Shown: one piece after another, positions 1 to 64,000 of the stretch
How positions within the stretch are numbered: position 1 is the first letter of the stretch
How the letters are laid out: each line of letters begins with the position of its first letter
The notes under the pieces: model-generated
Told to the model about the DNA's origin: nothing
Seen by the model: the letters and a program-made list of their open reading frames with translations, nothing else
The model's database searches: none
Sequence record: ON212266.1
Direction: 5' to 3' (one strand)
Length of the DNA: 64,000 bases
Origin: Enterobacter phage fGh-Ecl02
Position numbers and translations under genes: made by a program

Positions 1-1
1 C

Positions 2-79
2 TGTGCGATGGAACCAGATTGGGAAGCCCTCAAACAAAGATTAGAAGAACGGGAGAAAAAGAACAATGGCGATTGCTAA
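2..79 (+). CDS. 3' end of an upstream gene, partial, running off the window start
   Basis: Open frame from the window edge ending at TAA 77-79; overlaps the gp47 start in the typical T4 manner; C-terminus ...EALKQRLEEREKKNNGDC. Confidence 0.3.
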   Translation, partial: CAMEPDWEALKQRLEEREKKNNGDC

Positions 80-1181
80 AATTGGCGATCTGCATATCGG
101 GAGCCGTAATGGTTCTCGATACGTTCGCGACTTCATCAAGAACTATCTCATCAATTATTTCATTCCTGAACTTGCCGACTCTGATATCAAAGAGGTCTGG
201 CAGTTCGGTGATATGTTTGATGTCCGCAAATTCATGTACGGTCGTGACAAAGACTGGCTGAAGGATGAACTCACTCCTGCGCTGAAAGCCGCTGGTATCA
301 AGTGGAACGGCATCGTGGGCAACCATGACATCACCCTGGAAGAGTCCAACCGCATCAACTGGCCGTCCTATCTGAATGAACTCGATCCTGATGTCTACTG
401 CTATTACAGCGAGCCGACCGAGGTGATGATCGAGGGTGTCAAGACTCTGTTGTTGCCTTGGATCAACAAGGAGAACTATGATGCGTCTATTAAAGCGATA
501 CAAGATACAGACGCCGAGTACTGTTTTGCGCATCTGGAGCTGGCGGGGTTCAAAATGTACCAGTCTTCTACTTGTGATCACGGTCAGATAGACGTTGCGC
601 TGCTTTCCAAGTTTACCAGGGTCGACACGGGCCATTTCCATACCCGTTCGATGGAAGGTAACATTCAATATATTGGGACTCCGTATCACCTGAACTGGGA
701 AGACTACAAAGACGGCACCAATCGTGGCTTCTATGTGGACGACATGCGCGGCGGTGAGGTCTTTATCCCGAACGCCGAGAATCAGACGCTGTTCCGCTAT
801 GTGGAATATGATTACACCAAGTTGTCCTCCGATGAAGAAGGCAATTGGATAGACCCGGAATGGTTGAACACAGGCTTGGGTATTGAAGGGCAAATCGTTA
901 AGGTTATTGTACAGAACCGCGACAATGCTAAGCATTATGAAAAGTTCTGTGATGCCATGAAGCGCTGCAAGTGCATTGACTACAACTTCATCGACCGGAC
1001 GATTACTGTTGCTGCCGAGAAGGTTGAGGTCACCGAAGAGATGGTGGCAACCGATGCGGTGGAAGTCCTAAAGAAGGATATCCGCGCCGGGAACAACATC
1101 CAGCGCCCTGAAAACGTCTGCAAGCTGGCAGAGCACTTCTACAACGCTGCCCAACAACGCCTGAATACACTGGATGCATAA
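66..1181 (+). CDS. 47: Recombination endonuclease subunit gp47 (Mre11/SbcD-like metallophosphoesterase)
   Basis: N-terminal IGDLHIG phosphoesterase motif, GNHD, 371 aa; GGAG RBS; immediately followed by the Rad50-like gene. Confidence 0.85.
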   Translation: MAIAKIGDLHIGSRNGSRYVRDFIKNYLINYFIPELADSDIKEVWQFGDMFDVRKFMYGRDKDWLKDELTPALKAAGIKWNGIVGNHDITLEESNRINWPSYLNELDPDVYCYYSEPTEVMIEGVKTLLLPWINKENYDASIKAIQDTDAEYCFAHLELAGFKMYQSSTCDHGQIDVALLSKFTRVDTGHFHTRSMEGNIQYIGTPYHLNWEDYKDGTNRGFYVDDMRGGEVFIPNAENQTLFRYVEYDYTKLSSDEEGNWIDPEWLNTGLGIEGQIVKVIVQNRDNAKHYEKFCDAMKRCKCIDYNFIDRTITVAAEKVEVTEEMVATDAVEVLKKDIRAGNNIQRPENVCKLAEHFYNAAQQRLNTLDA

Positions 1182-3519
1182 CATGACTCAAAGTACAGAT
1201 ATCCTGGCCAAATTTGGCAATCTTTTGAAGGAAGCTGACGCCCCGGTAGAGGTGGAAGTCCCATTTGAAGTGCGTGATAACGTTACGCACAAACTAACTT
1301 TCCGCAAAGGCCGCGCTAAAAACTTCCGTTCCATCGGCAATCAGTTCATGGAGATTGATTATCAGCGCAACCCAGCCACCCTTGTCACGTCTGATGACAA
1401 CGGCGCGGGTAAATCCACGATGTTGGTATGGCTGCTGTTCTTCGTACTGTACAACACCACGTACAGTAAGAAGGAGAAGAAGGCAGGCCTGGTTAACTCA
1501 CAAAGCCGCAAGGAATGTGTGGGTGAGGTAGAGTTTGCCTGTCGTGGTAGTGAATGGAAAGTTCGCCGGGGCATCAAGCCCGACTTTGTTGAAGTCTACC
1601 AGATGGTAGACGGTAAGTGGTTGCAGATAGATAACGAAGCAGCCAAGGCCGACATGAACAAGTACATCGTGAACCTCATCGGTGTAGACCAGAAGATGTT
1701 TGAGAACTCTCTGGTGCTGGGTAAAGAGAAGTTCATTCCGTTTACGGAGATGTACACTGCCGACCGTCGCGCCATGGTGGAGACAATTTGGGACTTGGGC
1801 TTCTTCAGCCTGATGAACGAAGATGTCAAGGCCGCCATCAAAAAGGCAAATGCAACTCTGGACTCCATATCTAACGAATGCGCACTGAAGGTTATTGACC
1901 ACACCAACAAGAAGACGCAGCTTCAGCAGATCGAACAATCCAACGCCCTGATCCAACAGCAGTCGGCCGATATCCTTGTACAGCAACAGGAAGCCCTGAA
2001 TTCCCTAGATGCTGACATCGCTTCCCAGAACGAAGAGCGCACCCGCCTCACTGCGGTTGAGTTCGAAGCCACCCAGGAAATGAAGACGGTGGAAAGCCGC
2101 CTGCATGATGAATCAATGGTGGAGATCGAGGCTATCAAGAAAGACTTTGATGCCAAGATCCAGGCGGTGAAGAATGCCGCTCAGGAAAAGGCCGATGATT
2201 ATGAGCGTATCGAAGTGTCTATTGCGGAGCATGATCTTCAGGTCTTGCGTGACCGTGCCTTTACAGTGGCCGAAAGCAAGAACACTCTGATCACCGAGCG
2301 CAACACAAACCTGGACGCCCTGAACGCTGCTATCCAGCGCCGCCAGCAGGGTGAGAACTTCCGCATCAAGTTCCAGACCGAAATGGATGGACATCAGTCG
2401 GCCATCAAGCGCTTCCACGACATGGGGACTTGTCCAACATGCACCCAACTGGTGTCCGACGATACCAAGGCACGTATTGAAAGCGAGTACAATCCTCAGA
2501 TTCAGGAACTGCAATCGAAGTTAGATCAACTGGACAAAGTTACCGCCGATATCAATGTCCTGATCGATGATCACAAGGCTCAGGACGATAAGTTGGTTGC
2601 TGACATTGCTGTGTTGGATGCTGAATTGGATGCAATGCGCAAGCAGGCCGACGAAATCGTTGACAACATCAAGCAGCTGCGCCGTGATATTCAGGGGTTC
2701 CATGACGCCGCCACGATTGAATGCAACTCCCTGAACCGTGAATGCCAACAGAAGATCCTTGACATCCGCAAGGCGCTGAATGTTCGTTTTGAAGATATCA
2801 CTGCGTCGCTGCAACAGACGCGAGAGAATGCCGTCAGCGGGATTAAAGCCGTCGATGATAAGATCGCCGAGCTGAAAGCTCGTCGTGCTCCTCTCGTGGC
2901 GTCTATTGCCGATCTGGAGCGCAAACTGGCTGTACAACCAACACCCACCACCGACCTAGAGAACTCTATCACTGTGTTGGAGGGTGAACTAGAGGATCTA
3001 TACCAGCGCCGCGAGGATGCCGACCAGGAACTCCAGGACTTACAGCACCTGCTGTTCTTCTTGAAAGATGACCAGACCAAGGCGCGTATCATCGCCCTGT
3101 ATCTGCCATTCCTCAATAGCAAGATCAACGAGTATCTTGAAGCCCTCAACATGTTCTTGGACATCGTTGTTGACGATACCTTTGAGATCACCATGAGCGC
3201 AGCAGGTCGCAAAGGACAGAGTATATTCTCCCTGTCTACTGGCCAGCGCAGTCGTCTGAACCTGGCGGTGACATTAGCTCTGCGCGATGTAGCTAACCTC
3301 AAGGCGTCTGTACAATGTAACCTGTTCGTTCTGGACGAGATCCTTGAGAACATGAGCGAGCGCGGGGTGCAGGAATCGGTTGAGATGTTGAAGCATAAGT
3401 TCGGCGGGAACAACCTGTTTGTTATTAGCCAGCGCGAACAGGAGTTCCAAGAATACTTCCAACACAACATTCGCTACGGCCTGCGAAACGGCCTGACTGA
3501 AGTTATCAAGAAGGATTGA
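1174..3519 (+). CDS. 46: Recombination endonuclease subunit gp46 (Rad50/SbcC-like ATPase)
   Basis: Walker A NGAGKST, long coiled coil, zinc hook GTCPTC, C-terminal signature/Walker B (LFVLDEILE); 781 aa. Confidence 0.85.
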   Translation: MHNMTQSTDILAKFGNLLKEADAPVEVEVPFEVRDNVTHKLTFRKGRAKNFRSIGNQFMEIDYQRNPATLVTSDDNGAGKSTMLVWLLFFVLYNTTYSKKEKKAGLVNSQSRKECVGEVEFACRGSEWKVRRGIKPDFVEVYQMVDGKWLQIDNEAAKADMNKYIVNLIGVDQKMFENSLVLGKEKFIPFTEMYTADRRAMVETIWDLGFFSLMNEDVKAAIKKANATLDSISNECALKVIDHTNKKTQLQQIEQSNALIQQQSADILVQQQEALNSLDADIASQNEERTRLTAVEFEATQEMKTVESRLHDESMVEIEAIKKDFDAKIQAVKNAAQEKADDYERIEVSIAEHDLQVLRDRAFTVAESKNTLITERNTNLDALNAAIQRRQQGENFRIKFQTEMDGHQSAIKRFHDMGTCPTCTQLVSDDTKARIESEYNPQIQELQSKLDQLDKVTADINVLIDDHKAQDDKLVADIAVLDAELDAMRKQADEIVDNIKQLRRDIQGFHDAATIECNSLNRECQQKILDIRKALNVRFEDITASLQQTRENAVSGIKAVDDKIAELKARRAPLVASIADLERKLAVQPTPTTDLENSITVLEGELEDLYQRREDADQELQDLQHLLFFLKDDQTKARIIALYLPFLNSKINEYLEALNMFLDIVVDDTFEITMSAAGRKGQSIFSLSTGQRSRLNLAVTLALRDVANLKASVQCNLFVLDEILENMSERGVQESVEMLKHKFGGNNLFVISQREQEFQEYFQHNIRYGLRNGLTEVIKKD

Positions 3520-3521
3520 TC

Positions 3522-3686
3522 ATGAACTACGAACAAATTAAACTCGCAATACTGATCTTTGCATGCATCATTGACATCGTTGCATTTTCTCGTGAAGTCG
3601 AAAGGAAAAACTACCTGAAATCACTGGGATATCTCGGGTTCTCTGTCTGGTTCTGTTATCTACTTGCAGGTCAAATCCTGAAATGA
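3522..3686 (+). CDS. Small hydrophobic/membrane protein (54 aa), not in the ORF track because it is under 60 aa
   Basis: AAGAAGGA RBS 6 nt upstream of ATG 3522; ATGA stop/start overlap with the next gene at 3683; one predicted TM helix. Confidence 0.45.
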   Translation: MNYEQIKLAILIFACIIDIVAFSREVERKNYLKSLGYLGFSVWFCYLLAGQILK

Positions 3687-4012
3687 AAGTCGTACACTTC
3701 AAGAAGGAGCCATATGACGTCTACATTGGTCGGCCTGGTAAATGGGGGAACCCGTTTGAGGTCAAAGACCATGGACGAGGCGTCTGTATCGAACTGTTTG
3801 AGGACGTCCTGTATGTGCGCCTGATTGAAGGGGATATCACTGAGGATGAACTCCTTGATCTTGACGGGAAGGTATTGGGGTGCTGGTGTAAGCCGCGCCC
3901 CTGCCACGGAGATGTTTACGTCAAAGTCGTCGGGCGTATTAAACTATTCCGCAAGCTGGGTAAATCCTTTACCGAACATCTGAGACAAACGTATGTCAGA
4001 AAACAAAGATGA
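3683..4012 (+). CDS. DUF4326-like protein (motif YDVYIGRPGKWGNPF)
   Basis: N-terminal KxxYDVYIGRxxKWGNPF motif, recalled from memory as characteristic of the DUF4326 family that is often linked to macro domains. Confidence 0.5.
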   Translation: MKVVHFKKEPYDVYIGRPGKWGNPFEVKDHGRGVCIELFEDVLYVRLIEGDITEDELLDLDGKVLGCWCKPRPCHGDVYVKVVGRIKLFRKLGKSFTEHLRQTYVRKQR

Positions 4013-4277
4013 AATTCAGGAATCCTGTGACATTGCTGTGGAGATATGGAATCGCAGGAATCCTCATTACCAAGTAACCGTCACTCCGAATCGTTATCTT
4101 GAGCAGGGCGGCCTGATTGTGGTTGATGCTGTACTCGCTTTCAACAAGTACCAAGATATGCAGATCCTGGACGGCAACTTTACCGTCGCGACCAAGACGG
4201 CATGGGATGACCCTCTACAGTTCGTCTATGGCTGGCTGGAGTGTATCGAGGAATCCTACCACCTCATCTACGAATGA
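3993..4277 (+). CDS. Hypothetical protein
   Basis: 94 aa ORF overlapping the upstream stop by 20 nt; consistent coding strand. Confidence 0.4.
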   Translation: MSENKDEIQESCDIAVEIWNRRNPHYQVTVTPNRYLEQGGLIVVDAVLAFNKYQDMQILDGNFTVATKTAWDDPLQFVYGWLECIEESYHLIYE

Positions 4278-4374
4278 GGCTGAAGGGCACTAAATACCAC
4301 GTGCCCTTTATCTTTTAACCCCTGTCAGGAGGCTCAAGCGAGCTGCAAGTCGACAAAACATAAGGAACGCCATC

Positions 4375-4989
4375 ATGACGATGACAACGTTGAAGGCCAT
4401 GGCCTTGTCCGTGACCTTTACCATTGCCAGCGGGAATGTGCACGCTTCCCAAAGTACCACCCAATGTGATTATAATTTCTCCGAGCAACAACTTAATACG
4501 TTGGCAACCGCCTATCACGTAGGCAAGACACAAGACCTTGGTTACACCCTGGCTGCCATATCCTGGCGAGAGAGCCGCGCTGGTGAAGATGTAGTGTCAA
4601 TGCGATACGATCTCAAGGCGGCCAACATGGGAGCCTTTCAGAACAAGGTGAAGACAGTTGGTGATCGCGAAGGTTGTAAGAATCGCAAGTGCTATGCCAA
4701 TGTCGCCATAAAGTTGCTGACCGACCAAGAATATGCCGCGCAAGCCGCCCTCGATGAGATGCAGTTCTGGCTGACCTATCACAATCAGAATATCCGCAAA
4801 TCCCTCTCCTCTTACAATGCTGGCTTCGCCCGTAATCCCGCATCGAACGCTTATGCTGCCGACGTCGTGAAGAAAGCTAAATATCTTCAGAAATGTGTGT
4901 CTTTCGAAGGCCGGACCATCTCCGAGGTAGATCCTCAGGTGATCGCCATGAACAAGCACACAATAGAGAAACTGAAGAGGACAAGATAA
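4375..4989 (+). CDS. Secreted/periplasmic protein with signal peptide; possible lytic transglycosylase-like motif (ESRAG...GAFQ)
   Basis: AAGGAA RBS; N-terminal signal peptide MTMTTLKAMALSVTFTIASGNVHA; weak resemblance to the SLT E-S...GxxQ motif. Confidence 0.5.
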   Translation: MTMTTLKAMALSVTFTIASGNVHASQSTTQCDYNFSEQQLNTLATAYHVGKTQDLGYTLAAISWRESRAGEDVVSMRYDLKAANMGAFQNKVKTVGDREGCKNRKCYANVAIKLLTDQEYAAQAALDEMQFWLTYHNQNIRKSLSSYNAGFARNPASNAYAADVVKKAKYLQKCVSFEGRTISEVDPQVIAMNKHTIEKLKRTR

Positions 4990-5627
4990 TGAACATCACT
5001 CCATCTCAGGCCGGATATGAACATATCTTGGTCTTCATTGCTCTACAGGGTGCGAAGGAAGGCATCATCGTATCCGAGTACTCAGGCACGGTTCGCCTTG
5101 CCGATTATGTCGCACCAGAGGCATTTATCAAGAAGTGTATTGACGCATGGTGCCTCTATGCCCTCGGCACGTATCCTGCTCCTCCTGATGGCGAGCTGTT
5201 GTTTACTGTGCCGACTCCGGCTGCTGGCGATACGGACGCGATCTTTGCCGATATGCTGGCCAAGGGGTATCTGGTTTATGACATCACCCACGATGTCTAC
5301 TCCTTTACTTCGCTGAACACCGTGTTTGGATTCACCATCACATCTGAAGCCAACATCCCTGACTGGGGTATCTTGGCATGGGGTGTTGACGGCCTGGGTG
5401 CAACCTACGCATCGTCTGACGTCGGTGCAGTTCTGATTGATGAGGGTGTCACCATGGAGCAGTACCTTGCCCAGTTCCCTCAGCACAATATCACAGGCAG
5501 CGACATCATTTTGGTCCAGCCTGGCGCTATCGCTCTCCCCCGTTTGGTGGGTGGATGGAATCCTCGGCTGAAGGATATCATCGCAGGTATTCGATCCCAC
5601 ATTCCGGTTGTGAATCCGACGCCGTAA
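4989..5627 (+). CDS. Hypothetical protein (212 aa)
   Basis: ATG 4989 overlaps the upstream TAA (ATAATG); GAGGA RBS; the ORF-track start at 4893 is probably a false 5' extension. Confidence 0.45.
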   Translation: MNITPSQAGYEHILVFIALQGAKEGIIVSEYSGTVRLADYVAPEAFIKKCIDAWCLYALGTYPAPPDGELLFTVPTPAAGDTDAIFADMLAKGYLVYDITHDVYSFTSLNTVFGFTITSEANIPDWGILAWGVDGLGATYASSDVGAVLIDEGVTMEQYLAQFPQHNITGSDIILVQPGAIALPRLVGGWNPRLKDIIAGIRSHIPVVNPTP

Positions 5628-5640
5628 AAATAATTCAATA

Positions 5641-5663
5641 AAAGGGGCTTTGCCCCTTTACTT
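5641..5663 (+). terminator. Stem-loop terminator AAAGGGGC-TTT-GCCCCTTT
   Basis: Perfect 8 bp GC-rich stem followed by TTTAC. Confidence 0.5.
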
Positions 5664-5733
5664 CTTCAATATCCTTCCCTATACTTCATTCCATAAGCAG
5701 TACGACACCAACTTGAATAGCAGGAACTATATC

Positions 5734-6069
5734 ATGACACAACTCAAGAACTTCACCGCCGATGACATGTTTGCCTTCCAGGGTGCTGAGCACTTTGCTG
5801 ACGGCTCCGTACCTCGCATCTACTACTTCTCCGACGAAGAAATGGAAGATTTCTTCTCCCTGATGGAAAAGGACTACGAACCAGACGACTTCGTTTATAT
5901 CATCCATCACGCTGAAGGACTGACCTTGGGTTGGACGGCCAACAATGAACCAGAAGAAGTAAACTTCCCTGAAGGTATCATGTCAGAGCGCGTCGAATAT
6001 CTACTGGAAGCCCTGGACCCCCACACCCTCCCGCTCTGGGCGATGTCTGTAGCCCAAGTTCAAAAATAA
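5734..6069 (+). CDS. Hypothetical acidic protein (111 aa)
   Basis: Start embedded in the conserved 17-mer GGAACTATATCATGACA; the ORF-track start at 5650 is unlikely. Confidence 0.45.
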   Translation: MTQLKNFTADDMFAFQGAEHFADGSVPRIYYFSDEEMEDFFSLMEKDYEPDDFVYIIHHAEGLTLGWTANNEPEEVNFPEGIMSERVEYLLEALDPHTLPLWAMSVAQVQK

Positions 6070-6144
6070 GATAAGGGGGCTGACGCTCCCTTTTGGTTTC
6101 GCTAATTAGAAGAAACCGCCATTAATTCAATCAGGAGATATAAA

Positions 6145-8886
6145 ATGTCAAAGCTAAGTTTCCTCCAGTTCATGCAGGAAAGAGATCAGTTGGACGAAGC
6201 GTTCAACTCCGCTCCGTATGAGCTGACCATGGGTAAGAAGAACGCAGGCGATGTGTTCTTCACCTTCGTCGACGAAGATGAAAAGGAATACCGCATTCAG
6301 TTCTATACTCCTCAGGGGCTGGGTAAGAGTGTTCGTCAGGTTTTCATCGGCCAGAAGCGCGGCTCCGTCTATCCTGACGCCATCGCTCGCTTCAAGAACC
6401 CAATGCGCGTTATCGCTTCCATGATCGAAGCGACCAAACAATTCATGGCGACTCCTCTGGGCAAGACCATCGATGGCTTTGCTGTCAACTTCTCTAAGAA
6501 AGCGCTGGATCGTGGGATGACCCTGATCCCGAAAATCATCCGCCAATCCGGCCTGAAGCAGAAACTGAATGTCATGGACCTGACCTACGCGCCTGTCCCT
6601 GACCGTGGTTATGTGTGGCTGGTACGCAAGGGTAAAGATCCGGCTCAGGTATTTGACGGTCCGAAGATGCAGGGCATCACCTGGGATGATCCAGATAAGG
6701 TCGGCGACGTTCCGGTTCAGAACAATGCTCCGGATGTGGGTGTGTCATCTTCTGTTGATAATTCCAACGGATGGAAATTAACTTCAAACGGGGATCAGCC
6801 CATGTTGATATGGGCTGGTAAGGAGAGAGGCCGCATGAACACGGCAAATATCGCTCCCCACTACAATGAGCCGGGCGTGTATGTTGGCGCATACATGAAT
6901 GAGAAACCTGTGCGTGGGCAAAGTGCTGATTTCATTACTCGTCAGTTGAAATTACCACAAGTCCCTATCAGTATCCTGAATGATTTCACCGCAGCGTCCA
7001 CAAAATTCTGGAAAGGTTCTCAACAGAAATCTGCGCCTGTTGTACCGGCAGGTTCAGACAGAAATAACCCAGCTAACATTATCGGTTCTGGAACTGCTGT
7101 TATTGATGCCAAACGACTTGGTGCTCGAGAAGTAAACGTGGAACGATTCAAAAACGGTGTTCGCATGCGTTCTCAAAACGGTGACGTCGACATCAGTATT
7201 TCTGACCCAGACTTTTCAAATGCAGCAAGTGCTACTGATGCTGCTACTGCCTCTGTTGTGGTCAAGAACGGGCGTTACGAAGGTGCCATCAATTCAAAGC
7301 GCAAGATTGCCCGCACCTCGAACGAGCAGGGTACTGAATGGGATATCATCGGTGTCAACGGGGAAACCCTTGTCTCTATCAAGTTGAACAAAGTGTCTAA
7401 ATCCGCATCGGATTCGACCGAGAGTGCAACCAGTGTTGATCAATTACGTGACAGCGGTTTCATCGCTCGTGTTCTGGGTATCATTGATACCAACGTTGGG
7501 CTGGACACTTCTATCCTTCCTGGTGAAAACATCCGTCGCGTGGGTGCTGGTCGTTACACGACGGCAGGCGGGTTGGTTATCATTGTCAACTTCACAAACG
7601 TCCTCGCTGGTTTCGTTCAATACTCAGTTTTCAGCGAAATTGCTGAAGAGGAGAACGTGGCCAAAGGTAGCGCCCGTGACGTCGCCAAGGCGGTAATTGC
7701 GTCCATCTTTGAGGTTGCTAAGACCCAGTACACTGGCAAATGGGAAATTAGCGCAGTGCCAACAAGCGCTCCATATCCTATCAAAGCCATTCGCCGTTCT
7801 CGGGGCTGGGGTTATGTGGAAACCGCAAACTGGACTCTGACAGTGTCCGACGCTGTCCTGAACCGCGTGAAGCCAGGGAACACTGCTCTACTGGAACTCA
7901 ACAAAGAGCCTCTGCGCGGCAAGCACCTGCTGGAAATCATCCCAGAGAAGGGCGACAAGACCCTGATGCTGAAAGATCGTAGCGGGACCATCTATGGTTC
8001 TATCGACCTGAATGCCCAGGGTGCTGATCTGGTCAACTCTGGAACCCTGAAGATGCCACGCAACGCCATGGTGTTTGGTGAGACTGTCAACGGTATGTCC
8101 ATCACTTGGTCTGGTGTCAATTTCCCGAAAACTGGGAAGTATGATGGTGCTGTATTGACCACGAATGTGACCTATTACTACGACAAAGGAAAGGTCGCAT
8201 TCACGCCTATGGTATCCAATAAAGGTCGTACCCTGAACAATCCGAAGACATATGAACTTACTTTGAAGAAAGATATTGTTCAGGCCGTGATCGATGAAAT
8301 TTCTTCTAACATGGAAATGATATCTCGGAATATGCAAACTCTGAAAAGCACGTCGTATAATCCGAAACAAGTATTTTTGGACGACATTTCTGTTGACAAC
8401 AACGGTTCAGTCCTTTGGCGCGGGTACGACATGGCGGATCGCCGCACTAATGATTTTATGTTGGGTATCCTATCCAAAGAAACCGAGAGACTGGAGAAAG
8501 AGTCGAGTACTGCGAAGAAGACTGGTGCCGACCTTGCGGCATACGCTGACTCCATCCGCGACAACGCACCAAAAGGCCGCGACCTGGATTGGCAGATCTA
8601 TGCAAGCCGTGATGGTCAGACTCTGAACGTGGACTGGGATATCACCTTCCGCCGCAACACAACTGAAGGGGCATATCGCGAGTTCAAATCTCAGATTGAC
8701 CGCGCCAACCAGTACCTGCAGACTCTGTACCGGGATGCGAAGTCCAAGGGTTACAACCCGACTGAACCAAACCTGATGACTCTGGATAGCGCCCAGCAGT
8801 CTGACCAGTGGGCACGAGACTACGGGGAAGGCGCATACAGCGAGTACGAGCAGTCCCTGGGTGGTAACATGCAGATTAAGATCTGA
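6145..8886 (+). CDS. Large hypothetical protein (913 aa), function unknown
   Basis: Long uninterrupted ORF with GGAG RBS; no recognisable catalytic motifs; not similar to T4 Alt or RIIA by eye. Confidence 0.6.
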   Translation: MSKLSFLQFMQERDQLDEAFNSAPYELTMGKKNAGDVFFTFVDEDEKEYRIQFYTPQGLGKSVRQVFIGQKRGSVYPDAIARFKNPMRVIASMIEATKQFMATPLGKTIDGFAVNFSKKALDRGMTLIPKIIRQSGLKQKLNVMDLTYAPVPDRGYVWLVRKGKDPAQVFDGPKMQGITWDDPDKVGDVPVQNNAPDVGVSSSVDNSNGWKLTSNGDQPMLIWAGKERGRMNTANIAPHYNEPGVYVGAYMNEKPVRGQSADFITRQLKLPQVPISILNDFTAASTKFWKGSQQKSAPVVPAGSDRNNPANIIGSGTAVIDAKRLGAREVNVERFKNGVRMRSQNGDVDISISDPDFSNAASATDAATASVVVKNGRYEGAINSKRKIARTSNEQGTEWDIIGVNGETLVSIKLNKVSKSASDSTESATSVDQLRDSGFIARVLGIIDTNVGLDTSILPGENIRRVGAGRYTTAGGLVIIVNFTNVLAGFVQYSVFSEIAEEENVAKGSARDVAKAVIASIFEVAKTQYTGKWEISAVPTSAPYPIKAIRRSRGWGYVETANWTLTVSDAVLNRVKPGNTALLELNKEPLRGKHLLEIIPEKGDKTLMLKDRSGTIYGSIDLNAQGADLVNSGTLKMPRNAMVFGETVNGMSITWSGVNFPKTGKYDGAVLTTNVTYYYDKGKVAFTPMVSNKGRTLNNPKTYELTLKKDIVQAVIDEISSNMEMISRNMQTLKSTSYNPKQVFLDDISVDNNGSVLWRGYDMADRRTNDFMLGILSKETERLEKESSTAKKTGADLAAYADSIRDNAPKGRDLDWQIYASRDGQTLNVDWDITFRRNTTEGAYREFKSQIDRANQYLQTLYRDAKSKGYNPTEPNLMTLDSAQQSDQWARDYGEGAYSEYEQSLGGNMQIKI

Positions 8887-8892
8887 TCATCG

Positions 8893-8913
8893 AAAGCCCC
8901 TTCGGGGGCTTAT
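8893..8913 (+). terminator. Stem-loop AAGCCCC-TTCG-GGGGCTT
   Basis: 7 bp GC stem with tetraloop directly abutting the late promoter. Confidence 0.45.
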
Positions 8914-8918
8914 AAATA
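8911..8918 (+). promoter_or_regulatory. T4-type late promoter TATAAATA
   Basis: Exact TATAAATA about 25 nt upstream of ATG 8943. Confidence 0.6.
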
Positions 8919-8942
8919 ACTGAAATCCCCGAGGAGATTAAG

Positions 8943-9512
8943 ATGAAACCGTTTATCGAATATTTTAAAGAACAAGCCGCTAAACCTCAGACCCATGCTG
9001 GTGTCCAGGGTAAGACCGTATCCATCACCAAGCAAGCTGACGGCACCCAGTGGTGTTCCGGCGCTACCGTGACCCAGATCACTCCTGACAATCAGGCGGA
9101 TGTCTACAACCTGGAGTTAACCAACGGCAATACCATCAAGGTGAAGCTGACCCCAGACCAGACTCACGGTATCTCCCAAGGTCAGGAAGTCGTTGCTGTC
9201 CATGACGGTTTCGAATTCTTCTTTGGCAAGTCTGCCGACAAAGGCCAGGTGACTGAATCCTATGCTCAGGAACTGGCGAACATGGACAAGATGATCGGTA
9301 AAGCACTGGGTGCTGGCAAGTCTCGCAAGAGTGGTCGTACTGAGTTCGAATACTCTGGCATCCCTGGCATCGGCAAGGCGATCACCGTGAACTTCGGTGG
9401 TGAAGATGATCCGTATGTGATCGTCACCTGCAACGGCAAGGAGCATGATATCAGCAAGGGTAAAAACCTGGCTGCTGACATTGCCAAGTTCCTCGGTGTT
9501 AAGCCTGTCTAG
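8943..9512 (+). CDS. Late protein of unknown function (189 aa), probably virion-associated
   Basis: Exact late promoter upstream; GAGGAG RBS; strong codon bias. Confidence 0.55.
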   Translation: MKPFIEYFKEQAAKPQTHAGVQGKTVSITKQADGTQWCSGATVTQITPDNQADVYNLELTNGNTIKVKLTPDQTHGISQGQEVVAVHDGFEFFFGKSADKGQVTESYAQELANMDKMIGKALGAGKSRKSGRTEFEYSGIPGIGKAITVNFGGEDDPYVIVTCNGKEHDISKGKNLAADIAKFLGVKPV

Positions 9513-9560
9513 GAGGTTGCACTAGACGACGCCAGGGCGAAAGAACTTGGTCTGTAACTG

Positions 9561-9593
9561 GATCCCCCTAAATACAGGGGGATTTCTTTTTCT
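9561..9593 (+). terminator. Rho-independent terminator ATCCCCCT-AAATAC-AGGGGGAT followed by TTCTTTTTCT
   Basis: 8 bp stem plus T-rich tail. Confidence 0.6.
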
Positions 9594-9606
9594 GAGGAAA
9601 CAAATC

Positions 9607-9960
9607 ATGGTTAACGCGAGTATTTTCATCAACCGTGGACTGCTTGCTATAGCCCACTCTCATGCCTTGCACTTCGTTACAACATCCTATTCCAAGCACA
9701 AGGCACTCGGGGAGTTCTACGGGGAATTGGAGGGCTTGCTGGACACGTTTACCGAAGCATACATCGGTGCGGGTGGTCAGTATGTTCCATCATTCGAGAA
9801 TATCAAATTGTACAACCCAGACCCTATCTCCTATATTAACAGTGTGGTGATAGACGTCGACGGCATCTACAGGCAGTGCGACTCCCACCTTCAGAGCACT
9901 CTTGACGATATCAAGACACTGTGCTATCAGACGATCTACAAACTGAAGCAGCTGTCGTAA
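9607..9960 (+). CDS. Hypothetical protein, possibly a ferritin/Dps-like helical bundle
   Basis: GAGGA RBS; weak Dps-like pattern HSHALHFVT...HKALGEFYGELE. Confidence 0.35.
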   Translation: MVNASIFINRGLLAIAHSHALHFVTTSYSKHKALGEFYGELEGLLDTFTEAYIGAGGQYVPSFENIKLYNPDPISYINSVVIDVDGIYRQCDSHLQSTLDDIKTLCYQTIYKLKQLS

Positions 9961-10016
9961 GTCAATACGAAATAAAGGCATATAATTTGCTCATTATTCA
10001 CCGAAAGGAAAGGACA

Positions 10017-10628
10017 ATGAGCAAAATCTTTATCCCGTCACACCGCGAAGGATGTGAAATCGCGGCCAACTACCTGCGCGGTCGGATGAACTGCGGCGCT
10101 GTCTTCATAGAGCCAAATTCGTTTGACAACAAAGAATCACCTGATGCCATCGGGTTCCGTTCCGGCGGTTGCTCTATCCTGATGGAAGTGAAGGTGTCTC
10201 GCTCTGATTTCCTTACCGACAAGAAGAAGCCTCATCGCATGGATCCGACGACGGGTATGGGCGCATACCGCTTTTATGTCTGTCCTCAGGATATGATCAG
10301 GGTTGAAGACCTACCACCAAAGTGGGGGTTGTTCTACTTCACACCCCGCAAGTCCCTGATGCCAGTTCATGTGCCAAACATGCGGTACTCTTTATTGTCA
10401 TCACCAGAGCATTATCAGAAGTACCTTGATGAACAGATCAAGAGAGGAAGAACCGTTACCCGGCATATGCGCAGCTACATGGAACTCCTCGACGGCTTCG
10501 CCCACTTTGAGCGCAACACGGCTGGGGAACAGAATATCCTGTATGGGGCTTGGCGTCAACTGTGTATAGCTCAAAGTCGTGGTGTAGACTATACTGTGAC
10601 CGAAGTGTTCCAGAGGCCGAAGATCTAA
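10017..10628 (+). CDS. PD-(D/E)xK-family nuclease-like protein
   Basis: Motif PDAIGF...ILMEVKVSRSDF (PD...EVK); AAAGGA RBS. Confidence 0.45.
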   Translation: MSKIFIPSHREGCEIAANYLRGRMNCGAVFIEPNSFDNKESPDAIGFRSGGCSILMEVKVSRSDFLTDKKKPHRMDPTTGMGAYRFYVCPQDMIRVEDLPPKWGLFYFTPRKSLMPVHVPNMRYSLLSSPEHYQKYLDEQIKRGRTVTRHMRSYMELLDGFAHFERNTAGEQNILYGAWRQLCIAQSRGVDYTVTEVFQRPKI

Positions 10629-11686
10629 TGAAATTTCTTGACGAGCAATTTATCAACAACGTGTCGCCCCGCCTTGACAAGTTCAAGTGGGAGCGCGTTG
10701 GTACTGTCGCAAACTTCCGTTGTCCCCTGTGTGGTGACTCCACGAAGTCTGCTAACAAGCGCCGTGGATACTTCTTCTATGATCGGGATCATGACTGCTT
10801 CCGGTTCAAGTGCCACAACTGCAACCAGATGAATGGCTGGTCATTTGAGTTCTGGCTGAAGAAGTTCGATGAGCGCCTCTCAACAGAGTACAACATGGAG
10901 AAGTTCCGCCTGCTGGGTGATACGTCGGGCAGACCACTTCCTTCCCTGAAGCCGTTGCCAAAGCTGACACAGACCGCCCGTATTGGCTCAGTGGCGGCAA
11001 AACGCGACGAGAGCCTCCTCGGCAATATGCTACGGCTTGATCTACTACCGCCTGACCATAAGGCTCGGCAGTACGTACAGTGGCGGGGGCTGCCGGAGAG
11101 CACTTGGTCCTTACTGTACTACACACAGCGCTTTCGTGAAGACCTGAAGCTGTTTGAAACAGACCCCGAAAAGCAACTGAAGATCCCTGATGACGAGCGC
11201 CTGGTAATTCCATTCTGGACACAAGACGGGCGGATGAAGGTCGTTCAGGGGCGTGCATTCGACAAGAACGCGACCCTGCGATACGCGACAGTCAAGCCCA
11301 AGGACGAGGACACCAAAGTCTATGGGGAAGACCGGGTGAACATTCACAAGACCAAGCTGGTGGTGGAAGGTCCGATTGATAGCCTCTTCCTGCCGAATTG
11401 TATGGCGTCAGCAGATGCCGACTTGTTGAGCGTGAAGGGCGACATCTATATCCCTGATAATCAGTACCGGAACCCGCAGGTCTGTGACGGTATTCAGAAG
11501 ATGATAGATAAAGGTGTCAAGGTCGTGCTGTTCCCACCGGACGTTCCGTGGAAGGATATCAACGACATGGTCATGCCATCAAAGGGCAACATGCCGATAC
11601 AAGACCTCCTGAAGCTGATCGCCAAGAACGTCTACCAGGGTATGGCCGCTTCATTGCAATTCGCTGAACTGAGGAAAGTGAAATGA
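10628..11686 (+). CDS. 61: DNA primase gp61
   Basis: N-terminal zinc ribbon CPLCGDS...KRRGYFFYDRDHDCFRFKCHNC followed by a Toprim-like region; 352 aa, similar in size to T4 gp61. Confidence 0.8.
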   Translation: MKFLDEQFINNVSPRLDKFKWERVGTVANFRCPLCGDSTKSANKRRGYFFYDRDHDCFRFKCHNCNQMNGWSFEFWLKKFDERLSTEYNMEKFRLLGDTSGRPLPSLKPLPKLTQTARIGSVAAKRDESLLGNMLRLDLLPPDHKARQYVQWRGLPESTWSLLYYTQRFREDLKLFETDPEKQLKIPDDERLVIPFWTQDGRMKVVQGRAFDKNATLRYATVKPKDEDTKVYGEDRVNIHKTKLVVEGPIDSLFLPNCMASADADLLSVKGDIYIPDNQYRNPQVCDGIQKMIDKGVKVVLFPPDVPWKDINDMVMPSKGNMPIQDLLKLIAKNVYQGMAASLQFAELRKVK

Positions 11687-11889
11687 CGTTAGAAGAACTG
11701 AACAAACTGGACGACGGGGAGATCGTGCGGGGGTACTTGAAATCTCGTGAGGGGTATGTCTTATCTGGGGAAGAGTCTCCGAGTTTCATCCACGGCTGGA
11801 AGAATGGTCAGGTGGACTTTCATGGGGAACCGATCAGTGCTGAACAGGCCGAATTGGCTCGCGAGTTTGTAAGATTTCGCCCGAGCTAA
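11683..11889 (+). CDS. Small hypothetical protein (gene 61.x position)
   Basis: ATGA overlap with the primase stop; 68 aa. Confidence 0.4.
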   Translation: MTLEELNKLDDGEIVRGYLKSREGYVLSGEESPSFIHGWKNGQVDFHGEPISAEQAELAREFVRFRPS

Positions 11890-11917
11890 AACTTTTTAAT
11901 TCACATCACCTCCCTCC

Positions 11918-11945
11918 AGGCCTCATCGAATGAGGCCTTTTAAAA
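11918..11945 (+). terminator. Rho-independent terminator AGGCCTCAT-CGA-ATGAGGCCT + TTTTAAAA
   Basis: Perfect 9 bp stem with U-rich tail. Confidence 0.7.
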
Positions 11946-11969
11946 TACTTCAAAAATATTTTAAAAAAT

Positions 11970-12012
11970 TATTGAAAAAGACTTTACTCTTCAATAATGA
12001 TGCACTATTATA
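11970..12012 (+). promoter_or_regulatory. Sigma70-like early promoter(s): TTGAAA-17-TAATGA and overlapping TTTACT-17-TATTAT
   Basis: AT-rich region with canonical hexamers and spacing, upstream of a highly codon-optimised gene. Confidence 0.5.
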
Positions 12013-12084
12013 GTTCACATAGGGCGGCAACACACCGCCGAATGAAAAGTGAAATGAACCAACTACATTATGAGGAATTATATC

Positions 12085-12573
12085 ATGGCTACCACCAAAA
12101 CTCTGATCACCAACGGCACCATCTCTTTCGAACTGAACACCGAAGTTGCTAAAGTTGAAATGTTCCGCATCGCTCAGGCAGCTGGCTTCACTGGTGGCAA
12201 AACTTCCTTCATGAACCTGCTGAACGGTAAAGTGAAAGCGACTAACGGCTTCACCCTGGTAGAGCAGGTTGTGGTTGATAAAGCTGTGGTTGCTAAGACT
12301 GCTGATAAAGTTGGTATGCTGAAAAACCTGGGTCACGACATCCACATTGTCGAAGCAAACACCGAAACTTACGGCACCATCGTAGTCGGTAAAGGTCGCA
12401 TCCAGCTGAACCCGCTGAACAACGGTTCCTTCTCTGTGATGGTCTTCCCTAAGAAGGGGTACGACAACACCGACATCGTGAAAGCTGTTGGCGGCGAAGC
12501 AAAAGCTCAGTACGTCAAAATGGGTAAACTGAGCGCCGACGCAGTTGAAGCTCTGGTGAGCAAACTGGCCTAA
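12085..12573 (+). CDS. Highly expressed small protein of unknown function (162 aa; could start at 12070)
   Basis: Own promoter and terminator, 5' UTR hairpin GGCGG-N7-CCGCC, extreme major-codon bias; a conserved AACTACATTATGAGGAATTATATCATG box spans both candidate ATGs. Confidence 0.65.
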   Translation: MATTKTLITNGTISFELNTEVAKVEMFRIAQAAGFTGGKTSFMNLLNGKVKATNGFTLVEQVVVDKAVVAKTADKVGMLKNLGHDIHIVEANTETYGTIVVGKGRIQLNPLNNGSFSVMVFPKKGYDNTDIVKAVGGEAKAQYVKMGKLSADAVEALVSKLA

Positions 12574-12587
12574 TCCAGACGTGTAAC

Positions 12588-12610
12588 ATAGGGGAGGCAA
12601 CTCCCCCTAT
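12588..12610 (+). terminator. Stem-loop ATAGGGGAG-GCAA-CTCCCCCTAT
   Basis: GC-rich 9 bp stem after the stop. Confidence 0.45.
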
Positions 12611-12757
12611 CAGGTCTTGGGAGGAGATCACAGTCATTCAATCCTCTTTAGGCGCTCTCTGGGTTGCTGACACATTCCGAACAAAGTTTTCCCTCAGTTT
12701 CTCGAGTAGTTCACTTTCACTTTAAATACCTCTGCATTCATTGTGGAGGTATTTCTT

Positions 12758-13552
12758 ATGGCCATTCTAAAACTTGGCAACCGTGGCACTGAAGTGAAGG
12801 CACTTCAGAATAGCCTCAACAAAATCGGCTTCACCCTCGTCGCTGATGGTATCTTTGGCAAGGCAACAGAGAACGCCGTCAAGACGGTTCAGGCGGGTGC
12901 GGGGCTTGTCATTGATGGTATCGTAGGTCCAAAGACCTCCTATGCTATTCGCAACGCCGGAGACGCCCATCAGGATCATCTAACTGAGTCAGACCTGATT
13001 GATGCTGCTAATGATCTGGGTGTTGACCTTGCCTCTGTCAAGGCGGTGAATCAGGTTGAGTCGCGCGGCACGGGCTTCACCAAGTCAGGTAAGATCAAGA
13101 CATTGTTTGAGCGCCACATCATGTATAAGAAGCTGATGGCAAAGTTCGGACAGGCTCGGGCGAATGCCATGGGGCATATGTACCCGACGTTGGTCAGCCC
13201 GACTGCAGGTGGGTACACGGGTGGTGACGCGGAGTTGGATCGACTTCATGCGGCCATCAACATCGATGAGGATTGTGCGTACGAGAGCGCCTCTTACGGT
13301 CTCTTCCAGATCATGGGATTCAACTGCCAGGTCTGTGGATACGCCAACGCCAAGGAGATGTTCAACGACTTCCTGACAGGAGAACGTGCTCATTTGATGG
13401 CATTCGTAAAGTTCATCAAGGCTGACGCCAAGCTCTGGCAGGCTCTGAAGGACAAGAACTGGTCTGAATTTGCACGGCGCTATAATGGTCCGGCGTATGC
13501 CAAGAACCAGTACGACAAGAAGCTCGCAGCAGCATACAAGAGTTTCAGTTAA
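12758..13552 (+). CDS. Endolysin: N-terminal peptidoglycan-binding domain plus C-terminal N-acetylmuramidase (DUF3380/PF11860-like)
   Basis: PG_binding_1-like LQNSLNKIGF...DGIFGKATENAVKTVQ; muramidase motifs QVESRGTGF, ERH, YGLFQIMG. Confidence 0.8.
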   Translation: MAILKLGNRGTEVKALQNSLNKIGFTLVADGIFGKATENAVKTVQAGAGLVIDGIVGPKTSYAIRNAGDAHQDHLTESDLIDAANDLGVDLASVKAVNQVESRGTGFTKSGKIKTLFERHIMYKKLMAKFGQARANAMGHMYPTLVSPTAGGYTGGDAELDRLHAAINIDEDCAYESASYGLFQIMGFNCQVCGYANAKEMFNDFLTGERAHLMAFVKFIKADAKLWQALKDKNWSEFARRYNGPAYAKNQYDKKLAAAYKSFS

Positions 13553-13654
13553 CTCAAAGGCCGGAAACGGCCTTTTCTTTATCCAATCCTCAGGTATGCT
13601 GGGGTTGTCACCTTAATTAGAGGTGATGACACCCTGAGATATAGGAAGGTTCCC

Positions 13655-14497
13655 ATGCAATCTGCCACCAAAGTTGTAAGTAAGAAGCCAGCGGGTAAGA
13701 CCAAGTCAGCACGTAAGAAGGAGACAATCCAGAAAGAAGATGACTGGATGAAGTTCTCTAAAGGTGACTTCAGAATCGCTCCGTTCAATGGCCTCTCAGA
13801 AAATCAGAACCTCGCATATCAATCTGCTCTTGTAGAAAACCTCACCATCGCAATCGGTCCGGCAGGCACGGGTAAATCGTACTGTGGTGCCTCAGCTGCC
13901 GCCAAGCTCCTGATCGATAAAGTGGTCAGTAAGATCGTCATCACGCGCTCTCCGCTGCCGACAGGCCAGACTGCAGGCTTCCGCCCTGGCGACACATACG
14001 AAAAGCTGATGCCATATCTGATGCCCCTGATTCAGACGCTGAAGAAGGTGCTGAAGACTGACACAGGTAGCGACGGTTTCTTCAACTATCTGTGGGAGAA
14101 GCGGATCATTGAGATCCAGGATCTGGAGACCATCAAGGGGATGACCTTTGACGACACCTTCCTGATCATTGAAGAAGCACAGGAATGTGATATGGAGCAG
14201 CTGAAGAACCTACTGACCCGCGCATCTGACTCGACTTACATCTTCGTCAACGGTGACATCAAACAGTCCAACAAGCGCCTGCGCGACAGCGCCCTTGAAA
14301 AGTACGTCAGTTCCTTCCGCGACTTCAACGCCAAGCTGGAGGCCGGAACCCTGAAGATCGATGGTGTTGGCGTCGGTGATGAGTACCCTGAATGGGTTCA
14401 GCCGTTCAGCATCATCGAGTTCGACAAGTCTGACCGCAACGGGCGCGGCGACTTCACCCGCCTGATGCTGGAAGTCAACGATCTGTACGACATTTAA
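13655..14497 (+). CDS. phoH: PhoH-like ATPase
   Basis: Walker A GPAGTGKS plus the PhoH signature around LIIEEAQE; 280 aa. Confidence 0.8.
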   Translation: MQSATKVVSKKPAGKTKSARKKETIQKEDDWMKFSKGDFRIAPFNGLSENQNLAYQSALVENLTIAIGPAGTGKSYCGASAAAKLLIDKVVSKIVITRSPLPTGQTAGFRPGDTYEKLMPYLMPLIQTLKKVLKTDTGSDGFFNYLWEKRIIEIQDLETIKGMTFDDTFLIIEEAQECDMEQLKNLLTRASDSTYIFVNGDIKQSNKRLRDSALEKYVSSFRDFNAKLEAGTLKIDGVGVGDEYPEWVQPFSIIEFDKSDRNGRGDFTRLMLEVNDLYDI

Positions 14498-14516
14498 GTA
14501 ACTCGCCAACCCTCCC

Positions 14517-14543
14517 CGCCGCCTTCAATCTACGAGGGCGGCG
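14517..14543 (+). terminator. Stem-loop CGCCGCC-N13-GGCGGCG followed by TATAATAAAA
   Basis: 7 bp GC stem; the downstream TATAAT may double as the nrd promoter -10. Confidence 0.4.
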
Positions 14544-14580
14544 TATAATAAAACCTGCGTAAACAAACCCGAGGAACACC

Positions 14581-16863
14581 ATGATTAACGTTATAAAACG
14601 TGACGGATCTTCTGTCCCATTTGATATTGAGAAACTACACGCAGTCGTAGACCGCGCCTGTGATGGCCTGTCTGGTGTGTCAATGTCAGAGGTGATCGCT
14701 GCATCGAAGATTCAGTTCACCGACAACATGAGAACAGATCGCATTCAGGATATCCTCATCCAGGCTGCGGCTTCACTGATCTCTGTAGACAAACCCAATT
14801 ACCAGTATGTGGCTGCTCGTCTGAAGTCGTATGATCTGCGCAAGGCTGTCTACGGTCAGTACAAGCCGCCTCACCTGCTGGACATCTTCGTCAAGAACAT
14901 CAAACAGCGCGTGTATGATCGTGAGTTCCTTGATCTCTACACGACCGAAGAGTTCAACGAGCTGAACGATGTCATCAATCACAAACGCGATAAGAACTTC
15001 ACGTGGGCGGCCATGGGTCAGCTGACTGAGAAGTACCTGTTGCGCGACCGTTCCAAGAAAGACAGCAAGATCTTCTACGAAACCCCTCAGGTCATGTACA
15101 TGGGCATCGCCATGGCGTTGTTCTCTAACTGGGACAAAGCCAGCCGCCTGGAGATGGTGAAAAAGTTCTATGAATATGCCAGCACAGGCAAGTTCAGTCT
15201 TCCCACCCCGATTATGGCAGGTGTTCGTACTCCTACCCGTCAGTTCAGTTCCTGTGTGTTAATCAAGACTGATGACACCCTGAACTCTATCAACGCAACA
15301 GCCAAGACCATCGTTGACTATGTGTCCAAACGTGCGGGTATCGGCTTCGATGTCGGGGCAATCCGTGGGATTGGTAGTCCTATTCGCGGCGGAGAGATGG
15401 TTCACACAGGCCTGATCCCGTTCATCAAGTATCTCACTGGGGCACTCAAATCGTGCTCTCAGGGCGGCATTCGTGGTGGTGCAGCAACAGCGTACATCCC
15501 TCTGTGGCATTACCAGTTCGATGACGTCGTTGTTCTGAAGAACAACCGTGGTACTGAAGAAAACCGCGAACGCCGTATCGACTATGGCATTCAGATCAAC
15601 CGCGTGATGTTTGAGCGCCTGGTTGCCAAGCAGCCTCTGTATCTGTTCGACCCGAAAGACAACCGCGAAATGTATGAAGCATACTTCGCTGACGTTGACA
15701 AGTTCCGTACTCTGTATGAGAACATGATCAAGGCCGCCGATGCCGGTTTGGTTCGTGCTAAGAAGTTACAGGCAGAAGAGGTGTTCCAGATGCTGTTAGA
15801 CCAGCGTTCAGACACAGGCCGCATCTACATCGCATTTGTCGATCACATGAATGAATACAGTCCATTCAACCTAGACACGATTTATTCTTCAAATCTTTGT
15901 TTAGAAATCGCCCTGCCGACCCGTGAGTTTGAGCAGTACAACGATGAAAACGGGCGCGTGGCTCTGTGCACCCTGGCTTCCTTCAACCTGACGGCGTTCG
16001 AAGATCCTACGGAAATGGAAGACGTGGCGTTCGTGTTGGTGTCTGCGCTGGACATGCTGTTGGAATATCAGGACTATCCAGCGATTCAGGCTCGCAAGGC
16101 TGTTGAAGACTATCGTCCTCTGGGTGTTGGTATCGTGAATGTGGCTCACTTCCTGGCCAAGAACTTCACGGGCTATGGCTCACCAGCTGGTCTTGAAATG
16201 CTGGATGCGTGGATGGCACACCTGCACTTCTATCTGGTCAAGGCATCCAACCGTCTGGCTATGAAGTTCGGGGCTTGCAAACGCGGAACCATCCACAATA
16301 ATGGGCAGGTCACCGCCGATCTTCAGCCGCTTCCACTTGATATCCTACCAAATGGTAAGAAGCCGGAAGGGATGGCATACGGGCTGGATTGGGATGGGTT
16401 GAAGGATAATCTGAAGACCTATGGTATCCGCAACGCTACTCTGCTGGCAGTAGCCCCTACCGAAAGCTCCTCACAGGTCCTCAACGCAACGAACGGCATT
16501 GAGCCACCGAAGGGCTTGGTGAGCATCAAGGGTAGCAAGGACGGCACTTATAAGCAGGTCGTCCCGGACGTTGAGACCCTTGGACCGATGTATGACCTCA
16601 AGTGGGACCTGGACTGTATTGAGTACCTGAAGACCGCTGCTGTAATCCAGCGCTGGGTTGACCAGTCCATCAGTACCAACACTTGGTATGACCCAGAGAA
16701 GTACCCTGACAGCAAGATCCCTCGCGCCAAGATGATGCAGGATATCCTGTCGTTCTATATGTGGGGTGGCAAGACTCTGTATTACAACACAAACAAGGAC
16801 GCCAAGGAAGACGAAGAGCTGAAGCAGGCTGAGGAAACTCAGTGCGATAGCTGTGTTGTATAA
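14581..16863 (+). CDS. nrdA: Ribonucleoside-diphosphate reductase alpha subunit NrdA (class Ia)
   Basis: N-terminal ATP cone (VIKRDGS..FD..KL), active-site NLCLEI, C-terminal CDSCVV redox pair; 760 aa. Confidence 0.9.
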   Translation: MINVIKRDGSSVPFDIEKLHAVVDRACDGLSGVSMSEVIAASKIQFTDNMRTDRIQDILIQAAASLISVDKPNYQYVAARLKSYDLRKAVYGQYKPPHLLDIFVKNIKQRVYDREFLDLYTTEEFNELNDVINHKRDKNFTWAAMGQLTEKYLLRDRSKKDSKIFYETPQVMYMGIAMALFSNWDKASRLEMVKKFYEYASTGKFSLPTPIMAGVRTPTRQFSSCVLIKTDDTLNSINATAKTIVDYVSKRAGIGFDVGAIRGIGSPIRGGEMVHTGLIPFIKYLTGALKSCSQGGIRGGAATAYIPLWHYQFDDVVVLKNNRGTEENRERRIDYGIQINRVMFERLVAKQPLYLFDPKDNREMYEAYFADVDKFRTLYENMIKAADAGLVRAKKLQAEEVFQMLLDQRSDTGRIYIAFVDHMNEYSPFNLDTIYSSNLCLEIALPTREFEQYNDENGRVALCTLASFNLTAFEDPTEMEDVAFVLVSALDMLLEYQDYPAIQARKAVEDYRPLGVGIVNVAHFLAKNFTGYGSPAGLEMLDAWMAHLHFYLVKASNRLAMKFGACKRGTIHNNGQVTADLQPLPLDILPNGKKPEGMAYGLDWDGLKDNLKTYGIRNATLLAVAPTESSSQVLNATNGIEPPKGLVSIKGSKDGTYKQVVPDVETLGPMYDLKWDLDCIEYLKTAAVIQRWVDQSISTNTWYDPEKYPDSKIPRAKMMQDILSFYMWGGKTLYYNTNKDAKEDEELKQAEETQCDSCVV

Positions 16864-16894
16864 ATTGGTCTAAACCTACTACCGTTATATCATC

Positions 16895-16916
16895 AGGGGT
16901 GAGAGATCACCCCTTA
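16895..16916 (+). terminator. Stem-loop GGGGTGA-GAGA-TCACCCC
   Basis: Intergenic hairpin between nrdA and nrdB, probably an attenuator or processing site. Confidence 0.4.
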
Positions 16917-16933
16917 TTAATCAGGAAAGAAAC

Positions 16934-18037
16934 ATGAGCGAACAGAAACAATTCTCCGTATTCGACCCAAGCTCGGACAACACTGGTCTACCGTTCTTCG
17001 GTGACCCAGTGAGCATTCAGCGTTACGATGTCGTGGCCTGGCCATTCGTACAGAAGTGGTATGAGAAAGGTCTCAGTCAGTTCTGGCGTCCTGAAGAGGT
17101 GGACATCACCAAGGACAAGGCAGACTTCTCTACTCTGAACGAAGCAGAGAAACACGTCTACTTCAGCAACCTGAAGCGCCAGACCATGCTGGACTCTATC
17201 CAGGGTGCGGCTCCGTTCGAGGCGTTTGGTCCATGGGCGTCTACCCCTGAAATGCAGTTTGCTGTCCTTGAATGGACGCGCCAGGAAGCCATTCACTCTT
17301 TATCGTACACCCACATTTTGCGCAACACTGTGAACGATCCAGGTATCGTGTTTGACCACGTACTGGATGTTGTGGAGATCGTGGACTGTGCTCACCAGAT
17401 CAGTGTGTACTACGATGACATGGTACAGTACAGTGGCATGCGTATGGCCGGACGCATCTTCACCCGAGAAGATCTGATGAATGCCAAACGCGCATTCTGG
17501 CGTGCTCTGTTTGCTGCCAACACACTAGAAGGCATCCGCTTCTACGTGTCCTTTGCATGCTCTTGGGCATTCACACAGTTCCAGAAGAAGATGGAAGGCA
17601 ATGCCAAAATCATTCGACAGATCGCCCGTGATGAGCAGGATCACCTGATCCTGACCCAGACGCTGCTAAACCGCCTGCCTGGTATGGACCCCGACTTTGC
17701 AATCATCCGTGAGGAACTGCGTGGTGAGATGACCCAGATGTTCCTGGACGTGGTTCATCAGGAGAAGGAGTGGGCGAACTACCTATTCAAAGACGGTTCC
17801 ATCCTGGGGCTGAACGCCAAGATCCTTCATCAGATGGTAGACTGGCTGGCAACCCACCGAATGGGCGCTATCGGGCATCCATATCCCGGTGAACCTCGCA
17901 AGGAGAACCCAGTCCCATGGATTAATGACTGGCTAGATAATAAGGCAATGCAGTACGCGTTGCAGGAAGCGGAAGCTCCTGATTATCTGATGGGTGTACT
18001 GACTGGTTCGGTATCCGATGGCCTCAAATTCGCTTAA
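16934..18037 (+). CDS. nrdB: Ribonucleoside-diphosphate reductase beta subunit NrdB
   Basis: Di-iron ferritin-like R2 fold motifs (EAIHS..Y, E..H); 367 aa. Confidence 0.85.
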   Translation: MSEQKQFSVFDPSSDNTGLPFFGDPVSIQRYDVVAWPFVQKWYEKGLSQFWRPEEVDITKDKADFSTLNEAEKHVYFSNLKRQTMLDSIQGAAPFEAFGPWASTPEMQFAVLEWTRQEAIHSLSYTHILRNTVNDPGIVFDHVLDVVEIVDCAHQISVYYDDMVQYSGMRMAGRIFTREDLMNAKRAFWRALFAANTLEGIRFYVSFACSWAFTQFQKKMEGNAKIIRQIARDEQDHLILTQTLLNRLPGMDPDFAIIREELRGEMTQMFLDVVHQEKEWANYLFKDGSILGLNAKILHQMVDWLATHRMGAIGHPYPGEPRKENPVPWINDWLDNKAMQYALQEAEAPDYLMGVLTGSVSDGLKFA

Positions 18038-18046
18038 AGGTGAGAA

Positions 18047-18271
18047 ATGATTACGATCTATTCCAAACAAGGTTGCGCTCAGTGTGTAACAGCCGAAAAT
18101 CTGTGCAAAATGAAAGGGCTGGAACACAAGATCCTCAAGCTGGACAAAGATTACCGGCTGGAAGAACTTCAGCAGTTGACGGGTAAGCCGCGCGTGTCGA
18201 TGCCTGTAATCGTCCTCGCTGACCAGACCGTGACCGACGTTAATGGACTCGCCGCCAGCCTTAAACGCTGA
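18047..18271 (+). CDS. Glutaredoxin-like NrdH/NrdC redoxin
   Basis: CAQC active site near the N-terminus, 74 aa, directly downstream of nrdB. Confidence 0.65.
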   Translation: MITIYSKQGCAQCVTAENLCKMKGLEHKILKLDKDYRLEELQQLTGKPRVSMPVIVLADQTVTDVNGLAASLKR

Positions 18272-18278
18272 CAAGCCA

Positions 18279-18303
18279 AAGCCCCTCAATGAGGGGCTTT
18301 ACT
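18279..18303 (+). terminator. Rho-independent terminator AAGCCCCTCA-AT-GAGGGGCTT + T
   Basis: 10 bp stem after the nrd operon. Confidence 0.65.
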
Positions 18304-18376
18304 TCTATAATCCCTGCGCTTATACTTCCCAGTAATTCATTGGCATTCGCCACAAATTGAAAGCGGGAACTATATC

Positions 18377-18838
18377 ATGACAAACAAAGTACTCACCAAC
18401 CCACTGCACAACTTCGGTTACATTCAACTCCCTCTGGTGATCGACACCCTGTACGCCGACGACAAAGAAGAGATCTGCTGGTCACCCACCGCACTGATTG
18501 AACGCGAAATCTTCAAGTCTGTTGTTGATGTCATGTTCCGTATCGGTCGCAATGGACCTCTGGTCTACCTCGGCAAGGTGACTGAGTTGAAGACAAGCCA
18601 CAACGAACGCTTCCTTCGTATCGATACAACGGGGTGTTCTCATCAGGACTTCAACACATTGCGCAATTATGTTCTGGTCAACCGCCCGGTCAGTCAACAC
18701 CGCCCGTATCTGACTTCAATGCACATCGACAATTTCATCACCGACGTGCACCTCCGCGCCGAAACCCTCCATGAAGAGGAAACAGGCCGAGCTATCGACA
18801 CAGTCTTAAATATGGTTGTGATCACCCTGGCGGAGTAG
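18377..18838 (+). CDS. Hypothetical protein (153 aa)
   Basis: Start embedded in the conserved 17-mer GGAACTATATCATGACA, shared with the gene at 5734. Confidence 0.5.
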   Translation: MTNKVLTNPLHNFGYIQLPLVIDTLYADDKEEICWSPTALIEREIFKSVVDVMFRIGRNGPLVYLGKVTELKTSHNERFLRIDTTGCSHQDFNTLRNYVLVNRPVSQHRPYLTSMHIDNFITDVHLRAETLHEEETGRAIDTVLNMVVITLAE

Positions 18839-18843
18839 TCCTC

Positions 18844-19194
18844 ATGCAAGATTACAAAGAGTTGAGAATGCAGCTGGCAGTCCCCATACCAGACAAAGGT
18901 TTATACCAGAACCTGCATCATCTGATGTCTGAAGGGCATATGCTGCCCTTGCGGTCTGAGGATGGATCTCAGATCGGTTATGCCACCAGTTGCGTGGTCT
19001 ACGACAAACCAGGAGACGAAGAGCGCGGAAAGGTCAGTGTGGGTTCCAGATTTGTGTTGAACAAGAAGCTGGAGGGATCAGTGGTTGACGTCAGGCCGAT
19101 GATTATCCTCTACCAATTCAACGGCAAAGAAATGTTCAGGTTATTGAGCCACTTCATGTTAGTCGTGGCTCCGGCATTCAGGACGAAATTCTAA
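18844..19194 (+). CDS. Hypothetical protein (116 aa)
   Basis: GGAG RBS; tail-to-tail with gp25. Confidence 0.45.
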   Translation: MQDYKELRMQLAVPIPDKGLYQNLHHLMSEGHMLPLRSEDGSQIGYATSCVVYDKPGDEERGKVSVGSRFVLNKKLEGSVVDVRPMIILYQFNGKEMFRLLSHFMLVVAPAFRTKF

Positions 19195-19571
19195 TTCGTC
19201 CTTTTCAACCACACGGTGTCTGTTATTGGATCTGGATTGTTGACCACATAGAATGTGATGGTAACGCCCAGAGAATGGTAATCCTCTGACAGACTCACCG
19301 TGACTTCTTCTACCTCTGCTCTGGGTTCATACAAGGCGATAGCGTCCTCTACTTTGTTCTTCACATCTACCTGGATAGTCGGTGTCGTGTTTTCACCCAG
19401 CAGCCCATAAAGCCCCGCGCCGATCCCAGGATAAGTGGGCCAGTCCCCGACTGAAGACATGACGATATTCCGCACGGATTGTAAGACAGCATACACACCT
19501 GATTTCATGGTGACATCTTTGGTCACCGGATGCATGCCGAACTTCAGATCGACATCTTTATACTCTTTCAT
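19191..19571 (-). CDS. 25: Baseplate wedge protein gp25 (GPW/gp25 family)
   Basis: Central motif AVLQSVRNIVMSSVGDWPTYPGIGAGLYGLL resembles T4 gp25 LLGIITTRKGSRPFDPEFGCDL; 126 aa. Confidence 0.7.
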   Translation of the reverse strand: MKEYKDVDLKFGMHPVTKDVTMKSGVYAVLQSVRNIVMSSVGDWPTYPGIGAGLYGLLGENTTPTIQVDVKNKVEDAIALYEPRAEVEEVTVSLSEDYHSLGVTITFYVVNNPDPITDTVWLKRTN

Positions 19572-19644
19572 TTCGCGATCCTCTCAGGATGCCTATAAGG
19601 AGCAGAGAGACGTGCTGTCCCTCTGCCACTAAACTTATACCAAC

Positions 19645-21255
19645 TTACTCTTTGGTGCCGAAATTACCACCATTGTCTTTTAATTCTGCCTTGATGTCAA
19701 TCTCACCCGGACCCGTAGGGGATGCAGGGGTTGCACCTGACAGAGAAGAAGCGCGACCAGCACCTTCGGCATATATGATGTTACCATTGATCGTCTGAGC
19801 GACAGTCAGTTTGTCAGCGATGATCTCAGTCGTTAGAATCTTAGGAACCTTCAATGTCCCGCCGACCTCCAGAGTCTCGCAGATAATGCGCAGAATATTC
19901 TGCGCTTGCATTTCCGCTAGGTCACTGAATTTCATCAGCGCTGTGCCCGCAACCACATTTGAGTAATTGTTGGAATGCAAATGATAGACCTCACCTGTCT
20001 TGCGCTGAACTTCAGTTCCTTTGACCGTCAGGTTGTGGTCCCCGCCGACATAATAACGCTTGTTGAACATCGTCAGGTCATAGTGGTCTTTGACGGACTT
20101 GTTGACCACATCACCATCCGGCAACATTTGCTTGTAAGACCCAGACTTATGCATCCAGTGAAGACGTTCACCGCCAGGGGTGTCATCCACTTCCATAATA
20201 TGCCCAGCTCGGGACACCATGACGTTATTGTACGGGTATTTGGAGCCACCCGCAGCCGGAACCATGGTTTCTCCAGTGTTGTCAATATCCTGTACTCGCC
20301 CAGTAGGAGCCGGAGTCGGTTGTTCCTTTGGAGTACGATCTGGGATAGGTTCTGACCATTTACCATTCTGCTGCGCAGGCGCGGCTGTGGCTGTGTTAGC
20401 AGGACCAGGCCAACGATATCCCAAGACCGAAGAACGTCTGAAACGACTGACCTTCACTGAATCGGATTGGTTACCACCAATACACCAGACATAGTTTGCA
20501 TCGAACTTCTGCACAAACGCTACGTGTCCAAATGTGGGGTTGTTACCACGCCGGAAGACTACGATAGCGCCATATTGTGGTGCTGACAGTGGAGTGCCCC
20601 ATGTAAGGTAAGATCGGGCAAGAGCGGAGCGCGTAGACGTGTATCCAGCCTGTATCATAACCCAACCCACGAACGCCGCACACCACGACACTTCATCTTC
20701 AGAAGCACCAAGGGAGGTTGTCTTGTGATATTCTATAATGCGCGGGTTGTTGTTGAACTTTCCGGCATACTCCTTGATACCCAATTCACCACGAGCGATT
20801 GTCATCCACTTCTCTGGATCATACCCACCAACAGGTGGTTGTGGATCTGGTTGTGGTTCGTCTTCTTGTTTCACAGGAACGTCGGTGACGGCGTTGTACG
20901 CCTGACGTTCCACAGATTGAACGACCTGCCCGAGGGCCAGTGGGTTTGTGTCGGCACCATCAGTAGGACTTGAACCAGTCCAAGTCCAGGTGATGCGTAA
21001 ATTCTGGTATGCTTCGTCAAGGGCGAACCCCATAACCTCAGTACCAGGAATGATACCCGTTGGAGACCAACCTAAACCAGCAGAGGAGGCGTTTGAAGCA
21101 GGCATCAGTACCTTCGCCCATGGGAGTTTGTCCGTAGGCAGGAGGACGGGATCGTCGGTGTGTACGCCATATATGCGGACGGCGACGCGCCCGTTTTGGT
21201 CTGGATCGTTGACATCTTCAACGGTGCCGTAAAACCATCTCATATTGTCTAACAT
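19645..21255 (-). CDS. 5: Baseplate hub/central spike gp5-like protein with an internal CHAP/NlpC-P60 cysteine-peptidase domain
   Basis: N-terminus WFYGTVEDVNDPDQNGRVAVRIYGVHT...LLPTDKLPWAKVLMP matches the T4 gp5 OB domain; Cys...His peptidase signature SWCAAFVGW...GHVAFV; C-terminal beta-rich needle. Confidence 0.75.
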   Translation of the reverse strand: MLDNMRWFYGTVEDVNDPDQNGRVAVRIYGVHTDDPVLLPTDKLPWAKVLMPASNASSAGLGWSPTGIIPGTEVMGFALDEAYQNLRITWTWTGSSPTDGADTNPLALGQVVQSVERQAYNAVTDVPVKQEDEPQPDPQPPVGGYDPEKWMTIARGELGIKEYAGKFNNNPRIIEYHKTTSLGASEDEVSWCAAFVGWVMIQAGYTSTRSALARSYLTWGTPLSAPQYGAIVVFRRGNNPTFGHVAFVQKFDANYVWCIGGNQSDSVKVSRFRRSSVLGYRWPGPANTATAAPAQQNGKWSEPIPDRTPKEQPTPAPTGRVQDIDNTGETMVPAAGGSKYPYNNVMVSRAGHIMEVDDTPGGERLHWMHKSGSYKQMLPDGDVVNKSVKDHYDLTMFNKRYYVGGDHNLTVKGTEVQRKTGEVYHLHSNNYSNVVAGTALMKFSDLAEMQAQNILRIICETLEVGGTLKVPKILTTEIIADKLTVAQTINGNIIYAEGAGRASSLSGATPASPTGPGEIDIKAELKDNGGNFGTKE

Positions 21256-21593
21256 ATTGAGTTCCGGTTGTCAAACAAGGATTTGAAGGTATTTATGCGC
21301 AGCTGATTTTGCCTTATATACTATAGGAAGCTCTGCTTCCGTTCATTTTATTTGTTTTATTCGATCCTATTCGCTTCGCTCATCAAACCGCCCTATGCGG
21401 GCAGCACCATTCCAATGCCATGGAGGCATAAGGGCGAGGCAATAACTGTACACCCCAGAACACTCCTTGAAAAATGGTATTTTACTGACAATCTGATTCA
21501 AAATAAACAAACACCAACAAATGACTCGGGAACAAGCCCATTATAGCAATTTCAGGTAAAGAAAGTTCGTGTTAACCGATTTTACAGTTAAGC

Positions 21594-21620
21594 CAATAAA
21601 AATCCCGCCGAAGCGGGATT
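21594..21620 (-). terminator. Rho-independent terminator on the - strand, AATCCCGC-TTCG-GCGGGATT + TTTTATTGG
   Basis: 8 bp stem with T-run when read on the - strand, downstream of the gp26-like gene. Confidence 0.6.
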
Positions 21621-21767
21621 ACTGTTTCTTAGACAACCTGACCTTGAGGGCTTCGGTTAACAAGTCAAGATGCCATGGCATCGACTCGTTGATTTCAAAT
21701 ATGCTATAGCCGTGTAACTTCAATTCATCACACATCACGAAGTAGGATAATAAATCAGTTTCAAACA

Positions 21768-22574
21768 TTAAATGAAAATTTCATTAATACTATTGAATTC
21801 GATTTTGTGCTCCTTACCACATTTCGGACACTTGATCGAACTCTTGTAGTGGATGCGCGGTATTTTGTGGAAGAAGTTCTTCGTAATGCTGTCAATAACA
21901 TCTGATTCGATGTTATCCTTCACCCACTCAACAAACGCTTCTTTCACACGGCGGCGCTCAGTAGCCTCTTCCGGAGTGATTCCGATTTCTTCAGGATTCT
22001 CAACCTTCCACACCTGACCGTCATCATCGTACAGACAGTCGATAAAGGTGGCCAGCATCATCTCAACGCTTGCAGCATCAGACAGTGCCGTAGCGTCCGA
22101 GAAGGAAGGTTGGCGCATCTTGAGGTGATATCCACCTGGCAGGTCAAACGTCTCCCGGAAGCCGTCCTGAGCAATGCATTTGACGTTGTTCAACGGGATA
22201 GGTAGAGTCAGTTCCTGCTCACAGGGAACCATCTGGTGCTTTTCTTGACCATCTCCCAGATCGATCGTTTCTTCAATCTGATTATTACACTTATAACGAA
22301 TCTTCATCAATTCACCGATGGAGATCATGCGCATGCGGATGAACACTTCCTCAACAACGCCGATTGGCAGTTTACTGAAAGGTGCGCCTGCATTTACACA
22401 CTCGCTAAAGAGACTCTCCATCATGGCCGCGCGTTCTTCAATCGGCGTTTGCGGATCTGACACCTGAAGTAATAAAGTTTGTTGCCCCGCAGTAAAGGCG
22501 CGATATTTGATCACAGTAGGCCAAAAGTCGCTTTTATATGTCTTTTCTGTTCTGGGCAATGATGGTAAATTCAT
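21768..22574 (-). CDS. Baseplate hub-region structural protein (gp26/gp51-like position) with C-terminal CPKCGKEH zinc ribbon
   Basis: GGAG RBS before ATG 22574; lies in the baseplate block upstream of gp5; the assignment to gp26 is positional only. Confidence 0.4.
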   Translation of the reverse strand: MNLPSLPRTEKTYKSDFWPTVIKYRAFTAGQQTLLLQVSDPQTPIEERAAMMESLFSECVNAGAPFSKLPIGVVEEVFIRMRMISIGELMKIRYKCNNQIEETIDLGDGQEKHQMVPCEQELTLPIPLNNVKCIAQDGFRETFDLPGGYHLKMRQPSFSDATALSDAASVEMMLATFIDCLYDDDGQVWKVENPEEIGITPEEATERRRVKEAFVEWVKDNIESDVIDSITKNFFHKIPRIHYKSSIKCPKCGKEHKIEFNSINEIFI

Positions 22575-22623
22575 AATGTATCTCCACGGTATATTGTAAG
22601 AGTAATTATAACGAGGAATGAAA

Positions 22624-23148
22624 ATGCGCGGATTTTGTTTTAGTGAAATAGGCAAAGAACTGTCTATACAATATCCCGATCCCAACACAGACTTCTTTAT
22701 CTTCCTGACCGATTATGCCAAGAAAGAGAATATCCTCCATGTGGCAATGAAACACGAAGATTATAAGTTCTGTCGGCTGGGTGTCAAAGACCTGCTGCGT
22801 TATGGTCTACAAGTGGTCATCGTAGACCCATACTACAGCCCTATCGACGATGAAGAAGTTCTACCCGTATATGTTCACCGCAACATCAATACATTGGAAA
22901 AGCATTATCCAGATTGTATTGTCATCGGCGAACTCATCTCGTATTATCATCGTGGGCGAAAGCTGGAACAGATTAAAAGTTATTTTCAAGAGGGTGTTGG
23001 TCAATATAAGATGAATGCCCTTAGTAGTGGATGGATGGTACTGTCTTCAGCAGGCAGTGCTGACTATATTAAGATGCGTGTCTACCAATACGTTGTGGAG
23101 CGCGATTATGAACTGGAGAAAAGTAATGCAAAACGAAAAACCCGTTGA
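22624..23148 (+). CDS. Hypothetical protein (175 aa)
   Basis: GAGGA RBS; transcribed divergently from the baseplate block. Confidence 0.45.
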   Translation: MRGFCFSEIGKELSIQYPDPNTDFFIFLTDYAKKENILHVAMKHEDYKFCRLGVKDLLRYGLQVVIVDPYYSPIDDEEVLPVYVHRNINTLEKHYPDCIVIGELISYYHRGRKLEQIKSYFQEGVGQYKMNALSSGWMVLSSAGSADYIKMRVYQYVVERDYELEKSNAKRKTR

Positions 23149-23617
23149 ACGTGCTCCGATTGAGGAAGTACAACAACACGTCCTGGACCTTATGAAACAC
23201 ACAGTTTCTGATGCCGAAGGTAAAGTGCCGGATGAGTTCATCGGTGCGTTCGATCAGGTGGCTTTCGATACCGAGGGAGTTCCTTTGATCCAGACGATCG
23301 CTGGTATGGTTTTGTTTGAACCAAAAGCAGTAGAAAATGGCGTAATCGTCTACTCAGCCAACATCGGTGTGGACGGTGAGTCCCTGTCTCTCGAAGTTAG
23401 TAACATTGCTAAGTACCTGATCAAGTGTGGTTATGATCTGCAGGTTGTGACAGCCCACTACATCGATCCTCAGGGGCAGATCTCCTACGGTGATGAAGCG
23501 CGCAAAGTGAAACGCCACATCGACACTACCGTGATCCTGCAGAGTATCCAACAGATGCAGAAGAACCTGGACCACCCTGGTCTGATCCTGCCTGATAGCA
23601 AAATCATCACCCGTTAA
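23126..23617 (+). CDS. Hypothetical protein (163 aa)
   Basis: GGAG RBS 8 nt upstream of ATG 23126; 23 nt overlap with the upstream gene. Confidence 0.45.
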   Translation: MQNEKPVERAPIEEVQQHVLDLMKHTVSDAEGKVPDEFIGAFDQVAFDTEGVPLIQTIAGMVLFEPKAVENGVIVYSANIGVDGESLSLEVSNIAKYLIKCGYDLQVVTAHYIDPQGQISYGDEARKVKRHIDTTVILQSIQQMQKNLDHPGLILPDSKIITR

Positions 23618-23668
23618 CCCGGCGTAAATAGCCCATACACCAATGAAACTTCGTTATGGGCTATTTAC

Positions 23669-24259
23669 ATGAAATATTGCGGAATCGACTACTCCTATGG
23701 CTGTCCATCCCTGTGCTTCTGGGATGATAAAGACCCTCTTGATTTTGATCATCTGCGCTTCTACGCATATTATACTGTGGAGAAGTACTGCACTCAGATT
23801 CGTCAGAACATCCTTATCATGAAGCAACCGAAGTGGGAGACCCCAGAAGAACGCTTCTATAACATCTGTAAATGGGCTGAGGCTGTCCTGTTGACTGAGA
23901 AGCCGGATGTGATCACTCTTGAAGGGTATGCTATGGGCAACTCTAAGAACTCCAACAACATATGCCAGACCGCAGAGAATACCTCACTGTTGAAGCAAGC
24001 CCTGCGCCGTAACAATTTCGACTTCCAGATCGTGACGCCATCCCATGTGAAGAAGATGTTCACCGACAAGGGCAACGCGGATAAACACGCCATGATCGCT
24101 CACTTCGAGTCACTGTTCAATGTTAGCATGCGCGGTATAATGGATATGTTGGAAGTTAAGGATCCCAAGCCAATCGATGACCTCGTGGATTCGTTTGCGA
24201 TAATGGCTTGTGGCTCTTACTTCATTGAGAATAATCCAGACTTCAACAGAGGTATATGA
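23669..24259 (+). CDS. Putative RuvC-like Holliday junction resolvase
   Basis: N-terminal MKYCGIDYSYGCPSLCF resembles the RuvC/YqgF start (ILGIDPG..TG); later acidic residues (EGYAMGN, DKHAMIAHFE). Confidence 0.4.
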   Translation: MKYCGIDYSYGCPSLCFWDDKDPLDFDHLRFYAYYTVEKYCTQIRQNILIMKQPKWETPEERFYNICKWAEAVLLTEKPDVITLEGYAMGNSKNSNNICQTAENTSLLKQALRRNNFDFQIVTPSHVKKMFTDKGNADKHAMIAHFESLFNVSMRGIMDMLEVKDPKPIDDLVDSFAIMACGSYFIENNPDFNRGI

Positions 24260-24570
24260 TGGTCGATTATTGGTTGTTGGCGAACTTCCTGACGTTCGCT
24301 TTGTTGTTAGTGGTTGTCTTGGTCTGGGTGAAGTCGTTCTTCACTTTGGTTCATGCGTATGTGTACCAGATCAACTTCTACACACTGTCCCCACATCGTG
24401 ACACGAACGTTCGTGCCGATCAACAGGCCGAGGCTATCCTCTCATATCAGTTCATCCACATGCGCGATAAAATGATCAAGCGTGTAGTGTTTTCTACAGT
24501 GATGTTGCTGGTTATCATTATGGTACGTTTCGTGCTGACAACCGTGGGGGTGTTCCATGCCGCTGTATGA
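24256..24570 (+). CDS. Small membrane protein (2 TM)
   Basis: Hydrophobic stretches LLANFLTFALLLVVVLVWV and VVFSTVMLLVIIMV. Confidence 0.45.
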   Translation: MMVDYWLLANFLTFALLLVVVLVWVKSFFTLVHAYVYQINFYTLSPHRDTNVRADQQAEAILSYQFIHMRDKMIKRVVFSTVMLLVIIMVRFVLTTVGVFHAAV

Positions 24571-24802
24571 TTATCAATGCAAGGGCTGTGGTAACGCGAT
24601 GACACTGCGTAAATCTATTGCAGATCGCCATGAGCCTGAATCCAACCCCTGCACTGAGTGCGGAGGGGAGATTAAAATGATCGTGGGTGCTCCCAAGATT
24701 GTCTCTGGGGTGAAGGGACCACAATCAGCTCCAGACGGCTTCAAGGACGTCTTGCGTACGATAAAGAAGGGTTCGGGTAAGGGGAACACAATCGATGTCT
24801 GA
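24557..24802 (+). CDS. FmdB-family zinc-ribbon protein
   Basis: MPLYDYQCKGCG...CTECGG signature. Confidence 0.55.
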   Translation: MPLYDYQCKGCGNAMTLRKSIADRHEPESNPCTECGGEIKMIVGAPKIVSGVKGPQSAPDGFKDVLRTIKKGSGKGNTIDV

Positions 24803-25040
24803 CGAAAAACAGCCAGCGCTTGTGATGACACCAGAATTATTTTCTGAAATCGTCCTACTACGCGCCGCCCAAACCAAGGATAGTATCCTTGAGACTTTGG
24901 CAGCTGTCTGTGAAGAGAACGACATAGACGAGACCAAAGTCAAAAAGATGATTACAGCACCATTGTTGTCACGACTGACAGCTGAGTGCTCCGATGCGCG
25001 CCTGATCAAAGACGCGCTAAAGTCTAAGAAATTAGTGTAG
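24795..25040 (+). CDS. Hypothetical protein (81 aa)
   Basis: Compact operon spacing. Confidence 0.4.
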   Translation: MSDEKQPALVMTPELFSEIVLLRAAQTKDSILETLAAVCEENDIDETKVKKMITAPLLSRLTAECSDARLIKDALKSKKLV

Positions 25041-25047
25041 GTCTATT

Positions 25048-25287
25048 ATGAGCAAAGAATCAATTTACAGCGCAATGAAAGCTGCCGAGTTTCTTCCTGG
25101 CGCAATGCGCTGGCGTGTGGGTAGCCTGAACGAGAATGCTGACCAGACGGATCGTATTCGTTACGTTACCCCTGATGGTCGCTCATATGTTGTTGAGTAT
25201 CACACGCACGACGAAGGCAAGAAGACGTTTTCGGACGTGTTCGACATTATTGAAATTGACCCAGCAAATCAAGTGCTTAAAGGTTAA
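25048..25287 (+). CDS. Hypothetical protein (79 aa)
   Basis: Compact operon spacing. Confidence 0.4.
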   Translation: MSKESIYSAMKAAEFLPGAMRWRVGSLNENADQTDRIRYVTPDGRSYVVEYHTHDEGKKTFSDVFDIIEIDPANQVLKG

Positions 25288-25318
25288 TTCAATGTAAGAT
25301 CGGGGTATAATTACCCCG
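25286..25318 (+). promoter_or_regulatory. AATTCAAT box followed by hairpin CGGGGTA-TAAT-TACCCCG containing TATAAT, upstream of gene 32
   Basis: Seen directly; the same AATTCAAT...TATAAT architecture recurs at 30275, 36515 and 39290. Confidence 0.4.
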
Positions 25319-25386
25319 CTTTGTAGCAAACTGAAAATACATGTAACAGAATAGCCCTGAGGGGCGGAAACAGAGGAAATTAAGAA

Positions 25387-26397
25387 ATGGGTAATTTATT
25401 CGAACGTCTGAAAGCGTCCCGTGGTCAGCAAACTGAAGCAATGCAGGCGCGTCTTGCACAGCAAGGCCAGAAGTCCGGTTTCCAGAAGGATCCTCGCATC
25501 TGGAAATGGACTTGGAACAAAGATGGTATCTCCGAGAATATCATCCGCTTCCTGCCAGTCCCGCTGGTAGACCTCAAGGCACAGGAAGAAGGGACGATCG
25601 ATAAAGATCAGATCCTCACCCCTTGTGCCATGATCATGAAGCATCAGTTCCAGGGACCTGGTGGTTGGTACATTGAGAACTCACCTCAGACGTTCGGCAA
25701 CGACGATCCGGTGCGCGACCATGACCGTCCGCTGTGGGCGCAGCAGAAAGAAACGAACGACGAAAAGCTGAAGGACATCCTGAAGAAACGTCTACCCGAC
25801 ACCAAATACTACGCTAACATCCTGGTGATCAAAGATGTCAACGTACCGGAAAACAACGGCAAGGTCTTCCTGCTGGAATTTGGTAACGCCATCAAGAAAA
25901 TCCTGGATCAGGCGCAGAATCCTAAGTTCCCAACCGACCCTAAATTCGATCCGTTCGATCTGTGGGAAGGTGCCAACCTGAACCTGAAGCTCTTTGGCGA
26001 GCAGAAGAAGTTTGGGAACTGGGAAGGTCTGGTGGCAAACTTCAGTAAGGTGGTGTGGGAGAACCCTGCCCCGCTGAGTGATGACGAAGCGTATATGGAA
26101 GACGTCTGGTCTCGTGAGCATAGCCTGTTTGAATTCTTCAATCCGGCTAACTTCAAAGACTACGACACCCTGGAAAAGCGCCTGCGCAAAGTTCTGGCAA
26201 TTCCTGATGACCAGCCTCTGGTTGAAGGTGGTGCAGCCACGATGGCTCATGCTCCTAGCACCCAGACTACACATCAGCCAACTGCTCAAGACAGCTTGAA
26301 ACAGCAACAGGCCGCGCCATCGCAGGCTCAGACTCAACCGGATGCCAGAAACACGGCTACCATTGATGAATTCGAGCAGTATCTCAAGTCTAACTGA
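25387..26397 (+). CDS. 32: Single-stranded DNA-binding protein gp32
   Basis: IRFLPVP...WYIENS... and NILVIKDVNVPENNGKVFLLEFG match T4 gp32 (AVIRFLPS..., NVLIIKDPAHPENNGKVF); acidic/Gln-rich C-terminal tail. Confidence 0.75.
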   Translation: MGNLFERLKASRGQQTEAMQARLAQQGQKSGFQKDPRIWKWTWNKDGISENIIRFLPVPLVDLKAQEEGTIDKDQILTPCAMIMKHQFQGPGGWYIENSPQTFGNDDPVRDHDRPLWAQQKETNDEKLKDILKKRLPDTKYYANILVIKDVNVPENNGKVFLLEFGNAIKKILDQAQNPKFPTDPKFDPFDLWEGANLNLKLFGEQKKFGNWEGLVANFSKVVWENPAPLSDDEAYMEDVWSREHSLFEFFNPANFKDYDTLEKRLRKVLAIPDDQPLVEGGAATMAHAPSTQTTHQPTAQDSLKQQQAAPSQAQTQPDARNTATIDEFEQYLKSN

Positions 26398-26403
26398 TCA
26401 AAC

Positions 26404-26430
26404 AAGCCATCTTCGGATGGCTTTTATTTT
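26404..26430 (+). terminator. Rho-independent terminator AAGCCATC-TTCG-GATGGCTT + TTTATTTT (bidirectional position)
   Basis: 8 bp stem with T-run; lies between convergent genes. Confidence 0.7.
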
Positions 26431-27368
26431 CCCATCACGTCTTTCAATATCCCCAACAGGCTTGTCTTCTCCGCCGCCGTCAGGTTATCGTTGCCCATGA
26501 TGTCACGAGAGATACCTACCGAGATGCGCTCGAAGTCCTGTATGCTTATCCCAGCCAGGTTATTTACAAGTTGGTCAAGCTGTTTGTAAGCCAGGAGAGC
26601 CTCTCCTGTGAAGTTCCCTTCTTTCAACTTGCGATAAAGCTGTCCAGCTTTTGAGGCCGCAGTTTCCCAGTCACCACTGGTAAGAGCGTCAGCAATGCCG
26701 AGAGGAAGAAAATCGCTGGAAAGGCTGCGTGTTTCATATTCTGTCTCCGAAAGCACTTTGTTGTAAGAGAAAGAAATGTTGTACTGGTTGAACTGGTCTG
26801 TGGCACCTTTATCCAGCTCAATAGAACTGAAATTTATTGGGTGAGCCTCGACGATGTAGACGCGGTGGACCACTTGATCTTCGGTGTCAAGCTGTTCAAT
26901 GCATATGTCAGTCACGAAGTCTTCGTAATATCCCATTTTGGTGGTGTGTGGATCAAAGATCAGACTCTTCCACTTGTCCATCACAGACTTCTCGTAATAG
27001 TCATTAGCTAATAAGAATGACAATTCGAGGTCGACGTTGGACTTGTTGTTCGGCATCTTGATGTGATTACCGTTGTTTGTCATTGGAGTGGTGTCGATAC
27101 CAACCCCTGGCAATGAGGCAACCATACACATCATCTGAAGGGAACGGGACGTCTGGTTTGTCCCTCCAAAGAAAGCGTTTACAATACGGGCTGACTGCTT
27201 AAATAAGTCACCGAAAGATGAATTGGTGCTGTACGCCTTTCCGTCATTAGCCAGAGTGGCATTGGAGTCAAAGATCCCTGGTGGTAGAGGGATGGTCACT
27301 CTGAAGCGGTTCTTGCGCGACAAGCCCCGCTGTAATATCTGTGTGATAAAATTGCGATAGTCTTCCAC
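26424..27368 (-). CDS. Baseplate/tail-tube junction protein of the gp19 tail-tube fold (gp54-like; could be gp48)
   Basis: Exact late promoter upstream; N-terminal NRFRVTIPLP resembles the tail-tube family; 314 aa, close to T4 gp54. Confidence 0.5.
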   Translation of the reverse strand: MEDYRNFITQILQRGLSRKNRFRVTIPLPPGIFDSNATLANDGKAYSTNSSFGDLFKQSARIVNAFFGGTNQTSRSLQMMCMVASLPGVGIDTTPMTNNGNHIKMPNNKSNVDLELSFLLANDYYEKSVMDKWKSLIFDPHTTKMGYYEDFVTDICIEQLDTEDQVVHRVYIVEAHPINFSSIELDKGATDQFNQYNISFSYNKVLSETEYETRSLSSDFLPLGIADALTSGDWETAASKAGQLYRKLKEGNFTGEALLAYKQLDQLVNNLAGISIQDFERISVGISRDIMGNDNLTAAEKTSLLGILKDVMGK

Positions 27369-27401
27369 GGTGAGGACTCCACTTAAATAAAATAACTGTT
27401 G

Positions 27402-27409
27402 TTATTTAT
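27402..27409 (-). promoter_or_regulatory. T4-type late promoter (TATAAATA on the - strand)
   Basis: + strand TATTTATA about 30 nt upstream of the - strand start 27368. Confidence 0.6.
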
Positions 27410-27421
27410 AGGAGTTGACAA

Positions 27422-28126
27422 ATGGCGAAGAATGCAGCTGGCGAAGAAGATCCGTTGCTGTTTCCGGCCGAGATGGACGCCCCCGAGCTGGTCAAGCGTT
27501 ACATCCGCAAGTACCGTCAACACTTCGGCCCAGAGGCGAAGCGTAACATCCGTCGTTCGCATGTGTGGTTCATGGAGCGTGTGTCTAAGGACGCCAACCT
27601 GAGTCCCAACCATATGAAACAGGCGTTTGCTGATCACAAACGTCCGGTACAAGGTGTGCGGTATATAGTCGGGCGTATGTTCTATTTCAAATATGATGCT
27701 CTGACGAAGAATGAACTACCCTACTGGGATATGTACCCTCTGGTGTTCTTCTTCAACTTTGTCAAGGGTGATGGTATCACCTTTGGAGAGAAGGGTGTGA
27801 CATACCTCTGGGGACTCAACATGCACTACCTGCCACCGAAGCTCAGGCTGTTGGTGTTTGAGGATCTGATTAAGTTGCGTAACGAACGGGCATACCGCTC
27901 AAAGACGCGTCTGAAGCTCACCTGGGAAGCCCTGAAGCGCTTCGCCAACCATCCGCTGTACAATCACTGTGTGAAGCTGTACCGCGCCGATCAGTTCCGT
28001 TCACAGCTTTACGAGATTGAGCCACAGTACTGGGAGATCGTTCTCTTCATGCGCACGGCTCGCTTCCAGAAACAGAGCCAGATGTCTGTGTGGAAAGATG
28101 CACGTCGTATGCATAAGAAGAAATAG
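27422..28126 (+). CDS. Hypothetical basic protein (234 aa)
   Basis: GGAG RBS; no recognised motifs. Confidence 0.5.
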   Translation: MAKNAAGEEDPLLFPAEMDAPELVKRYIRKYRQHFGPEAKRNIRRSHVWFMERVSKDANLSPNHMKQAFADHKRPVQGVRYIVGRMFYFKYDALTKNELPYWDMYPLVFFFNFVKGDGITFGEKGVTYLWGLNMHYLPPKLRLLVFEDLIKLRNERAYRSKTRLKLTWEALKRFANHPLYNHCVKLYRADQFRSQLYEIEPQYWEIVLFMRTARFQKQSQMSVWKDARRMHKKK

Positions 28127-28133
28127 TTCTATA

Positions 28134-28164
28134 ACCCGTTCCGAGGGATAATTCGTGAACGGGT
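28134..28164 (+). promoter_or_regulatory. Hairpin ACCCGTTC-N15-GAACGGGT with GATAAT in the loop, 25 nt upstream of ATG 28190
   Basis: Seen in sequence; one of a recurring class of hairpins carrying a -10-like hexamer. Confidence 0.35.
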
Positions 28165-28189
28165 AATCCTTCAACAATGAGGCTATAAC

Positions 28190-28939
28190 ATGTCACAAAT
28201 GTATCGTTTGTTCGGTCTGGAGTTTACGCCAGCCCGTCTTGAAATGAAACTCCCAAACTTTGAAAAGAGCGGGTTCGAAGTCGGTTGCGTCCTGGGGTTC
28301 GATCGCAATGGCAGATCTGTCCGTGAACACAATATCTTCGACGTGCTGGGTCTGAAAGAAGACAGCGAAACCGCAATTCAGTTCAGCGAAGACATTCGTT
28401 TTGGTCATGCCGACCTGTACGATTATATCCGTGATGTGATCGCTGGATATGAACATGCCAAAGCGCATATGAAGATGGCGACAGAGGCTTGCCTGAAGCT
28501 GGCGCATTGTCTATACTTCTTTGGTCGCAAGCGCCAGAATCTCGATATGGTATTCCCATCGGAACTGCTTGAACGCTTCTCTGAAACCGAATTCCTGCTG
28601 AAGCAAGCTGACGGAGTTGCTGTCAAATCTAGTGAAGTATTCAAACACCCGATAAATCTGGTGTCTGGGCATCTGCTGGTAGGGCGTGATCAGGTCGACC
28701 TGGCGATTCATCCGGATATGGAGTATGATCAGAACTCCTGTCGTGCCATCCACAACTACGTAGGTGTCATTCTAGAAAACTTGTACTCAGCCATGGAAGA
28801 AGTGATGGCAGCAGAACAACAAGAAGAAGTGATTCGTCGTATCCGCGAAGATATCGAAGGGAAGGTGAAACAGGATGTTCTGGGGGAATATCCACCAGAG
28901 CATTTCCCTGAAGTTCCAAACTTCTACCTGTCCAAATAA
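28190..28939 (+). CDS. Hypothetical protein (249 aa)
   Basis: GAGG RBS; the start context ATAACATGTCACAA resembles other early genes. Confidence 0.5.
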   Translation: MSQMYRLFGLEFTPARLEMKLPNFEKSGFEVGCVLGFDRNGRSVREHNIFDVLGLKEDSETAIQFSEDIRFGHADLYDYIRDVIAGYEHAKAHMKMATEACLKLAHCLYFFGRKRQNLDMVFPSELLERFSETEFLLKQADGVAVKSSEVFKHPINLVSGHLLVGRDQVDLAIHPDMEYDQNSCRAIHNYVGVILENLYSAMEEVMAAEQQEEVIRRIREDIEGKVKQDVLGEYPPEHFPEVPNFYLSK

Positions 28940-28959
28940 CTCCACTGTGAGAGGTGTGT

Positions 28960-29235
28960 ATGAAACGTTATCTGAAGCTGACGACCGCCCTTGAGTCGAT
29001 CATAGAGTATTTCATCATGCAACACCTCCGCGCCGACAACATGCATTTAGACGGTTGCCTGACGTATGACCACAAGATCATTATCCATTCTGTTGAAGTG
29101 GTGGATGAGGATCTGATGATTGCAAATGTAGAACACTGTCTGTTTGATGAGTCGGTTGATGCGTACTGCCAACCACGGTTCGCAAAAGTCGAGCTAACAA
29201 ATTGTTGGCCACCGGAAATGGTTTTTCTATATTGA
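28960..29235 (+). CDS. Hypothetical protein (91 aa)
   Basis: GAGAGGTG RBS before ATG 28960. Confidence 0.4.
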   Translation: MKRYLKLTTALESIIEYFIMQHLRADNMHLDGCLTYDHKIIIHSVEVVDEDLMIANVEHCLFDESVDAYCQPRFAKVELTNCWPPEMVFLY

Positions 29236-29327
29236 CGTAGAAAGTTAATATTCACGCAAGTTCGCGCTCCGCTTGGTCGCGCACCTTATAACACTAAGGT
29301 GTTAACTTTCTTTTCAATAAAAAGTAG

Positions 29328-29356
29328 TTTACATCTATGAAAATGCAGTATATTAT
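29328..29356 (+). promoter_or_regulatory. Strong sigma70-like early promoter TTTACA-17-TATTAT
   Basis: Near-consensus hexamers with 17 nt spacing about 70 nt upstream of ATG 29425. Confidence 0.6.
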
Positions 29357-29424
29357 GTTCTCACTACACAGTCAGAACAACAATATGCCGCGGATACGGT
29401 CTTAATAACGAAAGGGTTTTTATT

Positions 29425-30261
29425 ATGTCATATATTCTTCATGTGGATTCTGGAACCAAAATTGAAATTGAAGGCAAAGACGTTGCTGCTATTCAGGCTG
29501 AAATCAAAGAAGCAGGTCTGATCATCGGAAACGTTACCCTGCGCCGTATGGTTGAAGGTGTTCTTCAGGCTGCCAACGGCTTCGAACTGATTGAAGGTCT
29601 GAGCGCCGAAGAGAAGGAAGAAACCCAGCAGGCTCTGGCGCAAGCCCAAGAGCAAGCCCAAGCTGAAGTATCCCTGAAAGTCGCTGAAACCGTCGATGCT
29701 GAAGCACCGATCTCTGCCGATGCATGTGAAGCCCCAGTGTCCGACGCCCCGGTAGACGCGGTTGAAGATGCAGTCAACGCGGCGCTGGAAGAAGGCAATC
29801 AGCCGTCCGACGCGAAAATCGGTTCCTTAGCGTCTTCTATGCTGAAAGAAGCATCGAAGGGTAAGACCCTGACCCCGCAGGCGGCGCTGGTAGAGCGTAA
29901 ACGCCGTCACACCAAACGTGAGGAAATGGTTGACTTGGCTCGCGCTTCTAATCACGGTCCGGTCTTGGCGGCGATTGAAGCTGGTGTTGTTCCCGGCGTG
30001 TTCCTGAGCTACGTGAACCCAGACATGCGTTGGTTCCAGTTCCCGGTCACCGAACTGGCTAACCCTGAAAACCTTCACGCCCGCACCAATACGTATGTCG
30101 ACGTTGCGCCTATCGTTTCCGGTGGCTGGGGCTTCAGTCTGTACGTGAACGGCAAGTCCTTCACCAAACGTCAGAAGATCAAAGAGTCTGATGCTGAGTC
30201 TCTGGTTAAGGCGATCAATGAATGGCTTCCACAGGCTCTGGCTGAAGCGAAAGCTGTGTAA
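29425..30261 (+). CDS. Highly expressed early protein of unknown function with an acidic Ala/Glu-rich linker (278 aa)
   Basis: Strong promoter, extreme major-codon bias, acidic low-complexity segment. Confidence 0.6.
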   Translation: MSYILHVDSGTKIEIEGKDVAAIQAEIKEAGLIIGNVTLRRMVEGVLQAANGFELIEGLSAEEKEETQQALAQAQEQAQAEVSLKVAETVDAEAPISADACEAPVSDAPVDAVEDAVNAALEEGNQPSDAKIGSLASSMLKEASKGKTLTPQAALVERKRRHTKREEMVDLARASNHGPVLAAIEAGVVPGVFLSYVNPDMRWFQFPVTELANPENLHARTNTYVDVAPIVSGGWGFSLYVNGKSFTKRQKIKESDAESLVKAINEWLPQALAEAKAV

Positions 30262-30274
30262 ATTTAAGTTCAGA

Positions 30275-30312
30275 AACTGTTCAATAGATGAAGGGGTTGC
30301 TATAATAGCAGC
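30275..30312 (+). promoter_or_regulatory. GTTCAAT box followed by TATAATAGCAGC, a -10-like element shared with the ligase upstream region
   Basis: 12-mer TATAATAGCAGC identical at 30301 and 39767. Confidence 0.4.
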
Positions 30313-30336
30313 TCCTTTTGTTTATCGGAGCAGTTT

Positions 30337-30996
30337 ATGTCCTACTCCCTGAAGGGGCTGATGAAGCGCCCCGTCCACACATTCTTTAAACCACCCGTCG
30401 TAAAGGGGATCTACCCAGCACGAGGGCAAATCTACTACGTCAAAGGCTCCAATGGTAGCGGTAAATCCACTGTGCCGTCTCAGCTGGCGGAGAGGGATCC
30501 TCAGGCGTATGTCGTGACCCATAACGGCAAGGTCATGCTGACTGTCTGTCCTTCGTTCAACGTGGTGTGTATCGGTAAATATGACAAGTCGAAGTCCAAG
30601 GGGGTTGATTCCCTGAAGGACACTGAGCAGATGTTGTTCGCGTTGTCTATTGCTGACCAACCAGAATACTTGAAATATGATGTGATTTTCGAAGGTATCA
30701 TTCCATCAACATTATTGAGTTCTTGGATCCCCCGCCTGACACGCCCACCACGTGAATTGGTTGTGCTCTTTATGGACACTCCCCTTGAAACGTGTATCTC
30801 CCGCGTTAAATCACGTAACGGTGGTGTGGACTTCAATGAAGGTCTGGTGGTCGAGAAGTGGGAGAGAGTTCATGACCATCGTCAACGACATAAAGACTTG
30901 TTCCCTACGGTGGCTGCGGGTATGATGAAGTCTCACGGCCTAACGGTAGACCAGGCTGTGATGGCATTCCTCTGTCGTGATTTTGGGAGTATCTGA
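30337..30996 (+). CDS. P-loop kinase (Walker A GSNGSGKST); candidate 5-hydroxymethyl-pyrimidine DNA kinase (5-HMUDK-like)
   Basis: Walker A; 219 aa; sits immediately upstream of, and ATGA-coupled to, the hydroxymethylase gene; T4 has no counterpart at this position. Confidence 0.5.
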   Translation: MSYSLKGLMKRPVHTFFKPPVVKGIYPARGQIYYVKGSNGSGKSTVPSQLAERDPQAYVVTHNGKVMLTVCPSFNVVCIGKYDKSKSKGVDSLKDTEQMLFALSIADQPEYLKYDVIFEGIIPSTLLSSWIPRLTRPPRELVVLFMDTPLETCISRVKSRNGGVDFNEGLVVEKWERVHDHRQRHKDLFPTVAAGMMKSHGLTVDQAVMAFLCRDFGSI

Positions 30997-32042
30997 TGGA
31001 AATCAAATCAATTAACAATAATGACATGCTGAAGCAGGCTGTCTTGGCTATCCGTGAATTCGGGATCGAATCTGATCCTGGTAATGCTGAAATCAATACT
31101 GATAGCACCCGCTTCCTTGATGGTGTGACGATCACTGTTTCCGATATTCGTGACCGCTGGCTCTCCGTTGAAGGTCGCAACTCATCGGCTATCGCTGCCA
31201 TCGGCGAGACCTTCTGGGTGTTGTCAGGTCGCAACGACATAAAGTTCCTGTCACGTGTATTGCCTCGCGCTGCTAACTTTTCGGATGATGGGGTAACATG
31301 GCGAGCTGCTTATGGTCCGCGTCTGTACGCCCATGGCCAGCTGGATAGCGTTATCAACCGCCTGCGCAAGAACCCAAACACTCGCCAGGCGTACCTCACT
31401 ATTTATGATCCGGCTTTGGATTCGGATGCTGGTCTGGCGAAGTTCAGCGAGAGCGGCGAAGCAAAGACTAAGGACATGGTGTGTAACCTGGCTCTGTTGT
31501 TCGCCATCGTTGAAGGTCGTCTGAACCTGACGGTCATCAATCGCTCACAGGATGTTCTGTGGGGGATGAGTTCAATTAACTTCATTGAGTTCTCTATTCT
31601 TCAGGAAGTGATTGCTCGGGTGCTGGATGTTGATGTCGGTCAGTACAAGCTATTCTCTAACAATCTTCATTACTACAACAATGAAGTCAGCCAGAAGCAG
31701 CTGGGCAAGATCACGAAGGACACCAAAGTAGAAGCTGGGTTCATCAACTCCATGATTCACTTCACGAACGTGACCAACCAGAACCATATCCGCAATCTGT
31801 TCACTGGTGTGCTTCATCACTGTGATATCGGTAGCCCGTGGGAAACTGTGGTCGCTCACCTGAAGGAATACGATGCGGATCGCGGTCTGATTTTGCAGAT
31901 GGCATACTGCCTGCACTGCAAATTGAATAACAAGCTCATTAACCTGGACCTGATTCAGGATCATGGCTTGAACACCGCGCTCACCCATTCCCCGGTTGAC
32001 CGCAAGATCATTGATCCTAAGTTCCTGGAAGGTGTAGTATGA
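30996..32042 (+). CDS. Thymidylate-synthase-fold pyrimidine hydroxymethylase (gp42-like dCMP/dUMP hydroxymethylase)
   Basis: DMVCNLALLFAIVEGRLNLTVINRSQDVLWG aligns with T4 gp42 DFMCTNTVQYLIRDKKINAVVNMRSNDVVFG (Cys nucleophile, RSxD); 348 aa. Confidence 0.75.
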   Translation: MEIKSINNNDMLKQAVLAIREFGIESDPGNAEINTDSTRFLDGVTITVSDIRDRWLSVEGRNSSAIAAIGETFWVLSGRNDIKFLSRVLPRAANFSDDGVTWRAAYGPRLYAHGQLDSVINRLRKNPNTRQAYLTIYDPALDSDAGLAKFSESGEAKTKDMVCNLALLFAIVEGRLNLTVINRSQDVLWGMSSINFIEFSILQEVIARVLDVDVGQYKLFSNNLHYYNNEVSQKQLGKITKDTKVEAGFINSMIHFTNVTNQNHIRNLFTGVLHHCDIGSPWETVVAHLKEYDADRGLILQMAYCLHCKLNNKLINLDLIQDHGLNTALTHSPVDRKIIDPKFLEGVV

Positions 32043-32608
32043 TGTACCCAAATCTTGAATTCTTTACGGGGCGCAAGCGCTCCGGTAAGGACTTCTGTTT
32101 GGAGTCCCTGATCAGTTACCACCACTTACAGGGTGATATGGACATACAGCGCCTTTCTTTCTCTGATGAACTGCGCCGTGTAGCCAACTACATCTACCCA
32201 TGGCTCCCAGCGGAGGTAGAGGATGCCGTGAAGGACGTTCCTTACGTGCACCCTGATAACCCCAAGGGCTTAACTCCACGGCAGATCTGGCTTCATCTAG
32301 GCAGCGATACGGGCTTGCGTTACGTACAACCTGATCTGTTCCTGGCATTCTTCAAGCGCTTCCAGCTTCCTCTGGTAGAGCAGAACCCCCACGTCCATTA
32401 TATCGTGAGCGATCTGCGTACCCCTCAGGAATATGAATGGGCGCTGAGTACGAAATGTCCTATCACCCGTATTTCAAAGGCCGACCGTGCTGGTATCATA
32501 GAGGACGATATAGAGGCTTTCATTGACCAAATGAAAGTGGACTACGAATTCCTCAATCCATTTGATGGTTGGGAACCGTTCGTTAAATTCTACGGAGAAC
32601 GTAAATGA
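32039..32608 (+). CDS. 1: Deoxynucleoside monophosphate kinase (gp1-like)
   Basis: FFTGRKRSGKDFCLESLI matches T4 gp1 FLSGVKRSGKDTTADFI; 189 aa. Confidence 0.7.
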   Translation: MMYPNLEFFTGRKRSGKDFCLESLISYHHLQGDMDIQRLSFSDELRRVANYIYPWLPAEVEDAVKDVPYVHPDNPKGLTPRQIWLHLGSDTGLRYVQPDLFLAFFKRFQLPLVEQNPHVHYIVSDLRTPQEYEWALSTKCPITRISKADRAGIIEDDIEAFIDQMKVDYEFLNPFDGWEPFVKFYGERK

Positions 32609-33159
32609 TCACAGCAGGGCATATCCAAAGCCTGCTCGAACTCCAAAAGGCCACCAACGTGGCCTACTTTGGGGAAGAGTGGAAGAATGTATGGAGTCAG
32701 AATGCAGTCATCAACTCTATCTATCGTGAGTGGGCAGAGTTCCTTGATGAAACCACCCGTGACTGGAAGGTCTATGGCAACGACATCGGGTTTGACCATA
32801 CGAACGCAGTTTATGAACTGGTGGACGTGGTACACTTCATGTTGTGCTTCATCCTTGTGGACCGCACCAAAGGTGAGATCGAAGAAGAATTTGAAGTCCT
32901 TAGTAATCGCGAATTCACCCCATCTGCTTTGGGTGTTGTAGGGCATCGTAATGTTACGTACCGCCTTGGGCAATTCATGAACGACCCTTGCGTTGAGACT
33001 CTCATGTTCTTCCTGTCGTCTGCGTGTTCTTATATGGAGATCGACATTGAGACTTACATACTGGCACACAAACGCAAGAACGATCGCAATCGTCTGCGTG
33101 CTTCTGGTGGCGCGGATTACGACAAGTCCGCAGAAACCCCTCTGACCTTGGAGTTCTAA
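32605..33159 (+). CDS. 56: dNTP pyrophosphatase gp56-like (dCTPase/dUTPase, MazG-type all-alpha fold)
   Basis: ELVDVVHFMLCFILVD matches T4 gp56 ELVDIFHFVLNMFVGL. Confidence 0.65.
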   Translation: MITAGHIQSLLELQKATNVAYFGEEWKNVWSQNAVINSIYREWAEFLDETTRDWKVYGNDIGFDHTNAVYELVDVVHFMLCFILVDRTKGEIEEEFEVLSNREFTPSALGVVGHRNVTYRLGQFMNDPCVETLMFFLSSACSYMEIDIETYILAHKRKNDRNRLRASGGADYDKSAETPLTLEF

Positions 33160-33704
33160 TGTTTACAGTCGTCGTTTCATACCATGCGGAGAACGCTGCT
33201 CAGGCATCCTCCAAATTCGCCGAGCACATCATCGGCGGCGGCCATAATGTATTCCTTACTGAATACAACAGGCCTGTTAAACCGGGCGACGGTCTTTCGG
33301 CGACTGTTACGCATAAGATCGCCAGCGAGCAACCAGAGTCTCTGTTCAGAATGATCGAAGAATATGCCGGTGGTGGTGGCACCAAGATACCAGATGAACT
33401 GGTAGACGTCTATTTTGAAGGCTCGATCTATTACATCCACGCTATGCCAAAGGATATAACCATTGAACAGATGATGTATATCCTGAATATAGCACTGAAC
33501 ACTGCGTGCATCAACCGCACGAACTACAACAATCTGCGCAATATGTACCTAACCGACCGGCATAATGACGCATCGTCACTTGTTGAGACAATGTCCCTGA
33601 AGAGCATCCAAGAGGCGGTTAACATTTTGTCCCAGAAGGTTATGGGTGTAGACTTACTAACGACGATTAACAACAAAGAGGAAGTGAAATGGCCAGTTCA
33701 TTAA
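33159..33704 (+). CDS. Hypothetical protein (181 aa)
   Basis: ATGA-type coupling to the upstream gene. Confidence 0.45.
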   Translation: MFTVVVSYHAENAAQASSKFAEHIIGGGHNVFLTEYNRPVKPGDGLSATVTHKIASEQPESLFRMIEEYAGGGGTKIPDELVDVYFEGSIYYIHAMPKDITIEQMMYILNIALNTACINRTNYNNLRNMYLTDRHNDASSLVETMSLKSIQEAVNILSQKVMGVDLLTTINNKEEVKWPVH

Positions 33705-34774
33705 TGGACCGCATGCTGAAGGTTGCTAAGAAACACGATGACCAGGCTTCAGTGCTGTCCCAATCAGACGCTCTGGAACCGTCTATCATCTGTTCTACTG
33801 GTATTCCCCTGATCGACATCGCATGGTCTGGGCGTATTGACGGCGGCCTGATCTCCGGTATCAAGATGATGGTGGGTGATTCCCGTACCTTCAAAACGAT
33901 GTTCGGTCTGGTGGACGTCAAGGCGTACATGGACAAGTTCCCTGATGCTATCTGCGTCTTTGCGGACTCAGAAAAGGGTGCCAACGCTGATTACTGGACC
34001 TCTATGGGCATTGACATGGACCGCGTCCTGTACGTACCGATCGACAACGTTGAACAGACCAAGATCCGCTTGCTGCAGATCCTACAGGAAGTCAAGAAAG
34101 GCGACCATGTTATAATCTTCATCGACTCTATCAGCCAACTTCCCTCCACCAAGGAAGTTGAAGATGCGATCAAAGGGAACGACACTCAAGACATGACCCG
34201 CGCCCGTGCCCTCAACAGCTTCTGGCGTGTCATGACTCCTGAAATCAACAGCAAAAATCTCGTGTGTGTTTGGATCAACTCCTATTACGATGAGATCGGC
34301 AACCAGTATGCCGAGCCAAACATCAAAGGCGGCAAGCAGGGCTTCTTATCCTCCAACTTGATCTGGTTTATCACCCGTTCTCAGGTGAAGGAAGACAAAG
34401 ATCTGCTGGGCTGGAACTTCAACATAAGCATCATGAAAGGTCGCCATGTCAAAGAGAAAGCCAAGCTCCCTGTGACGGTACTGTACAACGGCGGCATTGA
34501 TCGCTGGAGCGGCCTGCTTGAGATCGCTCGTGCTCTGGGTTATGTTGATATGCCGTCTTCCGGCTGGTATGTGCGTACAGCCAAGGGTGGTTTCGATCCT
34601 GAGAAGGAAAAGAAATATCAGAAGCGTCAGATGGGTGATGATTTCTGGTATCCGCTGCTGGAGAATGTCAACTTCGCCGATGACGTGAAGAAGATGTTCG
34701 GTGTTTCTAACGGTACTGTTATGCCTGCGAACATGCTGGAGCAAATGGACCATGTTATTAACACAAGCGAATAA
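33689..34774 (+). CDS. uvsX: UvsX RecA-like recombinase
   Basis: RecA core Walker A GDSRTFKT and Walker B VIIFIDSIS; 361 aa. Confidence 0.85.
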   Translation: MASSLMDRMLKVAKKHDDQASVLSQSDALEPSIICSTGIPLIDIAWSGRIDGGLISGIKMMVGDSRTFKTMFGLVDVKAYMDKFPDAICVFADSEKGANADYWTSMGIDMDRVLYVPIDNVEQTKIRLLQILQEVKKGDHVIIFIDSISQLPSTKEVEDAIKGNDTQDMTRARALNSFWRVMTPEINSKNLVCVWINSYYDEIGNQYAEPNIKGGKQGFLSSNLIWFITRSQVKEDKDLLGWNFNISIMKGRHVKEKAKLPVTVLYNGGIDRWSGLLEIARALGYVDMPSSGWYVRTAKGGFDPEKEKKYQKRQMGDDFWYPLLENVNFADDVKKMFGVSNGTVMPANMLEQMDHVINTSE

Positions 34775-35081
34775 CAGTGGAGGGGGAGGAGACTCCCCCA
34801 ATAACTACACAATCATCGACCCTGGTGCTGATCAGCTGGCGATCATCAAGATTACTTCTGGCAAATTCCGTGGTGTTCAATTCCGGTTCGGCAAAGTGGC
34901 TATTAACGAAGTGGACGGCGAACCCCGCCTGTCTTTCGTGACTGATATATTGAAGAAACCATTGCGTCTGATGTTTGTGAATTTGAAAGAAAATGACTTG
35001 TTCACTGAGGTGTCAGGGGATATCCTTGTAGACCTCATGCAGCGTAATGCTCAGGAATATAATAAATTTTTGGTGGGGTAG
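34752..35081 (+). CDS. Hypothetical protein at the gene 40 position (109 aa)
   Basis: GGAG RBS before ATG 34752; overlaps the uvsX end; the ORF-track start at 34701 is a GTG extension. Confidence 0.4.
   Translation: MLLTQANNSGGGGDSPNNYTIIDPGADQLAIIKITSGKFRGVQFRFGKVAINEVDGEPRLSFVTDILKKPLRLMFVNLKENDLFTEVSGDILVDLMQRNAQEYNKFLVG
34782..34799 (+). terminator. Stem-loop GGGGGAG-GAGA-CTCCCCC (inside the gene-40-like ORF region)
   Basis: Perfect 7 bp stem just after the uvsX stop. Confidence 0.3.
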
Positions 35082-35087
35082 TGGCCA

Positions 35088-36512
35088 ATGTTACTCGAAT
35101 CTGTCGTGCTTTCACAGTTGATTTACAATGAAGATTACCAAAGAAAGATCCTGCCGTACCTGAAAGCCGATTATTTTGACAACGAAGGCGAAAAGGTCAT
35201 CTTTGGTCTGATTGACAGTTATACCTCAGAGTACAATGCCCGCCCGTCTGTCGAAGCACTATCTATAATTCTTGAACGGACAAAGCTGAACGAATATGTG
35301 TTTGACCAGGCGGTATCTGCCCTGGAGAACATCAACGACAACACCTTCAATGAAGAGTGGCTGGCGAAGGAAACCGAGGCTTGGGCGCGGCAAAAGGCCG
35401 TACACAACGCAATCAAGACCGCCGTCAACATCTACGGTGACGAGAAGCGCAAGGACGAGATGAACAACATCCCGACCATGTTGCAGGAAGCCCTGGCGAT
35501 CCGGTTTGATTCATACCTCGGTCACATCTATTGGGAGATGGCGGCAGAGCAGTATGACCACATGAACTCCAACGAGGCCAAGATCCCGTTCGCAGTTGAG
35601 ATATTCAATAAGGCGACACGTGGTGGCGTTGGTAAGAAGACACTGAACATCGTAACAGGCGCGATCAACGCAGGTAAGACCACAACGCTGATTGACCTGA
35701 CCGCAGGGTACTCGGAGCAGGGACTGAACGTCTTTGTCTTCACCCTTGAAGTGGCCGAGAACGTCTGGCGACACCGTCTTGATGCCCGTATCATGCGACG
35801 CGACTTTGAGTCTTTAGAGAAACTCACAAGGCACGAGTATATTGCAACGATAGAGAAGCTCCGCAGTCGCCAAGACGGTGCGCCCAAGGGTGATATCGTC
35901 ATCAAGGAATATCCTTCCGGTGCTGGACACACAGGTTTATTCCGCCGCGATATCCTTGAGTACATCCAGGCAACTGGTCGTGCTCCCGATGTTATCGTTA
36001 TTGACTATCTTGGCGAAGCTGCTTCCTCGCGCTTGCCTGCCCACCTGATGCAGAACACGAACGTCTATTACACGTCTGTGGCTCGTGAGTTTCGTGCGCT
36101 GGGATTTGAGTTTGATGTCCCTGTATGGACTGGTATGCAGTTCAATCGTGAGAATCAGAATAGCACTGATGGCGGAATCAGTGATTTGGCAGATGCTATC
36201 GGTATTCCGAAGGTGGCCGACTTCATCATGGCATTCTATGCTCCTGACGAACTGGCGGCGGTCAAGAAAGCCCGAGCCTCAATACTCAAGAACCGTTATG
36301 CCAACAAGCAGAAGCTGAAATCATTCCTGTTTGGTATGGACCAAGACAAACAGATCCTGTTTGACCTGGACTGGAACGAAGTTAAGAAGGACCTGACTGA
36401 GGCTGAGGCCAAATATGTCGAAAACGTACACATCAAACATGACCTCAACAAGTCCGGGGCTACTGCCAGCGATGAGCAGAAAGCTCAAACAGTCAATAAT
36501 TGGAAATTCTAG
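35088..36512 (+). CDS. 41: Replicative DNA helicase gp41 (DnaB-like)
   Basis: Walker A GAINAGKTT, RecA-like C-terminal domain; 474 aa, same size as T4 gp41. Confidence 0.85.
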   Translation: MLLESVVLSQLIYNEDYQRKILPYLKADYFDNEGEKVIFGLIDSYTSEYNARPSVEALSIILERTKLNEYVFDQAVSALENINDNTFNEEWLAKETEAWARQKAVHNAIKTAVNIYGDEKRKDEMNNIPTMLQEALAIRFDSYLGHIYWEMAAEQYDHMNSNEAKIPFAVEIFNKATRGGVGKKTLNIVTGAINAGKTTTLIDLTAGYSEQGLNVFVFTLEVAENVWRHRLDARIMRRDFESLEKLTRHEYIATIEKLRSRQDGAPKGDIVIKEYPSGAGHTGLFRRDILEYIQATGRAPDVIVIDYLGEAASSRLPAHLMQNTNVYYTSVAREFRALGFEFDVPVWTGMQFNRENQNSTDGGISDLADAIGIPKVADFIMAFYAPDELAAVKKARASILKNRYANKQKLKSFLFGMDQDKQILFDLDWNEVKKDLTEAEAKYVENVHIKHDLNKSGATASDEQKAQTVNNWKF

Positions 36513-36514
36513 GC

Positions 36515-36551
36515 AATTCAATAAGGCGGGTCATAGGGTATAATTCTATGA
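36515..36551 (+). promoter_or_regulatory. AATTCAAT box plus hairpin TCATAG-GGTATAATT-CTATGA with TATAAT in the loop
   Basis: Seen in sequence, 25-60 nt upstream of ATG 36577. Confidence 0.4.
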
Positions 36552-36576
36552 TCTGAATGTAAACCAGGAGCACATC

Positions 36577-36912
36577 ATGTCACACAATGATTTTATGGCT
36601 GGCCTGGTGCAGGCCGCCAAACAGGTGTGCCACACCAAACAAGCGATTGAGCTGAGTCCGGAGCAGACTCTGGAGTTCTTCAACAATCGTAAAATCTGGG
36701 AGGAATATGGAATTGGTATGATATGCCAAGAGGGTGAACTCGTACAGCTGGATCTGCCGTCATTTCCCCTTCCAGTGCGCACCAACACAGTGGAATGGTA
36801 TACGACGGAAGATGGTGTAGAGATCATCCCGAAGTTCCAGTATCACTCAATCGTAAACTTCTTTTTACGCCGTTGTGGGACTAATCTGATCCCACAAGGT
36901 ATGAGATCTTAA
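36577..36912 (+). CDS. Hypothetical protein (111 aa)
   Basis: GGAG RBS. Confidence 0.45.
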   Translation: MSHNDFMAGLVQAAKQVCHTKQAIELSPEQTLEFFNNRKIWEEYGIGMICQEGELVQLDLPSFPLPVRTNTVEWYTTEDGVEIIPKFQYHSIVNFFLRRCGTNLIPQGMRS

Positions 36913-36927
36913 CAAGAGGAACACCAA

Positions 36928-37242
36928 ATGTCTGTAGAACAAATCGGCTTTTATGTACTACCATCTGATCCTGAATCCCGTCGCAAGCTGATAGGTGCAA
37001 TTGAAAACTGTCGTGCCGCCCAGGTCCGCATCAAGTCGGAACAGACTTTCATTACTGAGACTCTGGCCGAGCTGGCGAAAGACACGGGTATCAAGGCCAG
37101 CGACTTGCGCAAGGTTGTATCCGACCGCGCCAATGGAACTTACCATAAGACGATCGAAACGAGCGAGAAATATCAAGACTTATACGAGTCTCTATTCCCG
37201 AACGCCAAGCCCGATCGAGATCCGAATGCCAGTGGCGAATAA
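36928..37242 (+). CDS. Hypothetical protein (104 aa)
   Basis: GAGGA RBS. Confidence 0.45.
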   Translation: MSVEQIGFYVLPSDPESRRKLIGAIENCRAAQVRIKSEQTFITETLAELAKDTGIKASDLRKVVSDRANGTYHKTIETSEKYQDLYESLFPNAKPDRDPNASGE

Positions 37243-37258
37243 GTCAATAGAACACCAA

Positions 37259-37287
37259 GAAGCCCAGTACTTGACTGGGCTTTTTAA
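37259..37287 (+). terminator. Rho-independent terminator AGCCCAGT-ACTTG-ACTGGGCT + TTTTTAA
   Basis: 8 bp stem with T-run. Confidence 0.7.
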
Positions 37288-37369
37288 CTTCAATAACTTT
37301 ACTTTCAAGAAATAATCGCCTAATATTTAATCTGTATTGAAGAGTTACAACTACATCATGAGGCTGGAA

Positions 37370-38563
37370 ATGAACGTCAAAACATTCAATATTCCGATCG
37401 ACAATGAAGGGTTGGTAGTTGAGCGACTGAAGAAGCTCGAGCGCACTGCCGAAAGGTTGGGTGTTCCGTTTCCGACTGTGACTTATGGTGAACCCTTCAA
37501 AACCCACACCCGCGACTTCACTGGTGAGATCCTTACCCACTGGTGGAAACCTGTTACTCTCGAAGGCGAAGGCATTGACCGCCCCATCTCTTATGGTGGC
37601 TGGAAGATCATCGGTCAGTTCAATCACGAATATCCAAAGGTTATTATTAACCGCCTGTCCGACAACATCAATCCTGACTTCATCCGTCGCTTCGAGACAG
37701 AGAACGTCTCTTGGTGTCAGCATTGCAATCTAGCCATCCGTCGCAAGAACACGTATGTGATTGAAAATGAGGAAACGCATACCCAGATGCTGATTGGTAG
37801 CACCTGTATGCATCATTATGTGCCTCATCAGAAGTCCCTTGACGCGATTATGTCTTACTATCTGGAAATCCAAGAGTTCTTCATGCCAGACGAGGACGAC
37901 CCAGAGGGTATATATCGCGTCCAAAATGAGCGCTTCACCGACACCCACAGTTACCTGCGCGCATGCTTCCAGGTGATGCTGGCAGGCGTGGATATCAAGT
38001 CTGAACTGTTTGATAAAGTACTGGGCTATGTCCGGTCTCACCAGAAACCAAAAGCAGGTTCCGATGAAGAGTATTTCGTAAACAAGGCACACGAATACCG
38101 TGAAGATGCCGAGTCGGAAATGTACCATATGAAGCTTTTCATCAGTGCGCTGTCCGAATCTAATGAGTTCAATGTTCGCCTGAAACGCATGTGTGAACCC
38201 GGCTATCACCTCATCAAGGATAACAACACAGTCCGCTGGGGTGCCAAGAAGTATTACGATTACATCCATCGTCCTCGTACTGACCGCAAGGTGGAGAACA
38301 AATGGGTGGGTGAAGTCGGTGAAATGCTGGAAGTGCAAGTCAGGTTCGATAAGCGCACCTTCCTCTTCTCCAATGAATATGGTGATAGCTACCTGTTTAC
38401 TTTCAAAACAGCAGAAGGCAATACAATTACCTGGAAGACCTCTTATATGGATACAGAGTTCTTGCAGGGCGATATGATCATCCGTGGTCGTGTCAAAGAA
38501 CTGACTGAGTACAACGGCGTTAAACAAACTCAGGTCACCAGAGCCAAATTGAGGAAATTATGA
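37370..38563 (+). CDS. Hypothetical protein (397 aa) with a CxxC...CxHH cluster
   Basis: GAGG RBS before ATG 37370; the upstream in-frame ATG 37359 lies in the conserved CAACTACATCATGAGG box; WCQHC...STCMHH suggests metal binding. Confidence 0.55.
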   Translation: MNVKTFNIPIDNEGLVVERLKKLERTAERLGVPFPTVTYGEPFKTHTRDFTGEILTHWWKPVTLEGEGIDRPISYGGWKIIGQFNHEYPKVIINRLSDNINPDFIRRFETENVSWCQHCNLAIRRKNTYVIENEETHTQMLIGSTCMHHYVPHQKSLDAIMSYYLEIQEFFMPDEDDPEGIYRVQNERFTDTHSYLRACFQVMLAGVDIKSELFDKVLGYVRSHQKPKAGSDEEYFVNKAHEYREDAESEMYHMKLFISALSESNEFNVRLKRMCEPGYHLIKDNNTVRWGAKKYYDYIHRPRTDRKVENKWVGEVGEMLEVQVRFDKRTFLFSNEYGDSYLFTFKTAEGNTITWKTSYMDTEFLQGDMIIRGRVKELTEYNGVKQTQVTRAKLRKL

Positions 38564-38679
38564 ATTTGATTGAGTTTGTTCTGAAGTCGTTCGCCTTTGG
38601 TCTGATAGCATGTGGGATGATTACAGCTATGCTTCTCATCATAGCCCTGGTCATCCCCTTTAAGAGGAAGAATGAATGA
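38560..38679 (+). CDS. Small membrane peptide (39 aa), not in the ORF track
   Basis: GAGGA RBS; ATGA overlaps at both ends (38560-38563 and 38676-38679); single TM helix. Confidence 0.4.
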   Translation: MNLIEFVLKSFAFGLIACGMITAMLLIIALVIPFKRKNE

Positions 38680-38876
38680 AACGTGAAATCATGGATGTAT
38701 ACAAACCGGGATCTTGTTGTCCAGGACATGACAAGTATCCGTCTGACACTTACAAGAATCGACGTTCCAAAGCACAACGCTCTAAGAGCATCAAGAAGGA
38801 GCACCGCCACGCTCGTCGGGTTAAGCGCCTTGGGTTAATGTCGGAAGTCAATGGTATCACGTTGGAGGATTTCTGA
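38676..38876 (+). CDS. Small basic protein (66 aa)
   Basis: GGAAG RBS; Lys/Arg-rich. Confidence 0.4.
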   Translation: MKREIMDVYKPGSCCPGHDKYPSDTYKNRRSKAQRSKSIKKEHRHARRVKRLGLMSEVNGITLEDF

Positions 38877-39088
38877 TGGAATGTTCATGCGGAGGGCAGG
38901 GCACAAGTGCCTACATGCCATTCACCACTGTGAAGGAAGCCGAAGCCGCCGGATTTGCCGTGGACAAGGCTCCCTGTGTAATCGCCACGAAGGATTGCCC
39001 GTGCTGTAAGAGGCACTCTCAGGACGTCTTCTACGCCCCTGATGCGCGTCCGGCTACGGTCAACCTGCTCTCATTGATGAGGAAGTGA
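38876..39088 (+). CDS. Small Cys-rich protein (CSCGG...CPCC)
   Basis: ATGA coupling; 70 aa. Confidence 0.4.
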   Translation: MECSCGGQGTSAYMPFTTVKEAEAAGFAVDKAPCVIATKDCPCCKRHSQDVFYAPDARPATVNLLSLMRK

Positions 39089-39289
39089 CATGCGCAAGTA
39101 TTTCAACTGGCTGTTGGGCAAGCCCCTGATGCGCTGAGATCCGTTGTCTAATCGATGCCATTGACGCCAAGGCTTGTTTACAAAGCCCTCACCCGACATC
39201 ACAAGCGCTAGATTAATCGCACAGAGGCTCAGGCCGAAATTAAAATCGTGAAGAAGTCCACAAGGCTCTGGGTTTCCCCCACAACAAAT

Positions 39290-39317
39290 AATTCAATAAA
39301 CTATTCACCCATATAAT
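39290..39317 (+). promoter_or_regulatory. AATTCAAT-N14-TATAAT promoter-like element
   Basis: About 30 nt upstream of ATG 39346. Confidence 0.4.
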
Positions 39318-39345
39318 ACATGGGAACTTACAGAAGGAACAGACC

Positions 39346-39687
39346 ATGACCACACTCGTAGAAACATTATTCCCAGGCTGTGTACTTGGGCGCGGTGGAT
39401 CCGAAGCCAACGGGCTACCGATTGACGTCGAACCTCAGAATTGTGTTATTGTTGACAAGTTTCACGACAACCATTATGCCCTGAACAATCGTCGTGACCA
39501 CTATCTTGTTTCCGTAGGAGATTCTTTGGTCAGTCTGCGCATCTGCAAGGCTATGCCAGGATCCGGCTATGGAGCATTCGCCTATATTCACAGCGTGTCA
39601 AATGACGAGCTGGGTAAAGAAGCCCTGGTTGAAAAATTCAAGAGTTGGAAGGATTCTTTCACCTCAATTGAACCCCCGAAGAAATAA
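39346..39687 (+). CDS. Hypothetical protein (113 aa)
   Basis: AGGAA RBS. Confidence 0.45.
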   Translation: MTTLVETLFPGCVLGRGGSEANGLPIDVEPQNCVIVDKFHDNHYALNNRRDHYLVSVGDSLVSLRICKAMPGSGYGAFAYIHSVSNDELGKEALVEKFKSWKDSFTSIEPPKK

Positions 39688-39758
39688 CTGAGGACTACGC
39701 ACTGACCTCATTATCAGCCAGGCAAAATCCCGCACCCGCCAATAATCTATTGAAGTCC

Positions 39759-39791
39759 CCAGGGTTATAATAGCAGCACATATAACCCTGG
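39759..39791 (+). promoter_or_regulatory. Perfect 11 bp inverted repeat CCAGGGTTATA-N11-TATAACCCTGG containing TATAATAGCAGC, 10 nt upstream of the ligase ATG
   Basis: Seen in sequence; the longest perfect hairpin noticed in the window. Confidence 0.45.
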
Positions 39792-39800
39792 AGACACCGC

Positions 39801-41231
39801 ATGATCCCTATCCTTGAAACAGTCCACCGACTTCGCGAAACCAAAGGCAGCAATGCGAAGAAAGCCGTGCTGACCGAAGCATTCAAGAACAACCCAGACT
39901 TGGCAGACTTCCTGCAGTATGTCTATGACCCAATGACGTCGTTCTATCGGACTGAGTTGAAGCTCAGCGCGTACCCTCGCATGCTCGTCCGTGAGAAGAC
40001 TGATGACATCAGCGAAGTCTATGACGTCCTCGACCAGATGGCACAGCGCCTTGTCGGTGGCCAAAAGGCTGATACCCTGTTGGCCTCTGTCGCCCTGAAG
40101 ATGGATCCCCAATACCACGAACTCATTCAGATGATCCTAGACCGTGATATCAAGGCGGGTATCGCTGAGAAGGGCATCAACGCTGCATTCAACGCCGCCG
40201 GAGGCACTGGACGCCTGATCAACATCCTTCCATATCATCGTTATGACAACATGACGATTGACCTGCTGAAGAAGATGGACTTCAAGCGCGGCGTCTACAG
40301 CCAGCTGAAGTCAGACGGTATGTTCGCCAACATCATATGTCGGTACAATAAAGATCCTGAGATTCGCTCTCGCTCCGGTTCCCTTATCGCAGGTGGTTCG
40401 GTTGATAACCTTTCACTGGTGTTCAAAGACCTGATCTACGATGCGGGGATTGGTGAGAGTGTGTTCCATGGTGAACTTCTCGTTGTTGACCTCAAGTCGA
40501 ATACCATCCTGCCTCGTGCTGTCGGTAACGGTAAACTCAACAGCGTGATTCAGACAGGAGAACCCCTGGAAGATCGTTATCGGGTGATCTACCGGGTGTG
40601 GGATGTTATCCCGTACGACAACTGGTTCAACGCCCAGCGCGTGGACACCCCGTATGAGCGCCGCTTCGATATCATCCAGCAACTGTTTGATGAAGACGAC
40701 GGTCTGGTTCAGGTTCAAGAAACCCGCGTTGTTCACTCATTTGCCGAAGCCGTCGACCACTTCAAAGACGCGCTGGCTCGCAAAGAAGAAGGCACGATAT
40801 GTAAGGCCGCAGACATGCCGTGGGAAGATGGTACTTCTTCTGAAGGTCTGAAGCTGAAGATGGAGGTTGAGTGTGACCTTGAAATCGTGGGATTCAACGA
40901 GGCCGACAAGAAAGGCAAACACGCCAAGACTTTTGGCTCACTGATTTGTAAAACTTCCGACAGCCTGCTTGTTGTTGGTGTATCAGGGATCTCAGATGAG
41001 CTGAGACGCCATATGTGGGAGAACCAGGGCGACTACATTGGCAAGATCGCCGCAGTGCTCTCTAATGGCGTACAGGATAAGACAGATGATGCGATGAAGT
41101 CTTTGTTCCTACCTCGCCTTGTAGAAGTCCGCATTGACAAGAAAGTGGCCAACACACTGGATGAAGTCTATGCGATACAGAAAGCGTACATTGAAAACAT
41201 CGCATTCCTGTTGGAGAAGGATAATGGGTGA
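39801..41231 (+). CDS. 30: ATP-dependent DNA ligase gp30
   Basis: Adenylation motif I around SQLKSDGMFANI, corresponding to T4 AQLKADGARCF; 476 aa against T4's 487 aa. Confidence 0.8.
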   Translation: MIPILETVHRLRETKGSNAKKAVLTEAFKNNPDLADFLQYVYDPMTSFYRTELKLSAYPRMLVREKTDDISEVYDVLDQMAQRLVGGQKADTLLASVALKMDPQYHELIQMILDRDIKAGIAEKGINAAFNAAGGTGRLINILPYHRYDNMTIDLLKKMDFKRGVYSQLKSDGMFANIICRYNKDPEIRSRSGSLIAGGSVDNLSLVFKDLIYDAGIGESVFHGELLVVDLKSNTILPRAVGNGKLNSVIQTGEPLEDRYRVIYRVWDVIPYDNWFNAQRVDTPYERRFDIIQQLFDEDDGLVQVQETRVVHSFAEAVDHFKDALARKEEGTICKAADMPWEDGTSSEGLKLKMEVECDLEIVGFNEADKKGKHAKTFGSLICKTSDSLLVVGVSGISDELRRHMWENQGDYIGKIAAVLSNGVQDKTDDAMKSLFLPRLVEVRIDKKVANTLDEVYAIQKAYIENIAFLLEKDNG

Positions 41232-41236
41232 GTATA

Positions 41237-41457
41237 TGAGTTTCTGGTGGGCGAAGTTCTTGGTTGAACTTCAGATATCCGGCATCGTCTTCTTGATCGC
41301 CGTGATCCCAGTTGCCCGTTCGGCGTTCAAGCAATGGCGCTGCAAACACAGCACCTATCGTGAGAACCATGCTTGCCATGCTATCTGCACCCATTGCGGG
41401 AAGGATCTTGGGTTTGTGGGCACTGTCCGAAAGATGAAGAATCACAAAGAGGTGTGA
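41237..41457 (+). CDS. Small membrane-anchored Cys/His-rich protein (73 aa)
   Basis: TM helix followed by CKH...CHAICTHCG. Confidence 0.4.
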
Positions 41458-41461
41458 TCTG

Positions 41462-41719
41462 ATGAACGAGCTATTCGCATTGGTGATTGCATTAACGTTC
41501 TTATTGTCCTTGATTATCAGCTCGCTTGTGTTGTTGCTGGTGTGGATAGCTATTCCCGAGATCAATAACCACAAGGCGCTCGTTGTCGTGATTATCCTAG
41601 GTCTGAGTGCTTCCCTTACTCTTCACTATTCCAAACAGGAGTATAATCCTAACAAATATTACAAGACATTAGCGGACAAGTATCATGAGTTTAAGAATGA
41701 AAGAGCTTCCGGTAAATGA
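41462..41719 (+). CDS. Small membrane protein (2 TM)
   Basis: Hydrophobic helices. Confidence 0.4.
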   Translation: MNELFALVIALTFLLSLIISSLVLLLVWIAIPEINNHKALVVVIILGLSASLTLHYSKQEYNPNKYYKTLADKYHEFKNERASGK

Positions 41720-41939
41720 CAAGAAGTACATGTACAAGGTTCTGCTGAGCCTCGGGGTGTCACAATCTGGGCTGGCTCGTTTATTGGATTGTTCTAATGT
41801 TGTGAACTACTGGGCGAAGGGTTATCGTGTTGTCCCCCGCTCCTTCCGTCGCTTCATCCTGGTGTTACAGTTCATCAAGAAGAAAGGGCTGATGGAAGAG
41901 TTATTGCAATTCATTAAAGAAGAGGAACGCAAATGCTGA
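41685..41939 (+). CDS. Small hypothetical protein, possible HTH
   Basis: LGVSQSGLARLLDCSNVVNYWAKG is helix-turn-helix-like; overlaps the upstream gene. Confidence 0.35.
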   Translation: MSLRMKELPVNDKKYMYKVLLSLGVSQSGLARLLDCSNVVNYWAKGYRVVPRSFRRFILVLQFIKKKGLMEELLQFIKEEERKC

Positions 41940-42592
41940 CAGAGTGGCAAAAGATGGAGTATGAACGGGCGTTCAACGTTTACTGTGTCTTCATGGCGAT
42001 CAAGCTGCACTTCACCACTAAGGACTTCGATTACAGCTTGTATGGACCGATGAATTACAAGTTCGAGACGTTCTTGGCGAAGGAGGCCGTGTGCAAACAG
42101 TTTGCTCGCCTTGCCCGTCGGTTCGAGTCAACACAGGGTGAAGTGGTAGAGAACTACATCATTGCCAACTTCATCAAATCACCCAAGACCTGGGTGACGA
42201 CATTGCTTACACGCCAGGCTCAGGCCAATTATGATGAATACCGTAAGCTGTACGAGAACTTCACATATAACTTCCTTGAGGAGTTCGAGCGGGAGATGAT
42301 CCCTGCCATAAGGGAGCGCAACTGCACCTTCATTGAGTACATCAAGGGGACGGGTACAGGTCATCCACCGTTGCTGACAGACATCATCATCAAGAAGTTC
42401 CCGATTTGGTTCCTTGTCGGTCTGAACAAGATCGTTGGTTTCATTCATCTATACGATACGATTCTGCGTGATGACATCTACTGGAACTCAGAGGCGTTCT
42501 TGCTCAGGAAGACGAATGCTGTGGTTCCGGATGAGGATACCACATATTCAAAACAGAGACTCCGTGAGCTAATACAAGCCCACGGAATCTGA
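41933..42592 (+). CDS. gp59-like helicase loader (tentative)
   Basis: Weak N-terminal resemblance (FNVYCVFMAIKLHF...DYSLY against T4 gp59 VYKLYLMIKQHMNGKYDVIKY); 219 aa against 217 aa. Confidence 0.4.
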   Translation: MLTEWQKMEYERAFNVYCVFMAIKLHFTTKDFDYSLYGPMNYKFETFLAKEAVCKQFARLARRFESTQGEVVENYIIANFIKSPKTWVTTLLTRQAQANYDEYRKLYENFTYNFLEEFEREMIPAIRERNCTFIEYIKGTGTGHPPLLTDIIIKKFPIWFLVGLNKIVGFIHLYDTILRDDIYWNSEAFLLRKTNAVVPDEDTTYSKQRLRELIQAHGI

Positions 42593-44539
42593 TTACCATT
42601 CCCACAGGATGCGGGAATTATCTGTTTTGTTCTCAGGCTCAAGATATGAGCTGTTGAAGTTATTGGTCGTGTTGATCCTCTTAGAAGCATCCACATTCTG
42701 CTGTACTGGCATCACGACGCTGGCTGGAGGCGGTGAATAGCCGCCTTGTACTTGCTCAATATTAGACAGCGCCCTCCCTTGTGATGGCATGGCCCCGCCC
42801 AGAGTACCACCCCCGATAGAACCATACGCAGCTTTCAGCTGAGAGGTGCGGTCATTAGTCATATTCTTGTCATCCGAAGACGCACCAGAAGGTATTGGAG
42901 TCAGCGTTTGTGGATCGATGTTCGGTTGTGCTGGCGTCTGTGGCTGCTGGGTCTCTGTCACATTAGGAGACGGATTCTCATCAGTGTCAATCAGCATAGA
43001 CTGGCGAGCCTCATCCATCTTCTGCTTCGCAGCCTGTCCACCCAGAGCGTCAGGGATGATGCTGACGAACTTGTCAACGATATCGAACATCGCATTGGTG
43101 ATTGTGTTCAGCATGTTGAAGAAAGGTTTCTTCACATTTTCGGCAAATCCCTTCTTGATATCGTCAATGACCTTGTTGGCCACACCCATGCCCTCGTCGA
43201 TCACACTACTGATACCCCCTGTGATCCAGTCTACCAGCTTTATCAACTCGGACTGTAGGTTGTCTGCTAACTTGCCAGGGATATCCGTAAGAGACGTGTC
43301 TCTCCCGATCCCTGCAAACAAGTCGTTGCTAATCCAGTCGATAATACCATTCAGCCAACGAGCGGGAGCCTCAGTGATCATGAGGGTGTATTTGCGCAGG
43401 GTTTCACCCGCCTCGGTATCAAAGCCAAAGATCTTGGACACCCAGTCAAATAGATCACCAAATCCACCAATTAGTTCTGATATCCCCGCCCGTACTCGGT
43501 CAACTATCGTGACAGCACCTTTACCCAGGATCTCCTTCGCATCAATGAAGCCTTTACCGAAGTCCCAGATCATAGACAGGAGAGCCAGTGGGCCGACTTT
43601 CAGGAACTTAAACACCTTCCCAAATGGACCCAGAAGTTTGGTGATACCTTCTCCCAGCTTGGAGAACATGCCGAGGAAAGTCCCGACAACACCACCGATG
43701 ATCTTGAACGGCTTGAGCAAGAAGCCCTTCAGTGCATTCAGGCCAAGCATGGCCGCCACAGCAGCCCCGATACCGGAGGAATCGTCTTTCTGGTCATCGT
43801 CTTTGGGTATAACAGAACCCGCCTGAGGATGACCACCCGTTTCTTTGTCGGTTTCCCCACGGCGCATCTCGTCCTTCTCACGCCACTTCTGGTCTTCATC
43901 AAAGATGCGTGTCAACACTCCAACGATATGACCACCCGTGCGCCCAATCTTGTTTTCAATGCTAGACAAGCGAGTAAGGGTGTCATCGGAGTTCTTTTTC
44001 AGTTCAGCAACATCGTCACGAACCTCGATCATCACTCCGTCGATCATGTTCAAGAATGATCCCACGCGGACCAGAGACACACTCTGCTCGTCCATGCGCT
44101 TGAGGGTGTCATCATTGGCAGACTTCAGCTGGTCTGAGATCAGGTTAAGATACTCTAGGGACGTGTCATCTGTTGGCATGCGGGTGATCTCACCGAGGCG
44201 GTCAATCTTGCCTGCGATATTCTCCAGTTCCCGATTGCCTTCGTTACCCACATCGACAGTATCCTTCATCCATACGCTGAAGTCGCGGGTGAAGATCGGA
44301 GACATGCGAGCGAATCCCATGACGATCTCATTGACTGTCGGGATACGGATTTCAAATGGCTTGGACTCGGCCTTGGTGCCCTGTTTGGTGGCAGATTCCA
44401 GCTTGGCCAGATTCTTGTTCATCCGGTCAAGCTGTCTATTGGTTTCATTCTGAGCACGGAGTTGTTTGCGCTGCATCATCTCCGCCTTGATCTTGTCTAG
44501 AACTTTGACAACATCATTGTTCGTTGCTTCCTGTGCCAT
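42593..44539 (-). CDS. 29: Tail length tape-measure/baseplate hub protein (gp29-like)
   Basis: 648 aa; coiled-coil N-terminus, long Gly-rich hydrophobic middle (GIGAAVAAMLGLNALKGFLLKPFKIIGGVVGTFLGMFSKLG); sits in the baseplate block. Confidence 0.7.
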   Translation of the reverse strand: MAQEATNNDVVKVLDKIKAEMMQRKQLRAQNETNRQLDRMNKNLAKLESATKQGTKAESKPFEIRIPTVNEIVMGFARMSPIFTRDFSVWMKDTVDVGNEGNRELENIAGKIDRLGEITRMPTDDTSLEYLNLISDQLKSANDDTLKRMDEQSVSLVRVGSFLNMIDGVMIEVRDDVAELKKNSDDTLTRLSSIENKIGRTGGHIVGVLTRIFDEDQKWREKDEMRRGETDKETGGHPQAGSVIPKDDDQKDDSSGIGAAVAAMLGLNALKGFLLKPFKIIGGVVGTFLGMFSKLGEGITKLLGPFGKVFKFLKVGPLALLSMIWDFGKGFIDAKEILGKGAVTIVDRVRAGISELIGGFGDLFDWVSKIFGFDTEAGETLRKYTLMITEAPARWLNGIIDWISNDLFAGIGRDTSLTDIPGKLADNLQSELIKLVDWITGGISSVIDEGMGVANKVIDDIKKGFAENVKKPFFNMLNTITNAMFDIVDKFVSIIPDALGGQAAKQKMDEARQSMLIDTDENPSPNVTETQQPQTPAQPNIDPQTLTPIPSGASSDDKNMTNDRTSQLKAAYGSIGGGTLGGAMPSQGRALSNIEQVQGGYSPPPASVVMPVQQNVDASKRINTTNNFNSSYLEPENKTDNSRILWEW

Positions 44540-44550
44540 GGGTCACCTCG

Positions 44551-45939
44551 TTAAACCTTCTGTGCTTGGCCTTTCTCAATCGCCTGAGGAGTAGTGGTGG
44601 AAGCAGTTGTCTGATTGGTCTGAGGTGGAAGCACCTGCTCCAGCAAACTGTCCTTGGCAATCTCAGCGATGCACTGATAATCTTTGGTCAGGCGGGAAAT
44701 CTTGTGACGCACTTTGGTCACGATATAGTGGCCTGTCGATAGCTTACTTAACTCTGCCAGGTTTTCGTTCTTCTTAGGACGGTTGGACTGGTCTTCGACG
44801 TAGAACACCTGACCGACGTTCAGGCGGTTATCACCAACGAGCAACACGCGCATCACAGTGCTGGCAAGACTGAAGTTGATAACACGACGAGCATAATCAA
44901 TCTGCTCCGCTCCATCCGGCTGGGCTTCAATGTAACGGACGTTCTGACGATTGAATTCATCTGAGAACATCGGGAACGGATCAAGGTGAGCCGTCTCTGC
45001 AAACCACTCAGTATAGATGCGCTGTGTTGGGGTGACTGTCTTGGTCTCAAAGTCGTAGACGCGCTCGTTCACCGCCAGGACATCGCGGTAGTTTGCCATA
45101 AATTGGTCACGCGTCAGCTTCTTCTCTGCCTTGATGATCGTGCGCATAAAGCGCTCAGAGTTGAAGTTGTTATCCTGCATGAGCGGCGCGTCCTGAGGGT
45201 CACGGAACAACTTGTTCTGCTGAGCTAGTTCCTGCTTCTCTTCTGCTGTCAATGACTGGCTGCCCTGGTTGAACAACGTCGTCAGGCTCTTGAAGTGATA
45301 GCCATTGAAGTCTTCATAGAACACGAATGGCATGAACAATTCGTCATAAGAACGGCTCGCCATATAATCAATAGATCGCAGCACAGGCCAGAGAGGGGTG
45401 GCGAACCGCTCTTGAATTCCATATGACGGGTCGATGTCTTCGAACTTGGTGCGCGACTCCAGCTGATTGAAGATTGTCTTCGCCATGTCAGAATACGAAC
45501 CGTCAAGACCGAGGGAGCATCGGATCATGCTGTCCTTATAGGCATCGGTGGTCACCATGTGCAACCAGAATGCTTTCTTGGACGAGCTGTTGGACTCATC
45601 AGCTACGCGCCCAACACGCGCTACGCGCAGGGAGAGAGTGGTGTAATCCGAGGCCGCCGGACTCTTGAATGACACCACAACTTCTTCACCACCCAAGATA
45701 GGCATTGTGTCAAGAATGTCCCACCCTTCTTTTATCAAGACATTGGCTGTAAGTGATGGAGATGACTTCCCTTCAAGACCCAGATCCTGGAAGACGTTGA
45801 ACTCCTCAAACAACGCCGTCAGGTCATATGGCGTTGGTGATCCGCCCTGGGGTGTATGAGGGAGTATCGCCATATACTTCAGGTCAAATGTTGTTGACGG
45901 TGTTACAATACCGTCTTGGGTCTCTCTGTTTTCGATCAT
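44551..45939 (-). CDS. Baseplate hub structural protein (gp27-like, tentative)
   Basis: 462 aa, immediately upstream of the tape measure in the late block; no catalytic motifs. Confidence 0.4.
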   Translation of the reverse strand: MIENRETQDGIVTPSTTFDLKYMAILPHTPQGGSPTPYDLTALFEEFNVFQDLGLEGKSSPSLTANVLIKEGWDILDTMPILGGEEVVVSFKSPAASDYTTLSLRVARVGRVADESNSSSKKAFWLHMVTTDAYKDSMIRCSLGLDGSYSDMAKTIFNQLESRTKFEDIDPSYGIQERFATPLWPVLRSIDYMASRSYDELFMPFVFYEDFNGYHFKSLTTLFNQGSQSLTAEEKQELAQQNKLFRDPQDAPLMQDNNFNSERFMRTIIKAEKKLTRDQFMANYRDVLAVNERVYDFETKTVTPTQRIYTEWFAETAHLDPFPMFSDEFNRQNVRYIEAQPDGAEQIDYARRVINFSLASTVMRVLLVGDNRLNVGQVFYVEDQSNRPKKNENLAELSKLSTGHYIVTKVRHKISRLTKDYQCIAEIAKDSLLEQVLPPQTNQTTASTTTPQAIEKGQAQKV

Positions 45940-46490
45940 TTCGCCAACTCCTGCTCCAGCTGATTGACAAACGAAGACACATAATCTGGGTCGAGTACTT
46001 GGATGTTCCGTTTGGCTTCATTCTTACTGATTGCATCATCATGGTATGAAACTGCCGTCAGACCATAGTTAGCAATTATGGACGGCTCATCTAGGTCTAG
46101 GTTATATGCAAATTTGATAGCACGGGCGTCGGTCACATTGTTGAACTGGTCGACATAATAGGCTGTATCCCACATACCATCGATGCCGTAATCTGCAGTC
46201 AGTTCTTCAACAATACGGCGTTCCGGTTTCGGCCAGTCCTTATTGATGTCCATGATGCCGTTTATCAGACAAGGTATCCAAAACAACTCGAAGGATCCGT
46301 AAACGCGTTCTGCGAAAGACCTTGGGGTTTCCCCCTCTTGGATCGTATACGGCAGGAGAAGCCCTTCGATGTCCTTAATTTTCTGTAAGATCATCACCCG
46401 GCGCGTTAAGTTCTGTAACAGCACCTGATCATTCTCTTGGACATCTTGCAATTGATGCCAAACAAGTGGAAACTTCTCAAAATATTTCAT
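45936..46490 (-). CDS. Baseplate structural protein (gp28/gp53-like position)
   Basis: 184 aa, ATGA-coupled within the baseplate operon. Confidence 0.35.
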   Translation of the reverse strand: MKYFEKFPLVWHQLQDVQENDQVLLQNLTRRVMILQKIKDIEGLLLPYTIQEGETPRSFAERVYGSFELFWIPCLINGIMDINKDWPKPERRIVEELTADYGIDGMWDTAYYVDQFNNVTDARAIKFAYNLDLDEPSIIANYGLTAVSYHDDAISKNEAKRNIQVLDPDYVSSFVNQLEQELAK

Positions 46491-46501
46491 GGCATCCTCT
46501 C

Positions 46502-47470
46502 TTAGAAGCTATCGCCTTCGGTTTCAAAGCGCCCTTTGTGTAGAGGCTCCAGTTCGATGAAGGTCATGTCAACCTGCGTGGACACGATACCATCATCTTT
46601 GTGAACCGCGTATGAACTGTCCGGCGTCTCGTTGACGAACATGTTGGAAAGTACACAAGTGGAGATGCGGTGCAGCCACTGGTTACGCTCCCCATTGACC
46701 ATGAAAGTAATGTCGAATGTTGAAGGATGCAAGTAAAACGCGCTGGAATTCTTGTTGTACTTGTACTCTGGGTACATATGCATCTTGAACATGCGGATGA
46801 TCTCACGGACCATCTTGGCTTCCTTCTGAGATCGCGGCGTGAATTTGAATGTAAATGGAATCTCACGGTTGCGAACACCCTGGAAGATCATCTCCACATA
46901 TGGGTTGGTCATGGTGCCTGTGAACAACTCAAGGGTGTCATGGGCGTTAATACTCGGCAGGAATGGAATAGCCTCCGACGCAGATTGGATAGCCTTGGTG
47001 GCAGCGAATCGCCCCATCTCCTTCCCGACGTTGAGCGCATCACCCAGTTTAAATTGAGTCATGTCTTGGGCGGCGCGGGAAAGGAACTGTGCCCCCATAC
47101 CAGCCAGCCCCAGCTCACTACCATTCCAGCCAACGCCATAGTTGGTTGTAATGGACTCGGGCATACAAAGTACGATAGACTCGTTTGAACGAACGTGACG
47201 CGCCCATGCATATTTGGTGATGGAACCAGACTTGGACCCATAGACCACAGGAGTATTCCCCAGAGGGTTCTGTATTGGGTTCTCGATAGTCTGAGTAGCC
47301 GTGTTGCCATAAGATGAACCGGAGATACGGTTGATGTTGAATAGGACATAGTGTCCTAAGGTCTTACCCCCAGTGACGTCCAGGGGATAAGACAATTGCT
47401 TCTGAGCCTGGGACAATCCCTTCGTGTTCAGAACCTTGATCTTATCGATTGTCTTCTTGAAGTCGGCCAT
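46502..47470 (-). CDS. Tail-tube-fold baseplate protein (gp48/gp54 family, tentative)
   Basis: 322 aa; sits in the late operon, divergent from gp4; tail-tube-like beta-rich C-terminal region. Confidence 0.4.
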   Translation of the reverse strand: MADFKKTIDKIKVLNTKGLSQAQKQLSYPLDVTGGKTLGHYVLFNINRISGSSYGNTATQTIENPIQNPLGNTPVVYGSKSGSITKYAWARHVRSNESIVLCMPESITTNYGVGWNGSELGLAGMGAQFLSRAAQDMTQFKLGDALNVGKEMGRFAATKAIQSASEAIPFLPSINAHDTLELFTGTMTNPYVEMIFQGVRNREIPFTFKFTPRSQKEAKMVREIIRMFKMHMYPEYKYNKNSSAFYLHPSTFDITFMVNGERNQWLHRISTCVLSNMFVNETPDSSYAVHKDDGIVSTQVDMTFIELEPLHKGRFETEGDSF

Positions 47471-47520
47471 GGTCTCAGCCCTTAAATAGATAGAGTGTTA
47501 TGGCTATTTAGGACTAGATT

Positions 47521-48135
47521 ATGAGCAACTATCTTCAGGGGAAGTACACCCCGGTTAATCCCAAGAAGTATCAGGGGAATGTGAACAACATCATCTTCCG
47601 CTCTTCGCTGGAGTTGGTGGCTTTCAAGTTCTGTGATATGAACTCCGCGATAGTGAAGTGGTCTAGTGAGGAGACCGTAATCCCTTACATTTCCCCAGTC
47701 GACGGGCGCACCCATCGTTACTTCATGGACCTCAAGGTCTGGACGCGCCGTGAAGGGCAAGAGGAACTACAGGTCACCCTCATTGAGATCAAGCCCAAAG
47801 ACCAGATCAAGCAGCCGAAGAAGACTCCGAACATGAAGGAGTCGACATTCAACAATGCGATGCGAACCTGGTTGGTCAACTCTGCCAAGTGGCAGGCCAC
47901 CCGCGAACTGTGTGCCAAGAAGAACTGGAAGTTCATTATCTGGACCGAAGAGCATCTTGTTCCAGGTGAAGATCCGGATGTTCGTAAACAGTTCGAATTG
48001 AAGTCGAAAAAGAAACGGGATATGGAGATGCAAGATCGCCGACATGCTGAGCGTGTCAGGGTGCTGAAGGAACAGATGCGGAAGGAGATTAAACCCGCCC
48101 CAACGGAGCGGGATGATGGACTGCTCTTACCTTAA
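47521..48135 (+). CDS. 4: Head completion protein gp4
   Basis: MSNYLQGKYTPVNPKKYQGNVNNIIFRSSLELVAFKFCD...IPYISPVDGRTHRYFMD matches T4 gp4 MNTYQGSYVPRNPQKYIGNITNVVYRSGYELSFMKWCD...IKYISPKDGKFHRYFVD. Confidence 0.75.
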   Translation: MSNYLQGKYTPVNPKKYQGNVNNIIFRSSLELVAFKFCDMNSAIVKWSSEETVIPYISPVDGRTHRYFMDLKVWTRREGQEELQVTLIEIKPKDQIKQPKKTPNMKESTFNNAMRTWLVNSAKWQATRELCAKKNWKFIIWTEEHLVPGEDPDVRKQFELKSKKKRDMEMQDRRHAERVRVLKEQMRKEIKPAPTERDDGLLLP

Positions 48136-48344
48136 CTTCTCTTGTGGCCAGGGGCGTAACAGGTATGTCTGTCGCGCCCGATTTGCCAACCATCAGCCCG
48201 AGCCTGCCTGACACACTCACCCCAAGTCTCACCAGTGTATTGTTTGAACCCGCACTTGGGGTGATGCTCTTCCCAAGCCCAACTGCATGCCTTGCAATCT
48301 GAGCATTCACAATAAAGATCGATGGTGTAACCTGAAATGATCAT
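48132..48344 (-). CDS. Small Cys/His-rich protein (70 aa)
   Basis: C-x-C-x3-C-x2-C...H-x3-C...C...H pattern. Confidence 0.4.
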   Translation of the reverse strand: MIISGYTIDLYCECSDCKACSWAWEEHHPKCGFKQYTGETWGECVRQARADGWQIGRDRHTCYAPGHKRS

Positions 48345-48346
48345 GA

Positions 48347-48754
48347 TCAGTCTTCTAGGTGATCGTAGATCTTCTGGCGGAACGCATTACCACCAGCACA
48401 ACCCTTGGCCAGCAGGTGGGTGCCGCCCGTACCGATCACGCTGATTGTTGAGAAGCCCAGGATGCGACCTGTGATGGACTGATCAACCTTCACTGTCTCC
48501 ACCTTACCGATGCGCAACTCATCAGCATCACGACGGATGAACCCGCGCTTGACGATGACGCGCTTGTTAGTCACAGCGAATTCAGTTGTCAATACATTTA
48601 AAATTGTTGGTATCAGAAATAACAAGCTGAATCCAAATGTTGGGATAAACGTTAAAATAACCAGAACGTAAATCCAAAAACCGCTCCACCAAGTCGGGCG
48701 GGTGAAGGCAATAACGTGCTCGTCTTTGCCGAGCATACGATCTACATAACGCAT
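48347..48754 (-). CDS. Membrane protein with bacterial PH domain (YdbT/DUF304-like)
   Basis: Two N-terminal TM helices, then TEFAVTNKRVIVKRGFIRRDADELRIGKVETV. Confidence 0.5.
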   Translation of the reverse strand: MRYVDRMLGKDEHVIAFTRPTWWSGFWIYVLVILTFIPTFGFSLLFLIPTILNVLTTEFAVTNKRVIVKRGFIRRDADELRIGKVETVKVDQSITGRILGFSTISVIGTGGTHLLAKGCAGGNAFRQKIYDHLED

Positions 48755-48764
48755 GATAAATTCC

Positions 48765-49274
48765 TTATTTGTCAGGGTTCACTAAAACAGGGGTGGATAC
48801 CAGTTCGCCGTTCTTCACAGAATGCTGGACTACAACAAACTGATCGACCATTCGATATACTTCAATTCCAGCAGCCAGCATGTCAATAATGCCGTCTATG
48901 ATACGATATGGTCGGTCATAGAACACTTTAGCGATCTTGCCACTGTCGATAATACGACGGGTGCACTCTGGGCATGGACTATGAGTGACAAACATCACCA
49001 GGCCACAACAGTCTTCGGTGTGCTGGGGGAGTTTGCTCAGAGCATTCTCCTCGGCGTGAATAACACCCACCGATACCAGTTGACCGTCTACTTCCTTCTC
49101 ACAGACATTAGGAGCGCCAGGAGCAGTCCCGTTCCAACCGATAGACAGGGGCTGGTCAACACGCGGGTCAACGATAACACAGCCGACCTTCAGGCGCTGG
49201 GCATAGCTGGACAGAGCGTATGCATGAGCCGAGCGCATATGCGCAAATAACATACGGGGTTTGATAGCCATCAC
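48765..49274 (-). CDS. cd: dCMP deaminase (cytidine/deoxycytidylate deaminase zinc-binding family)
   Basis: HAEENAL and PCPECTRRI zinc-ligand motifs; 169 aa. Confidence 0.8.
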   Translation of the reverse strand: MMAIKPRMLFAHMRSAHAYALSSYAQRLKVGCVIVDPRVDQPLSIGWNGTAPGAPNVCEKEVDGQLVSVGVIHAEENALSKLPQHTEDCCGLVMFVTHSPCPECTRRIIDSGKIAKVFYDRPYRIIDGIIDMLAAGIEVYRMVDQFVVVQHSVKNGELVSTPVLVNPDK

Positions 49275-49585
49275 ATCACCAGTTTCTTTTCAAGGAGGAA
49301 GATCATGTCGTCTTGGTCTGCACGACCAAAGATCTGACCCATGGCGACCATCTGGTGGACTTCCCTGACAATGATTTCTTTGCCAGGAGTAACTTCATCC
49401 AGGTCCATGATAGTGCTGACGCGGTCTACCATGCGCGGCGGGTGATTAATGTAGCGCTGCAGGTACTTCTCGCGAGTGGCAATCAAAGTGTTCAGCTCGG
49501 ACAGCTCTGTCTCTTCTTCTGAGAAGCGCTTTTCCTTCGCCTGCAGTTCAGACAGGCGCTCATACATTTCTTTTAATGGGGTCAT
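49271..49585 (-). CDS. Hypothetical coiled-coil protein (104 aa)
   Basis: ATGA coupling. Confidence 0.4.
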   Translation of the reverse strand: MTPLKEMYERLSELQAKEKRFSEEETELSELNTLIATREKYLQRYINHPPRMVDRVSTIMDLDEVTPGKEIIVREVHQMVAMGQIFGRADQDDMIFLLEKKLVM

Positions 49586-49654
49586 TTCCGGTTCCTCTTA
49601 ATAAACGAAGGGAAGTATATACTCCCCCTTCTTCAATAACCGCTGAATCTTTAT

Positions 49655-49993
49655 TCAGAGATAAGATTTACCGAGTTCGGTCAGGCGATAGAACGTCACC
49701 TCAGTGTTCGGCCAGTTCACGTAAGAACCGTCATGAACCATTGAGCCAGCTGGTTCGATCAACCCCTTGGCGAGCAGGGAAGCCCCTGTGCGGGTGTCCC
49801 ATGGGTCGCCTTTAACGGAGGTGAAACCACCAGTGTTCGGGCATACCTGGAACGTCCAGACGGTGTTGCCCTTGTCATTGGTCCAGGATTTGGGATGCAA
49901 GTACCATTCACCATAACGGTAATGACCTTTCTCAAAGTTCAACATTCCTAAAAGGACGCAGAGTTGGTGTCCTGTAATACGCGGCTTTTTCAT
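49655..49993 (-). CDS. Hypothetical protein (about 112 aa from MKKPR)
   Basis: GGAG RBS before the internal Met; the ORF-track start at 50044 would overlap the upstream gene. Confidence 0.4.
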   Translation of the reverse strand: MKKPRITGHQLCVLLGMLNFEKGHYRYGEWYLHPKSWTNDKGNTVWTFQVCPNTGGFTSVKGDPWDTRTGASLLAKGLIEPAGSMVHDGSYVNWPNTEVTFYRLTELGKSYL

Positions 49994-50307
49994 GACAATA
50001 CTCCTTTCAGAGCCAAAACGGAAAGCACACCAATAATCAACCATGTCGGGATAATCGGCTTGCAGTTCATGTGGGTTTCTCCACCTTCGATGTTCGGACT
50101 TCCTTGTATAAGAACGTGTTCACAGGAAGCTCTGAACGTCATTACACAGCCCATCAACACAATCGGCCTGATATAATAACCCGTTTTAGTTTGCTTCACG
50201 ATACATGGAGAGGAGAAGCGCAGATATGGATCCCCTTTCCGGTAGCCTGTGATTGTGACCTTCTGCACTTCAGAAGGCACTTTTTGGCCAGGAAAATAAA
50301 TTTTCAT
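49990..50307 (-). CDS. Hypothetical protein with C-terminal TM helix (105 aa)
   Basis: Compact operon spacing. Confidence 0.4.
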
Positions 50308-50864
50308 ATTTCAATCCCCAGATTGGTGTATAACAACTCAGACATGGTTACAGGGCGCTTGAATTGTTCCCAACTACAGTTCAGGTATTCACGTTCTTCA
50401 CGCATTTCACTGTGAAGATGACCATGGATATTATACGCCCAGCGGTCTAATTGATAAGGAACGTGAGTGGTCAACACACGACCAACCGGAGTATCACGCT
50501 CATACATCGCACCAAAGGAGCTAATCCATCCCTCTTGATACAGCTGCATCAACATCTTGAAGCTGTCATGGTTGCCTTGCGCCACCCTGATGATAAAGTT
50601 CGGACGCCAGTCATCGGGAACTGGGCGGCGCTTGAACTCATCAATATTCCTCTTGGCACCCTCGCGCATCAGGCGAATGAACCCCTCAGCCCCGATGAAG
50701 CAGATGTCCCCAGCCAGTTCAAGGACGTCTCGGGACTTCAGCCCCTGAAAGATACTGTCGATAACTGCAGCATCATGTGCCTCTTGGGTATCGAACCCAC
50801 GGGGATTAAAGATCTTCTTGTGCCCAAGGTGGGTGTCGCCCAGATACTTTACAATTCCTGCCAT
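50304..50864 (-). CDS. Calcineurin-like metallophosphoesterase
   Basis: Motifs GDTHLGH, GNHD, GHLH. Confidence 0.65.
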
Positions 50865-51205
50865 TATGGTTTCCTCAACCATTCTAAAATCGGTACGTTC
50901 ACAAACCCTTTATGCCAGCGATGGGGTTTATGGCCTCTGTTGTGTTCGAGCAAACACGTGTCCGGTGGGACACTGAAGTGGATGCCGTCGATGTCGTAGT
51001 AATGCCCATCAATCAGAGTATACACATGACCTTCGGTCTGACTGTAATGGATCTCTGCTCGAGGGTACACGTGCTTCAACAACAGAGCGACCTGGTAACA
51101 CTTCCCGTTCTTCCCCACGTACTCGACATCCACCTGTTGTGGAAACACATCTTTGACAAGGTTTATCAATCTCGTGATGTCGTTCACCACAACAGACGGT
51201 TTCAT
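50864..51205 (-). CDS. Hypothetical His-rich protein (113 aa)
   Basis: Compact operon spacing. Confidence 0.4.
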
Positions 51206-51891
51206 TGTTTCCCCTCAAACACGGAAAGTTCATGACGGTGGCGGACACAAGCAGGGCAATCACAGTTCTTTTTCAGAACGGGATATTCACACCAGGTCAT
51301 CAGGCCATAGATCGGTTTCAGGGCTTCGTAGAACCATGTCTTCTTCATGCTGGCGAGAGGGAAGAGAACGGTGATCTCATGTCCGTCTTTGGCCAACATG
51401 TTATAACCCTCCACGATCTTGTTGAAGGCTGGAATCCAGTGGAGAGCGTCGTCTCCGTTGACGTATGCCATCACATAAGTTCTTGGCAGTCCTCGATCAA
51501 AATGGCCGCCCACGAATTGAGTGTTCACTAACCACACAGGGGCTTGAGCCAGACAAGGCCGGAACTCACCAGACTGGATGCTCATTTTGCTGATCGGGGT
51601 TTCCCTGTGATGCCAATGAGTGTTCAACCTCGGTGAATTGGTGGTCACCCACTCCCTGATCTTCTTGCGCGCCCAGTTCTCACGCTTCACCTTGAAGGAG
51701 TTGTTCTCCAGTTCGCAGTAGATCGTGTGAACTTCGTACCCGTGAGCCAACAGCCAGAATAGCATGTACGTGCTGTCCACGCCGCCTGACCAGAACAGAG
51801 TAACCTTCTCCCCGTTGTACGCAAGAGGGTCTTTGTTGTTTGTCATAACATCGCGAACGAAATCACGGTCGTTTATTGATACGTTGATCAT
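51202..51891 (-). CDS. queC: QueC-like PP-loop ATPase (7-cyano-7-deazaguanine synthase family)
   Basis: PP-loop SGGVDS and C-terminal zinc cluster C-x9-C-x-C-x2-C (WCEYPVLKKNCDCPAC), compared with QueC C-x8-C-x2-C-x2-C; 229 aa. Confidence 0.6.
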   Translation of the reverse strand: MINVSINDRDFVRDVMTNNKDPLAYNGEKVTLFWSGGVDSTYMLFWLLAHGYEVHTIYCELENNSFKVKRENWARKKIREWVTTNSPRLNTHWHHRETPISKMSIQSGEFRPCLAQAPVWLVNTQFVGGHFDRGLPRTYVMAYVNGDDALHWIPAFNKIVEGYNMLAKDGHEITVLFPLASMKKTWFYEALKPIYGLMTWCEYPVLKKNCDCPACVRHRHELSVFEGKQ

Positions 51892-52121
51892 GGTTTAATC
51901 AATCCGTTGGCATTGATAATGTAAGACAGGGATTCTTCTGTAGACTCGCGCAAAACACGATAGAACTCATCGGAACTTACAGGGTGACCGTCAAGCATAT
52001 ATGTGTTGCATACAGTGCCATGGGTGTCCTGGGCGTAATGGTGGTAGAACTCAATCCCTTCGATATTGAAGTTCTTTCTGTAACTTCTTGCTGTAGTCAT
52101 AACAGTTTCCAGAGGATTCAT
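51888..52121 (-). CDS. Hypothetical protein (77 aa)
   Basis: ATGA coupling. Confidence 0.4.
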   Translation of the reverse strand: MNPLETVMTTARSYRKNFNIEGIEFYHHYAQDTHGTVCNTYMLDGHPVSSDEFYRVLRESTEESLSYIINANGLIKP

Positions 52122-52163
52122 TGGTGAAACAATGATACTCTATCCCGGATATAGAAAAGCCCC

Positions 52164-52466
52164 TCACGGGGCTTGATCATCTTCATCAGGGAATATACGC
52201 CATCGACCTATTCCATACCACTCACCGATAGAGTTCCATGTCCTTTCCCCAGGCCAGCCACCGACCGAGTAGTAATGCGCCACCAGCCGCCAGTAAGGAA
52301 GAGAGGCCGTGTTCACGCCGCCGTCGGCCTTTAGGCAGGCCAAGTACCAATTCGTGAGACTGAACGCCTGAAATAACGGATGAAGGAACATGAAGTACAG
52401 GTAGCCCAATATGGCTGCGAACACCCCAGCTGTTACGATCACACCGATGACAGTGAATACAATCAT
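52164..52466 (-). CDS. Membrane protein (2 TM)
   Basis: Hydrophobic N-terminus. Confidence 0.4.
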   Translation of the reverse strand: MIVFTVIGVIVTAGVFAAILGYLYFMFLHPLFQAFSLTNWYLACLKADGGVNTASLPYWRLVAHYYSVGGWPGERTWNSIGEWYGIGRWRIFPDEDDQAP

Positions 52467-53095
52467 CCCACAACCTCCAGCCCCATCAGATCTTCCATGG
52501 TCTTCTGAATACGCAGCCAGTCAAGCGCAGCGTCATAACGAGGGTCATGATAGACCATACCTTCCAGTTCCCATGCCTTGATGCCAGCATACCGATCCTG
52601 CTGCCCAACACCCTTCAGCCAGCTCACGATGTCGAAGGTGTGGTGGTAATCCCAAGGCTCGTTGGAGTCCTGCTTACACGTCACCTCAATGATGTGCTGA
52701 GCCTTGCGCAGATCAAACAGGTTGCGATCACACCAGTCAACCGAGCGCGGGTCTACCCCAAGACGATGACAACCCTTGCGGATTTCATCAGCCAGCTGGA
52801 AGATAGAGATGTCCTGCTCAGTCGGGTACAGACTGACGGCGCGAGCCGCATCACACGGGTTGCGCTTGCCCGCTCCCAACCACCATTCTACCGTCCCAGC
52901 GTCCTTCACGCGACCAAGTTCGAGCTGCTCTTTGACATTCAGCTTAATGAACGTCGTGCGCTCCTCAACCAGCTGCTGAAGAGTATAACGCTTGGTCAGG
53001 TCAGCGATGGTGTGTGCCCAGGACAGCATGACTGCATCATCCCAGCGCCCCAGGGTTTCGCTGTCGGCAACTGCAAGGAAATTAGACTTGTACAT
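52463..53095 (-). CDS. Putative DnaQ-like 3'-5' exonuclease
   Basis: N-terminal FLAVADSETLG (Exo I D-x-E); 210 aa. Confidence 0.4.
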   Translation of the reverse strand: MYKSNFLAVADSETLGRWDDAVMLSWAHTIADLTKRYTLQQLVEERTTFIKLNVKEQLELGRVKDAGTVEWWLGAGKRNPCDAARAVSLYPTEQDISIFQLADEIRKGCHRLGVDPRSVDWCDRNLFDLRKAQHIIEVTCKQDSNEPWDYHHTFDIVSWLKGVGQQDRYAGIKAWELEGMVYHDPRYDAALDWLRIQKTMEDLMGLEVVG

Positions 53096-53695
53096 TTACG
53101 CCTCCTCGTCGATGATTTCTTGCTCATCTTCGACAATCATGATACCTTCTGTGTCCAGATGAGAAAGTTCCATCAGATCATCATCGAATCCGTCTCCTTC
53201 CCTGATATAGAAGACTGGGACGACACGACGGCGGGTCTCTTCATACACGCTTTCAGAGATTCGATTGATATGGCGCACTACACTGTAGAGGTTCAGGCCA
53301 CCAATGCCACAGCCGATAGCAGGCAGGCCGACATAGACAGTTTCGTCTTTAGTTGCTTCCACAATTTCATGCACCTGCTCAAACAGGGTCTGAACAGAAC
53401 TGATGACTGACGGCATTCGAGCGTTCGGACCTGGATAAAACTGAGTGTAGAGGTTCGCGCCCCAAACGCCCTTGCTGTGGTCAAATGCATAGGACATGCC
53501 ACCCAGGCGTTGCTCTGGACCACGAGGGTCGTTCGCATCGACTTCACGCAGGGCTGGGAAGTTGTTACCGATGTGCAGGGCAATACCCGCGCCCATGGTA
53601 GACCAACAGTTGGCACCGTGGGCAAAGATGTCGATCAGATTGAAGCTACAGGCGGCTTTCAGTAGATCTCCACCATTGATTACATATGTGGTCAT
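53096..53695 (-). CDS. Macro-domain protein (ADP-ribose binding/hydrolase), acidic C-terminal tail
   Basis: HGANCWSTMGAGIALHIG is a macro-domain signature; 200 aa. Confidence 0.7.
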   Translation of the reverse strand: MTTYVINGGDLLKAACSFNLIDIFAHGANCWSTMGAGIALHIGNNFPALREVDANDPRGPEQRLGGMSYAFDHSKGVWGANLYTQFYPGPNARMPSVISSVQTLFEQVHEIVEATKDETVYVGLPAIGCGIGGLNLYSVVRHINRISESVYEETRRRVVPVFYIREGDGFDDDLMELSHLDTEGIMIVEDEQEIIDEEA

Positions 53696-53934
53696 GCGTA
53701 CTGTCTCCATTCAATAATGCTGTTGTCAACACATGACACCTGGATGATGCCTGTGCGGTGGTGATAATCAGTCATCTGCATGATAAAGTTGTTCCCATTG
53801 CGGATAATGGTGTTGACAACGATACCCTTGGCAGCAAGGCGTATTACAATGGCAGTGCAAAGGCGGTCCATGTAACCGGACACAGAACCTGGTTCGAAGC
53901 ATCGCTCGAACAGATTTTCAAATTCTGGGTTCAT
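53692..53934 (-). CDS. Hypothetical protein (80 aa)
   Basis: ATGA coupling. Confidence 0.4.
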   Translation of the reverse strand: MNPEFENLFERCFEPGSVSGYMDRLCTAIVIRLAAKGIVVNTIIRNGNNFIMQMTDYHHRTGIIQVSCVDNSIIEWRQYA

Positions 53935-53984
53935 TTGATGTTACCAAACAAGAGGTCGAGGCGGTAATAATACCGCCTTTTTCT

Positions 53985-54395
53985 TCAATAGAGGTCTTCG
54001 GAAAAGAGTTCGCGGAAAGGGGTTGTCTTCAGGCGCACCTGATTGATCTGTCCAGCTTCACGGGCTACGATGCACGCCTCTTCACGAGTGAGGAAGTTGC
54101 CCTGGTTGTCGATGAATCCCTGTTCGCGGGTATGGGTGGATTTAATGACGCCTGCTTCTTTCAGGATCTTGAGCTGGTTGTTCATGAATCGGCTGTGGTG
54201 ACGGTCAGCAACGACGATTACATCACCATATTTGTTGGCGGCAGCGACCACACGGCGCTCCCAGGCACCTTCGACAGGAAGTTCACGAGTGTACAATGGA
54301 ATCATCGTATCACCGATGTCATCCCCCTTCACCTGTGAGAACAACTTGCCTTCAGTTCCCGTTGGGAGTTCACGAAAATATCCCAGTAATTTCAT
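53985..54395 (-). CDS. Hypothetical protein (136 aa), possibly a nucleotide-binding Rossmann-like fold
   Basis: GDVIVVADRHHSRF...ILKEAGV pattern. Confidence 0.4.
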   Translation of the reverse strand: MKLLGYFRELPTGTEGKLFSQVKGDDIGDTMIPLYTRELPVEGAWERRVVAAANKYGDVIVVADRHHSRFMNNQLKILKEAGVIKSTHTREQGFIDNQGNFLTREEACIVAREAGQINQVRLKTTPFRELFSEDLY

Positions 54396-54398
54396 AAT

Positions 54399-54677
54399 CT
54401 ATTCAATCCAAATTTCAGGTTCAGAGATGTCGACCATATCCACTGTCTGGTTCTTCAGATCATGGAAACAGTCGCCGAGGAATTGTATTTTGCCGTCGGT
54501 CGGGAACAGATGGCAAAATAATGCTGGATCAGTTGCATTCACCAGCAGGCTCGGTGTGAACGTAGGCTCAATAACATTGTTGTTCCACATCCACATCGGA
54601 CCTTGGGCATCACCCTTTACGCGATATGGGTGAAGTATATCACACCCAGGACAATGAAAATACAAGGAATCATCCAT
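54399..54677 (-). CDS. Small Cys-containing protein (HCPGC...C...C)
   Basis: 92 aa. Confidence 0.4.
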   Translation of the reverse strand: MDDSLYFHCPGCDILHPYRVKGDAQGPMWMWNNNVIEPTFTPSLLVNATDPALFCHLFPTDGKIQFLGDCFHDLKNQTVDMVDISEPEIWIE

Positions 54678-54712
54678 AGACAGAAGTTTAGGGCTCAGAA
54701 GCTATGTTATGA

Positions 54713-55000
54713 TCAACCATCTACAGTGGCTTCAGGATCGTAGGGGCGCAGTTCACCAACCAGTTTCGGAAAGAGTGCAAGCCCGAACAGGTTGAAAGAA
54801 CGCATAGTGCCGACCATTGCAACATCTTCCCCTTCCTCGATATCTTTCAGGGCGCACATTGGGTAATATTCATCGACCTCTGGGTCTTCCGTCTCACCAT
54901 AGAGACCAAACGCTACCTCTTCTTTGATAAAGCGAGGAACCAAGAAATCAAATAGGATAATGATGAATACCACAGGTGCTGCAGAACGGAGATAGAACAC
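54713..55000 (-). CDS. Hypothetical protein with N-terminal TM (95 aa)
   Basis: Compact operon spacing. Confidence 0.4.
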   Translation of the reverse strand: MFYLRSAAPVVFIIILFDFLVPRFIKEEVAFGLYGETEDPEVDEYYPMCALKDIEEGEDVAMVGTMRSFNLFGLALFPKLVGELRPYDPEATVDG

Positions 55001-55041
55001 AGCACAACCCTCCAGGTGAGGAGGGGCGAACCCCTCCGATG

Positions 55042-56382
55042 CTATAGGCCAAGAGCCTTTTCAAGGTCATCAAGGTCTTCAGTGTAAAGATCGATGTCCT
55101 CTTTCTTACTTAATTCCTTATGTTGTGCTTCAAGGTTCTCAATCTGCTTGAGTAGGCGCTCACGGGCGTCCAGAGTAATAGACGACAGAGGCATCTTGAA
55201 CAACTCGTCAAGATCACCACCAAAGTCCGGGTGGTCCTGCATGAACAGAGACTTCAGCACGTCAATCTTTTGGCGGAGATCAACACGCGTCGCCCATTCA
55301 ATGAACACCGCCCGGTCACCCAGCTTGCGGATCCTGTCTGCCATGTCCTTCAACAGATACTGGCGACGGTCTTCGTACCGTGACAGGCGATAATTGAAGA
55401 ACGGCAGCAACATGTCCCGCCAACCAGAATAACGATGAATAACACCATCTTCATCCCATGCTGTCCACACAGGCTTGGTGGCTGAATACAGCTTGAACAT
55501 CTGCTCAACCTGCTCGTCACTCAGCTTAGAGAGTTCGCCGCGCTTAAACACAACCGTGATATCCCAGCCATCTTCTGTCGTGTCGTTGGCGTACTCGGTG
55601 AGGATACCAGCCTTGTACAGAGGCAGCAACACCTTGGTCTCATAGGTCTTGGCAAACCAACCCACTGGGACTTCGGTGATATGCAGGGTCGTGGCATTGA
55701 CGCGACGGAAGATGCCGCGACTGTATGCTCTTCCTTCCTCAGTATAGCCTGTCTCTCCTTTGAAGCCGTTCCAGTACGGTTTTAAGTCTTTCGGGTCTTC
55801 GCCACGGAGAAGCGCTCTCAGGGCATTCAGCACGGACTTAACGCAATGACACGGGGTGTCGGTGGAATATCCGGTGCCGATACCATTGATCCCATTCACC
55901 AGGAACATGGGCAGGATGGGTAGAAAGAACTTCGGCTCCAGTCTTTCTTCACCAAGGTAGTTGTATTCCAAGATACCCTCATCCTCCTTGCGGAAGATCT
56001 TGCGGATAACGTCAGATACAGCGACGGATATGTATCGGGCAGATGAAGCATCACGCCCCATGATAGAACCAAACTGGCCATCGCGGTCAAAGTACGGGAT
56101 GTTGTTCGTGCCTGGGAACCCCTGAGCCATGTTCACGATAGTGCCGCTCATGTTCTCACCACCAGACTTGTAGTTGGTGCGAGCGGCGGCGAACATACCA
56201 AGGCGGTCAACAATCTCCTCCTTGTTGTACTCAAGAGCAGCGAAAAGGATCTTGCGCTGGCTTGGCTTGAGGCTGTCAATCAGCTGAGGGATTTGACGGA
56301 TGCTGTTGACCACAGAAAACTGCTTATGGTCAGTGTTGACAAAGTCCGTTACAGTAATGCTCTTAGCAACCATCTTATTCAT
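55042..56382 (-). CDS. 52: DNA topoisomerase II medium subunit gp52 (GyrA-like)
   Basis: Active-site region and size (about 446 aa from MNKMVAKS) match T4 gp52; 8 nt overlap with gp39. Confidence 0.8.
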   Translation of the reverse strand: MNKMVAKSITVTDFVNTDHKQFSVVNSIRQIPQLIDSLKPSQRKILFAALEYNKEEIVDRLGMFAAARTNYKSGGENMSGTIVNMAQGFPGTNNIPYFDRDGQFGSIMGRDASSARYISVAVSDVIRKIFRKEDEGILEYNYLGEERLEPKFFLPILPMFLVNGINGIGTGYSTDTPCHCVKSVLNALRALLRGEDPKDLKPYWNGFKGETGYTEEGRAYSRGIFRRVNATTLHITEVPVGWFAKTYETKVLLPLYKAGILTEYANDTTEDGWDITVVFKRGELSKLSDEQVEQMFKLYSATKPVWTAWDEDGVIHRYSGWRDMLLPFFNYRLSRYEDRRQYLLKDMADRIRKLGDRAVFIEWATRVDLRQKIDVLKSLFMQDHPDFGGDLDELFKMPLSSITLDARERLLKQIENLEAQHKELSKKEDIDLYTEDLDDLEKALGL

Positions 56383-58285
56383 CCTCAGTCTCAAATAGAC
56401 AAACATCGCTAAACCAGGTTTTGCGGTAATCGGCGGCCTCATCACCGAAGCCATTCTTCAGTGACTGTTGATAGCCATCGTCCAGCGTGACTGTCGTAGT
56501 ATACGCATCCAGGTTGTTTAGAATACGTTTGAAGTCTTCAGTGCTGTTACCACCCAGACCTTTCAGATATTTCTTCTTCGTGATCTTCTTGGCATCAGGC
56601 GTCTTCAGGAACTCCTCATACTCTGCGTTGTTCATGAACTCATGCATCACCTTACCACACCACACACGCATGTAAGGGGTGCGCAGGAGCTTCAGCCTGC
56701 CCTGACGGACGTACTCCGGCCAGTAGGTGCAATACAGGGTGATCAACAACCCACGGATGTGGATGCCGTCATCGTCCGCATCGGTAGCCACAACAGTCTG
56801 TGGGTAACGGGTGATATCAAGGGGCTGGCCTGGCACTGCGCCGCCATGGATCGTACACAGGTTCTTGAACTCTTCATTGTTCATCACCTTTGAGCGCGGG
56901 GCGTTCAGGCAGTTGATGAACTTACCACGAAGCGGGAACAACCCGATCTTCTTGGTGTCGCGGGCGTTCAGGATAGGATTGGAGGCACTATCACCCTCTG
57001 TCAGCAACAGGGAGCATCCGCTGCGGTCACCACGGGCGGTCGCCGGGTAATACTTCTCAATCTCACGATAATCCCGCTTGCTGATGTCCTTCTTGGCCTT
57101 TTCAAACTCAGCATCATCCTGCTCATTGCGCAGGGAAGCCAGTTCTTTGCTCAGACCAGCCGTAACGAACTCAAGCGCCTTGCGGATCAGTTTATCGCTG
57201 GGCTTGTACGACGTGCCGAACTGGCTAACAGGAGTGGTCATGCGCTCCTTGGTCTGGCTGTCAAAGCGCGGGTTGTTGATGTCGGCGGCGATGAACAAGG
57301 ACATGTGGTTCTTGATCATTGCTGGCTTCAGTTCGGTCTTGAACTTCTTCACCAGCTGAGGACGAATCGCTGCCACGATCTGGTCGGCAACATAATCAAC
57401 GTGAGGACCACCGATGTGGGTGGCAATAGAGTTCACGTATGATGCGTGCATGAACGTACCGGATGAAGGGGCTACAGCAACAGACCAATCCCCGGTTTCG
57501 TCAACAGCCGAGCCAGCATGGAAGTAATCAACGAAGTGACCAAAGCGGTCAATCCGGATTTGCTTCCCGTTGAGAACAATCTTCAGGCGCGGGTTACACG
57601 CAGCCACTTCAAACGCGCGGCGATAGATCATCAGCAGGTTGTTCTGGTCAAGTCCTTTGACGCCCAGGCGAGCATAGTCGGGGATCCAGGCGATGGATGT
57701 GCCAGGACTGTTCACGTTGCTGATGACTGGGTTAGATTTCTTGCTCATGTTGTCTTCAAACGTCTGAGTATAAGACTTCTTGCCGTCATTAGTCGTGACG
57801 CGGAACCATTTGGAGAACACGTTGACGAGGGACGCCCCTTCGCCATTCTGACCACCGGACTTCTGGTTGTTGTACTCTTCGTCTTCGTCGTTGAAGTTCG
57901 ATCCCGCATATAGAGAGCCGAACAACATTTCAGGAAGCCACTCGTTGGTGACGCCATGCTTGACCACAGGGATGCCCCCGTTGTCAGCAACGATGATTTG
58001 ACCGTTCATCGGGGAAACTGTGACGGTGATTTCCGTCAGGGATTTGCCCTCAGGGGTCTTGCTGTGGTCAACACAGTTGGTGATGATTTCATCAAACTGT
58101 TTGATCAGCGCGGGGGAGTACTCAAAGTTGTCACGGAAGATGACTTTGTCCTTAGTTGGGTCATACACCCACACCGTCCCCACAGACGAACGAATACTGC
58201 CCAGATGACGCTCTGGGCGGAGTAGGATATGCTCAACGTGAGTGAGCTTCTTGTACTTGCGTTCAATATCAATTTTGTTGGACAT
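56375..58285 (-). CDS. 39: DNA topoisomerase II large subunit gp39 fused with the gp60 region (GyrB-like ATPase plus Toprim)
   Basis: GHKL ATPase N-terminus and Toprim; 636 aa against T4 gp39 605 aa plus gp60 160 aa; continuous ORF. Confidence 0.85.
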   Translation of the reverse strand: MSNKIDIERKYKKLTHVEHILLRPERHLGSIRSSVGTVWVYDPTKDKVIFRDNFEYSPALIKQFDEIITNCVDHSKTPEGKSLTEITVTVSPMNGQIIVADNGGIPVVKHGVTNEWLPEMLFGSLYAGSNFNDEDEEYNNQKSGGQNGEGASLVNVFSKWFRVTTNDGKKSYTQTFEDNMSKKSNPVISNVNSPGTSIAWIPDYARLGVKGLDQNNLLMIYRRAFEVAACNPRLKIVLNGKQIRIDRFGHFVDYFHAGSAVDETGDWSVAVAPSSGTFMHASYVNSIATHIGGPHVDYVADQIVAAIRPQLVKKFKTELKPAMIKNHMSLFIAADINNPRFDSQTKERMTTPVSQFGTSYKPSDKLIRKALEFVTAGLSKELASLRNEQDDAEFEKAKKDISKRDYREIEKYYPATARGDRSGCSLLLTEGDSASNPILNARDTKKIGLFPLRGKFINCLNAPRSKVMNNEEFKNLCTIHGGAVPGQPLDITRYPQTVVATDADDDGIHIRGLLITLYCTYWPEYVRQGRLKLLRTPYMRVWCGKVMHEFMNNAEYEEFLKTPDAKKITKKKYLKGLGGNSTEDFKRILNNLDAYTTTVTLDDGYQQSLKNGFGDEAADYRKTWFSDVCLFETEDE

Positions 58286-58334
58286 CGGCCTATCCCGTCA
58301 ATGGTAAACACACAAGATTATGTATGGGGTCGGC

Positions 58335-58916
58335 TTATAGACCAAATTTGCTACGCCACTTTTCAACCTTGTGTTCAATAGCGTGCTCCACTTTAATGCG
58401 AGTGGCCATCAAAGAGGATCCACGGATTGCCCCTTCCCCACACCCCATGCGCGCAACATGCTTGATTAGGTCATTGACGAGTTGATCCAATCTGTCTTGA
58501 CTGCGATAAGGCTGGTTGCACAATCGGATAATCCGGCCATGATAATGATGGATAAGATTCAGATGCTTTTGAGGATCACGATCAATCAGACGGAACCAGT
58601 CTTCTTCCAACAGATTAGAAGAAATATCGTTCACTGTCGCCATGTGGTTGATGACAGAGTCGATCATTTCGGCCTTGTTCAGAGAGCCGCGCAATTGGAC
58701 GTCGTCATAATCCATGACGTACAGAAGGTCAATAGCAGAGATAATGACATCAGCAACTTCGCCATTCAACGGCTCGGAAGATGCTATGCCATGAAACACA
58801 TCAGACAGTTCACAGATCTCTTCACCTAGTTTGTTCAGAACAAACACAGGCGAACGGTCTGGGGTATGAGCAGTGCAGTCATAAGAAGTGTCGACGATAG
58901 TGTGTAGAAATTTCAT
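58335..58916 (-). CDS. Hypothetical protein, possibly MazG-like all-alpha NTP pyrophosphohydrolase
   Basis: EPLNGEVADVIISAIDLLYVMD resembles the MazG EE/D motif region. Confidence 0.35.
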   Translation of the reverse strand: MKFLHTIVDTSYDCTAHTPDRSPVFVLNKLGEEICELSDVFHGIASSEPLNGEVADVIISAIDLLYVMDYDDVQLRGSLNKAEMIDSVINHMATVNDISSNLLEEDWFRLIDRDPQKHLNLIHHYHGRIIRLCNQPYRSQDRLDQLVNDLIKHVARMGCGEGAIRGSSLMATRIKVEHAIEHKVEKWRSKFGL

Positions 58917-59416
58917 TTCAAAGTTCCTTGTATGCGGAGACGATTAATGTGGGCAATGATATAGTCCATAGAGTTTTGAAAACTGTATTTCCCGTTCTGA
59001 ACATATGCATGGATCAGGGGTAGGCGACTGTACGCCAATCTGATCTTCAGACGTTCAGGCATTGTCTGGAGTTTCATACTAGTTGCAAATAGGATATCGC
59101 GCTTGAATTCTTCGGTGGACGGGTCCAGGACAATGACGCGAGAAGCCGCCAATCCCTGTCCATATTGCTTGGCCTCATAACCGTCGAGCAGGCGCAGGTT
59201 GTCATCCCTATACTTCAGCCAATACCAGTACCCCTCCATGGAGTTAAACACACCATGTTCATGGGTAGTCATTGGATGATGGGTAAAATGCGAGAGGAAG
59301 CGCCCGAGTTCCGTCTGGCTCCGGCTGTAGATGTTGAAGTGATTCTTACCCTCTGTTGCAGGGGTCATCTTGTTCTGTGGAACGCTCATTAACAGCATCA
59401 TGATGTAGTTTCTCAA
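58913..59416 (-). CDS. Hypothetical protein (start uncertain)
   Basis: N-terminal region lies in the conserved GAAACTACATCATGATG box. Confidence 0.4.
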   Translation of the reverse strand: MRNYIMMLLMSVPQNKMTPATEGKNHFNIYSRSQTELGRFLSHFTHHPMTTHEHGVFNSMEGYWYWLKYRDDNLRLLDGYEAKQYGQGLAASRVIVLDPSTEEFKRDILFATSMKLQTMPERLKIRLAYSRLPLIHAYVQNGKYSFQNSMDYIIAHINRLRIQGTLK

Positions 59417-59443
59417 ATCAAAGTATTGCTGTGTGTAACCAGT

Positions 59444-59641
59444 TTATTTCTTCACACACCCCAAATAGGAGCAGAGTAAACCGACAACAGAAAATATAAT
59501 GGCAAGAAGGTAACGAGTCACCTGCATTTGTGGTGTTGTAAGCAGGCCGATAACGCTTTCGAGCGCCAGGAACAAACACACCCCAGCGATTACACCGAAT
59601 TTGAACGAATTACGTTCTCTGTTAATTCTGAACTTGTACAT
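59444..59641 (-). CDS. Small membrane protein (65 aa, 2 TM)
   Basis: Hydrophobic helices. Confidence 0.4.
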   Translation of the reverse strand: MYKFRINRERNSFKFGVIAGVCLFLALESVIGLLTTPQMQVTRYLLAIIFSVVGLLCSYLGCVKK

Positions 59642-59664
59642 TGCGCACCTCCTGTTAGGGAAAT

Positions 59665-59682
59665 AGGGGAGGAAACTCCCCT
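59665..59682 (-). terminator. Stem-loop AGGGGAG-GAAA-CTCCCCT
   Basis: Perfect 7 bp stem between - strand genes. Confidence 0.35.
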
Positions 59683-59690
59683 GTAACTAT

Positions 59691-60191
59691 CTAGCCCAGA
59701 AACACTACTAAAGTCAAATTAGTGAGGGCGCTGCGGCCTTCCCGCAGCATTTCATGCGCAGATGCAAGGCGCTTGGGGTCATGCAACGTATCAGAGAACA
59801 CGATGATGTTTGCTTTATCGATGCCCGTGCCCATGTAATGGGAGATGGTTGTCGTGTGCTGTTTCTTGTCTACATCGGGCAATGATACATCCGCACCTGC
59901 TCGGGAGCGGAAGAAAGAATCGCGTTCACTAACGCTATGGAAGACACCCATGATGTTGAGGTTGTTCTCTGTCTGGAAATCATAGGACAGAATCTTCTTC
60001 AGCGCGGCGGTGTGCCCAGTCTGGCGCAGCATGCGATAGTACAGTATGTTTCCAGGACAGGTGGGGTCCGTCACACCTCCCCTCGATTGGCGATCTTTCT
60101 GGATTTCATACGCATCCAGGATAAGTTGTTGGACCATTTCAATATGGGCAGTCAGGGAGATTTCGACTTTACGTTTGACCATGGATTTCAT
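59691..60191 (-). CDS. Hypothetical protein (166 aa)
   Basis: Compact operon spacing. Confidence 0.45.
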   Translation of the reverse strand: MKSMVKRKVEISLTAHIEMVQQLILDAYEIQKDRQSRGGVTDPTCPGNILYYRMLRQTGHTAALKKILSYDFQTENNLNIMGVFHSVSERDSFFRSRAGADVSLPDVDKKQHTTTISHYMGTGIDKANIIVFSDTLHDPKRLASAHEMLREGRSALTNLTLVVFLG

Positions 60192-60258
60192 TTGGTGTAT
60201 CCTCAGTTAGGTTCCGCTCATGGGGAACGAGTCCATTATACACCGAATACCGGAAATG

Positions 60259-60283
60259 AAAAAGAGGCCGGAGCCTCTTTTGT
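60259..60283 (-). terminator. Rho-independent terminator on the - strand: AAGAGGC-TCCG-GCCTCTT + TTTTCATTT
   Basis: 7 bp stem with T-run on the - strand. Confidence 0.6.
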
Positions 60284-60309
60284 TAACCCATGATCATCGC
60301 GTTCATGGC

Positions 60310-60543
60310 TCATTCCTCTTCATATTTGCCTGTCCTGAAGTTCCACTTTCGCGCATTCTTCAGGTCGAGGTCTTTGAAGATGTTTCCAAAGATCTTTTGG
60401 AAGGAGGTCTGCTCTTGTTCTTCCTCAAGATCCTTGGGCTTCTTGACAGGCTCTTTCACCATACCGCCTTCGGGTTTCCCCACATCGGCGGTCGTGGTTC
60501 CAGGGGCTGTCGAGTCTTCAAGGAAGTCCTGGAAGCCTTTCAT
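60310..60543 (-). CDS. Hypothetical acidic protein (77 aa from MKGF)
   Basis: Compact operon spacing. Confidence 0.4.
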   Translation of the reverse strand: MKGFQDFLEDSTAPGTTTADVGKPEGGMVKEPVKKPKDLEEEQEQTSFQKIFGNIFKDLDLKNARKWNFRTGKYEEE

Positions 60544-60545
60544 GA

Positions 60546-61355
60546 TTAGACCGCAGCCATTTCGCAACGAGTAGAGGTCACAGAGTGGCCGTCAGCGTCT
60601 TCAACAACACACCAGTACTCGCCCTCGTTTTCGGCAGCAACTGCAGTGATAACCAGGCTCGCAGTTGCAGCAGTGGGGTTAGTGCCAGCATCGATCACCT
60701 CACCTTCACCACCAGGGACATCAGAGAAGTACCAAGTATGTGTGTATGGGGTAGTGCCGCCTGTAGCAGCGATGGTGAAGGTTGCGGATTCACCTGTTGT
60801 TACATCCTGAGAAGCAGCCAGATCGGTAGACAGAGACAGAGCGCCTGCCACTGTAATGACGGTAGAGTCGGTGTGGTCACCTTCGATGGTCACACCATAG
60901 ACTGTTACCGAGCCGGGGGCCAGCAGCTTGAATTTACCACTACCGATGTGCACAGCTTTGGTCAGATCGCCAGAGTACCAGTTGACGCCCTGGTAGGTCG
61001 CGTTCTCCGGAGCGACGACCGCCTTCAGTTCAACAACCTGACCGACTTCACCATTAGCAGTTTCAGGGGTGATGGTCAGACCAGTGGTCAGCACAGCGCT
61101 TGGGTCGTGGATTTCATAAGACAGCTGGAAGCCAACGGGCTTGGTTGGATCCACTTTGGTGACGCCATCGGCCTGCAAATTGCTCTTGGTCAGCAGTGCA
61201 TCCAGACCTTTACACTCAGTCAGGATCTCGTCTGGGTCTTGGTTAAGACTGGTCTTTTCCCAACCCCGAGCAGTACCTGTTACAGTGTGAAGACGCTCAG
61301 TTTCCGGTTTGTTGCGAACAACTTCCGGTGCTACTAATACAGTGATCGTTGGCAT
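60546..61355 (-). CDS. Hoc-like capsid decoration protein with Big_2 and Ig I-set domains
   Basis: Tandem Ig-like repeats; terminal GEYWCVVEDADGHSVTS motif (Ig Y-x-C). Confidence 0.5.
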   Translation of the reverse strand: MPTITVLVAPEVVRNKPETERLHTVTGTARGWEKTSLNQDPDEILTECKGLDALLTKSNLQADGVTKVDPTKPVGFQLSYEIHDPSAVLTTGLTITPETANGEVGQVVELKAVVAPENATYQGVNWYSGDLTKAVHIGSGKFKLLAPGSVTVYGVTIEGDHTDSTVITVAGALSLSTDLAASQDVTTGESATFTIAATGGTTPYTHTWYFSDVPGGEGEVIDAGTNPTAATASLVITAVAAENEGEYWCVVEDADGHSVTSTRCEMAAV

Positions 61356-61726
61356 GGTTTCCTCCACTCATCCAAATCGTTGTTCAGAGCCATCATCAGC
61401 TCATTATCTGGTTCGTATGAACCGGAACATAAATCATCGCGCCATACGCCTAATGTCAACAAAGCAGCCTTGAGGCGTGGCAACTGGGGCTTATCCACCT
61501 TCAAAACGAGCATACGGCAAGCGGCCTCTGTTTCGAACGTATTGAAGACAGTAATCAATTGATTGAGAATTAACCGAGGACTCTTACCAGGGACAAATCT
61601 CTTCAATGATTGATTAATTAGCGAAATCCGCTGAATGTCTACCAGCAGTTCATCCCACGAGACAGAATCTACAATATAATGCCTCAGTGCATAATCCATC
61701 AAGTTGCTTTCGTCAACGATAGGCAT
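61334..61726 (-). CDS. Hypothetical protein (130 aa)
   Basis: Compact operon spacing. Confidence 0.4.
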   Translation of the reverse strand: MPIVDESNLMDYALRHYIVDSVSWDELLVDIQRISLINQSLKRFVPGKSPRLILNQLITVFNTFETEAACRMLVLKVDKPQLPRLKAALLTLGVWRDDLCSGSYEPDNELMMALNNDLDEWRKPCQRSLY

Positions 61727-61756
61727 ATTGAATAAGTTCAGCTGTTGTACATCGGC

Positions 61757-62182
61757 TTATTTAATCTGCAATTTTTCGATCAGCTTCGCAATCAGCTGAA
61801 TGCGATCTTCTTCTGTGATACCCAGCGGCGCAGCCAACAACTTGAGATCATCTTCACCCAGCAGGTTCAGAGTCTCGACTGTGATGTTGGTTTCAATCAC
61901 AGCCCCGGTTTCAAACGGCTTGCCGAACTTGTCGCGACCATAACGCTTGAGGGTCGCAGCCAGCCCTGGAAGCTCCTGGAGGAGTTCCTTCGTGCCGTCT
62001 TGGTATTCGCACACCCAACCGTACCCGCCAGCGTAGACGACGCCTCCGTCTCCCCCTGGAGGGATGTTATCGATGGCGCGTTGTAGGTAGGTAGGCAACA
62101 CACCTTCCTCCTTCGCCTGGATGTCATCGACTGGGGCTTCGGTTTTAATTTCAACTTTCTTGACTTCAGGTTTCTTCGCCAT
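61757..62182 (-). CDS. Hypothetical protein (141 aa)
   Basis: Compact operon spacing. Confidence 0.45.
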   Translation of the reverse strand: MAKKPEVKKVEIKTEAPVDDIQAKEEGVLPTYLQRAIDNIPPGGDGGVVYAGGYGWVCEYQDGTKELLQELPGLAATLKRYGRDKFGKPFETGAVIETNITVETLNLLGEDDLKLLAAPLGITEEDRIQLIAKLIEKLQIK

Positions 62183-62367
62183 GTTTGGTTCTCCTATAGA
62201 CTGTTACGTATTTACCACAGCAATTGCAACAGTATACGTGCATCGCGTATCCTTCGCCTGTGAAGTCGCAACCACCACAGCGACAGAACAATTTCAAGAA
62301 CTGTTGGTCATGAACTTCACGGGGAGGAAAGTTCTTGTGGGAGTATTCCCTGGTCTCGCCTTCGAAC

Positions 62368-62392
62368 TGAAAGGAGGCCGGAGCCTCCTTGA
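62368..62392 (-). terminator. Stem-loop AGGAGGC-TCCG-GCCTCCT, with the same GGCCGGAGCC loop as the terminator at 60259
   Basis: 7 bp stem; related in sequence to the 60259 terminator. Confidence 0.5.
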
Positions 62393-62406
62393 TGGATGGG
62401 GTTTAG

Positions 62407-63969
62407 TTACTTGTACAGACCTGTAACGTCAATAGACTTGTGCTGGCGGTTGTACTCGGCGGTGTAATCATCCAACACCAGGTATTCACAGCAGCGGATT
62501 TTGCTTGAACCAAAATCATCGGTGACCGACACGATGTCTTTCGGGTTCAGCTTACAGCGAACAACGCGCTGGCCAACAGAACCGAAGCACTGTTTCAGAT
62601 AGGCCAGGGAGCACACATGCAGACCATATGAACACAGTTCAGAGTTGTTGTCGTTCACGAATGAGCGAGCCATCCGCACGATAGTGCCTGGGGCGTTGCT
62701 GATCGTGTTGCTGTGCTTGTCCATGTAGTTGCCGCGCACCGATTTGTAGAGGATGATGTCACCATCGTCGTCAATTTCGATGTCAGAGTACGCCATGAAC
62801 TCATAGATGCGCCCAGACTGAACCAGAGAAGCTGACGGGTTCTGGAACATTTTGTCCATAAACTTCGCCATGCGGTCCAGGTTGTGGAAGTCACCCTTCA
62901 GCATCAGCGCCAGTACACGCTTGGCGATGGATGTGCCTGTGATGTCATGACCGGACCAGCGGACACGGTTGTCAGACACGTCTACCAGACCAGCAGCGTA
63001 CTTCGCGATGGCTTCACGAGGACGCATCAGCGAGTATGCCAGCTTCACGTCTTTGTCTTTGATCGCCTGTACGATGCGGTCATAGGCCGGGTGTGAAGTG
63101 GTGATCGTTTCCGGCTTGCCGTCAATCGCGATAACAACGCTGTCAGGCAGAATCAGGATCTGGTGTTCGTTCAGGAACACGTCCAGGTCTTTCGCGCCGA
63201 AGTCCTGCTTGGTCTTCTTATCATCAGCCACTTCTTCAACGTCTTTGACAGCGACGGTGAATTCTACAGAAGACAGAGCCAGACGCAGGGTGCGACCGAG
63301 GATGCCATCAAAGTAACCAACACGGCGACGGGCATCCAAGGATCCACGGATAGGATAGGTTTCCCCGTCAACCACAACGCTGATTTCAACGTTGCTCGGA
63401 ACTTTGTCCGCACCTTCTGACAGTGCCACAGAAATTTCTGCCATCTCGCCGATAGCTTCAACATCGAAAGCGTAACTATCACCTTCCACAGGAGTCAATT
63501 CAGACTTTTCAAAGAAAGCCCCTTTGAAATTGCCGTCGTTAGTGAGACACAGATACTTGTTGTGGTTCGGTAGATATGCCCCAACATACCATTCTGTGCC
63601 ATCTTTGTCTTTAGCCGTGCCGCCCGGTTGGACCTCGAATACTTCCTGCTCTTCCGGCTTGATAGGAGAGATCACAGTTACCTTGTTTTCCTCCTCGGTA
63701 ATGCGGACCAACAGGGCACGGGCGATCGTCTTGGCGCTTACAGCAAAGAACTCAGCCAGGGCACGGTTGCTTTCACCAGCCTTGCTCTTCATCTGAATCT
63801 GCTGAATCTCTTCAGTGGTAAGAGATTTCAGCGATAACGGGTTGACACCGAGTTCCGTGTCTGCAACACGTTGTACAGTCGAGCGGGGTATGCCCAACAG
63901 AGTAGCAATTGCGCTCTGGCTTTTGCCTTCCTTCAAATATTTCAGGATCTTTTCGTCAATCTTGTTCAT
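62407..63969 (-). CDS. Hypothetical protein with N-terminal helix-turn-helix (520 aa)
   Basis: LKEGKSQSAIATLLGIPRSTVQRV is a classic HTH; no other motifs. Confidence 0.55.
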   Translation of the reverse strand: MNKIDEKILKYLKEGKSQSAIATLLGIPRSTVQRVADTELGVNPLSLKSLTTEEIQQIQMKSKAGESNRALAEFFAVSAKTIARALLVRITEEENKVTVISPIKPEEQEVFEVQPGGTAKDKDGTEWYVGAYLPNHNKYLCLTNDGNFKGAFFEKSELTPVEGDSYAFDVEAIGEMAEISVALSEGADKVPSNVEISVVVDGETYPIRGSLDARRRVGYFDGILGRTLRLALSSVEFTVAVKDVEEVADDKKTKQDFGAKDLDVFLNEHQILILPDSVVIAIDGKPETITTSHPAYDRIVQAIKDKDVKLAYSLMRPREAIAKYAAGLVDVSDNRVRWSGHDITGTSIAKRVLALMLKGDFHNLDRMAKFMDKMFQNPSASLVQSGRIYEFMAYSDIEIDDDGDIILYKSVRGNYMDKHSNTISNAPGTIVRMARSFVNDNNSELCSYGLHVCSLAYLKQCFGSVGQRVVRCKLNPKDIVSVTDDFGSSKIRCCEYLVLDDYTAEYNRQHKSIDVTGLYK

Positions 63970-64000
63970 CTTGTAGTTCCCACGTTGGTTAACAGGACTA

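What the first reader, a model, noticed from the sequence alone, without database searches (positions are those of the whole stretch)
5711..5740. Identical 17-mer GGAACTATATCATGACA spanning the start codons of two unrelated genes (5734 and 18377), part of a wider AACTAYATCATG start-box family
The sequences around ATG 5734 (ACTTGAATAGCAGGAACTATATCATGACACAA) and ATG 18377 (AATTGAAAGCGGGAACTATATCATGACAAACAA) share 17/18 identical bases including the start codon. They also share an upstream TTGAAW-AGC element, yet the encoded proteins are unrelated.

Related boxes occur in four more places:
- AGGAATTATATCATGGC at 12085.
- CAACTACATTATGAGG at 12070.
- CAACTACATCATGAGG at 37359.
- GAAACTACATCATGATG on the - strand at about 59416.

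Conservation through the ATG and into codons 2-3 is characteristic of an RNA operator for a translational repressor (like T4 RegA targets) or of a shared translational enhancer. It is not a coding constraint.
Basis: seen in the sequence. Interest (0 to 1): 0.55.

Follow-up and report, generated by a model that had tools for sequence, protein, structure and literature searches.

The report
Shared promoter-to-start-codon cassette in a phage
The identical 17 bases at two unrelated gene starts are the tail end of a repeated terminator, early promoter, leader and ribosome-binding cassette that this phage family (Ackermannviridae) places in front of many different small early genes; the cassette also marks places where genes are swapped in and out.

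Summary
GGAACTATATCATGACA occurs exactly twice (5723-5739, 18366-18382). It is the longest exact direct repeat in the window, and both copies span a start codon.

It is not an isolated box. Each copy is the 3' end of a roughly 100-nt cassette:
- a GC-rich hairpin;
- a sigma70-like promoter, TTTACT-N17-TATACT;
- a 48-50-nt stretch from the -10 box to the ATG;
- TTGAA at -21/-20;
- an AGGA/GGGA Shine-Dalgarno, then ACTATATC, then ATG.

The window, from an Agtrevirus phage (Ackermannviridae), holds four such cassettes: 5641-5736, 11918-12087, 18278-18379 and 37257-37372. Across the family the same leader and start sequence precedes at least 12 unrelated protein families. Gene insertions and replacements between related phages break exactly at it.

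This matches the "PeSL" mobile regulatory cassettes described for T4-type phages. I found no description of them for Ackermannviridae.

A genuine regA homologue exists in the nearest relative's genome. However, the weaker ATC-ATG context also occurs at late structural genes. The gp44, gp62 and regA starts have no box, and gp45 and rIIB show only a partial resemblance. Codons 2-3 are not conserved across genera.

The best reading is a conserved strong translation start carried on a recombining promoter cassette. Interest is moderate.

The parts
5641..5659 (+). Cassette A: GC-rich hairpin (AAAGGGGC-TTT-GCCCCTTT) after the stop of the upstream gene (TAA 5625-5627). Its 3' arm overlaps the -35 box.
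   Evidence: -12.3 kcal/mol, z = -2.9
5657..5685 (+). Cassette A: sigma70-like promoter, TTTACT (5657-5662), 17-nt spacer, TATACT (5680-5685).
5713..5717 (+). Cassette A: TTGAA element at -21 from the ATG.
5722..5739 (+). Cassette A: Shine-Dalgarno AGGA (5722-5725), spacer ACTATATC, ATG (5734-5736) and codon 2 ACA. Contains the reported 17-mer (5723-5739).
5734..6069 (+). 111-aa ORF of unknown function (phrog_9866), the gene served by cassette A.
18278..18300 (+). Cassette B: hairpin (AAAGCCCCTC-AAT-GAGGGGCTTT) after the thioredoxin/glutaredoxin-like gene (stop at 18269-18271). Its 3' arm overlaps the -35 box.
   Evidence: -16.6 kcal/mol, z = -3.65
18298..18326 (+). Cassette B: promoter, TTTACT (18298-18303), 17-nt spacer, TATACT (18321-18326).
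18357..18361 (+). Cassette B: TTGAA element at -20 from the ATG.
18365..18382 (+). Cassette B: Shine-Dalgarno GGGA, spacer ACTATATC, ATG (18377-18379) and ACA. Contains the second copy of the 17-mer (18366-18382).
18377..18838 (+). 153-aa ORF of unknown function (phrog_3902), conserved across Ackermannviridae.
11918..11938 (+). Cassette C: terminator-like hairpin (AGGCCTCAT-CGA-ATGAGGCCT) followed by TTTT, 45 nt before the -35 box.
11983..12011 (+). Cassette C: promoter, TTTACT, 17-nt spacer, TATTAT, with TTCAATAA in the spacer.
12049..12072 (+). Cassette C: degenerate copy of the composite box (GTGAAATGAACCAACTACATTATG). The Shine-Dalgarno is lost (GG to CC). Its ATG (12070-12072) is in frame and 15 nt before the annotated start.
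   Evidence: the nhmmer match ends in this ATG region
12073..12087 (+). Cassette C: second box with its own Shine-Dalgarno, AGGAATTATATC, then the annotated ATG at 12085-12087 of a 162-aa ORF (12085-12573, phrog_3764).
37257..37285 (+). Cassette D: terminator hairpin (AAGAAGCCCAGT-ACTTG-ACTGGGCTTTTT).
   Evidence: -17.3 kcal/mol, z = -4.9
37298..37326 (+). Cassette D: promoter, TTTACT, 17-nt spacer, TAATAT, with TTCAATAA immediately upstream (37289-37296).
37337..37360 (+). Cassette D: TTGAA (37337-37341, -21 from the box ATG), then AACTACATC and ATG (37358-37360). There is no well-placed Shine-Dalgarno. This ATG is in frame and 12 nt before the annotated start.
37360..38563 (+). GAGG Shine-Dalgarno (37360-37363) and the annotated ATG at 37370 of a 397-aa ORF. 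The relative annotates it as a RecT-like annealing protein; it matches phrog_2319 (unknown function).
59399..59421 (-). Box variant TTGATTTGAGAAACTACATC-ATG at the start of a 162-aa ORF (58913-59401, minus strand; 'virion structural protein' in the relative). There is no TTTACT promoter directly upstream.

Best explanation
**What it is.** The 17-mer is the 3' end of a dispersed, homologous regulatory cassette of Ackermannviridae phages. From 5' to 3' the cassette holds:
- a GC-rich hairpin that ends upstream transcription;
- a strong sigma70-type early promoter (TTTACT(T), 17-nt spacer, TATACT(TC), often with TTCAATAA nearby);
- a short unstructured leader, with 48-51 nt between the -10 box and the ATG in most copies;
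- a nearly fixed translation-initiation region: TTGAA, then 4-6 nt, then (A)AGGAAC, then TAYATC, then AUG.

**How it works (inferred).** Host RNA polymerase starts just after the -10 box. The AGGA Shine-Dalgarno sits 8 nt upstream of the AUG, across an A/U-rich, unpaired spacer. This gives efficient, context-independent initiation on whatever ORF follows.

**Why the sequence is identical at unrelated genes.**
- The cassettes are copies of one another, kept similar by recombination.
- The initiation region is under purifying selection across genera.

Because the homology runs right up to and through the ATG, the box also serves as the crossover point for gene insertion, deletion and replacement. 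This is modular shuffling, as described for PeSL cassettes of T4-type phages.

**Shown versus inferred.**
- Shown: the anatomy, the copy family, the start-codon register, cross-genus conservation and the indel junctions.
- Inferred: promoter and terminator activity, translational strength, and recombination as the mechanism.
For: **Anatomy in the window.**
- TTTACT-N17-TAWNNT occurs exactly 4 times in the window (0.09 expected). Each site is followed 32-75 nt later by a box.
- Each promoter has a stable hairpin upstream of it or overlapping its -35 box.
- An nhmmer profile built from cassettes of several genera finds the window copies at 5643-5738 (E = 7e-22), 18277-18381 (2e-20), 11980-12073 (0.01) and, only marginally, 37334-37361 (E = 0.13, box portion only).

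**Genome-wide in the nearest relative (PQ306799).**
- Of the 9 exact TTTACT-type sites, 8 lie 28-73 nt before an annotated start. Seven of those have a box-type initiation region. The distance from -10 to ATG is 48-51 nt in five.
- 35 of 193 starts have ATC at -3 to -1. 14 have TAYATC abutting the ATG, and 12 of those 14 follow an intergenic gap of 40 nt or more (Fisher p = 0.005).
- TTGAA peaks at -21: 6 occurrences against 0.4 expected per position.

**Conservation across genera.** Upstream of the 18377 ortholog, the leader between the -10 box and TTGAA diverges, but TTGAA, GGA(A/C)ACTATATC and ATG are kept. This holds in Taipeivirus and in Nezavisimistyvirus, where the protein is only 29% identical.

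**Restricted to this family.** An IMG/VR scan for TTGAA-N4-6-GGAACTAYATCATG hit 33 loci. All are in contigs of about 150-160 kb, the size of Ackermannviridae genomes, or in shorter fragments. The motif precedes at least 12 mutually unrelated proteins.

**Junctions at the box.**
- L014 and L040 share the 75 nt shown upstream of TTGAA and the composite box through the ATG. They then carry unrelated 122-aa and 123-aa genes in the same slot that holds the window's 5734 gene.
- Kuttervirus CBA120 and Vi01 have cassette B followed by an extra ORF (MTNSE...), inserted before the 18377 ortholog.
- The relative carries an extra 91-aa gene between two box copies. In the window the two alignment pieces overlap by 28 nt, and the overlap is exactly the box.

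**Fit to the known model.**
- Box initiation regions are less structured than others (0.56 against 0.48 unpaired, p = 0.01).
- The PeSL description covers a stop codon in an AT-rich region, a sigma70 promoter, a stem-loop, and a Shine-Dalgarno with start codon at the 3' end (PMC2839356).
Against: - There is no experimental transcription start, terminator or translation data for these phages. The CBA120 paper states that early promoters could not be found by informatics.
- Box copies also occur without a TTTACT promoter directly upstream, at window 59401 and at relative genes 61663 and 96605. The initiation-region motif is therefore more general than the cassette.
- Conservation of all 8 spacer bases across genera is more than a Shine-Dalgarno and A/U-rich spacer needs. 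This leaves room for a sequence-specific factor.
- Only 1 of 7 indels of 200 bp or more between the window and its nearest relative is bounded by the box itself. Box-mediated recombination is one route among several.
- The -35 box TTTACT matches TTGACA at only 4 of 6 positions.
Confidence: 0.68

Rival explanations
1. **RNA operator for a translational repressor.** The box, with or without TTGAA, is bound on the mRNA by the phage's RegA homologue or another RNA-binding protein. The protein competes with the 30S subunit and shuts off a set of early genes later in infection. This could coexist with the cassette explanation.
For: - A full-length RegA-family protein (PF01818, 118 bits) is encoded in the nearest relative, in T4-like synteny after gp45/44/62. 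It is conserved in Ackermannviridae.
- The box overlaps the AUG, is about 67% A+U and is unstructured. These are traits of T4 RegA sites (PMC3014915).
- The spacer sequence is conserved across genera beyond what a Shine-Dalgarno needs.
- Box genes are mostly promoter-proximal early ORFs.
Against: - T4 and RB69 RegA sites show no clear consensus and have a 5' poly(A) tract or UAA repeats. The box has neither.
- The starts of the gp44, gp62 and regA homologues lack the box. gp45 (GGATACATACAA-ATG) and rIIB (GGGAACTACAAG-ATG) resemble it only partly.
- The ATC-ATG context is also used by late, highly expressed structural genes.
- Identity by descent of the whole cassette explains the sharing without any operator.
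- There are no binding data.
Confidence: 0.15
2. **Convergent optimisation only.** The family simply has a preferred optimal ribosome-binding context (AAGGAA-N-TAYATC-AUG). Unrelated genes have drifted to it independently, with no shared ancestry and no role in recombination.
For: - 18% of all starts have ATC at -3 to -1, including late genes. The position-weight matrix shows A at -3 and T at -2.
- The box resembles other strong phage ribosome-binding sites, such as T7 gene 10 AAGGAGATATACATATG. That comparison is from my own knowledge.
Against: - The similarity extends far upstream of the ribosome-binding site, through the hairpin, the -35 box, the spacer, TATACTTC and blocks of the leader.
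- Four in-register runs of 17 nt or more exceed the position-weight null.
- Identical cassettes of 100 nt or more are joined to unrelated genes.
Confidence: 0.1
3. **DNA-level promoter element.** TTGAA acts as a -30 box for a phage activator and TAYATC as a -10-like box, about 10 bp apart. This would be analogous to a T4 MotA-dependent middle promoter.
For: - The spacing between TTGAA and TAYATC is nearly constant at 9-10 nt. This is close to the gap between the MotA box and the -10 box in T4, a figure I give from my own knowledge.
- At 12070 and 37358 the real start lies 12-15 nt downstream of the box.
Against: - TAYATC lacks the conserved final T of a -10 hexamer.
- The motif abuts the ATG exactly in 14 genes, so transcripts would begin inside the ORF.
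- A Shine-Dalgarno sits between the two halves at the correct distance from the AUG.
- No MotA or AsiA homologues are reported in these phages (PMC3184105).
Confidence: 0.04
4. **Chance.** This is a chance repeat in a 64-kb window.
For: A 17-nt exact repeat somewhere in a Markov-1 random window of this size occurs about 7.5% of the time.
Against: - Both copies are in register with start codons and sit the same distance from matching promoters.
- The motif recurs at starts genome-wide.
- It is conserved across genera and specific to Ackermannviridae in IMG/VR.
Confidence: 0.02

Closest known systems
PeSL (promoter-early stem-loop) mobile regulatory cassettes of T4-type phages (Arbiol et al. 2010, PMC2839356; Comeau et al. 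2014, PMC4122927)
   Same: - It is a composite unit: an upstream stop codon, a stem-loop terminator near or overlapping the promoter, a sigma70-like early promoter, and a Shine-Dalgarno with start codon at the 3' end.
- Many dispersed copies lie mainly in front of small ORFs of unknown function.
- Insertions, deletions and replacements between related phages are bounded by the cassettes.
   Different: - It is found here in Ackermannviridae, not in the T4-like phages where PeSLs were described.
- The consensus differs: -35 TTTACT, -10 TATACTTC, and TTCAATAA motifs.
- The 3' part is far more fixed than the PeSL description states (TTGAA at -21, AGGAAC, TAYATC, ATG), with a near-constant distance of about 49 nt from -10 to ATG.
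- Promoter and terminator activity and mini-circle formation are untested here.
T4 RegA translational operators (Uzan & Miller 2010, PMC3014915)
   Same: - Single-stranded, A+U-rich sites overlapping or just 5' of the initiator AUG of several early and middle mRNAs.
- A regA homologue is encoded by this phage lineage.
   Different: - RegA sites have no strong consensus. The T4 SELEX product is aaAAUUGUUAUGUAA, and RB69 selects UAA repeats.
- The box is a sharp consensus with no poly(A) tract.
- It is missing from the starts of the gp44, gp62 and regA homologues.
- No binding has been tested.
Consensus early promoter and ribosome-binding regions of T4 (Liebig & Rüger 1989, cited in PMC3184105; Hinton 2010, PMC2988021)
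   Same: - Phage early promoters carry extra conserved positions beyond the -35 and -10 boxes.
- They sit in front of early genes with stereotyped ribosome-binding sites.
   Different: - The sequences are different.
- For ViI-like phages the published analyses found only about 8 sigma70-like promoters, and early promoters could not be identified.

Membership tests
PeSL-type regulatory cassette | Sigma70-like -35 and -10 promoter boxes | tested here: met
   TTTACT-N17-TA(T/A)NNT occurs 4 times in the window against 0.09 expected and scores 9/12 in the consensus scan. This is a sequence match only; activity is untested.
PeSL-type regulatory cassette | Stable stem-loop next to or overlapping the promoter | tested here: met
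   Hairpins of -12.3 to -17.3 kcal/mol, z = -2.9 to -4.9. Two of them overlap the -35 box.
PeSL-type regulatory cassette | Shine-Dalgarno and start codon of the downstream gene at the 3' end of the unit | tested here: met
   AGGA/GGGA, then an 8-nt spacer, then ATG at 5722-5736 and 18365-18379. The nhmmer cassette model runs through the ATG.
PeSL-type regulatory cassette | Many dispersed copies, mostly upstream of ORFs of unknown function | tested here: met
   4 copies in the window. 9 exact TTTACT-type sites in the relative's genome, 8 with a start 28-73 nt downstream. The downstream genes fall in PHROGs of unknown function.
PeSL-type regulatory cassette | Indels and replacements between related phages bounded by the cassette | tested here: met
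   Box-to-box 28-nt overlap at the indel of relative gene _086. The same cassette is joined to unrelated genes in L014 and L040. An extra ORF follows the cassette in Kuttervirus. Only 1 of 7 indels in the closest pair is box-bounded.
PeSL-type regulatory cassette | Demonstrated promoter and terminator activity; mini-circle formation | not testable with these tools
   Needs reporter assays, PCR for circular junctions, or transcription start mapping.
PeSL-type regulatory cassette | Host phage is a T4-type myovirus (the group in which PeSLs were defined) | tested here: not met
   The window is Agtrevirus, Ackermannviridae. This family is related to T4 only distantly, so I file this as the same kind of element in a new family, not as a described PeSL.
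RegA operator | A regA gene in the same genome | tested here: met
   PF01818, E = 2e-34, in the relative at 97-98% nucleotide identity, in gp45/44/62-regA synteny. It is not inside the window.
RegA operator | Site overlaps or lies just 5' of the AUG, is A+U-rich and unstructured | tested here: met
   The box spans -9 to +6. 10 of 15 bases are A or U. Mean unpaired probability is 0.55-0.62 at 5734 and 18377.
RegA operator | Resemblance to known RegA sites (5' poly(A), AAUUAUG-type or UAA repeats) | tested here: not met
   The box is AACUAUAUCAUGACA, with no poly(A) tract and no UAA repeats.
RegA operator | Present at the canonical regulon (genes 44, 45, 62, regA, rIIB) | tested here: inconclusive
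   The box is absent at the gp44, gp62 and regA starts. There is only a partial resemblance at gp45 (GGATACATACAA-ATG) and rIIB (GGGAACTACAAG-ATG). The regulon of this RegA is unknown.
RegA operator | Specific binding and translational repression by RegA | not testable with these tools
   Needs gel shift, toeprinting or in vivo assays.
rRNA-pairing translational enhancer (epsilon or downstream-box type) | Extended complementarity of the motif to 16S rRNA beyond the Shine-Dalgarno | tested here: not met
   Against E. coli rrsH there is no complementary match of 7 nt or more. Duplex energy is -14.6 kcal/mol against a shuffled mean of -16.8.
Known structured RNA family (Rfam) | Match to a curated covariance model | tested here: not met
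   No Rfam hits at gathering thresholds anywhere in the window.

The most novel reading that the evidence does not exclude
The composite motif UUGAA-N5-AGGAAC-UAYAUC-AUG would be more than a good ribosome-binding site carried on a mobile promoter cassette. It would be a family-wide, sequence-specific recognition site on early mRNAs for a phage factor: the divergent 154-aa RegA homologue, or an as yet unknown RNA-binding protein or nuclease. That would define a sharply specified post-transcriptional regulon in Ackermannviridae, in contrast to the consensus-poor RegA sites of T4. Any gene captured behind the cassette would join the regulon automatically.
Probability: 0.17. Interest if true: 0.6.

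Novelty: new member of a known kind. Interest (0 to 1): 0.4.

Why it matters
- **Early promoters.** Published analyses of ViI-like (Ackermannviridae) phages could not define their early promoters (PMC3184105). This cassette gives a concrete, testable early promoter, leader and ribosome-binding consensus for a family widely used in phage therapy and biocontrol.
- **Annotation.** It helps with start-site choice, for example the double ATGs at 12070/12085 and 37358/37370.
- **Genome evolution.** It explains how small genes of unknown function are swapped between genera, with breakpoints exactly at the start codon.
- **Engineering.** The cassette could serve as a portable expression module for engineering these phages.
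- **Possible regulation.** If a factor reads the fixed start sequence, that factor would control a whole class of early genes.

Tried and rejected
- **Pairing to 16S rRNA.** No complementarity beyond chance.
- **Conserved RNA structure around the box.** Minimum-free-energy folds are weak and differ between loci. The region is, if anything, less paired than other start regions. There are no Rfam hits.
- **A promoter built from TTGAA and TAYATC.** Rejected on geometry: the motif abuts the ATG, a Shine-Dalgarno lies between the halves, and the -10-like hexamer lacks the final T.
- **TTGAA as an in-frame TTG start.** It is in frame at 5713 but not at 18357.
- **Coding constraint or paralogous N-termini.** The proteins are unrelated, and codon 2 varies between genera.
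- **Literature.** Searches for a prior description of Ackermannviridae early promoters or cassettes found none in the held library. The AG3, CBA120 and LIMEstone papers list only a few sigma70-like promoters.
- **Pfam on the box-served proteins.** No domains.
- **Statistics on length alone.** The 17-mer by itself is only marginally unexpected. The case rests on register, context and conservation.
Full report
**1. What the window is.**
The window is 97-98% identical over long stretches to Agtrevirus phages of the family Ackermannviridae. The nearest record is Salmonella phage vB_CECAV_050, PQ306799.1, followed by Escherichia phages RPN242, A221 and AV101 and by Shigella phage Ag3. The window corresponds to the reverse complement of about 2.7-68 kb of that record. 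I fetched the whole 152-kb relative genome with its 194 annotated CDS as a proxy for the rest of the window's genome.

**2. The observation.**
- GGAACTATATCATGACA is present exactly at 5723-5739 and 18366-18382. It extends to 20/21 identity.
- It is the only exact direct repeat of 17 nt or more in the window. A repeat of that length somewhere in a random Markov-1 window occurs about 7.5% of the time, so length alone is not compelling.
- The four additional boxes exist. AACTAYATCATG with up to 1 mismatch gives 8 hits against 0.48 expected.
- Six of those 8 lie at, or 12-15 nt before, gene starts mapped from the relative's annotation.
- In the relative's whole genome a relaxed pattern gives 11 hits, 9 of them at or just before annotated starts.
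- I built a position-weight null from that genome's own 187 ATG starts. It yields an in-register shared run of 17 nt or more in 3% of simulations. Four such pairs are observed, of 20, 18, 17 and 17 nt.
- The two proteins are unrelated.

At 12070 and 37358 the box ATG is an in-frame upstream ATG without a properly placed Shine-Dalgarno. The annotated starts are 12085 and 37370.

**3. The box is the end of a larger unit.**
- The pattern TTTACT-N17-TAWNNT occurs exactly four times in the window (0.09 expected): at 5657, 11983, 18298 and 37298. Each is followed 32-75 nt later by a box.
- Each promoter has a stable GC-rich hairpin upstream of it or overlapping its -35 box, just after the stop codon of the preceding gene.
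- A profile built from cassettes of several genera finds the window copies with E = 7e-22, 2e-20, 0.01 and, only marginally, 0.13 (box portion only). At the last two loci the model's ATG end falls at the upstream ATG rather than the annotated start.
- In the relative's genome, 8 of the 9 exact TTTACT-type sites are followed by an annotated start within 28-73 nt. Seven of those have a box-type initiation region. The distance from -10 to ATG is 48-51 nt in five.

**4. A family-wide start-site consensus.**
- Among 193 annotated starts of the relative, 35 have ATC at -3 to -1. The next most common triplet is ATT, with 14.
- 14 starts have TACATC or TATATC abutting the ATG.
- 12 of those 14 follow an intergenic gap of 40 nt or more (Fisher p = 0.005).
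- TTGAA peaks sharply at -21, with 6 occurrences against 0.4 expected per position. It co-occurs with TAYATC.
- The composite motif is therefore TTGAA, 4-6 nt, (A)AGGAAC, TAYATC, ATG.
- The weaker ATC-ATG context is also used by late structural genes, including the major head protein, scaffold, portal and baseplate wedge. This points to a general translational preference rather than an early-gene operator.

**5. Conservation across genera.**
Upstream of orthologs of the 18377 gene:
- Limestonevirus, Taipeivirus, Miltonvirus and Nezavisimistyvirus all keep the hairpin and TTTACT-N17-TATA(C/T)T.
- Taipeivirus keeps TTGAAcagcaGGAACTATATC-ATG.
- Nezavisimistyvirus, whose protein is only 29% identical, keeps TTGAAcgtctcaGGACACTATATC-ATG.
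- The leader between the -10 box and TTGAA, and codons 2-3, diverge.

A scan of 2.9 million IMG/VR contigs for TTGAA-N4-6-GGAACTAYATCATG returned 33 loci. All are in contigs of about 150-160 kb or in shorter fragments. There the motif precedes at least 12 protein families that are mutually unrelated by BLASTP.

**6. The box marks gene-exchange junctions.**
- *L014 and L040.* They share the 75 nt shown upstream of TTGAA and the composite box through the ATG. They then carry unrelated 122-aa and 123-aa genes, followed by the same downstream gene. The window holds a third unrelated gene (5734-6069) in that slot.
- *Kuttervirus CBA120 and Vi01.* Cassette B is followed by an extra 77-aa ORF (MTNSE...), inserted ahead of the 18377 ortholog.
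- *The nearest relative.* It has an extra 91-aa gene between two box copies. In the window the two alignment blocks overlap by 28 nt (5710-5737), and the overlap is the composite box. This is the signature of a crossover between direct repeats.
- *Unbiased count.* Between the window and the relative this is 1 of 7 indels of 200 bp or more. Several others also break between a Shine-Dalgarno and an ATG, and two are homing-endonuclease genes.

**7. Rival mechanisms.**
- *RegA.* The relative encodes a full-length RegA-family protein (PF01818, E = 2e-34) directly after the gp45, gp44 and gp62 homologues, as in T4. It is conserved in Ackermannviridae. The box is AUG-overlapping, A+U-rich and unstructured, as RegA sites are (PMC3014915). 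However, known RegA sites lack a sharp consensus and carry poly(A) or UAA features. The box is absent from the gp44, gp62 and regA starts and only loosely echoed at gp45 and rIIB. Shared descent of the cassette already explains the identity. The hypothesis is untested rather than refuted.
- *rRNA pairing.* None was found.
- *Structured RNA.* No Rfam hits and no common fold.
- *A promoter made of TTGAA and TAYATC.* It is unlikely on geometry.

**8. Comparison with what is known.**
The architecture and behaviour match the PeSL cassettes of T4-type phages. Those comprise a stop codon in an AT-rich region, a sigma70-like promoter, a stem-loop, and a Shine-Dalgarno with start codon at the 3' end. 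They are dispersed in front of ORFs of unknown function and mediate modular shuffling (PMC2839356; PMC4122927).

For ViI-like phages, the AG3 and CBA120 papers report only about 8 sigma70-like promoters. The CBA120 paper states that early promoters could not be identified by informatics. LIMEstone lists 5 putative early promoters. I found no description of this cassette or of the TTGAA/TAYATC start motif in the held literature.

I therefore file it as a new member of a known kind of element. What distinguishes it is an unusually fixed 3' translation-initiation module.

**9. Verdict.**
- The finding is real and more than chance.
- The best explanation (confidence about 0.68) is a conserved strong translation start carried on a recombining terminator, early-promoter and leader cassette.
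- The repressor-operator reading (about 0.15, not mutually exclusive) remains open and is directly testable.
- Interest is moderate at 0.4. It is useful for Ackermannviridae transcription and annotation and for understanding gene shuffling, but it is not a new principle.

Noticed in passing
window 5634-5641, 11990-11997, 29313-29320, 36517-36524, 37289-37296, 39292-39299 (and others): TTCAATAA occurs 11 times against 1.97 expected. Most copies lie just upstream of, or inside the spacer of, early-promoter-like sites. These include sites with TATAAT-type -10 boxes that have no TTTACT -35 box (36517, 39292). It may be an UP-like or factor-binding promoter element.
   Followed up: partly
window 12070-12087 and 37358-37372: Both loci share CAACTACATYATGAGG. 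This is a cassette-derived ATG without a Shine-Dalgarno, in frame and 15 or 12 nt upstream of the annotated start. The Shine-Dalgarno of the annotated start is formed by the AGG that follows the first ATG. Which ATG is used is unknown. The arrangement looks like a scar of a cassette fused onto a gene that already had its own ribosome-binding site.
   Followed up: partly
window 38669-38874 and 51205-52108; relative PQ306799 24680-25375 and 8419-9249: Gene-content differences from the nearest relative. The window has an extra 66-aa ORF and an extra block of about 900 nt (229-aa and 77-aa ORFs on the minus strand). The relative has two homing-endonuclease genes that the window lacks. Several of these indels break exactly between a Shine-Dalgarno and the ATG.
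   Followed up: partly
window 6745-6753 (inside ORF 6145-8886): The 913-aa ORF is 1024 aa in the relative. The difference is an in-frame indel of about 321 nt, flanked by a short repeat (tcatcttctg).
   Followed up: no
window 47471-47520 and 27369-27421: Short divergent intergenic regions with palindromic TAAATA...TATTTA arrangements between oppositely oriented structural genes. They look like back-to-back T4-type late promoters (TAAATA). CTAAATAC inside a hairpin at 9565-9581 precedes the gene at 9607.
   Followed up: no
relative PQ306799 76620-76700 and 77176-77260 (outside the window); IMG/VR loci L011, L029, L031, L041, L043: A second cassette type carries the same TTGAA...GGAACTATATC-ATG end but a different promoter part. 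A GC-rich hairpin (ggcgggg TATGAT t accccgcc) presents a TATGAT -10-like hexamer in its loop and is preceded by ttctataa. It serves, among others, an endonuclease V-like ORF (my reading of its N-terminus, from memory of T4 DenV) and the ORF the relative annotates as RNA polymerase ADP-ribosylase.
   Followed up: partly
relative PQ306799 86826-87290 (outside the window): The RegA homologue is 154 aa, with an N-terminal extension of about 23 aa relative to the Pfam model (the match starts at residue 24). The 2011 CBA120 paper stated that only RNase H orthologs had been identified at the translation/RNA level in ViI-like phages.
   Followed up: partly

Follow-up and report, generated by a model that had tools for sequence, protein, structure and literature searches.

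A ViI-type thymidine hypermodification gene cluster in Enterobacter phage fGh-Ecl02

The cluster and its organization

Four coupled genes in the 64-kb stretch of the Enterobacter phage fGh-Ecl02 genome analysed here (the window) form, in our reading, a conserved Ackermannviridae module that swaps thymidine for 5-hmdU and starts its hypermodification, and we put the probability of this whole pathway reading at about 0.92. The cluster is the already-described thymidine hypermodification block of ViI-like phages, a known system and not a new one. In Salmonella phage ViI (Vi01), the system consists of the dUMP hydroxymethylase gp66, the 5-hmdU DNA kinases (5-HMUDK) gp67 and gp243, the serine:DNA transferase gp247 (aGPT-Pplase2/ADDT), the PLP decarboxylase gp226 and the aGPT-Pplase1 gp160. 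The pathway (product 5-NeOmdU), its enzymes and its distribution in Ackermannviridae were published between 2018 and 2021 (Lee et al., 2018, PNAS; 2021, NAR), with Ag3 and other Aglimvirinae as named carriers and with three close relatives of fGh-Ecl02, Ag3, SKML-39 and LIMEstone, among the ViI-like 5-HMUDK phages (Table 1 of Lee et al., 2018). A 2024 review reports the genes for the modification to be conserved throughout the family, and the modified base itself has been measured in ViI, CBA120, CBA6 and 1.255.O. A preliminary description, made from the sequence alone, had proposed a 5-hydroxymethyl-pyrimidine pathway leaning to 5-hmdU, and the step it took from an extra P-loop kinase and an Asn-type thymidylate synthase (TS) homolog to 5-hmdU hypermodification was sound, supported as it now is by an HMUDK-type kinase and by Asn195 of the TS homolog.

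All four genes are present on the plus strand exactly where they had been placed, at 30337-30996 (219 aa), 30996-32042 (348 aa), 32039-32608 (189 aa) and 32605-33159 (184 aa). The ATGA-type overlaps described for every junction are found at two of them, between the TS-fold gene and the dNMP kinase (32039-32042) and between the dNMP kinase and the pyrophosphohydrolase (32605-32608); the junction of the leading kinase with the TS-fold gene at 30996 reads TGATG, with a stop/start overlap of 1 nt, and that of the pyrophosphohydrolase with the following gene, ORF5, at 33159 reads TAATG, also with a 1-nt overlap. The coupled chain thus extends past the four genes to ORF5 (33159-33704) and then to uvsX (33689-34774), whose start overlaps ORF5 by 16 nt. 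Upstream of the cluster, a consensus scan together with the sequence points to a terminator-like hairpin on the plus strand (30290-30318; 13-bp stem, 3-nt loop, followed by TGTTTAT), which ends 18 nt 5' of the kinase start codon and is likely to serve as a terminator or attenuator for the upstream gene (29425-30261). As evidence the hairpin is weak, since such sites are no more numerous in the region than shuffling would lead one to expect.

The leading kinase

The first gene (30337-30996, plus strand) encodes the ortholog of ViI gp67, as judged from its Pfam family, sequence identity and synteny. Its product matches the HMUDK_HMUD1 family (Pfam: PF18748) with an E-value of 1.1e-108 and 361.6 bits (cut-off 27) over model positions 1-195 of 196, carries the Walker A motif GSNGSGKST at residues 37-45, and is 87.7% identical over 219 aa to gp67 (YP_004327432), which likewise lies upstream of the TS-like gene and which phosphorylates 5-hmdU in DNA in vitro (PMC8989533). 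The role of 5-hmdU DNA kinase proposed for this protein on the grounds of its P-loop is borne out by the family match and by its being a syntenic ortholog of an active enzyme; the assignment is supported, and the kinase would be expected to form 5-PmdU by phosphorylating 5-hmdU in DNA at its hydroxymethyl group.

The TS-fold hydroxymethylase

The second gene (30996-32042, plus strand) encodes a TS-fold protein orthologous to ViI gp66 ('thyA', 76.8% identity), which Pfam, PHROG and alignment evidence mark as a putative dUMP hydroxymethylase. It matches the Thymidylat_synt family (Pfam: PF00303) with an E-value of 1.2e-15 and features a catalytic cysteine (Cys163), an RSQD motif at residues 183-186, Asn195 and a C-terminal extension of ∼100 aa. 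Residues C163, R183, S184 and D186 are invariant in a MAFFT alignment (A1), in which Asn195, part of an SSINF motif at residues 192-196, occupies the same column as ThyA Asn177 and T4 gp42 Asp179; a HMMER sequence alignment to a ThyA structure places it likewise. The correspondence runs through a one-residue insertion that is common to ViI gp66, the S218 and SP82G hydroxymethylases and the M6-like dUMP-HMases.

Family searches point the same way. The strongest PHROG match is phrog_3676 (7e-183), followed by phrog_5131 (1e-58), the family of the SP82G and M6-like dUMP-HMases, and phrog_160 (2e-25), the T4 gp42 family, and the protein is 33-37% identical to the M6-like and SP82G enzymes versus 22-24% to T4-type td. 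Its 57.8 bits fall far under all the NCBIfam ThyA equivalog cut-offs, which are at least 327. The alignment with T4 gp42 that the preliminary description reported, spanning the catalytic Cys and the RSxD motif, is real though weak (22% identity over 145 aa, E-value 5e-5), and sequence searches of the PDB return as their best match the CMP hydroxymethylase MilA (1.4e-17), whose Asp sits at the aligned position adjacent to the Asn195 column. Because it has Asn195 and is most closely related to dUMP hydroxymethylases, the enzyme most likely makes 5-hmdUMP rather than 5-hmdCMP, in keeping with the leaning towards dUMP that had been read from an Asn with no Asp. The 5-hmdU-derived base of ViI-like DNA speaks indirectly for this product as well.

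Nucleotide-pool enzymes

The third gene (32039-32608, plus strand) encodes a dNMP kinase of the T4 gp1 family, the ortholog of ViI gp65 ('dnk', 91% identity), with the P-loop GRKRSGKD at residues 11-18. It belongs to phrog_139 (1.2e-47), as does T4 gp1 (1.8e-65); no PDB match by sequence and no Pfam family above threshold was found for it. By its family, it would convert 5-hmdUMP to 5-hmdUDP. The fourth gene (32605-33159, plus strand) encodes an all-α NTP pyrophosphohydrolase of the dimeric dUTPase or T4 gp56 type, the ortholog of ViI gp63 (60% identity), which matches Pfam dUTPase_2 (6.7e-9, 36.7 bits, cut-off 22.9) and phrog_173 (2.7e-40; T4 gp56, 5.8e-39), and whose top PDB match is the Campylobacter dimeric dUTPase 1w2y (E-value 9e-4). 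We infer a dUTPase/dTTPase activity that would clear the pool of dUTP and dTTP. The alignment with T4 gp1 and gp56 described earlier for these two proteins holds at the level of families, and at the pairwise level similarity is barely visible, being limited to a P-loop patch for gp1 (BLAST E-value 0.003) and to a 17-aa patch for gp56 (E-value 0.005).

Apart from the cluster, on the minus strand at 48765-49274, lies the ortholog of the ViI dCMP deaminase Vi01_030 (63.5% identity). Its identity, already recognized in the preliminary description, is confirmed by matches to Pfam dCMP_cyt_deam_1 (4.3e-16) and phrog_174 (5e-53), and it would supply dUMP to the hydroxymethylase, in line with the role described for phage dCMP deaminases in the hmU pathway (PMC8989533).

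Relatives and the remaining pathway genes

A group of Agtrevirus genomes, among them ZQ1, YX22 and AV101, match the window at 96-98% identity, none of the genomes in the phage collection searched being an exact match, and the window is collinear with positions 33,389-97,619 of ZQ1 at 90-98% identity; it comes from an Agtrevirus-like member of Ackermannviridae, that is, of the ViI-like phages, a kinship that the preliminary description had not recognized. As noted previously for the aGPT-Pplase and the PLP enzyme, no homolog of these two, nor of ADDT or HMUD2, was found in the 64 kb with tblastn or with phmmer against all stop-to-stop ORFs, nor was the second kinase of the pathway found there. 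The product of 37337-38563 was considered as aGPT-Pplase2 and rejected, as the match (E-value 0.1-0.35) covers only a non-collinear patch of 44 residues.

In ZQ1, the orthologs of ViI gp160, gp226, gp243 and gp247 all lie beyond the part of the genome to which the window corresponds, with the transferase gene at 25,032-26,264 and the PLP decarboxylase gene at 13,475-14,659, and profile searches of this genome return ADDT (Pfam: PF18724, 3e-59), HMUD2 (4e-156), HMUDK_hel (2e-80) and a PALP-type enzyme. In ViI, too, these genes are found in genome segments beyond those covered by the window. A gp247-type transferase is encoded in all nine of the closest genomes, at 96-100% identity, and the PLP enzyme (347 records matched) in at least six of the nine among the matches listed. 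Since 64 kb of the fGh-Ecl02 genome are visible, it is from these relatives that we infer the presence of the transferase and the decarboxylase elsewhere in it, and of the two possibilities raised earlier for the downstream chemistry, it is that of genes encoded elsewhere that the relatives favour, as opposed to novel chemistry by an unassigned ORF.

Alternative readings

The similarity to T4 raises the possibility of an ordinary hydroxymethyl-cytosine pathway, composed of a dCMP hydroxymethylase, a gp1 kinase, a gp56 dCTPase and glucosyltransferases elsewhere in the genome. The alignment of the TS-fold enzyme with gp42, its PDB match to MilA and the PHROG families that the third and fourth genes share with gp1 and gp56 would all fit such a pathway, but the specificity column holds Asn195 where gp42 has Asp (and MilA has one adjacent), a 5-hmdU DNA kinase heads the operon, the dCMP deaminase would drain dCMP, and the DNA of ViI-like phages carries modified thymidine, not hmC. 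Moreover, neither the T4 α- nor the β-glucosyltransferase has a tblastn match at E-value ≤0.01 in the window, ZQ1 or ViI, and we regard this pathway as extremely improbable. In the same three sequences, a single TS-family gene is found.

Another proposal is that these are plain dTTP-supply genes without base modification, encoding a thymidylate synthase, a thymidylate or polynucleotide kinase (or a small terminase subunit) and a dUTPase. Public annotation, poor as it is, speaks for it: in relatives, the kinase is often labelled 'terminase small subunit' or '(putative) thymidylate kinase' and the hydroxymethylase 'thymidylate synthase', and 'dUTP diphosphatase' is also used. Thymidylate kinase (2e-6) and polynucleotide kinase (0.008) do appear as weak secondary PHROG matches of the kinase, and in ViI DNA about 60% of the T positions carry unmodified thymidine. 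The HMUDK match, however, surpasses that to thymidylate kinase by some 100 orders of magnitude, the ViI ortholog is active on 5-hmdU in DNA, the TS-like protein scores far below the ThyA cut-offs and groups with dUMP hydroxymethylases, and in ViI the true small terminase is another protein, Vi01_162c, so that we hold a mere dTTP supply to be very unlikely. Nor do we see more than the slightest chance of a phage without aGPT-Pplase and PLP enzymes, in which an unassigned ORF of the window performs a new substitution chemistry on 5-PmdU: the lack of all four homologs in the 64 kb would agree with it, but ViI and ZQ1 keep these genes in segments outside the coverage of the window, the relatives that are 96-98% identical to it carry the transferase throughout and mostly the PLP enzyme among the matches listed, and the sole faint match in the window is the non-collinear patch rejected above.

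The proposed pathway

In the hypermodification pathway that we favour, dUMP would be supplied by the dCMP deaminase, as homology and the hmU-phage pathway suggest, and hydroxymethylated by the TS-fold enzyme, with methylene-tetrahydrofolate and water, to 5-hmdUMP. The gp1-type kinase would then produce 5-hmdUDP and a host NDP kinase 5-hmdUTP, while the pyrophosphohydrolase would remove the competing dUTP and/or dTTP, and the phage polymerase would incorporate 5-hmdU. This sequence follows the pre-replicative pathway of hmU phages, with its dUMP-HMase, dTTPase, dCMP deaminase and dNMP kinase (PMC8989533). After replication, the leading kinase would move the γ-phosphate of ATP onto the hydroxymethyl group of 5-hmdU in DNA, yielding 5-PmdU, and, by analogy with ViI, a gp247-type amino acid:DNA transferase encoded outside the window would swap the phosphate for serine (O-SerT), which a gp226-type PLP decarboxylase would turn into 5-(2-aminoethoxy)methyl-dU (5-NeOmdU). 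For ViI, both the activities of gp67, gp243, gp247 and gp226 and the 5-NeOmdU product are documented (PMC8989533; PMC5889632). The finished modification would be expected to shield the DNA from many restriction endonucleases, and hypermodified, restriction-resistant DNA is to be reckoned with wherever such phages are used for therapy, cloning or restriction analysis.

The ACT-like fifth gene

ORF5 (33159-33704, plus strand) belongs physically to the coupled chain, being coupled to the pyrophosphohydrolase gene and overlapping uvsX. It encodes an ACT-like protein (Pfam: PF24021, ACT_phage, 2.7e-77), the ortholog of ViI gp62 (55% identity), with homologs in 269 phage records that adjoin a dUTPase-like gene and uvsX among the annotated matches listed; the host names of nearly all these records are of the Ackermannviridae type. 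The six-gene order is retained in divergent metagenomic relatives (L014-L016) at 38-40% identity, and the C-terminal tail of the family is invariant. An AF2 model shows an N-terminal β-α-β-β-α-β arrangement (pLDDT 83-92), whose structure matches are only generic ACT/ferredoxin-like folds. The five ViI genes used for the in vitro reconstitution of 5-NeOmdU do not include gp62. That ORF5 takes part in the 5-hmdU nucleotide pathway, as a component or a regulator, or, alternatively, that the Agtrevirus base is other than 5-NeOmdU, we consider unlikely. Candidate roles for the protein include those of a small-molecule-sensing subunit and of an inhibitor of host dTMP synthesis.

Comparison with known systems

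The closest counterpart is ViI itself, in which the kinase, the TS-like gene, dnk, the dUTPase gene, gp62 and uvsX follow in the same order (orf67-66-65-63-62-uvsX) and the other pathway genes lie dispersed at distant sites, as they do in ZQ1. ViI is, however, a Kuttervirus, whereas the fGh-Ecl02 window belongs to the Aglimvirinae/Agtrevirus-like subfamily, and the counterpart in ZQ1 of the 304-aa gp243 makes up the C-terminal portion of an ORF of 532 aa that carries a homing-endonuclease annotation. The Bacillus hmU phages (SPO1, SP8, SP82G and φe) share with the cluster a deaminase, a dUMP hydroxymethylase, a dNMP kinase and a pyrophosphatase that removes dTTP/dUTP, and the SP82G hydroxymethylase, 34% identical to the TS-fold protein, has both the one-residue insertion and the Asn; in contrast to the pathway proposed for fGh-Ecl02, that of these phages ends at 5-hmdU, without 5-HMUDK or hypermodification.

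The combination of 5-HMUDK, dUMP hydroxymethylase and aGPT-Pplase2 also characterizes the M6/YuA group of Pseudomonas phages (5-NedU) and the systems of PhiW-14 and SP10, and the M6-like kinase and hydroxymethylase are ∼28-31% and ∼33-35% identical, respectively, to their counterparts in the window. M6, however, encodes its system in one tight gene cluster that includes a radical-SAM isomerase and forms a C-C-linked aminoethyl product, whereas the genes of the fGh-Ecl02 system would be scattered and its product, by homology to ViI, an O-linked aminoethoxy derivative. With the T4 hmC pathway (gp42, gp1, gp56 and the α/β-glucosyltransferases), the cluster has in common a TS-fold hydroxymethylase with the Cys and RSxD signatures and shared PHROG families; it differs in having Asn for Asp, an extra kinase acting at the DNA level and no glucosyltransferases, and in that its predicted target base is uracil/thymine, where that of T4 is cytosine.

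Organization and relatives of the cluster

The four plus-strand genes with which the cluster begins lie exactly where the preliminary description had placed them: ORF1, a 5-hydroxymethyl-dU (5-hmdU) DNA kinase (5-HMUDK; 30337-30996, 219 aa), ORF2, a thymidylate synthase (TS)-fold protein (30996-32042, 348 aa), ORF3, a dNMP kinase (32039-32608, 189 aa), and ORF4, a pyrophosphatase (32605-33159, 184 aa). The coupled chain continues beyond 33159 with a fifth plus-strand gene, the ACT-like ORF5 (33159-33704, 181 aa), and then with uvsX (33689-34774), which overlaps ORF5 by 16 nt. The genes join at TGATG (30996), ATGA (32039-32042 and 32605-32608) and TAATG (33159); stop and start codons therefore overlap at all four junctions, as described, but two of them (30996 and 33159) are 1-nt overlaps and not of the ATGA type. 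The dCMP deaminase gene on the minus strand, at 48765-49274, was confirmed. Upstream of the cluster, a terminator-like hairpin (30290-30318), with a 13-bp stem followed by a T-rich tail, has its 3' end 18 nt before the kinase start codon. A search of the interval between this hairpin and the kinase gene found no sigma-70-like promoter; transcripts of the cluster may therefore arise by read-through or start at a non-consensus phage promoter.

At the nucleotide level, the 2.8-kb cluster has counterparts in 263 phage records, of which essentially all come from ViI-like phages; identity is 98.4% with Escherichia phage vB_EcoM-ZQ1 (ZQ1; Ackermannviridae, Aglimvirinae) and 91.6% with Shigella phage Ag3. 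Over larger stretches of the window, nine genomes (YX22, LHE287, ZQ1, A221, vB_CECAV_050, RPN242, AV101, PC3 and PH4) match at 96-98% identity, none of them exactly, and the window as a whole is collinear with ZQ1 33,389-97,619. Collinearity is broken at window positions 39705-39708, where ZQ1 carries about 1.2 kb more (56,983-58,188; two hypothetical genes), and at short segments including 8314-8529, 10042-10456 and 18886-19149; these breaks agree with reports that Agtrevirus genomes vary in their accessory genes and homing endonucleases. A segment of about 0.9 kb (indel 51206-52107), absent from ZQ1, holds a gene for a QueC-like PP-loop ATPase (51202-51891, minus strand; phrog_1550, 3e-74), in whose product the Pfam QueC family covers the N-terminal ~50 residues alone; Vi01_023 of Salmonella phage ViI is annotated as "QueC-like" as well.

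ORF1 is a 5-hmdU DNA kinase

The role proposed for the leading P-loop kinase, that of a 5-hmdU DNA kinase, is borne out by its match to the Pfam family PF18748 (HMUDK_HMUD1, 5-hmdU DNA kinase), which covers the whole model at an E-value of 1.1e-108, and by 87.7% identity to gp67 of ViI. Beside this, its minor PHROG matches, one with thymidylate kinase (phrog_761, 2e-6) and one with polynucleotide kinase (phrog_505, 0.008), count for very little. The top PHROG, phrog_800 (1e-67), is labelled "terminase small subunit", evidently wrongly. Mis-annotation of 5-HMUDK genes is frequent, RefSeq entries of ViI, Ag3, SKML-39 and others carrying the names "terminase small subunit" or "thymidylate kinase"; entries affected are the window gene at 30337-30996, Vi01_061c of ViI, orf00067 of Ag3 and "tk" of LIMEstone. 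The genuine small terminase of ViI is a separate gene, Vi01_162c, and in ZQ1 the kinase gene is annotated as a truncated, 174-aa version.

ORF2 and the choice between uracil and cytosine

ORF2 has a thymidylate synthase fold (Pfam, 1.2e-15; phrog_3676, 7e-183), yet its score of 57.8 bits falls far below every one of the NCBIfam ThyA equivalog cut-offs (≥327). In a scan of T4 proteins, the best family of gp42 was phrog_160 and not phrog_3676. We aligned ORF2 with MAFFT to ViI gp66, the M6-like dUMP hydroxymethyltransferase of phage S218, the enzyme of the hmU phage SP82G, E. coli ThyA and T4 gp42. The invariant columns include the catalytic cysteine (C163 in ORF2), R183, S184, D186 and G190, and an insertion of one residue past the conserved glycine is common to the four phage enzymes of the dUMP type. 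N195 of ORF2 falls in the column of ThyA Asn177 and gp42 Asp179, and this position is an asparagine in all four phage dUMP-type enzymes; a HMMER alignment of ORF2 to a ThyA structure places the gap identically, and the cytosine-specific MilA has an aspartate at the adjacent aligned position. The preliminary description had located the asparagine only to within one position, because of this insertion, which is typical of the dUMP-hydroxymethylase subfamily.

ORF2 is 33-37% identical to the M6-like and SP82G hydroxymethylases, as against 22-24% to T4-type td, and its second-best PHROG is the family that holds the former. Searches of the window, ZQ1 and ViI turned up neither a second thymidylate synthase or TS-family member nor a homolog of either T4 glucosyltransferase, alpha or beta. 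Taken together, the Asn195 column, the closer identity and PHROG kinship to hydroxymethylases and the lack of both a second TS and glucosyltransferases point to dUMP as the probable substrate, an assignment based on sequence alignment and in agreement with the leaning towards 5-hmdU noted before. A T4-type pathway to 5-hydroxymethylcytosine, in which the same set of genes would serve cytosine replacement, was rejected in view of Asn195, the lack of glucosyltransferases in the window, ZQ1 and ViI, and the identity of ORF1 as a 5-HMUDK.

ORF3, ORF4 and ORF5

ORF3 and ORF4 had been called gp1-like and gp56-like. This holds at the family level, since T4 gp1 and gp56, when scanned, fall into the same PHROGs as ORF3 (phrog_139, dNMP kinase; 1e-47) and ORF4 (phrog_173; also Pfam dUTPase_2, above threshold), but fades at the pairwise level, where BLAST recovers short motif patches only. 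A PDB sequence search with ORF3 gave no match even at E ≤1, and the gp1 link thus rests on the shared PHROG profile. Other candidates for nucleotide-pool functions, all on the minus strand, are a MazG-like pyrophosphatase (58335-58916; phrog_1247), an ortholog of ViI gp11, a phosphatase (53096-53710; phrog_335) and a phosphoesterase (50304-50882; phrog_547), any of which could act as the dTTPase or dTMPase of an hmU pathway.

ORF5 matches the Pfam family ACT_phage (PF24021; 2.7e-77) and occurs in 269 phage records, nearly all with Ackermannviridae-type host names, lying between the pyrophosphatase and uvsX in the annotated records among the matches listed. The six-gene order and its junctions are kept even in metagenomic relatives whose ORF5 is merely 38-40% identical. 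Its C-terminal 30 residues are almost invariant (...NILSxKVLGxELLxxINxKEEVKWPVH), and outside this tail it diverges faster than the neighbouring enzymes. AlphaFold2 yields a confident N-terminal β-α-β-β-α-β domain (pLDDT 83-92), confidently predicted to adopt an ACT/ferredoxin-like fold, and a low-confidence C-terminal part. As a Foldseek search against the PDB returned generic ACT/ferredoxin-like folds only, none below an E-value of 1e-3, it gave no functional lead. The ViI ortholog, gp62, is outside the five genes sufficient for in vitro reconstitution (PMC5889632).

Location of the downstream enzymes

The window had been described as lacking an aGPT-Pplase or PLP enzyme, and neither tblastn with ViI gp160, gp226, gp243 and gp247 nor phmmer (--max), run with proteins of ViI and ZQ1 on the complete set of 757 stop-to-stop window ORFs, found one or a gene for kinase 2, the latter search giving nothing below an E-value of 0.05. 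In ZQ1, tblastn places all four homologs in parts of the genome beyond the stretch that is collinear with the window: gp160 at 113,411-114,628 (82% identity; Pfam HMUDK_hel, 2e-80), the PLP enzyme gp226 at 13,475-14,659 (91%; Pfam PALP, 8e-8, below threshold), kinase 2, gp243, at 23,587-24,471 (47%; Pfam HMUD2, 4e-156) and the transferase gp247 at 25,032-26,264 (88.6%; Pfam ADDT, "amino acid:DNA transferase", 3e-59). The gp247-type transferase is present in all nine closest genomes at 96-100% identity; the PLP enzyme has 347 matching records and is found in at least six of the nine among the 16 matches listed. The first of the two possibilities raised before, that the downstream chemistry is encoded elsewhere, is therefore supported. 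The second, novel chemistry by an unassigned window ORF, has no support and is very unlikely: the single faint match on a real gene, of a 408-aa ORF (37337-38563) to aGPT-Pplase2, is a 44-residue, non-collinear patch, and this ORF matches no Pfam family at E ≤0.001 and falls in a PHROG of unknown function.

Kinase 2 of ZQ1 (Pfam HMUD2, residues 236-531) makes up the C-terminal portion of one continuous 532-aa ORF (L006:22876-24474, L006 being the ZQ1 record) annotated as "putative homing endonuclease"; ViI gp243 has 304 aa. Either an endonuclease has been inserted or fused in frame in ZQ1, or the start of the ORF was called wrongly.

Pathway and comparison with ViI

By homology and by analogy with the established hmU-phage pathway, the dCMP deaminase would supply dUMP, ORF2 would convert it to 5-hmdUMP, and the gp1-type ORF3 and a host NDK would yield 5-hmdUDP and 5-hmdUTP, respectively, while the all-alpha pyrophosphatase ORF4 would clear dUTP and/or dTTP and the polymerase would incorporate 5-hmdU. 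ORF1 would then place a phosphate on 5-hmdU in DNA, as shown for its ortholog gp67, and, judging from the relatives, a serine transferase and a PLP decarboxylase encoded elsewhere would complete 5-(2-aminoethoxy)methyl-dU (5-NeOmdU). The pre-replicative hmU pathway in the literature likewise comprises a dUMP hydroxymethylase, dTTPase, dTMPase, dCMP deaminase and dNMP kinase (Lee et al. 2021, PMC8989533). The functional interpretation first put forward, a 5-hmdU pathway with a DNA kinase, was correct.

The cluster is the published ViI-type thymidine hypermodification module, and its carrier is an Agtrevirus-like isolate that is new but in no way unusual. In ViI (NC_015296), orf00067, orf00066 (thyA), orf00065 (dnk), orf00063 (dUTPase), orf00062 and uvsX follow in the order of the window, where ORF2 to ORF5 are 76.8%, 91.0%, 60% and 55% identical to gp66, gp65, gp63 and gp62. 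In ViI, CBA120, CBA6 and 1.255.O, ~40% of thymidine is replaced by 5-NeOmdU (Lee et al. 2018, PMC5889632). The same study found that genes for 5-HMUDK and for a dUMP hydroxymethyltransferase occur in association, and that lysates with gp67, gp160, gp226, gp243 and gp247 rebuild 5-NeOmdU on 5-hmdU DNA; gp67 and gp243 phosphorylate 5-hmdU in DNA, gp247 (aGPT-Pplase2) transfers serine, and gp226 (PLP) decarboxylates O-SerT to 5-NeOmdU (Lee et al. 2021, PMC8989533). According to a 2024 review, the genes for the modification are conserved throughout the Ackermannviridae, and PhiSboM-AG3, SKML-39 and LIMEstone, listed as ViI-like 5-HMUDK phages (Table 1 of Lee et al. 2018, PMC5889632), are near relatives of the window.

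Follow-up and report, generated by a model that had tools for sequence, protein, structure and literature searches.

A probable 5-hydroxymethyl-2'-deoxyuridine DNA kinase heads the hydroxymethylase operon of Enterobacter phage fGh-Ecl02

Within a 64,000-nucleotide stretch of DNA from Enterobacter phage fGh-Ecl02 (sequence record ON212266.1; hereafter, the window), the open reading frame at positions 30337–30996 on the plus strand (ATG start, 219 aa, containing IYYVKGSNGSGKSTVPS) is very probably the gene for a small P-loop kinase, the 5-hydroxymethyl-2'-deoxyuridine DNA kinase (5-HMUDK); from its sequence relationships we put the probability at about 95%. The original prediction had named this P-loop protein of 219 residues a candidate 5-hydroxymethylpyrimidine DNA kinase, and the reading is upheld by a match to the corresponding Pfam family, by 88% identity and synteny to gp67 of phage ViI and by the published assay of that protein. 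Family membership, orthology, synteny and intact motifs are all observed; that this protein and this phage behave as ViI gp67 and ViI do is what we infer by analogy. The kinase is a direct orthologue within an experimentally characterised family, and both its identity and its pathway are already known for this family of phages.

Searches of Pfam matched the protein to PF18748 (HMUDK_HMUD1, ‘5-hmdU DNA kinase’) with an E-value of 1.1e-108; the score was 361.6 bits where the gathering cut-off is 27, and residues 14–208 align to positions 1–195 of the 196 in the profile. Three other families—AAA_33, ABC_tran and Zeta_toxin—were matched below their cut-offs. By tblastn, the gene was found in 401 phage records, mostly from Ackermannviridae together with M6-like and SP10-like phages.

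ViI gp67 (YP_004327432; also Vi01_061c or orf00067, in NC_015296) and the window kinase are 88% identical and 94% similar over 219 residues with no gaps, and none of their 27 substitutions falls at a family-invariant position. The two genes are syntenic, both lying directly upstream of a hydroxymethylase gene resembling thymidylate synthase, and they share an N-terminal extension and a leader element, although ViI belongs to the Cvivirinae and the window phage to the subfamily Aglimvirinae. Closer relatives were found at the nucleotide level: positions 29400–33200 are 96.6–98.5% identical to nine Ackermannviridae phage records, eight from Escherichia and one from Salmonella (ZQ1, RPN242, YX22, LHE287, PC3, PH4, A221, vB_CECAV_050 and AV101); identity is about 91% with Shigella phage Ag3 (Agtrevirus) and 89% with Dickeya Limestonevirus phages. 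The kinase is 100% identical to the translation from Escherichia phage A221 (Ackermannviridae, subfamily Aglimvirinae), and the A221 segments compared align with most of window positions 18342–64000 at 92–98.5% identity.

To locate conserved residues, the window protein was aligned with seven homologues: ViI gp67, the orthologues from Serratia phage 2050H1, Erwinia phage Bue1 and Vibrio phage K364, and ViI gp243, M6 gp54 and PhiW-14 gp37. Half of the eight aligned sequences (ViI gp67, ViI gp243, M6 gp54 and PhiW-14 gp37) are biochemically validated 5-HMUDKs. Ten columns were invariant—G40, G42, K43 and T45 of Walker A, then P55, G80, Y82, G89, G120 and R156—and all ten residues, unchanged among validated kinases and remoter orthologues alike, are kept by the window kinase. 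The Walker A loop or P-loop, GSNGSGKST, could be read directly from the sequence (residues 37–45; 30445–30471, plus strand). By analogy with the general architecture of P-loop kinases, YDVIFEG (residues 114–120; 30676–30696, plus strand) probably forms a Walker-B-like strand end, with G120 invariant and an acidic residue at position 119 in all but one of the aligned sequences. The segment SRVKSRNGG (residues 155–163; 30799–30825, plus strand) is a candidate lid, in which R156 is invariant and R160 and N161 are nearly so. An N-terminal extension of ~30 aa is found on gp67-type proteins and is absent from M6 gp54 and ViI gp243. A single-sequence AlphaFold2 model of the kinase was unusable (mean pLDDT 34, pTM 0.26), and a sequence search of the PDB with the kinase returned no solved 5-HMUDK, yielding P-loop-level noise alone (the CFTR NBD, E about 0.009).

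The 5-HMUDK family was first predicted by Aravind and co-workers (cited in PMC5889632 and PMC8989533). Five of its members—M6 gp54, ViI gp67, ViI gp243, PhiW-14 gp37 and SP10 gp186—convert 5-hmdU in DNA to 5-phosphomethyl-dU (PMC8989533). This product (5-PmdU) was seen as a 418-u nucleotide with ADP as the by-product (Lee et al., 2021; PMC8989533), and radiolabelled ATP had its gamma-phosphate moved onto DNA, with a single phosphate added (PMC8989533). Lysates containing ViI gp67, gp160, gp226, gp243 and gp247 rebuild 5-(2-aminoethoxy)methyl-dU (Lee et al., 2018; PMC5889632).

ViI gp243 (YP_004327565), the second 5-HMUDK paralogue in Ackermannviridae, belongs to the same family, has the same demonstrated reaction and shares Walker A, G120 and R156 with the window kinase. 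Yet it is only 23% identical, lacks the N-terminal extension, carries some 90 additional residues at its C-terminus, and is encoded near the DNA polymerase and the gp247 transferase, whereas the window kinase lies in a nucleotide-metabolism operon. Pseudomonas phage M6 gp54 and Delftia phage PhiW-14 gp37 likewise share the Pfam family, the invariant motif residues and the reaction, but are 32% and 21% identical to the window kinase, respectively, and have different gene neighbourhoods; the chemistry downstream also differs, M6 using glycine to make 5-NedU and PhiW-14 using putrescine to make putT. As the closest chemical precedent, Lee et al. cite the hydroxymethylpyrimidine kinase ThiD (PMC8989533). 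ThiD also phosphorylates a pyrimidine 5-hydroxymethyl group, but does so on the free base, whereas 5-HMUDK acts within DNA, and our analysis detected no sequence relationship between ThiD and the window kinase. ThiD has a ribokinase-type fold and no P-loop.

That the kinase is built into the hydroxymethylase operon, as originally proposed, is plain from the gene arrangement: it is the first cistron in a tightly packed gene block, and the last base of its TGA stop is also the first base of the ATG that opens the following reading frame (30996). This next gene (30996–32042, plus strand) encodes a divergent enzyme of the thymidylate synthase (TS) family, presumed to be the dUMP 5-hydroxymethylase, with matches to Pfam Thymidylat_synt (E 1e-15) and PHROG 3676 (E 7e-183) and 77% identity to ViI thyA/gp66. 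Its score falls far under every NCBIfam thymidylate synthase equivalog cut-off (57.8 vs 327 bits) and so fits the divergent dUMP hydroxymethylase of the literature. Its segments VCNLALLF and NRSQDVLWGMSSINF match what we take, by reference to E. coli TS, to be the TS motifs (the catalytic Cys and Arg-Ser-x-Asp...Asn), and the retained Asn would fit uracil rather than cytosine as substrate. The gene is known in the literature as dU hmt, and 5-HMUDK co-associates with the dUMP hydroxymethyltransferase (PMC5889632).

Further along the block lie genes for a T4 gp1-like dNMP kinase, presumed to convert 5-hmdUMP to 5-hmdUDP (32039–32608, plus strand; PHROG 139, E 1.2e-47), and for a dUTPase_2/NTP pyrophosphohydrolase, presumed to supply dUMP and/or sanitise the nucleotide pool (32605–33159, plus strand; PF08761, E 6.7e-9; PHROG 173, E 2.7e-40). 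After these come a 181-aa Phage ACT-like domain protein (33159–33704, plus strand; PF24021, E 3e-77) and the next overlapping or abutting open reading frame of the block (33689–34774). Lying between the dUTPase_2 gene and uvsX, the ACT-like gene is translationally coupled, and ViI has it at the same position. The presence of a ligand-binding domain of ACT type in a nucleotide-metabolism operon hints at a regulatory role. Elsewhere in the window, on the minus strand, a dCMP deaminase-family gene (48765–49274; Pfam dCMP_cyt_deam_1, E 4e-16), whose A221 counterpart is annotated as dCMP deaminase, is presumed to supply dUMP to the hydroxymethylase, a role taken from PMC8989533.

Gene order downstream of gp67 in ViI—thyA, dnk, dUTPase, a small ACT-like ORF and uvsX—is identical to that downstream of the window kinase, and upstream both genomes carry the same unknown genes, a DNA end protector and a ssDNA-binding protein. 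This order recurs in Agtrevirus, Limestonevirus, Taipeivirus and Miltonvirus, and a core order (kinase, thyA, then one gene before the dUTPase) is also found in Nezavisimistyvirus and a Vibrio phage. It had been suggested that two different kinases flanking one hydroxymethylase are the hallmark of such pathways. The arrangement itself is conserved in Ackermannviridae, but the published hallmark is another one, namely a 5-HMUDK gene with dUMP hydroxymethylase and aGPT-Pplase genes (PMC5889632, PMC8989533).

Its place among nucleotide-metabolism genes could also suggest that the window protein is a nucleotide-level kinase, acting on thymidylate or 5-hmdUMP in the free nucleotide pool. A weak match to PHROG 761, ‘thymidylate kinase’ (E 2.3e-6, 28.5 bits), and the label ‘putative thymidylate kinase’ in several Limestonevirus and Shigella phage records point the same way. 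We nevertheless judge this very unlikely: no thymidylate kinase or adenylate kinase family in Pfam was matched at E ≤ 0.1, vs 361 bits to the 5-HMUDK family; the orthologue ViI gp67 acts on polymeric DNA (PMC8989533); and two genes downstream there already lies a gene for a dedicated gp1-like dNMP kinase. To that enzyme, as the original prediction had claimed, the window kinase shows no detectable similarity (BLASTP best E 1.9).

The subthreshold Pfam matches could instead point to a polynucleotide 5'-kinase (PNK) or a Zeta-toxin-like kinase, acting on DNA or RNA ends or on a sugar nucleotide. AAA_33 was matched at E 4.8e-4 (20.9 bits, cut-off 27) and Zeta_toxin at E 0.036 (13.9 bits, cut-off 22.3), and PHROG 505, a PNK family, at E 0.0076. 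All of these fall under curated cut-offs and reflect only the shared P-loop kinase fold, and the PF18748 match is about 100 orders of magnitude stronger, so that an activity of this kind seems extremely improbable. The original prediction had set assignment to the thymidylate, adenylate or polynucleotide kinase families against its own reading; in Pfam neither of the first two was found at E ≤ 0.1, and the PNK-like and Zeta-toxin matches remained below threshold. A third reading, as a terminase small subunit (the label of the best PHROG match, phrog_800, E 1e-67, and of ViI gp67, Ag3 gp060, M6 gp54 and PhiW-14 gp37 in RefSeq) or as a baseplate hub protein (the name of the homologue in the Det7 record), is scarcely credible, because the terminase label also sits on the proven kinases M6 gp54 and PhiW-14 gp37 and is thus a propagated error, because a distinct small terminase of gp16-like type adjoins the large terminase in both ViI and A221, and because the window protein matches no terminase family in Pfam and has a canonical Walker A loop; the terminase reading is refuted by the biochemistry of family members.

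With the protein taken as a 5-HMUDK, a pathway in two stages can be proposed. Before replication, dUMP would be supplied by the dCMP deaminase and the dUTPase_2 enzyme, converted to 5-hmdUMP by the TS homologue and to 5-hmdUDP by the gp1-like dNMP kinase, and the triphosphate (5-hmdUTP) would be made by the host NDP kinase; phage DNA polymerase would then put 5-hmdU in place of part of the thymidine. This supply route, including the roles of dNMP kinase and dCMP deaminase, is summarised in PMC8989533. After replication, the kinase would bind the polymer and transfer the ATP gamma-phosphate to the 5-CH2OH group, giving 5-phosphomethyl-dU, whose phosphate would serve as the leaving group and be displaced with serine by a serine:DNA transferase (ViI gp247 type). 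A PLP decarboxylase (ViI gp226 type) would then yield 5-(2-aminoethoxy)methyl-dU (5-NeOmdU), which would shield the genome from host nucleases.

Of the other ViI proteins concerned, gp160 is aGPT-Pplase1 and gp243 the second kinase paralogue. Homologues of gp160, gp226, gp243 and gp247 were not found by tblastn within the 64-kb window; A221 carries all four at 82–90% identity, outside the span that the window covers. A221 being ~98% identical to the window, this genome too probably carries genes for the transferase and the decarboxylase. To our knowledge, DNA modification has been chemically determined for Kuttervirus (ViI, CBA120) and not for Aglimvirinae. Modification genes are conserved across Ackermannviridae, and the Aglimvirinae modification is inferred from that conservation alone (review PMC11721090). 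A further feature of A221, beyond the window and close to its second 5-HMUDK paralogue, concerns the DNA polymerase (A221 segment 33836–37300). The record gives this polymerase two CDSs, and its alignment to ViI PolA falls into two parts, aa 1–473 and 474–997, with about 470 nt between them, which points to a split gene or an intervening sequence.

Ahead of the kinase gene is a structured leader (30262–30336, plus strand), which contains a TCAATAGA box (30281–30288), an extended -10 element, TGcTATAAT (30298–30306), a hairpin core (30290–30318) followed by a T-run, and a Shine-Dalgarno (SD) sequence, GGAG (30327–30330), 6 nt ahead of the ATG and paired in the lower stem. The predicted minimum free energy (MFE) of this leader RNA is -30.9 kcal/mol (z -6.6). 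In the RefSeq record for Ag3, the same spot is annotated as a putative extended -10 signal. The original prediction held that a promoter-like element is shared with DNA ligase, and the sharing is confirmed: the window has exactly two copies of the 12-mer TATAATAGCAGC, at positions 30301 and 39766, where about 0.08 occurrences would be expected by chance, and one of 100 shuffles gave two copies. The copy at 30301 is in addition part of a 13-pair hairpin, where it occupies the loop and the 3' arm; a T-run follows, and the structure scores as terminator-like. A scan for the sigma-70 consensus did not list the TATAAT at 30301, there being no acceptable -35 hexamer, and the same bases were listed as terminator-like.

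The second copy (39766–39777) ends 24 nt ahead of the ATG at 39801 of an open reading frame (39801–41231, 476 aa) whose counterpart in phage A221 is annotated as DNA ligase. In this ligase leader (39745–39800, plus strand), the box TCTATTGA (39747–39754) is followed after 12 nt by TATAATAGCAGC, and the element sits inside a hairpin, CCAGGGTTATA...TATAACCCTGG, whose 3' arm overlaps the SD sequence (leader RNA MFE -21.0 kcal/mol, z -5.6). Both leaders thus have a palindromic TCWATWGA box, 12 nt and then TATAATAGCAGC, with the ATG 30–31 nt past TATAAT. Each leader folds into an unusually stable hairpin, with the -10 element placed in the loop or 5' arm and the ribosome-binding-site GGAG in the 3' arm. 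The pattern TCWATWGA-N9-14-TATAAT has two sites in the window, these two leaders and no other; in the 105 kb of ViI examined, it likewise occurs only at the leaders of the same two genes, at 10922 and 196 of the ViI segment, both on the minus strand. Pairing in the kinase hairpin is kept in the Serratia, Erwinia and Vibrio phage relatives, with double changes in six of the 20 predicted pairs.

It is possible, although we lean against it, that the kinase operon and the ligase gene share a dedicated regulatory device, extending from Aglimvirinae to Kuttervirus and made up of the box, a hairpin-embedded promoter and a hidden SD sequence, which would act as a timing switch like those of T4 genes e and soc. 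Read-through transcripts from the upstream gene would be terminated or have their SD sequence hidden and be translationally silent, while transcripts begun at the internal promoter would be translatable. The leader arrangement resembles the classic T4 gene e arrangement. If such a switch does exist, synthesis of this 5-HMUDK would be tied to a specific phase of infection, apart from the second paralogue near the polymerase. This conserved leader architecture, shared with the ligase gene, is the only mildly new item to come from the analysis.

Three further loci were noted on the minus strand of the window. A 229-aa PP-loop ATPase with an SGGVDS motif (51202–51891) has a weak, N-terminal-only Pfam match to QueC (E 1e-6); most Kuttervirus genomes carry a version about 63% identical to it, which RefSeq names ‘QueC-like’. 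Together with a small open reading frame (51888–52121), this gene lies in a ~900-bp segment missing from the otherwise ~98%-identical A221. Immediately downstream is a gene for a 113-aa protein (50864–51205) matching PF24591, ‘Phage YunG-like protein’ (E 1e-42).

Public records often give the kinase gene a wrong name, and in A221 its annotated start is wrong too. Besides the terminase label, the gene is recorded as ‘baseplate hub’, ‘putative thymidylate kinase’ or ‘hypothetical protein’. The A221 CDS (UTQ72654.1) is given a GTG start corresponding to window position 30472 (residue V46), 45 codons too far along, so that it spans the equivalent of 30472–30996 and the whole Walker A loop is deleted. 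The ATG at 30337 is supported as the start by the SD sequence and by an N-terminus, MSYSLKGL, that is conserved in ViI, Ag3 and Klebsiella phage 0507-KN2-1. Identification of the kinase raises no new biological question; its main value is one of annotation quality, a well-characterised DNA-base kinase being mislabelled in most public records. Given the right label, the gene would mark its phage as bearing hypermodified thymidine, which would affect sequencing, restriction mapping and the expected resistance to host nucleases.
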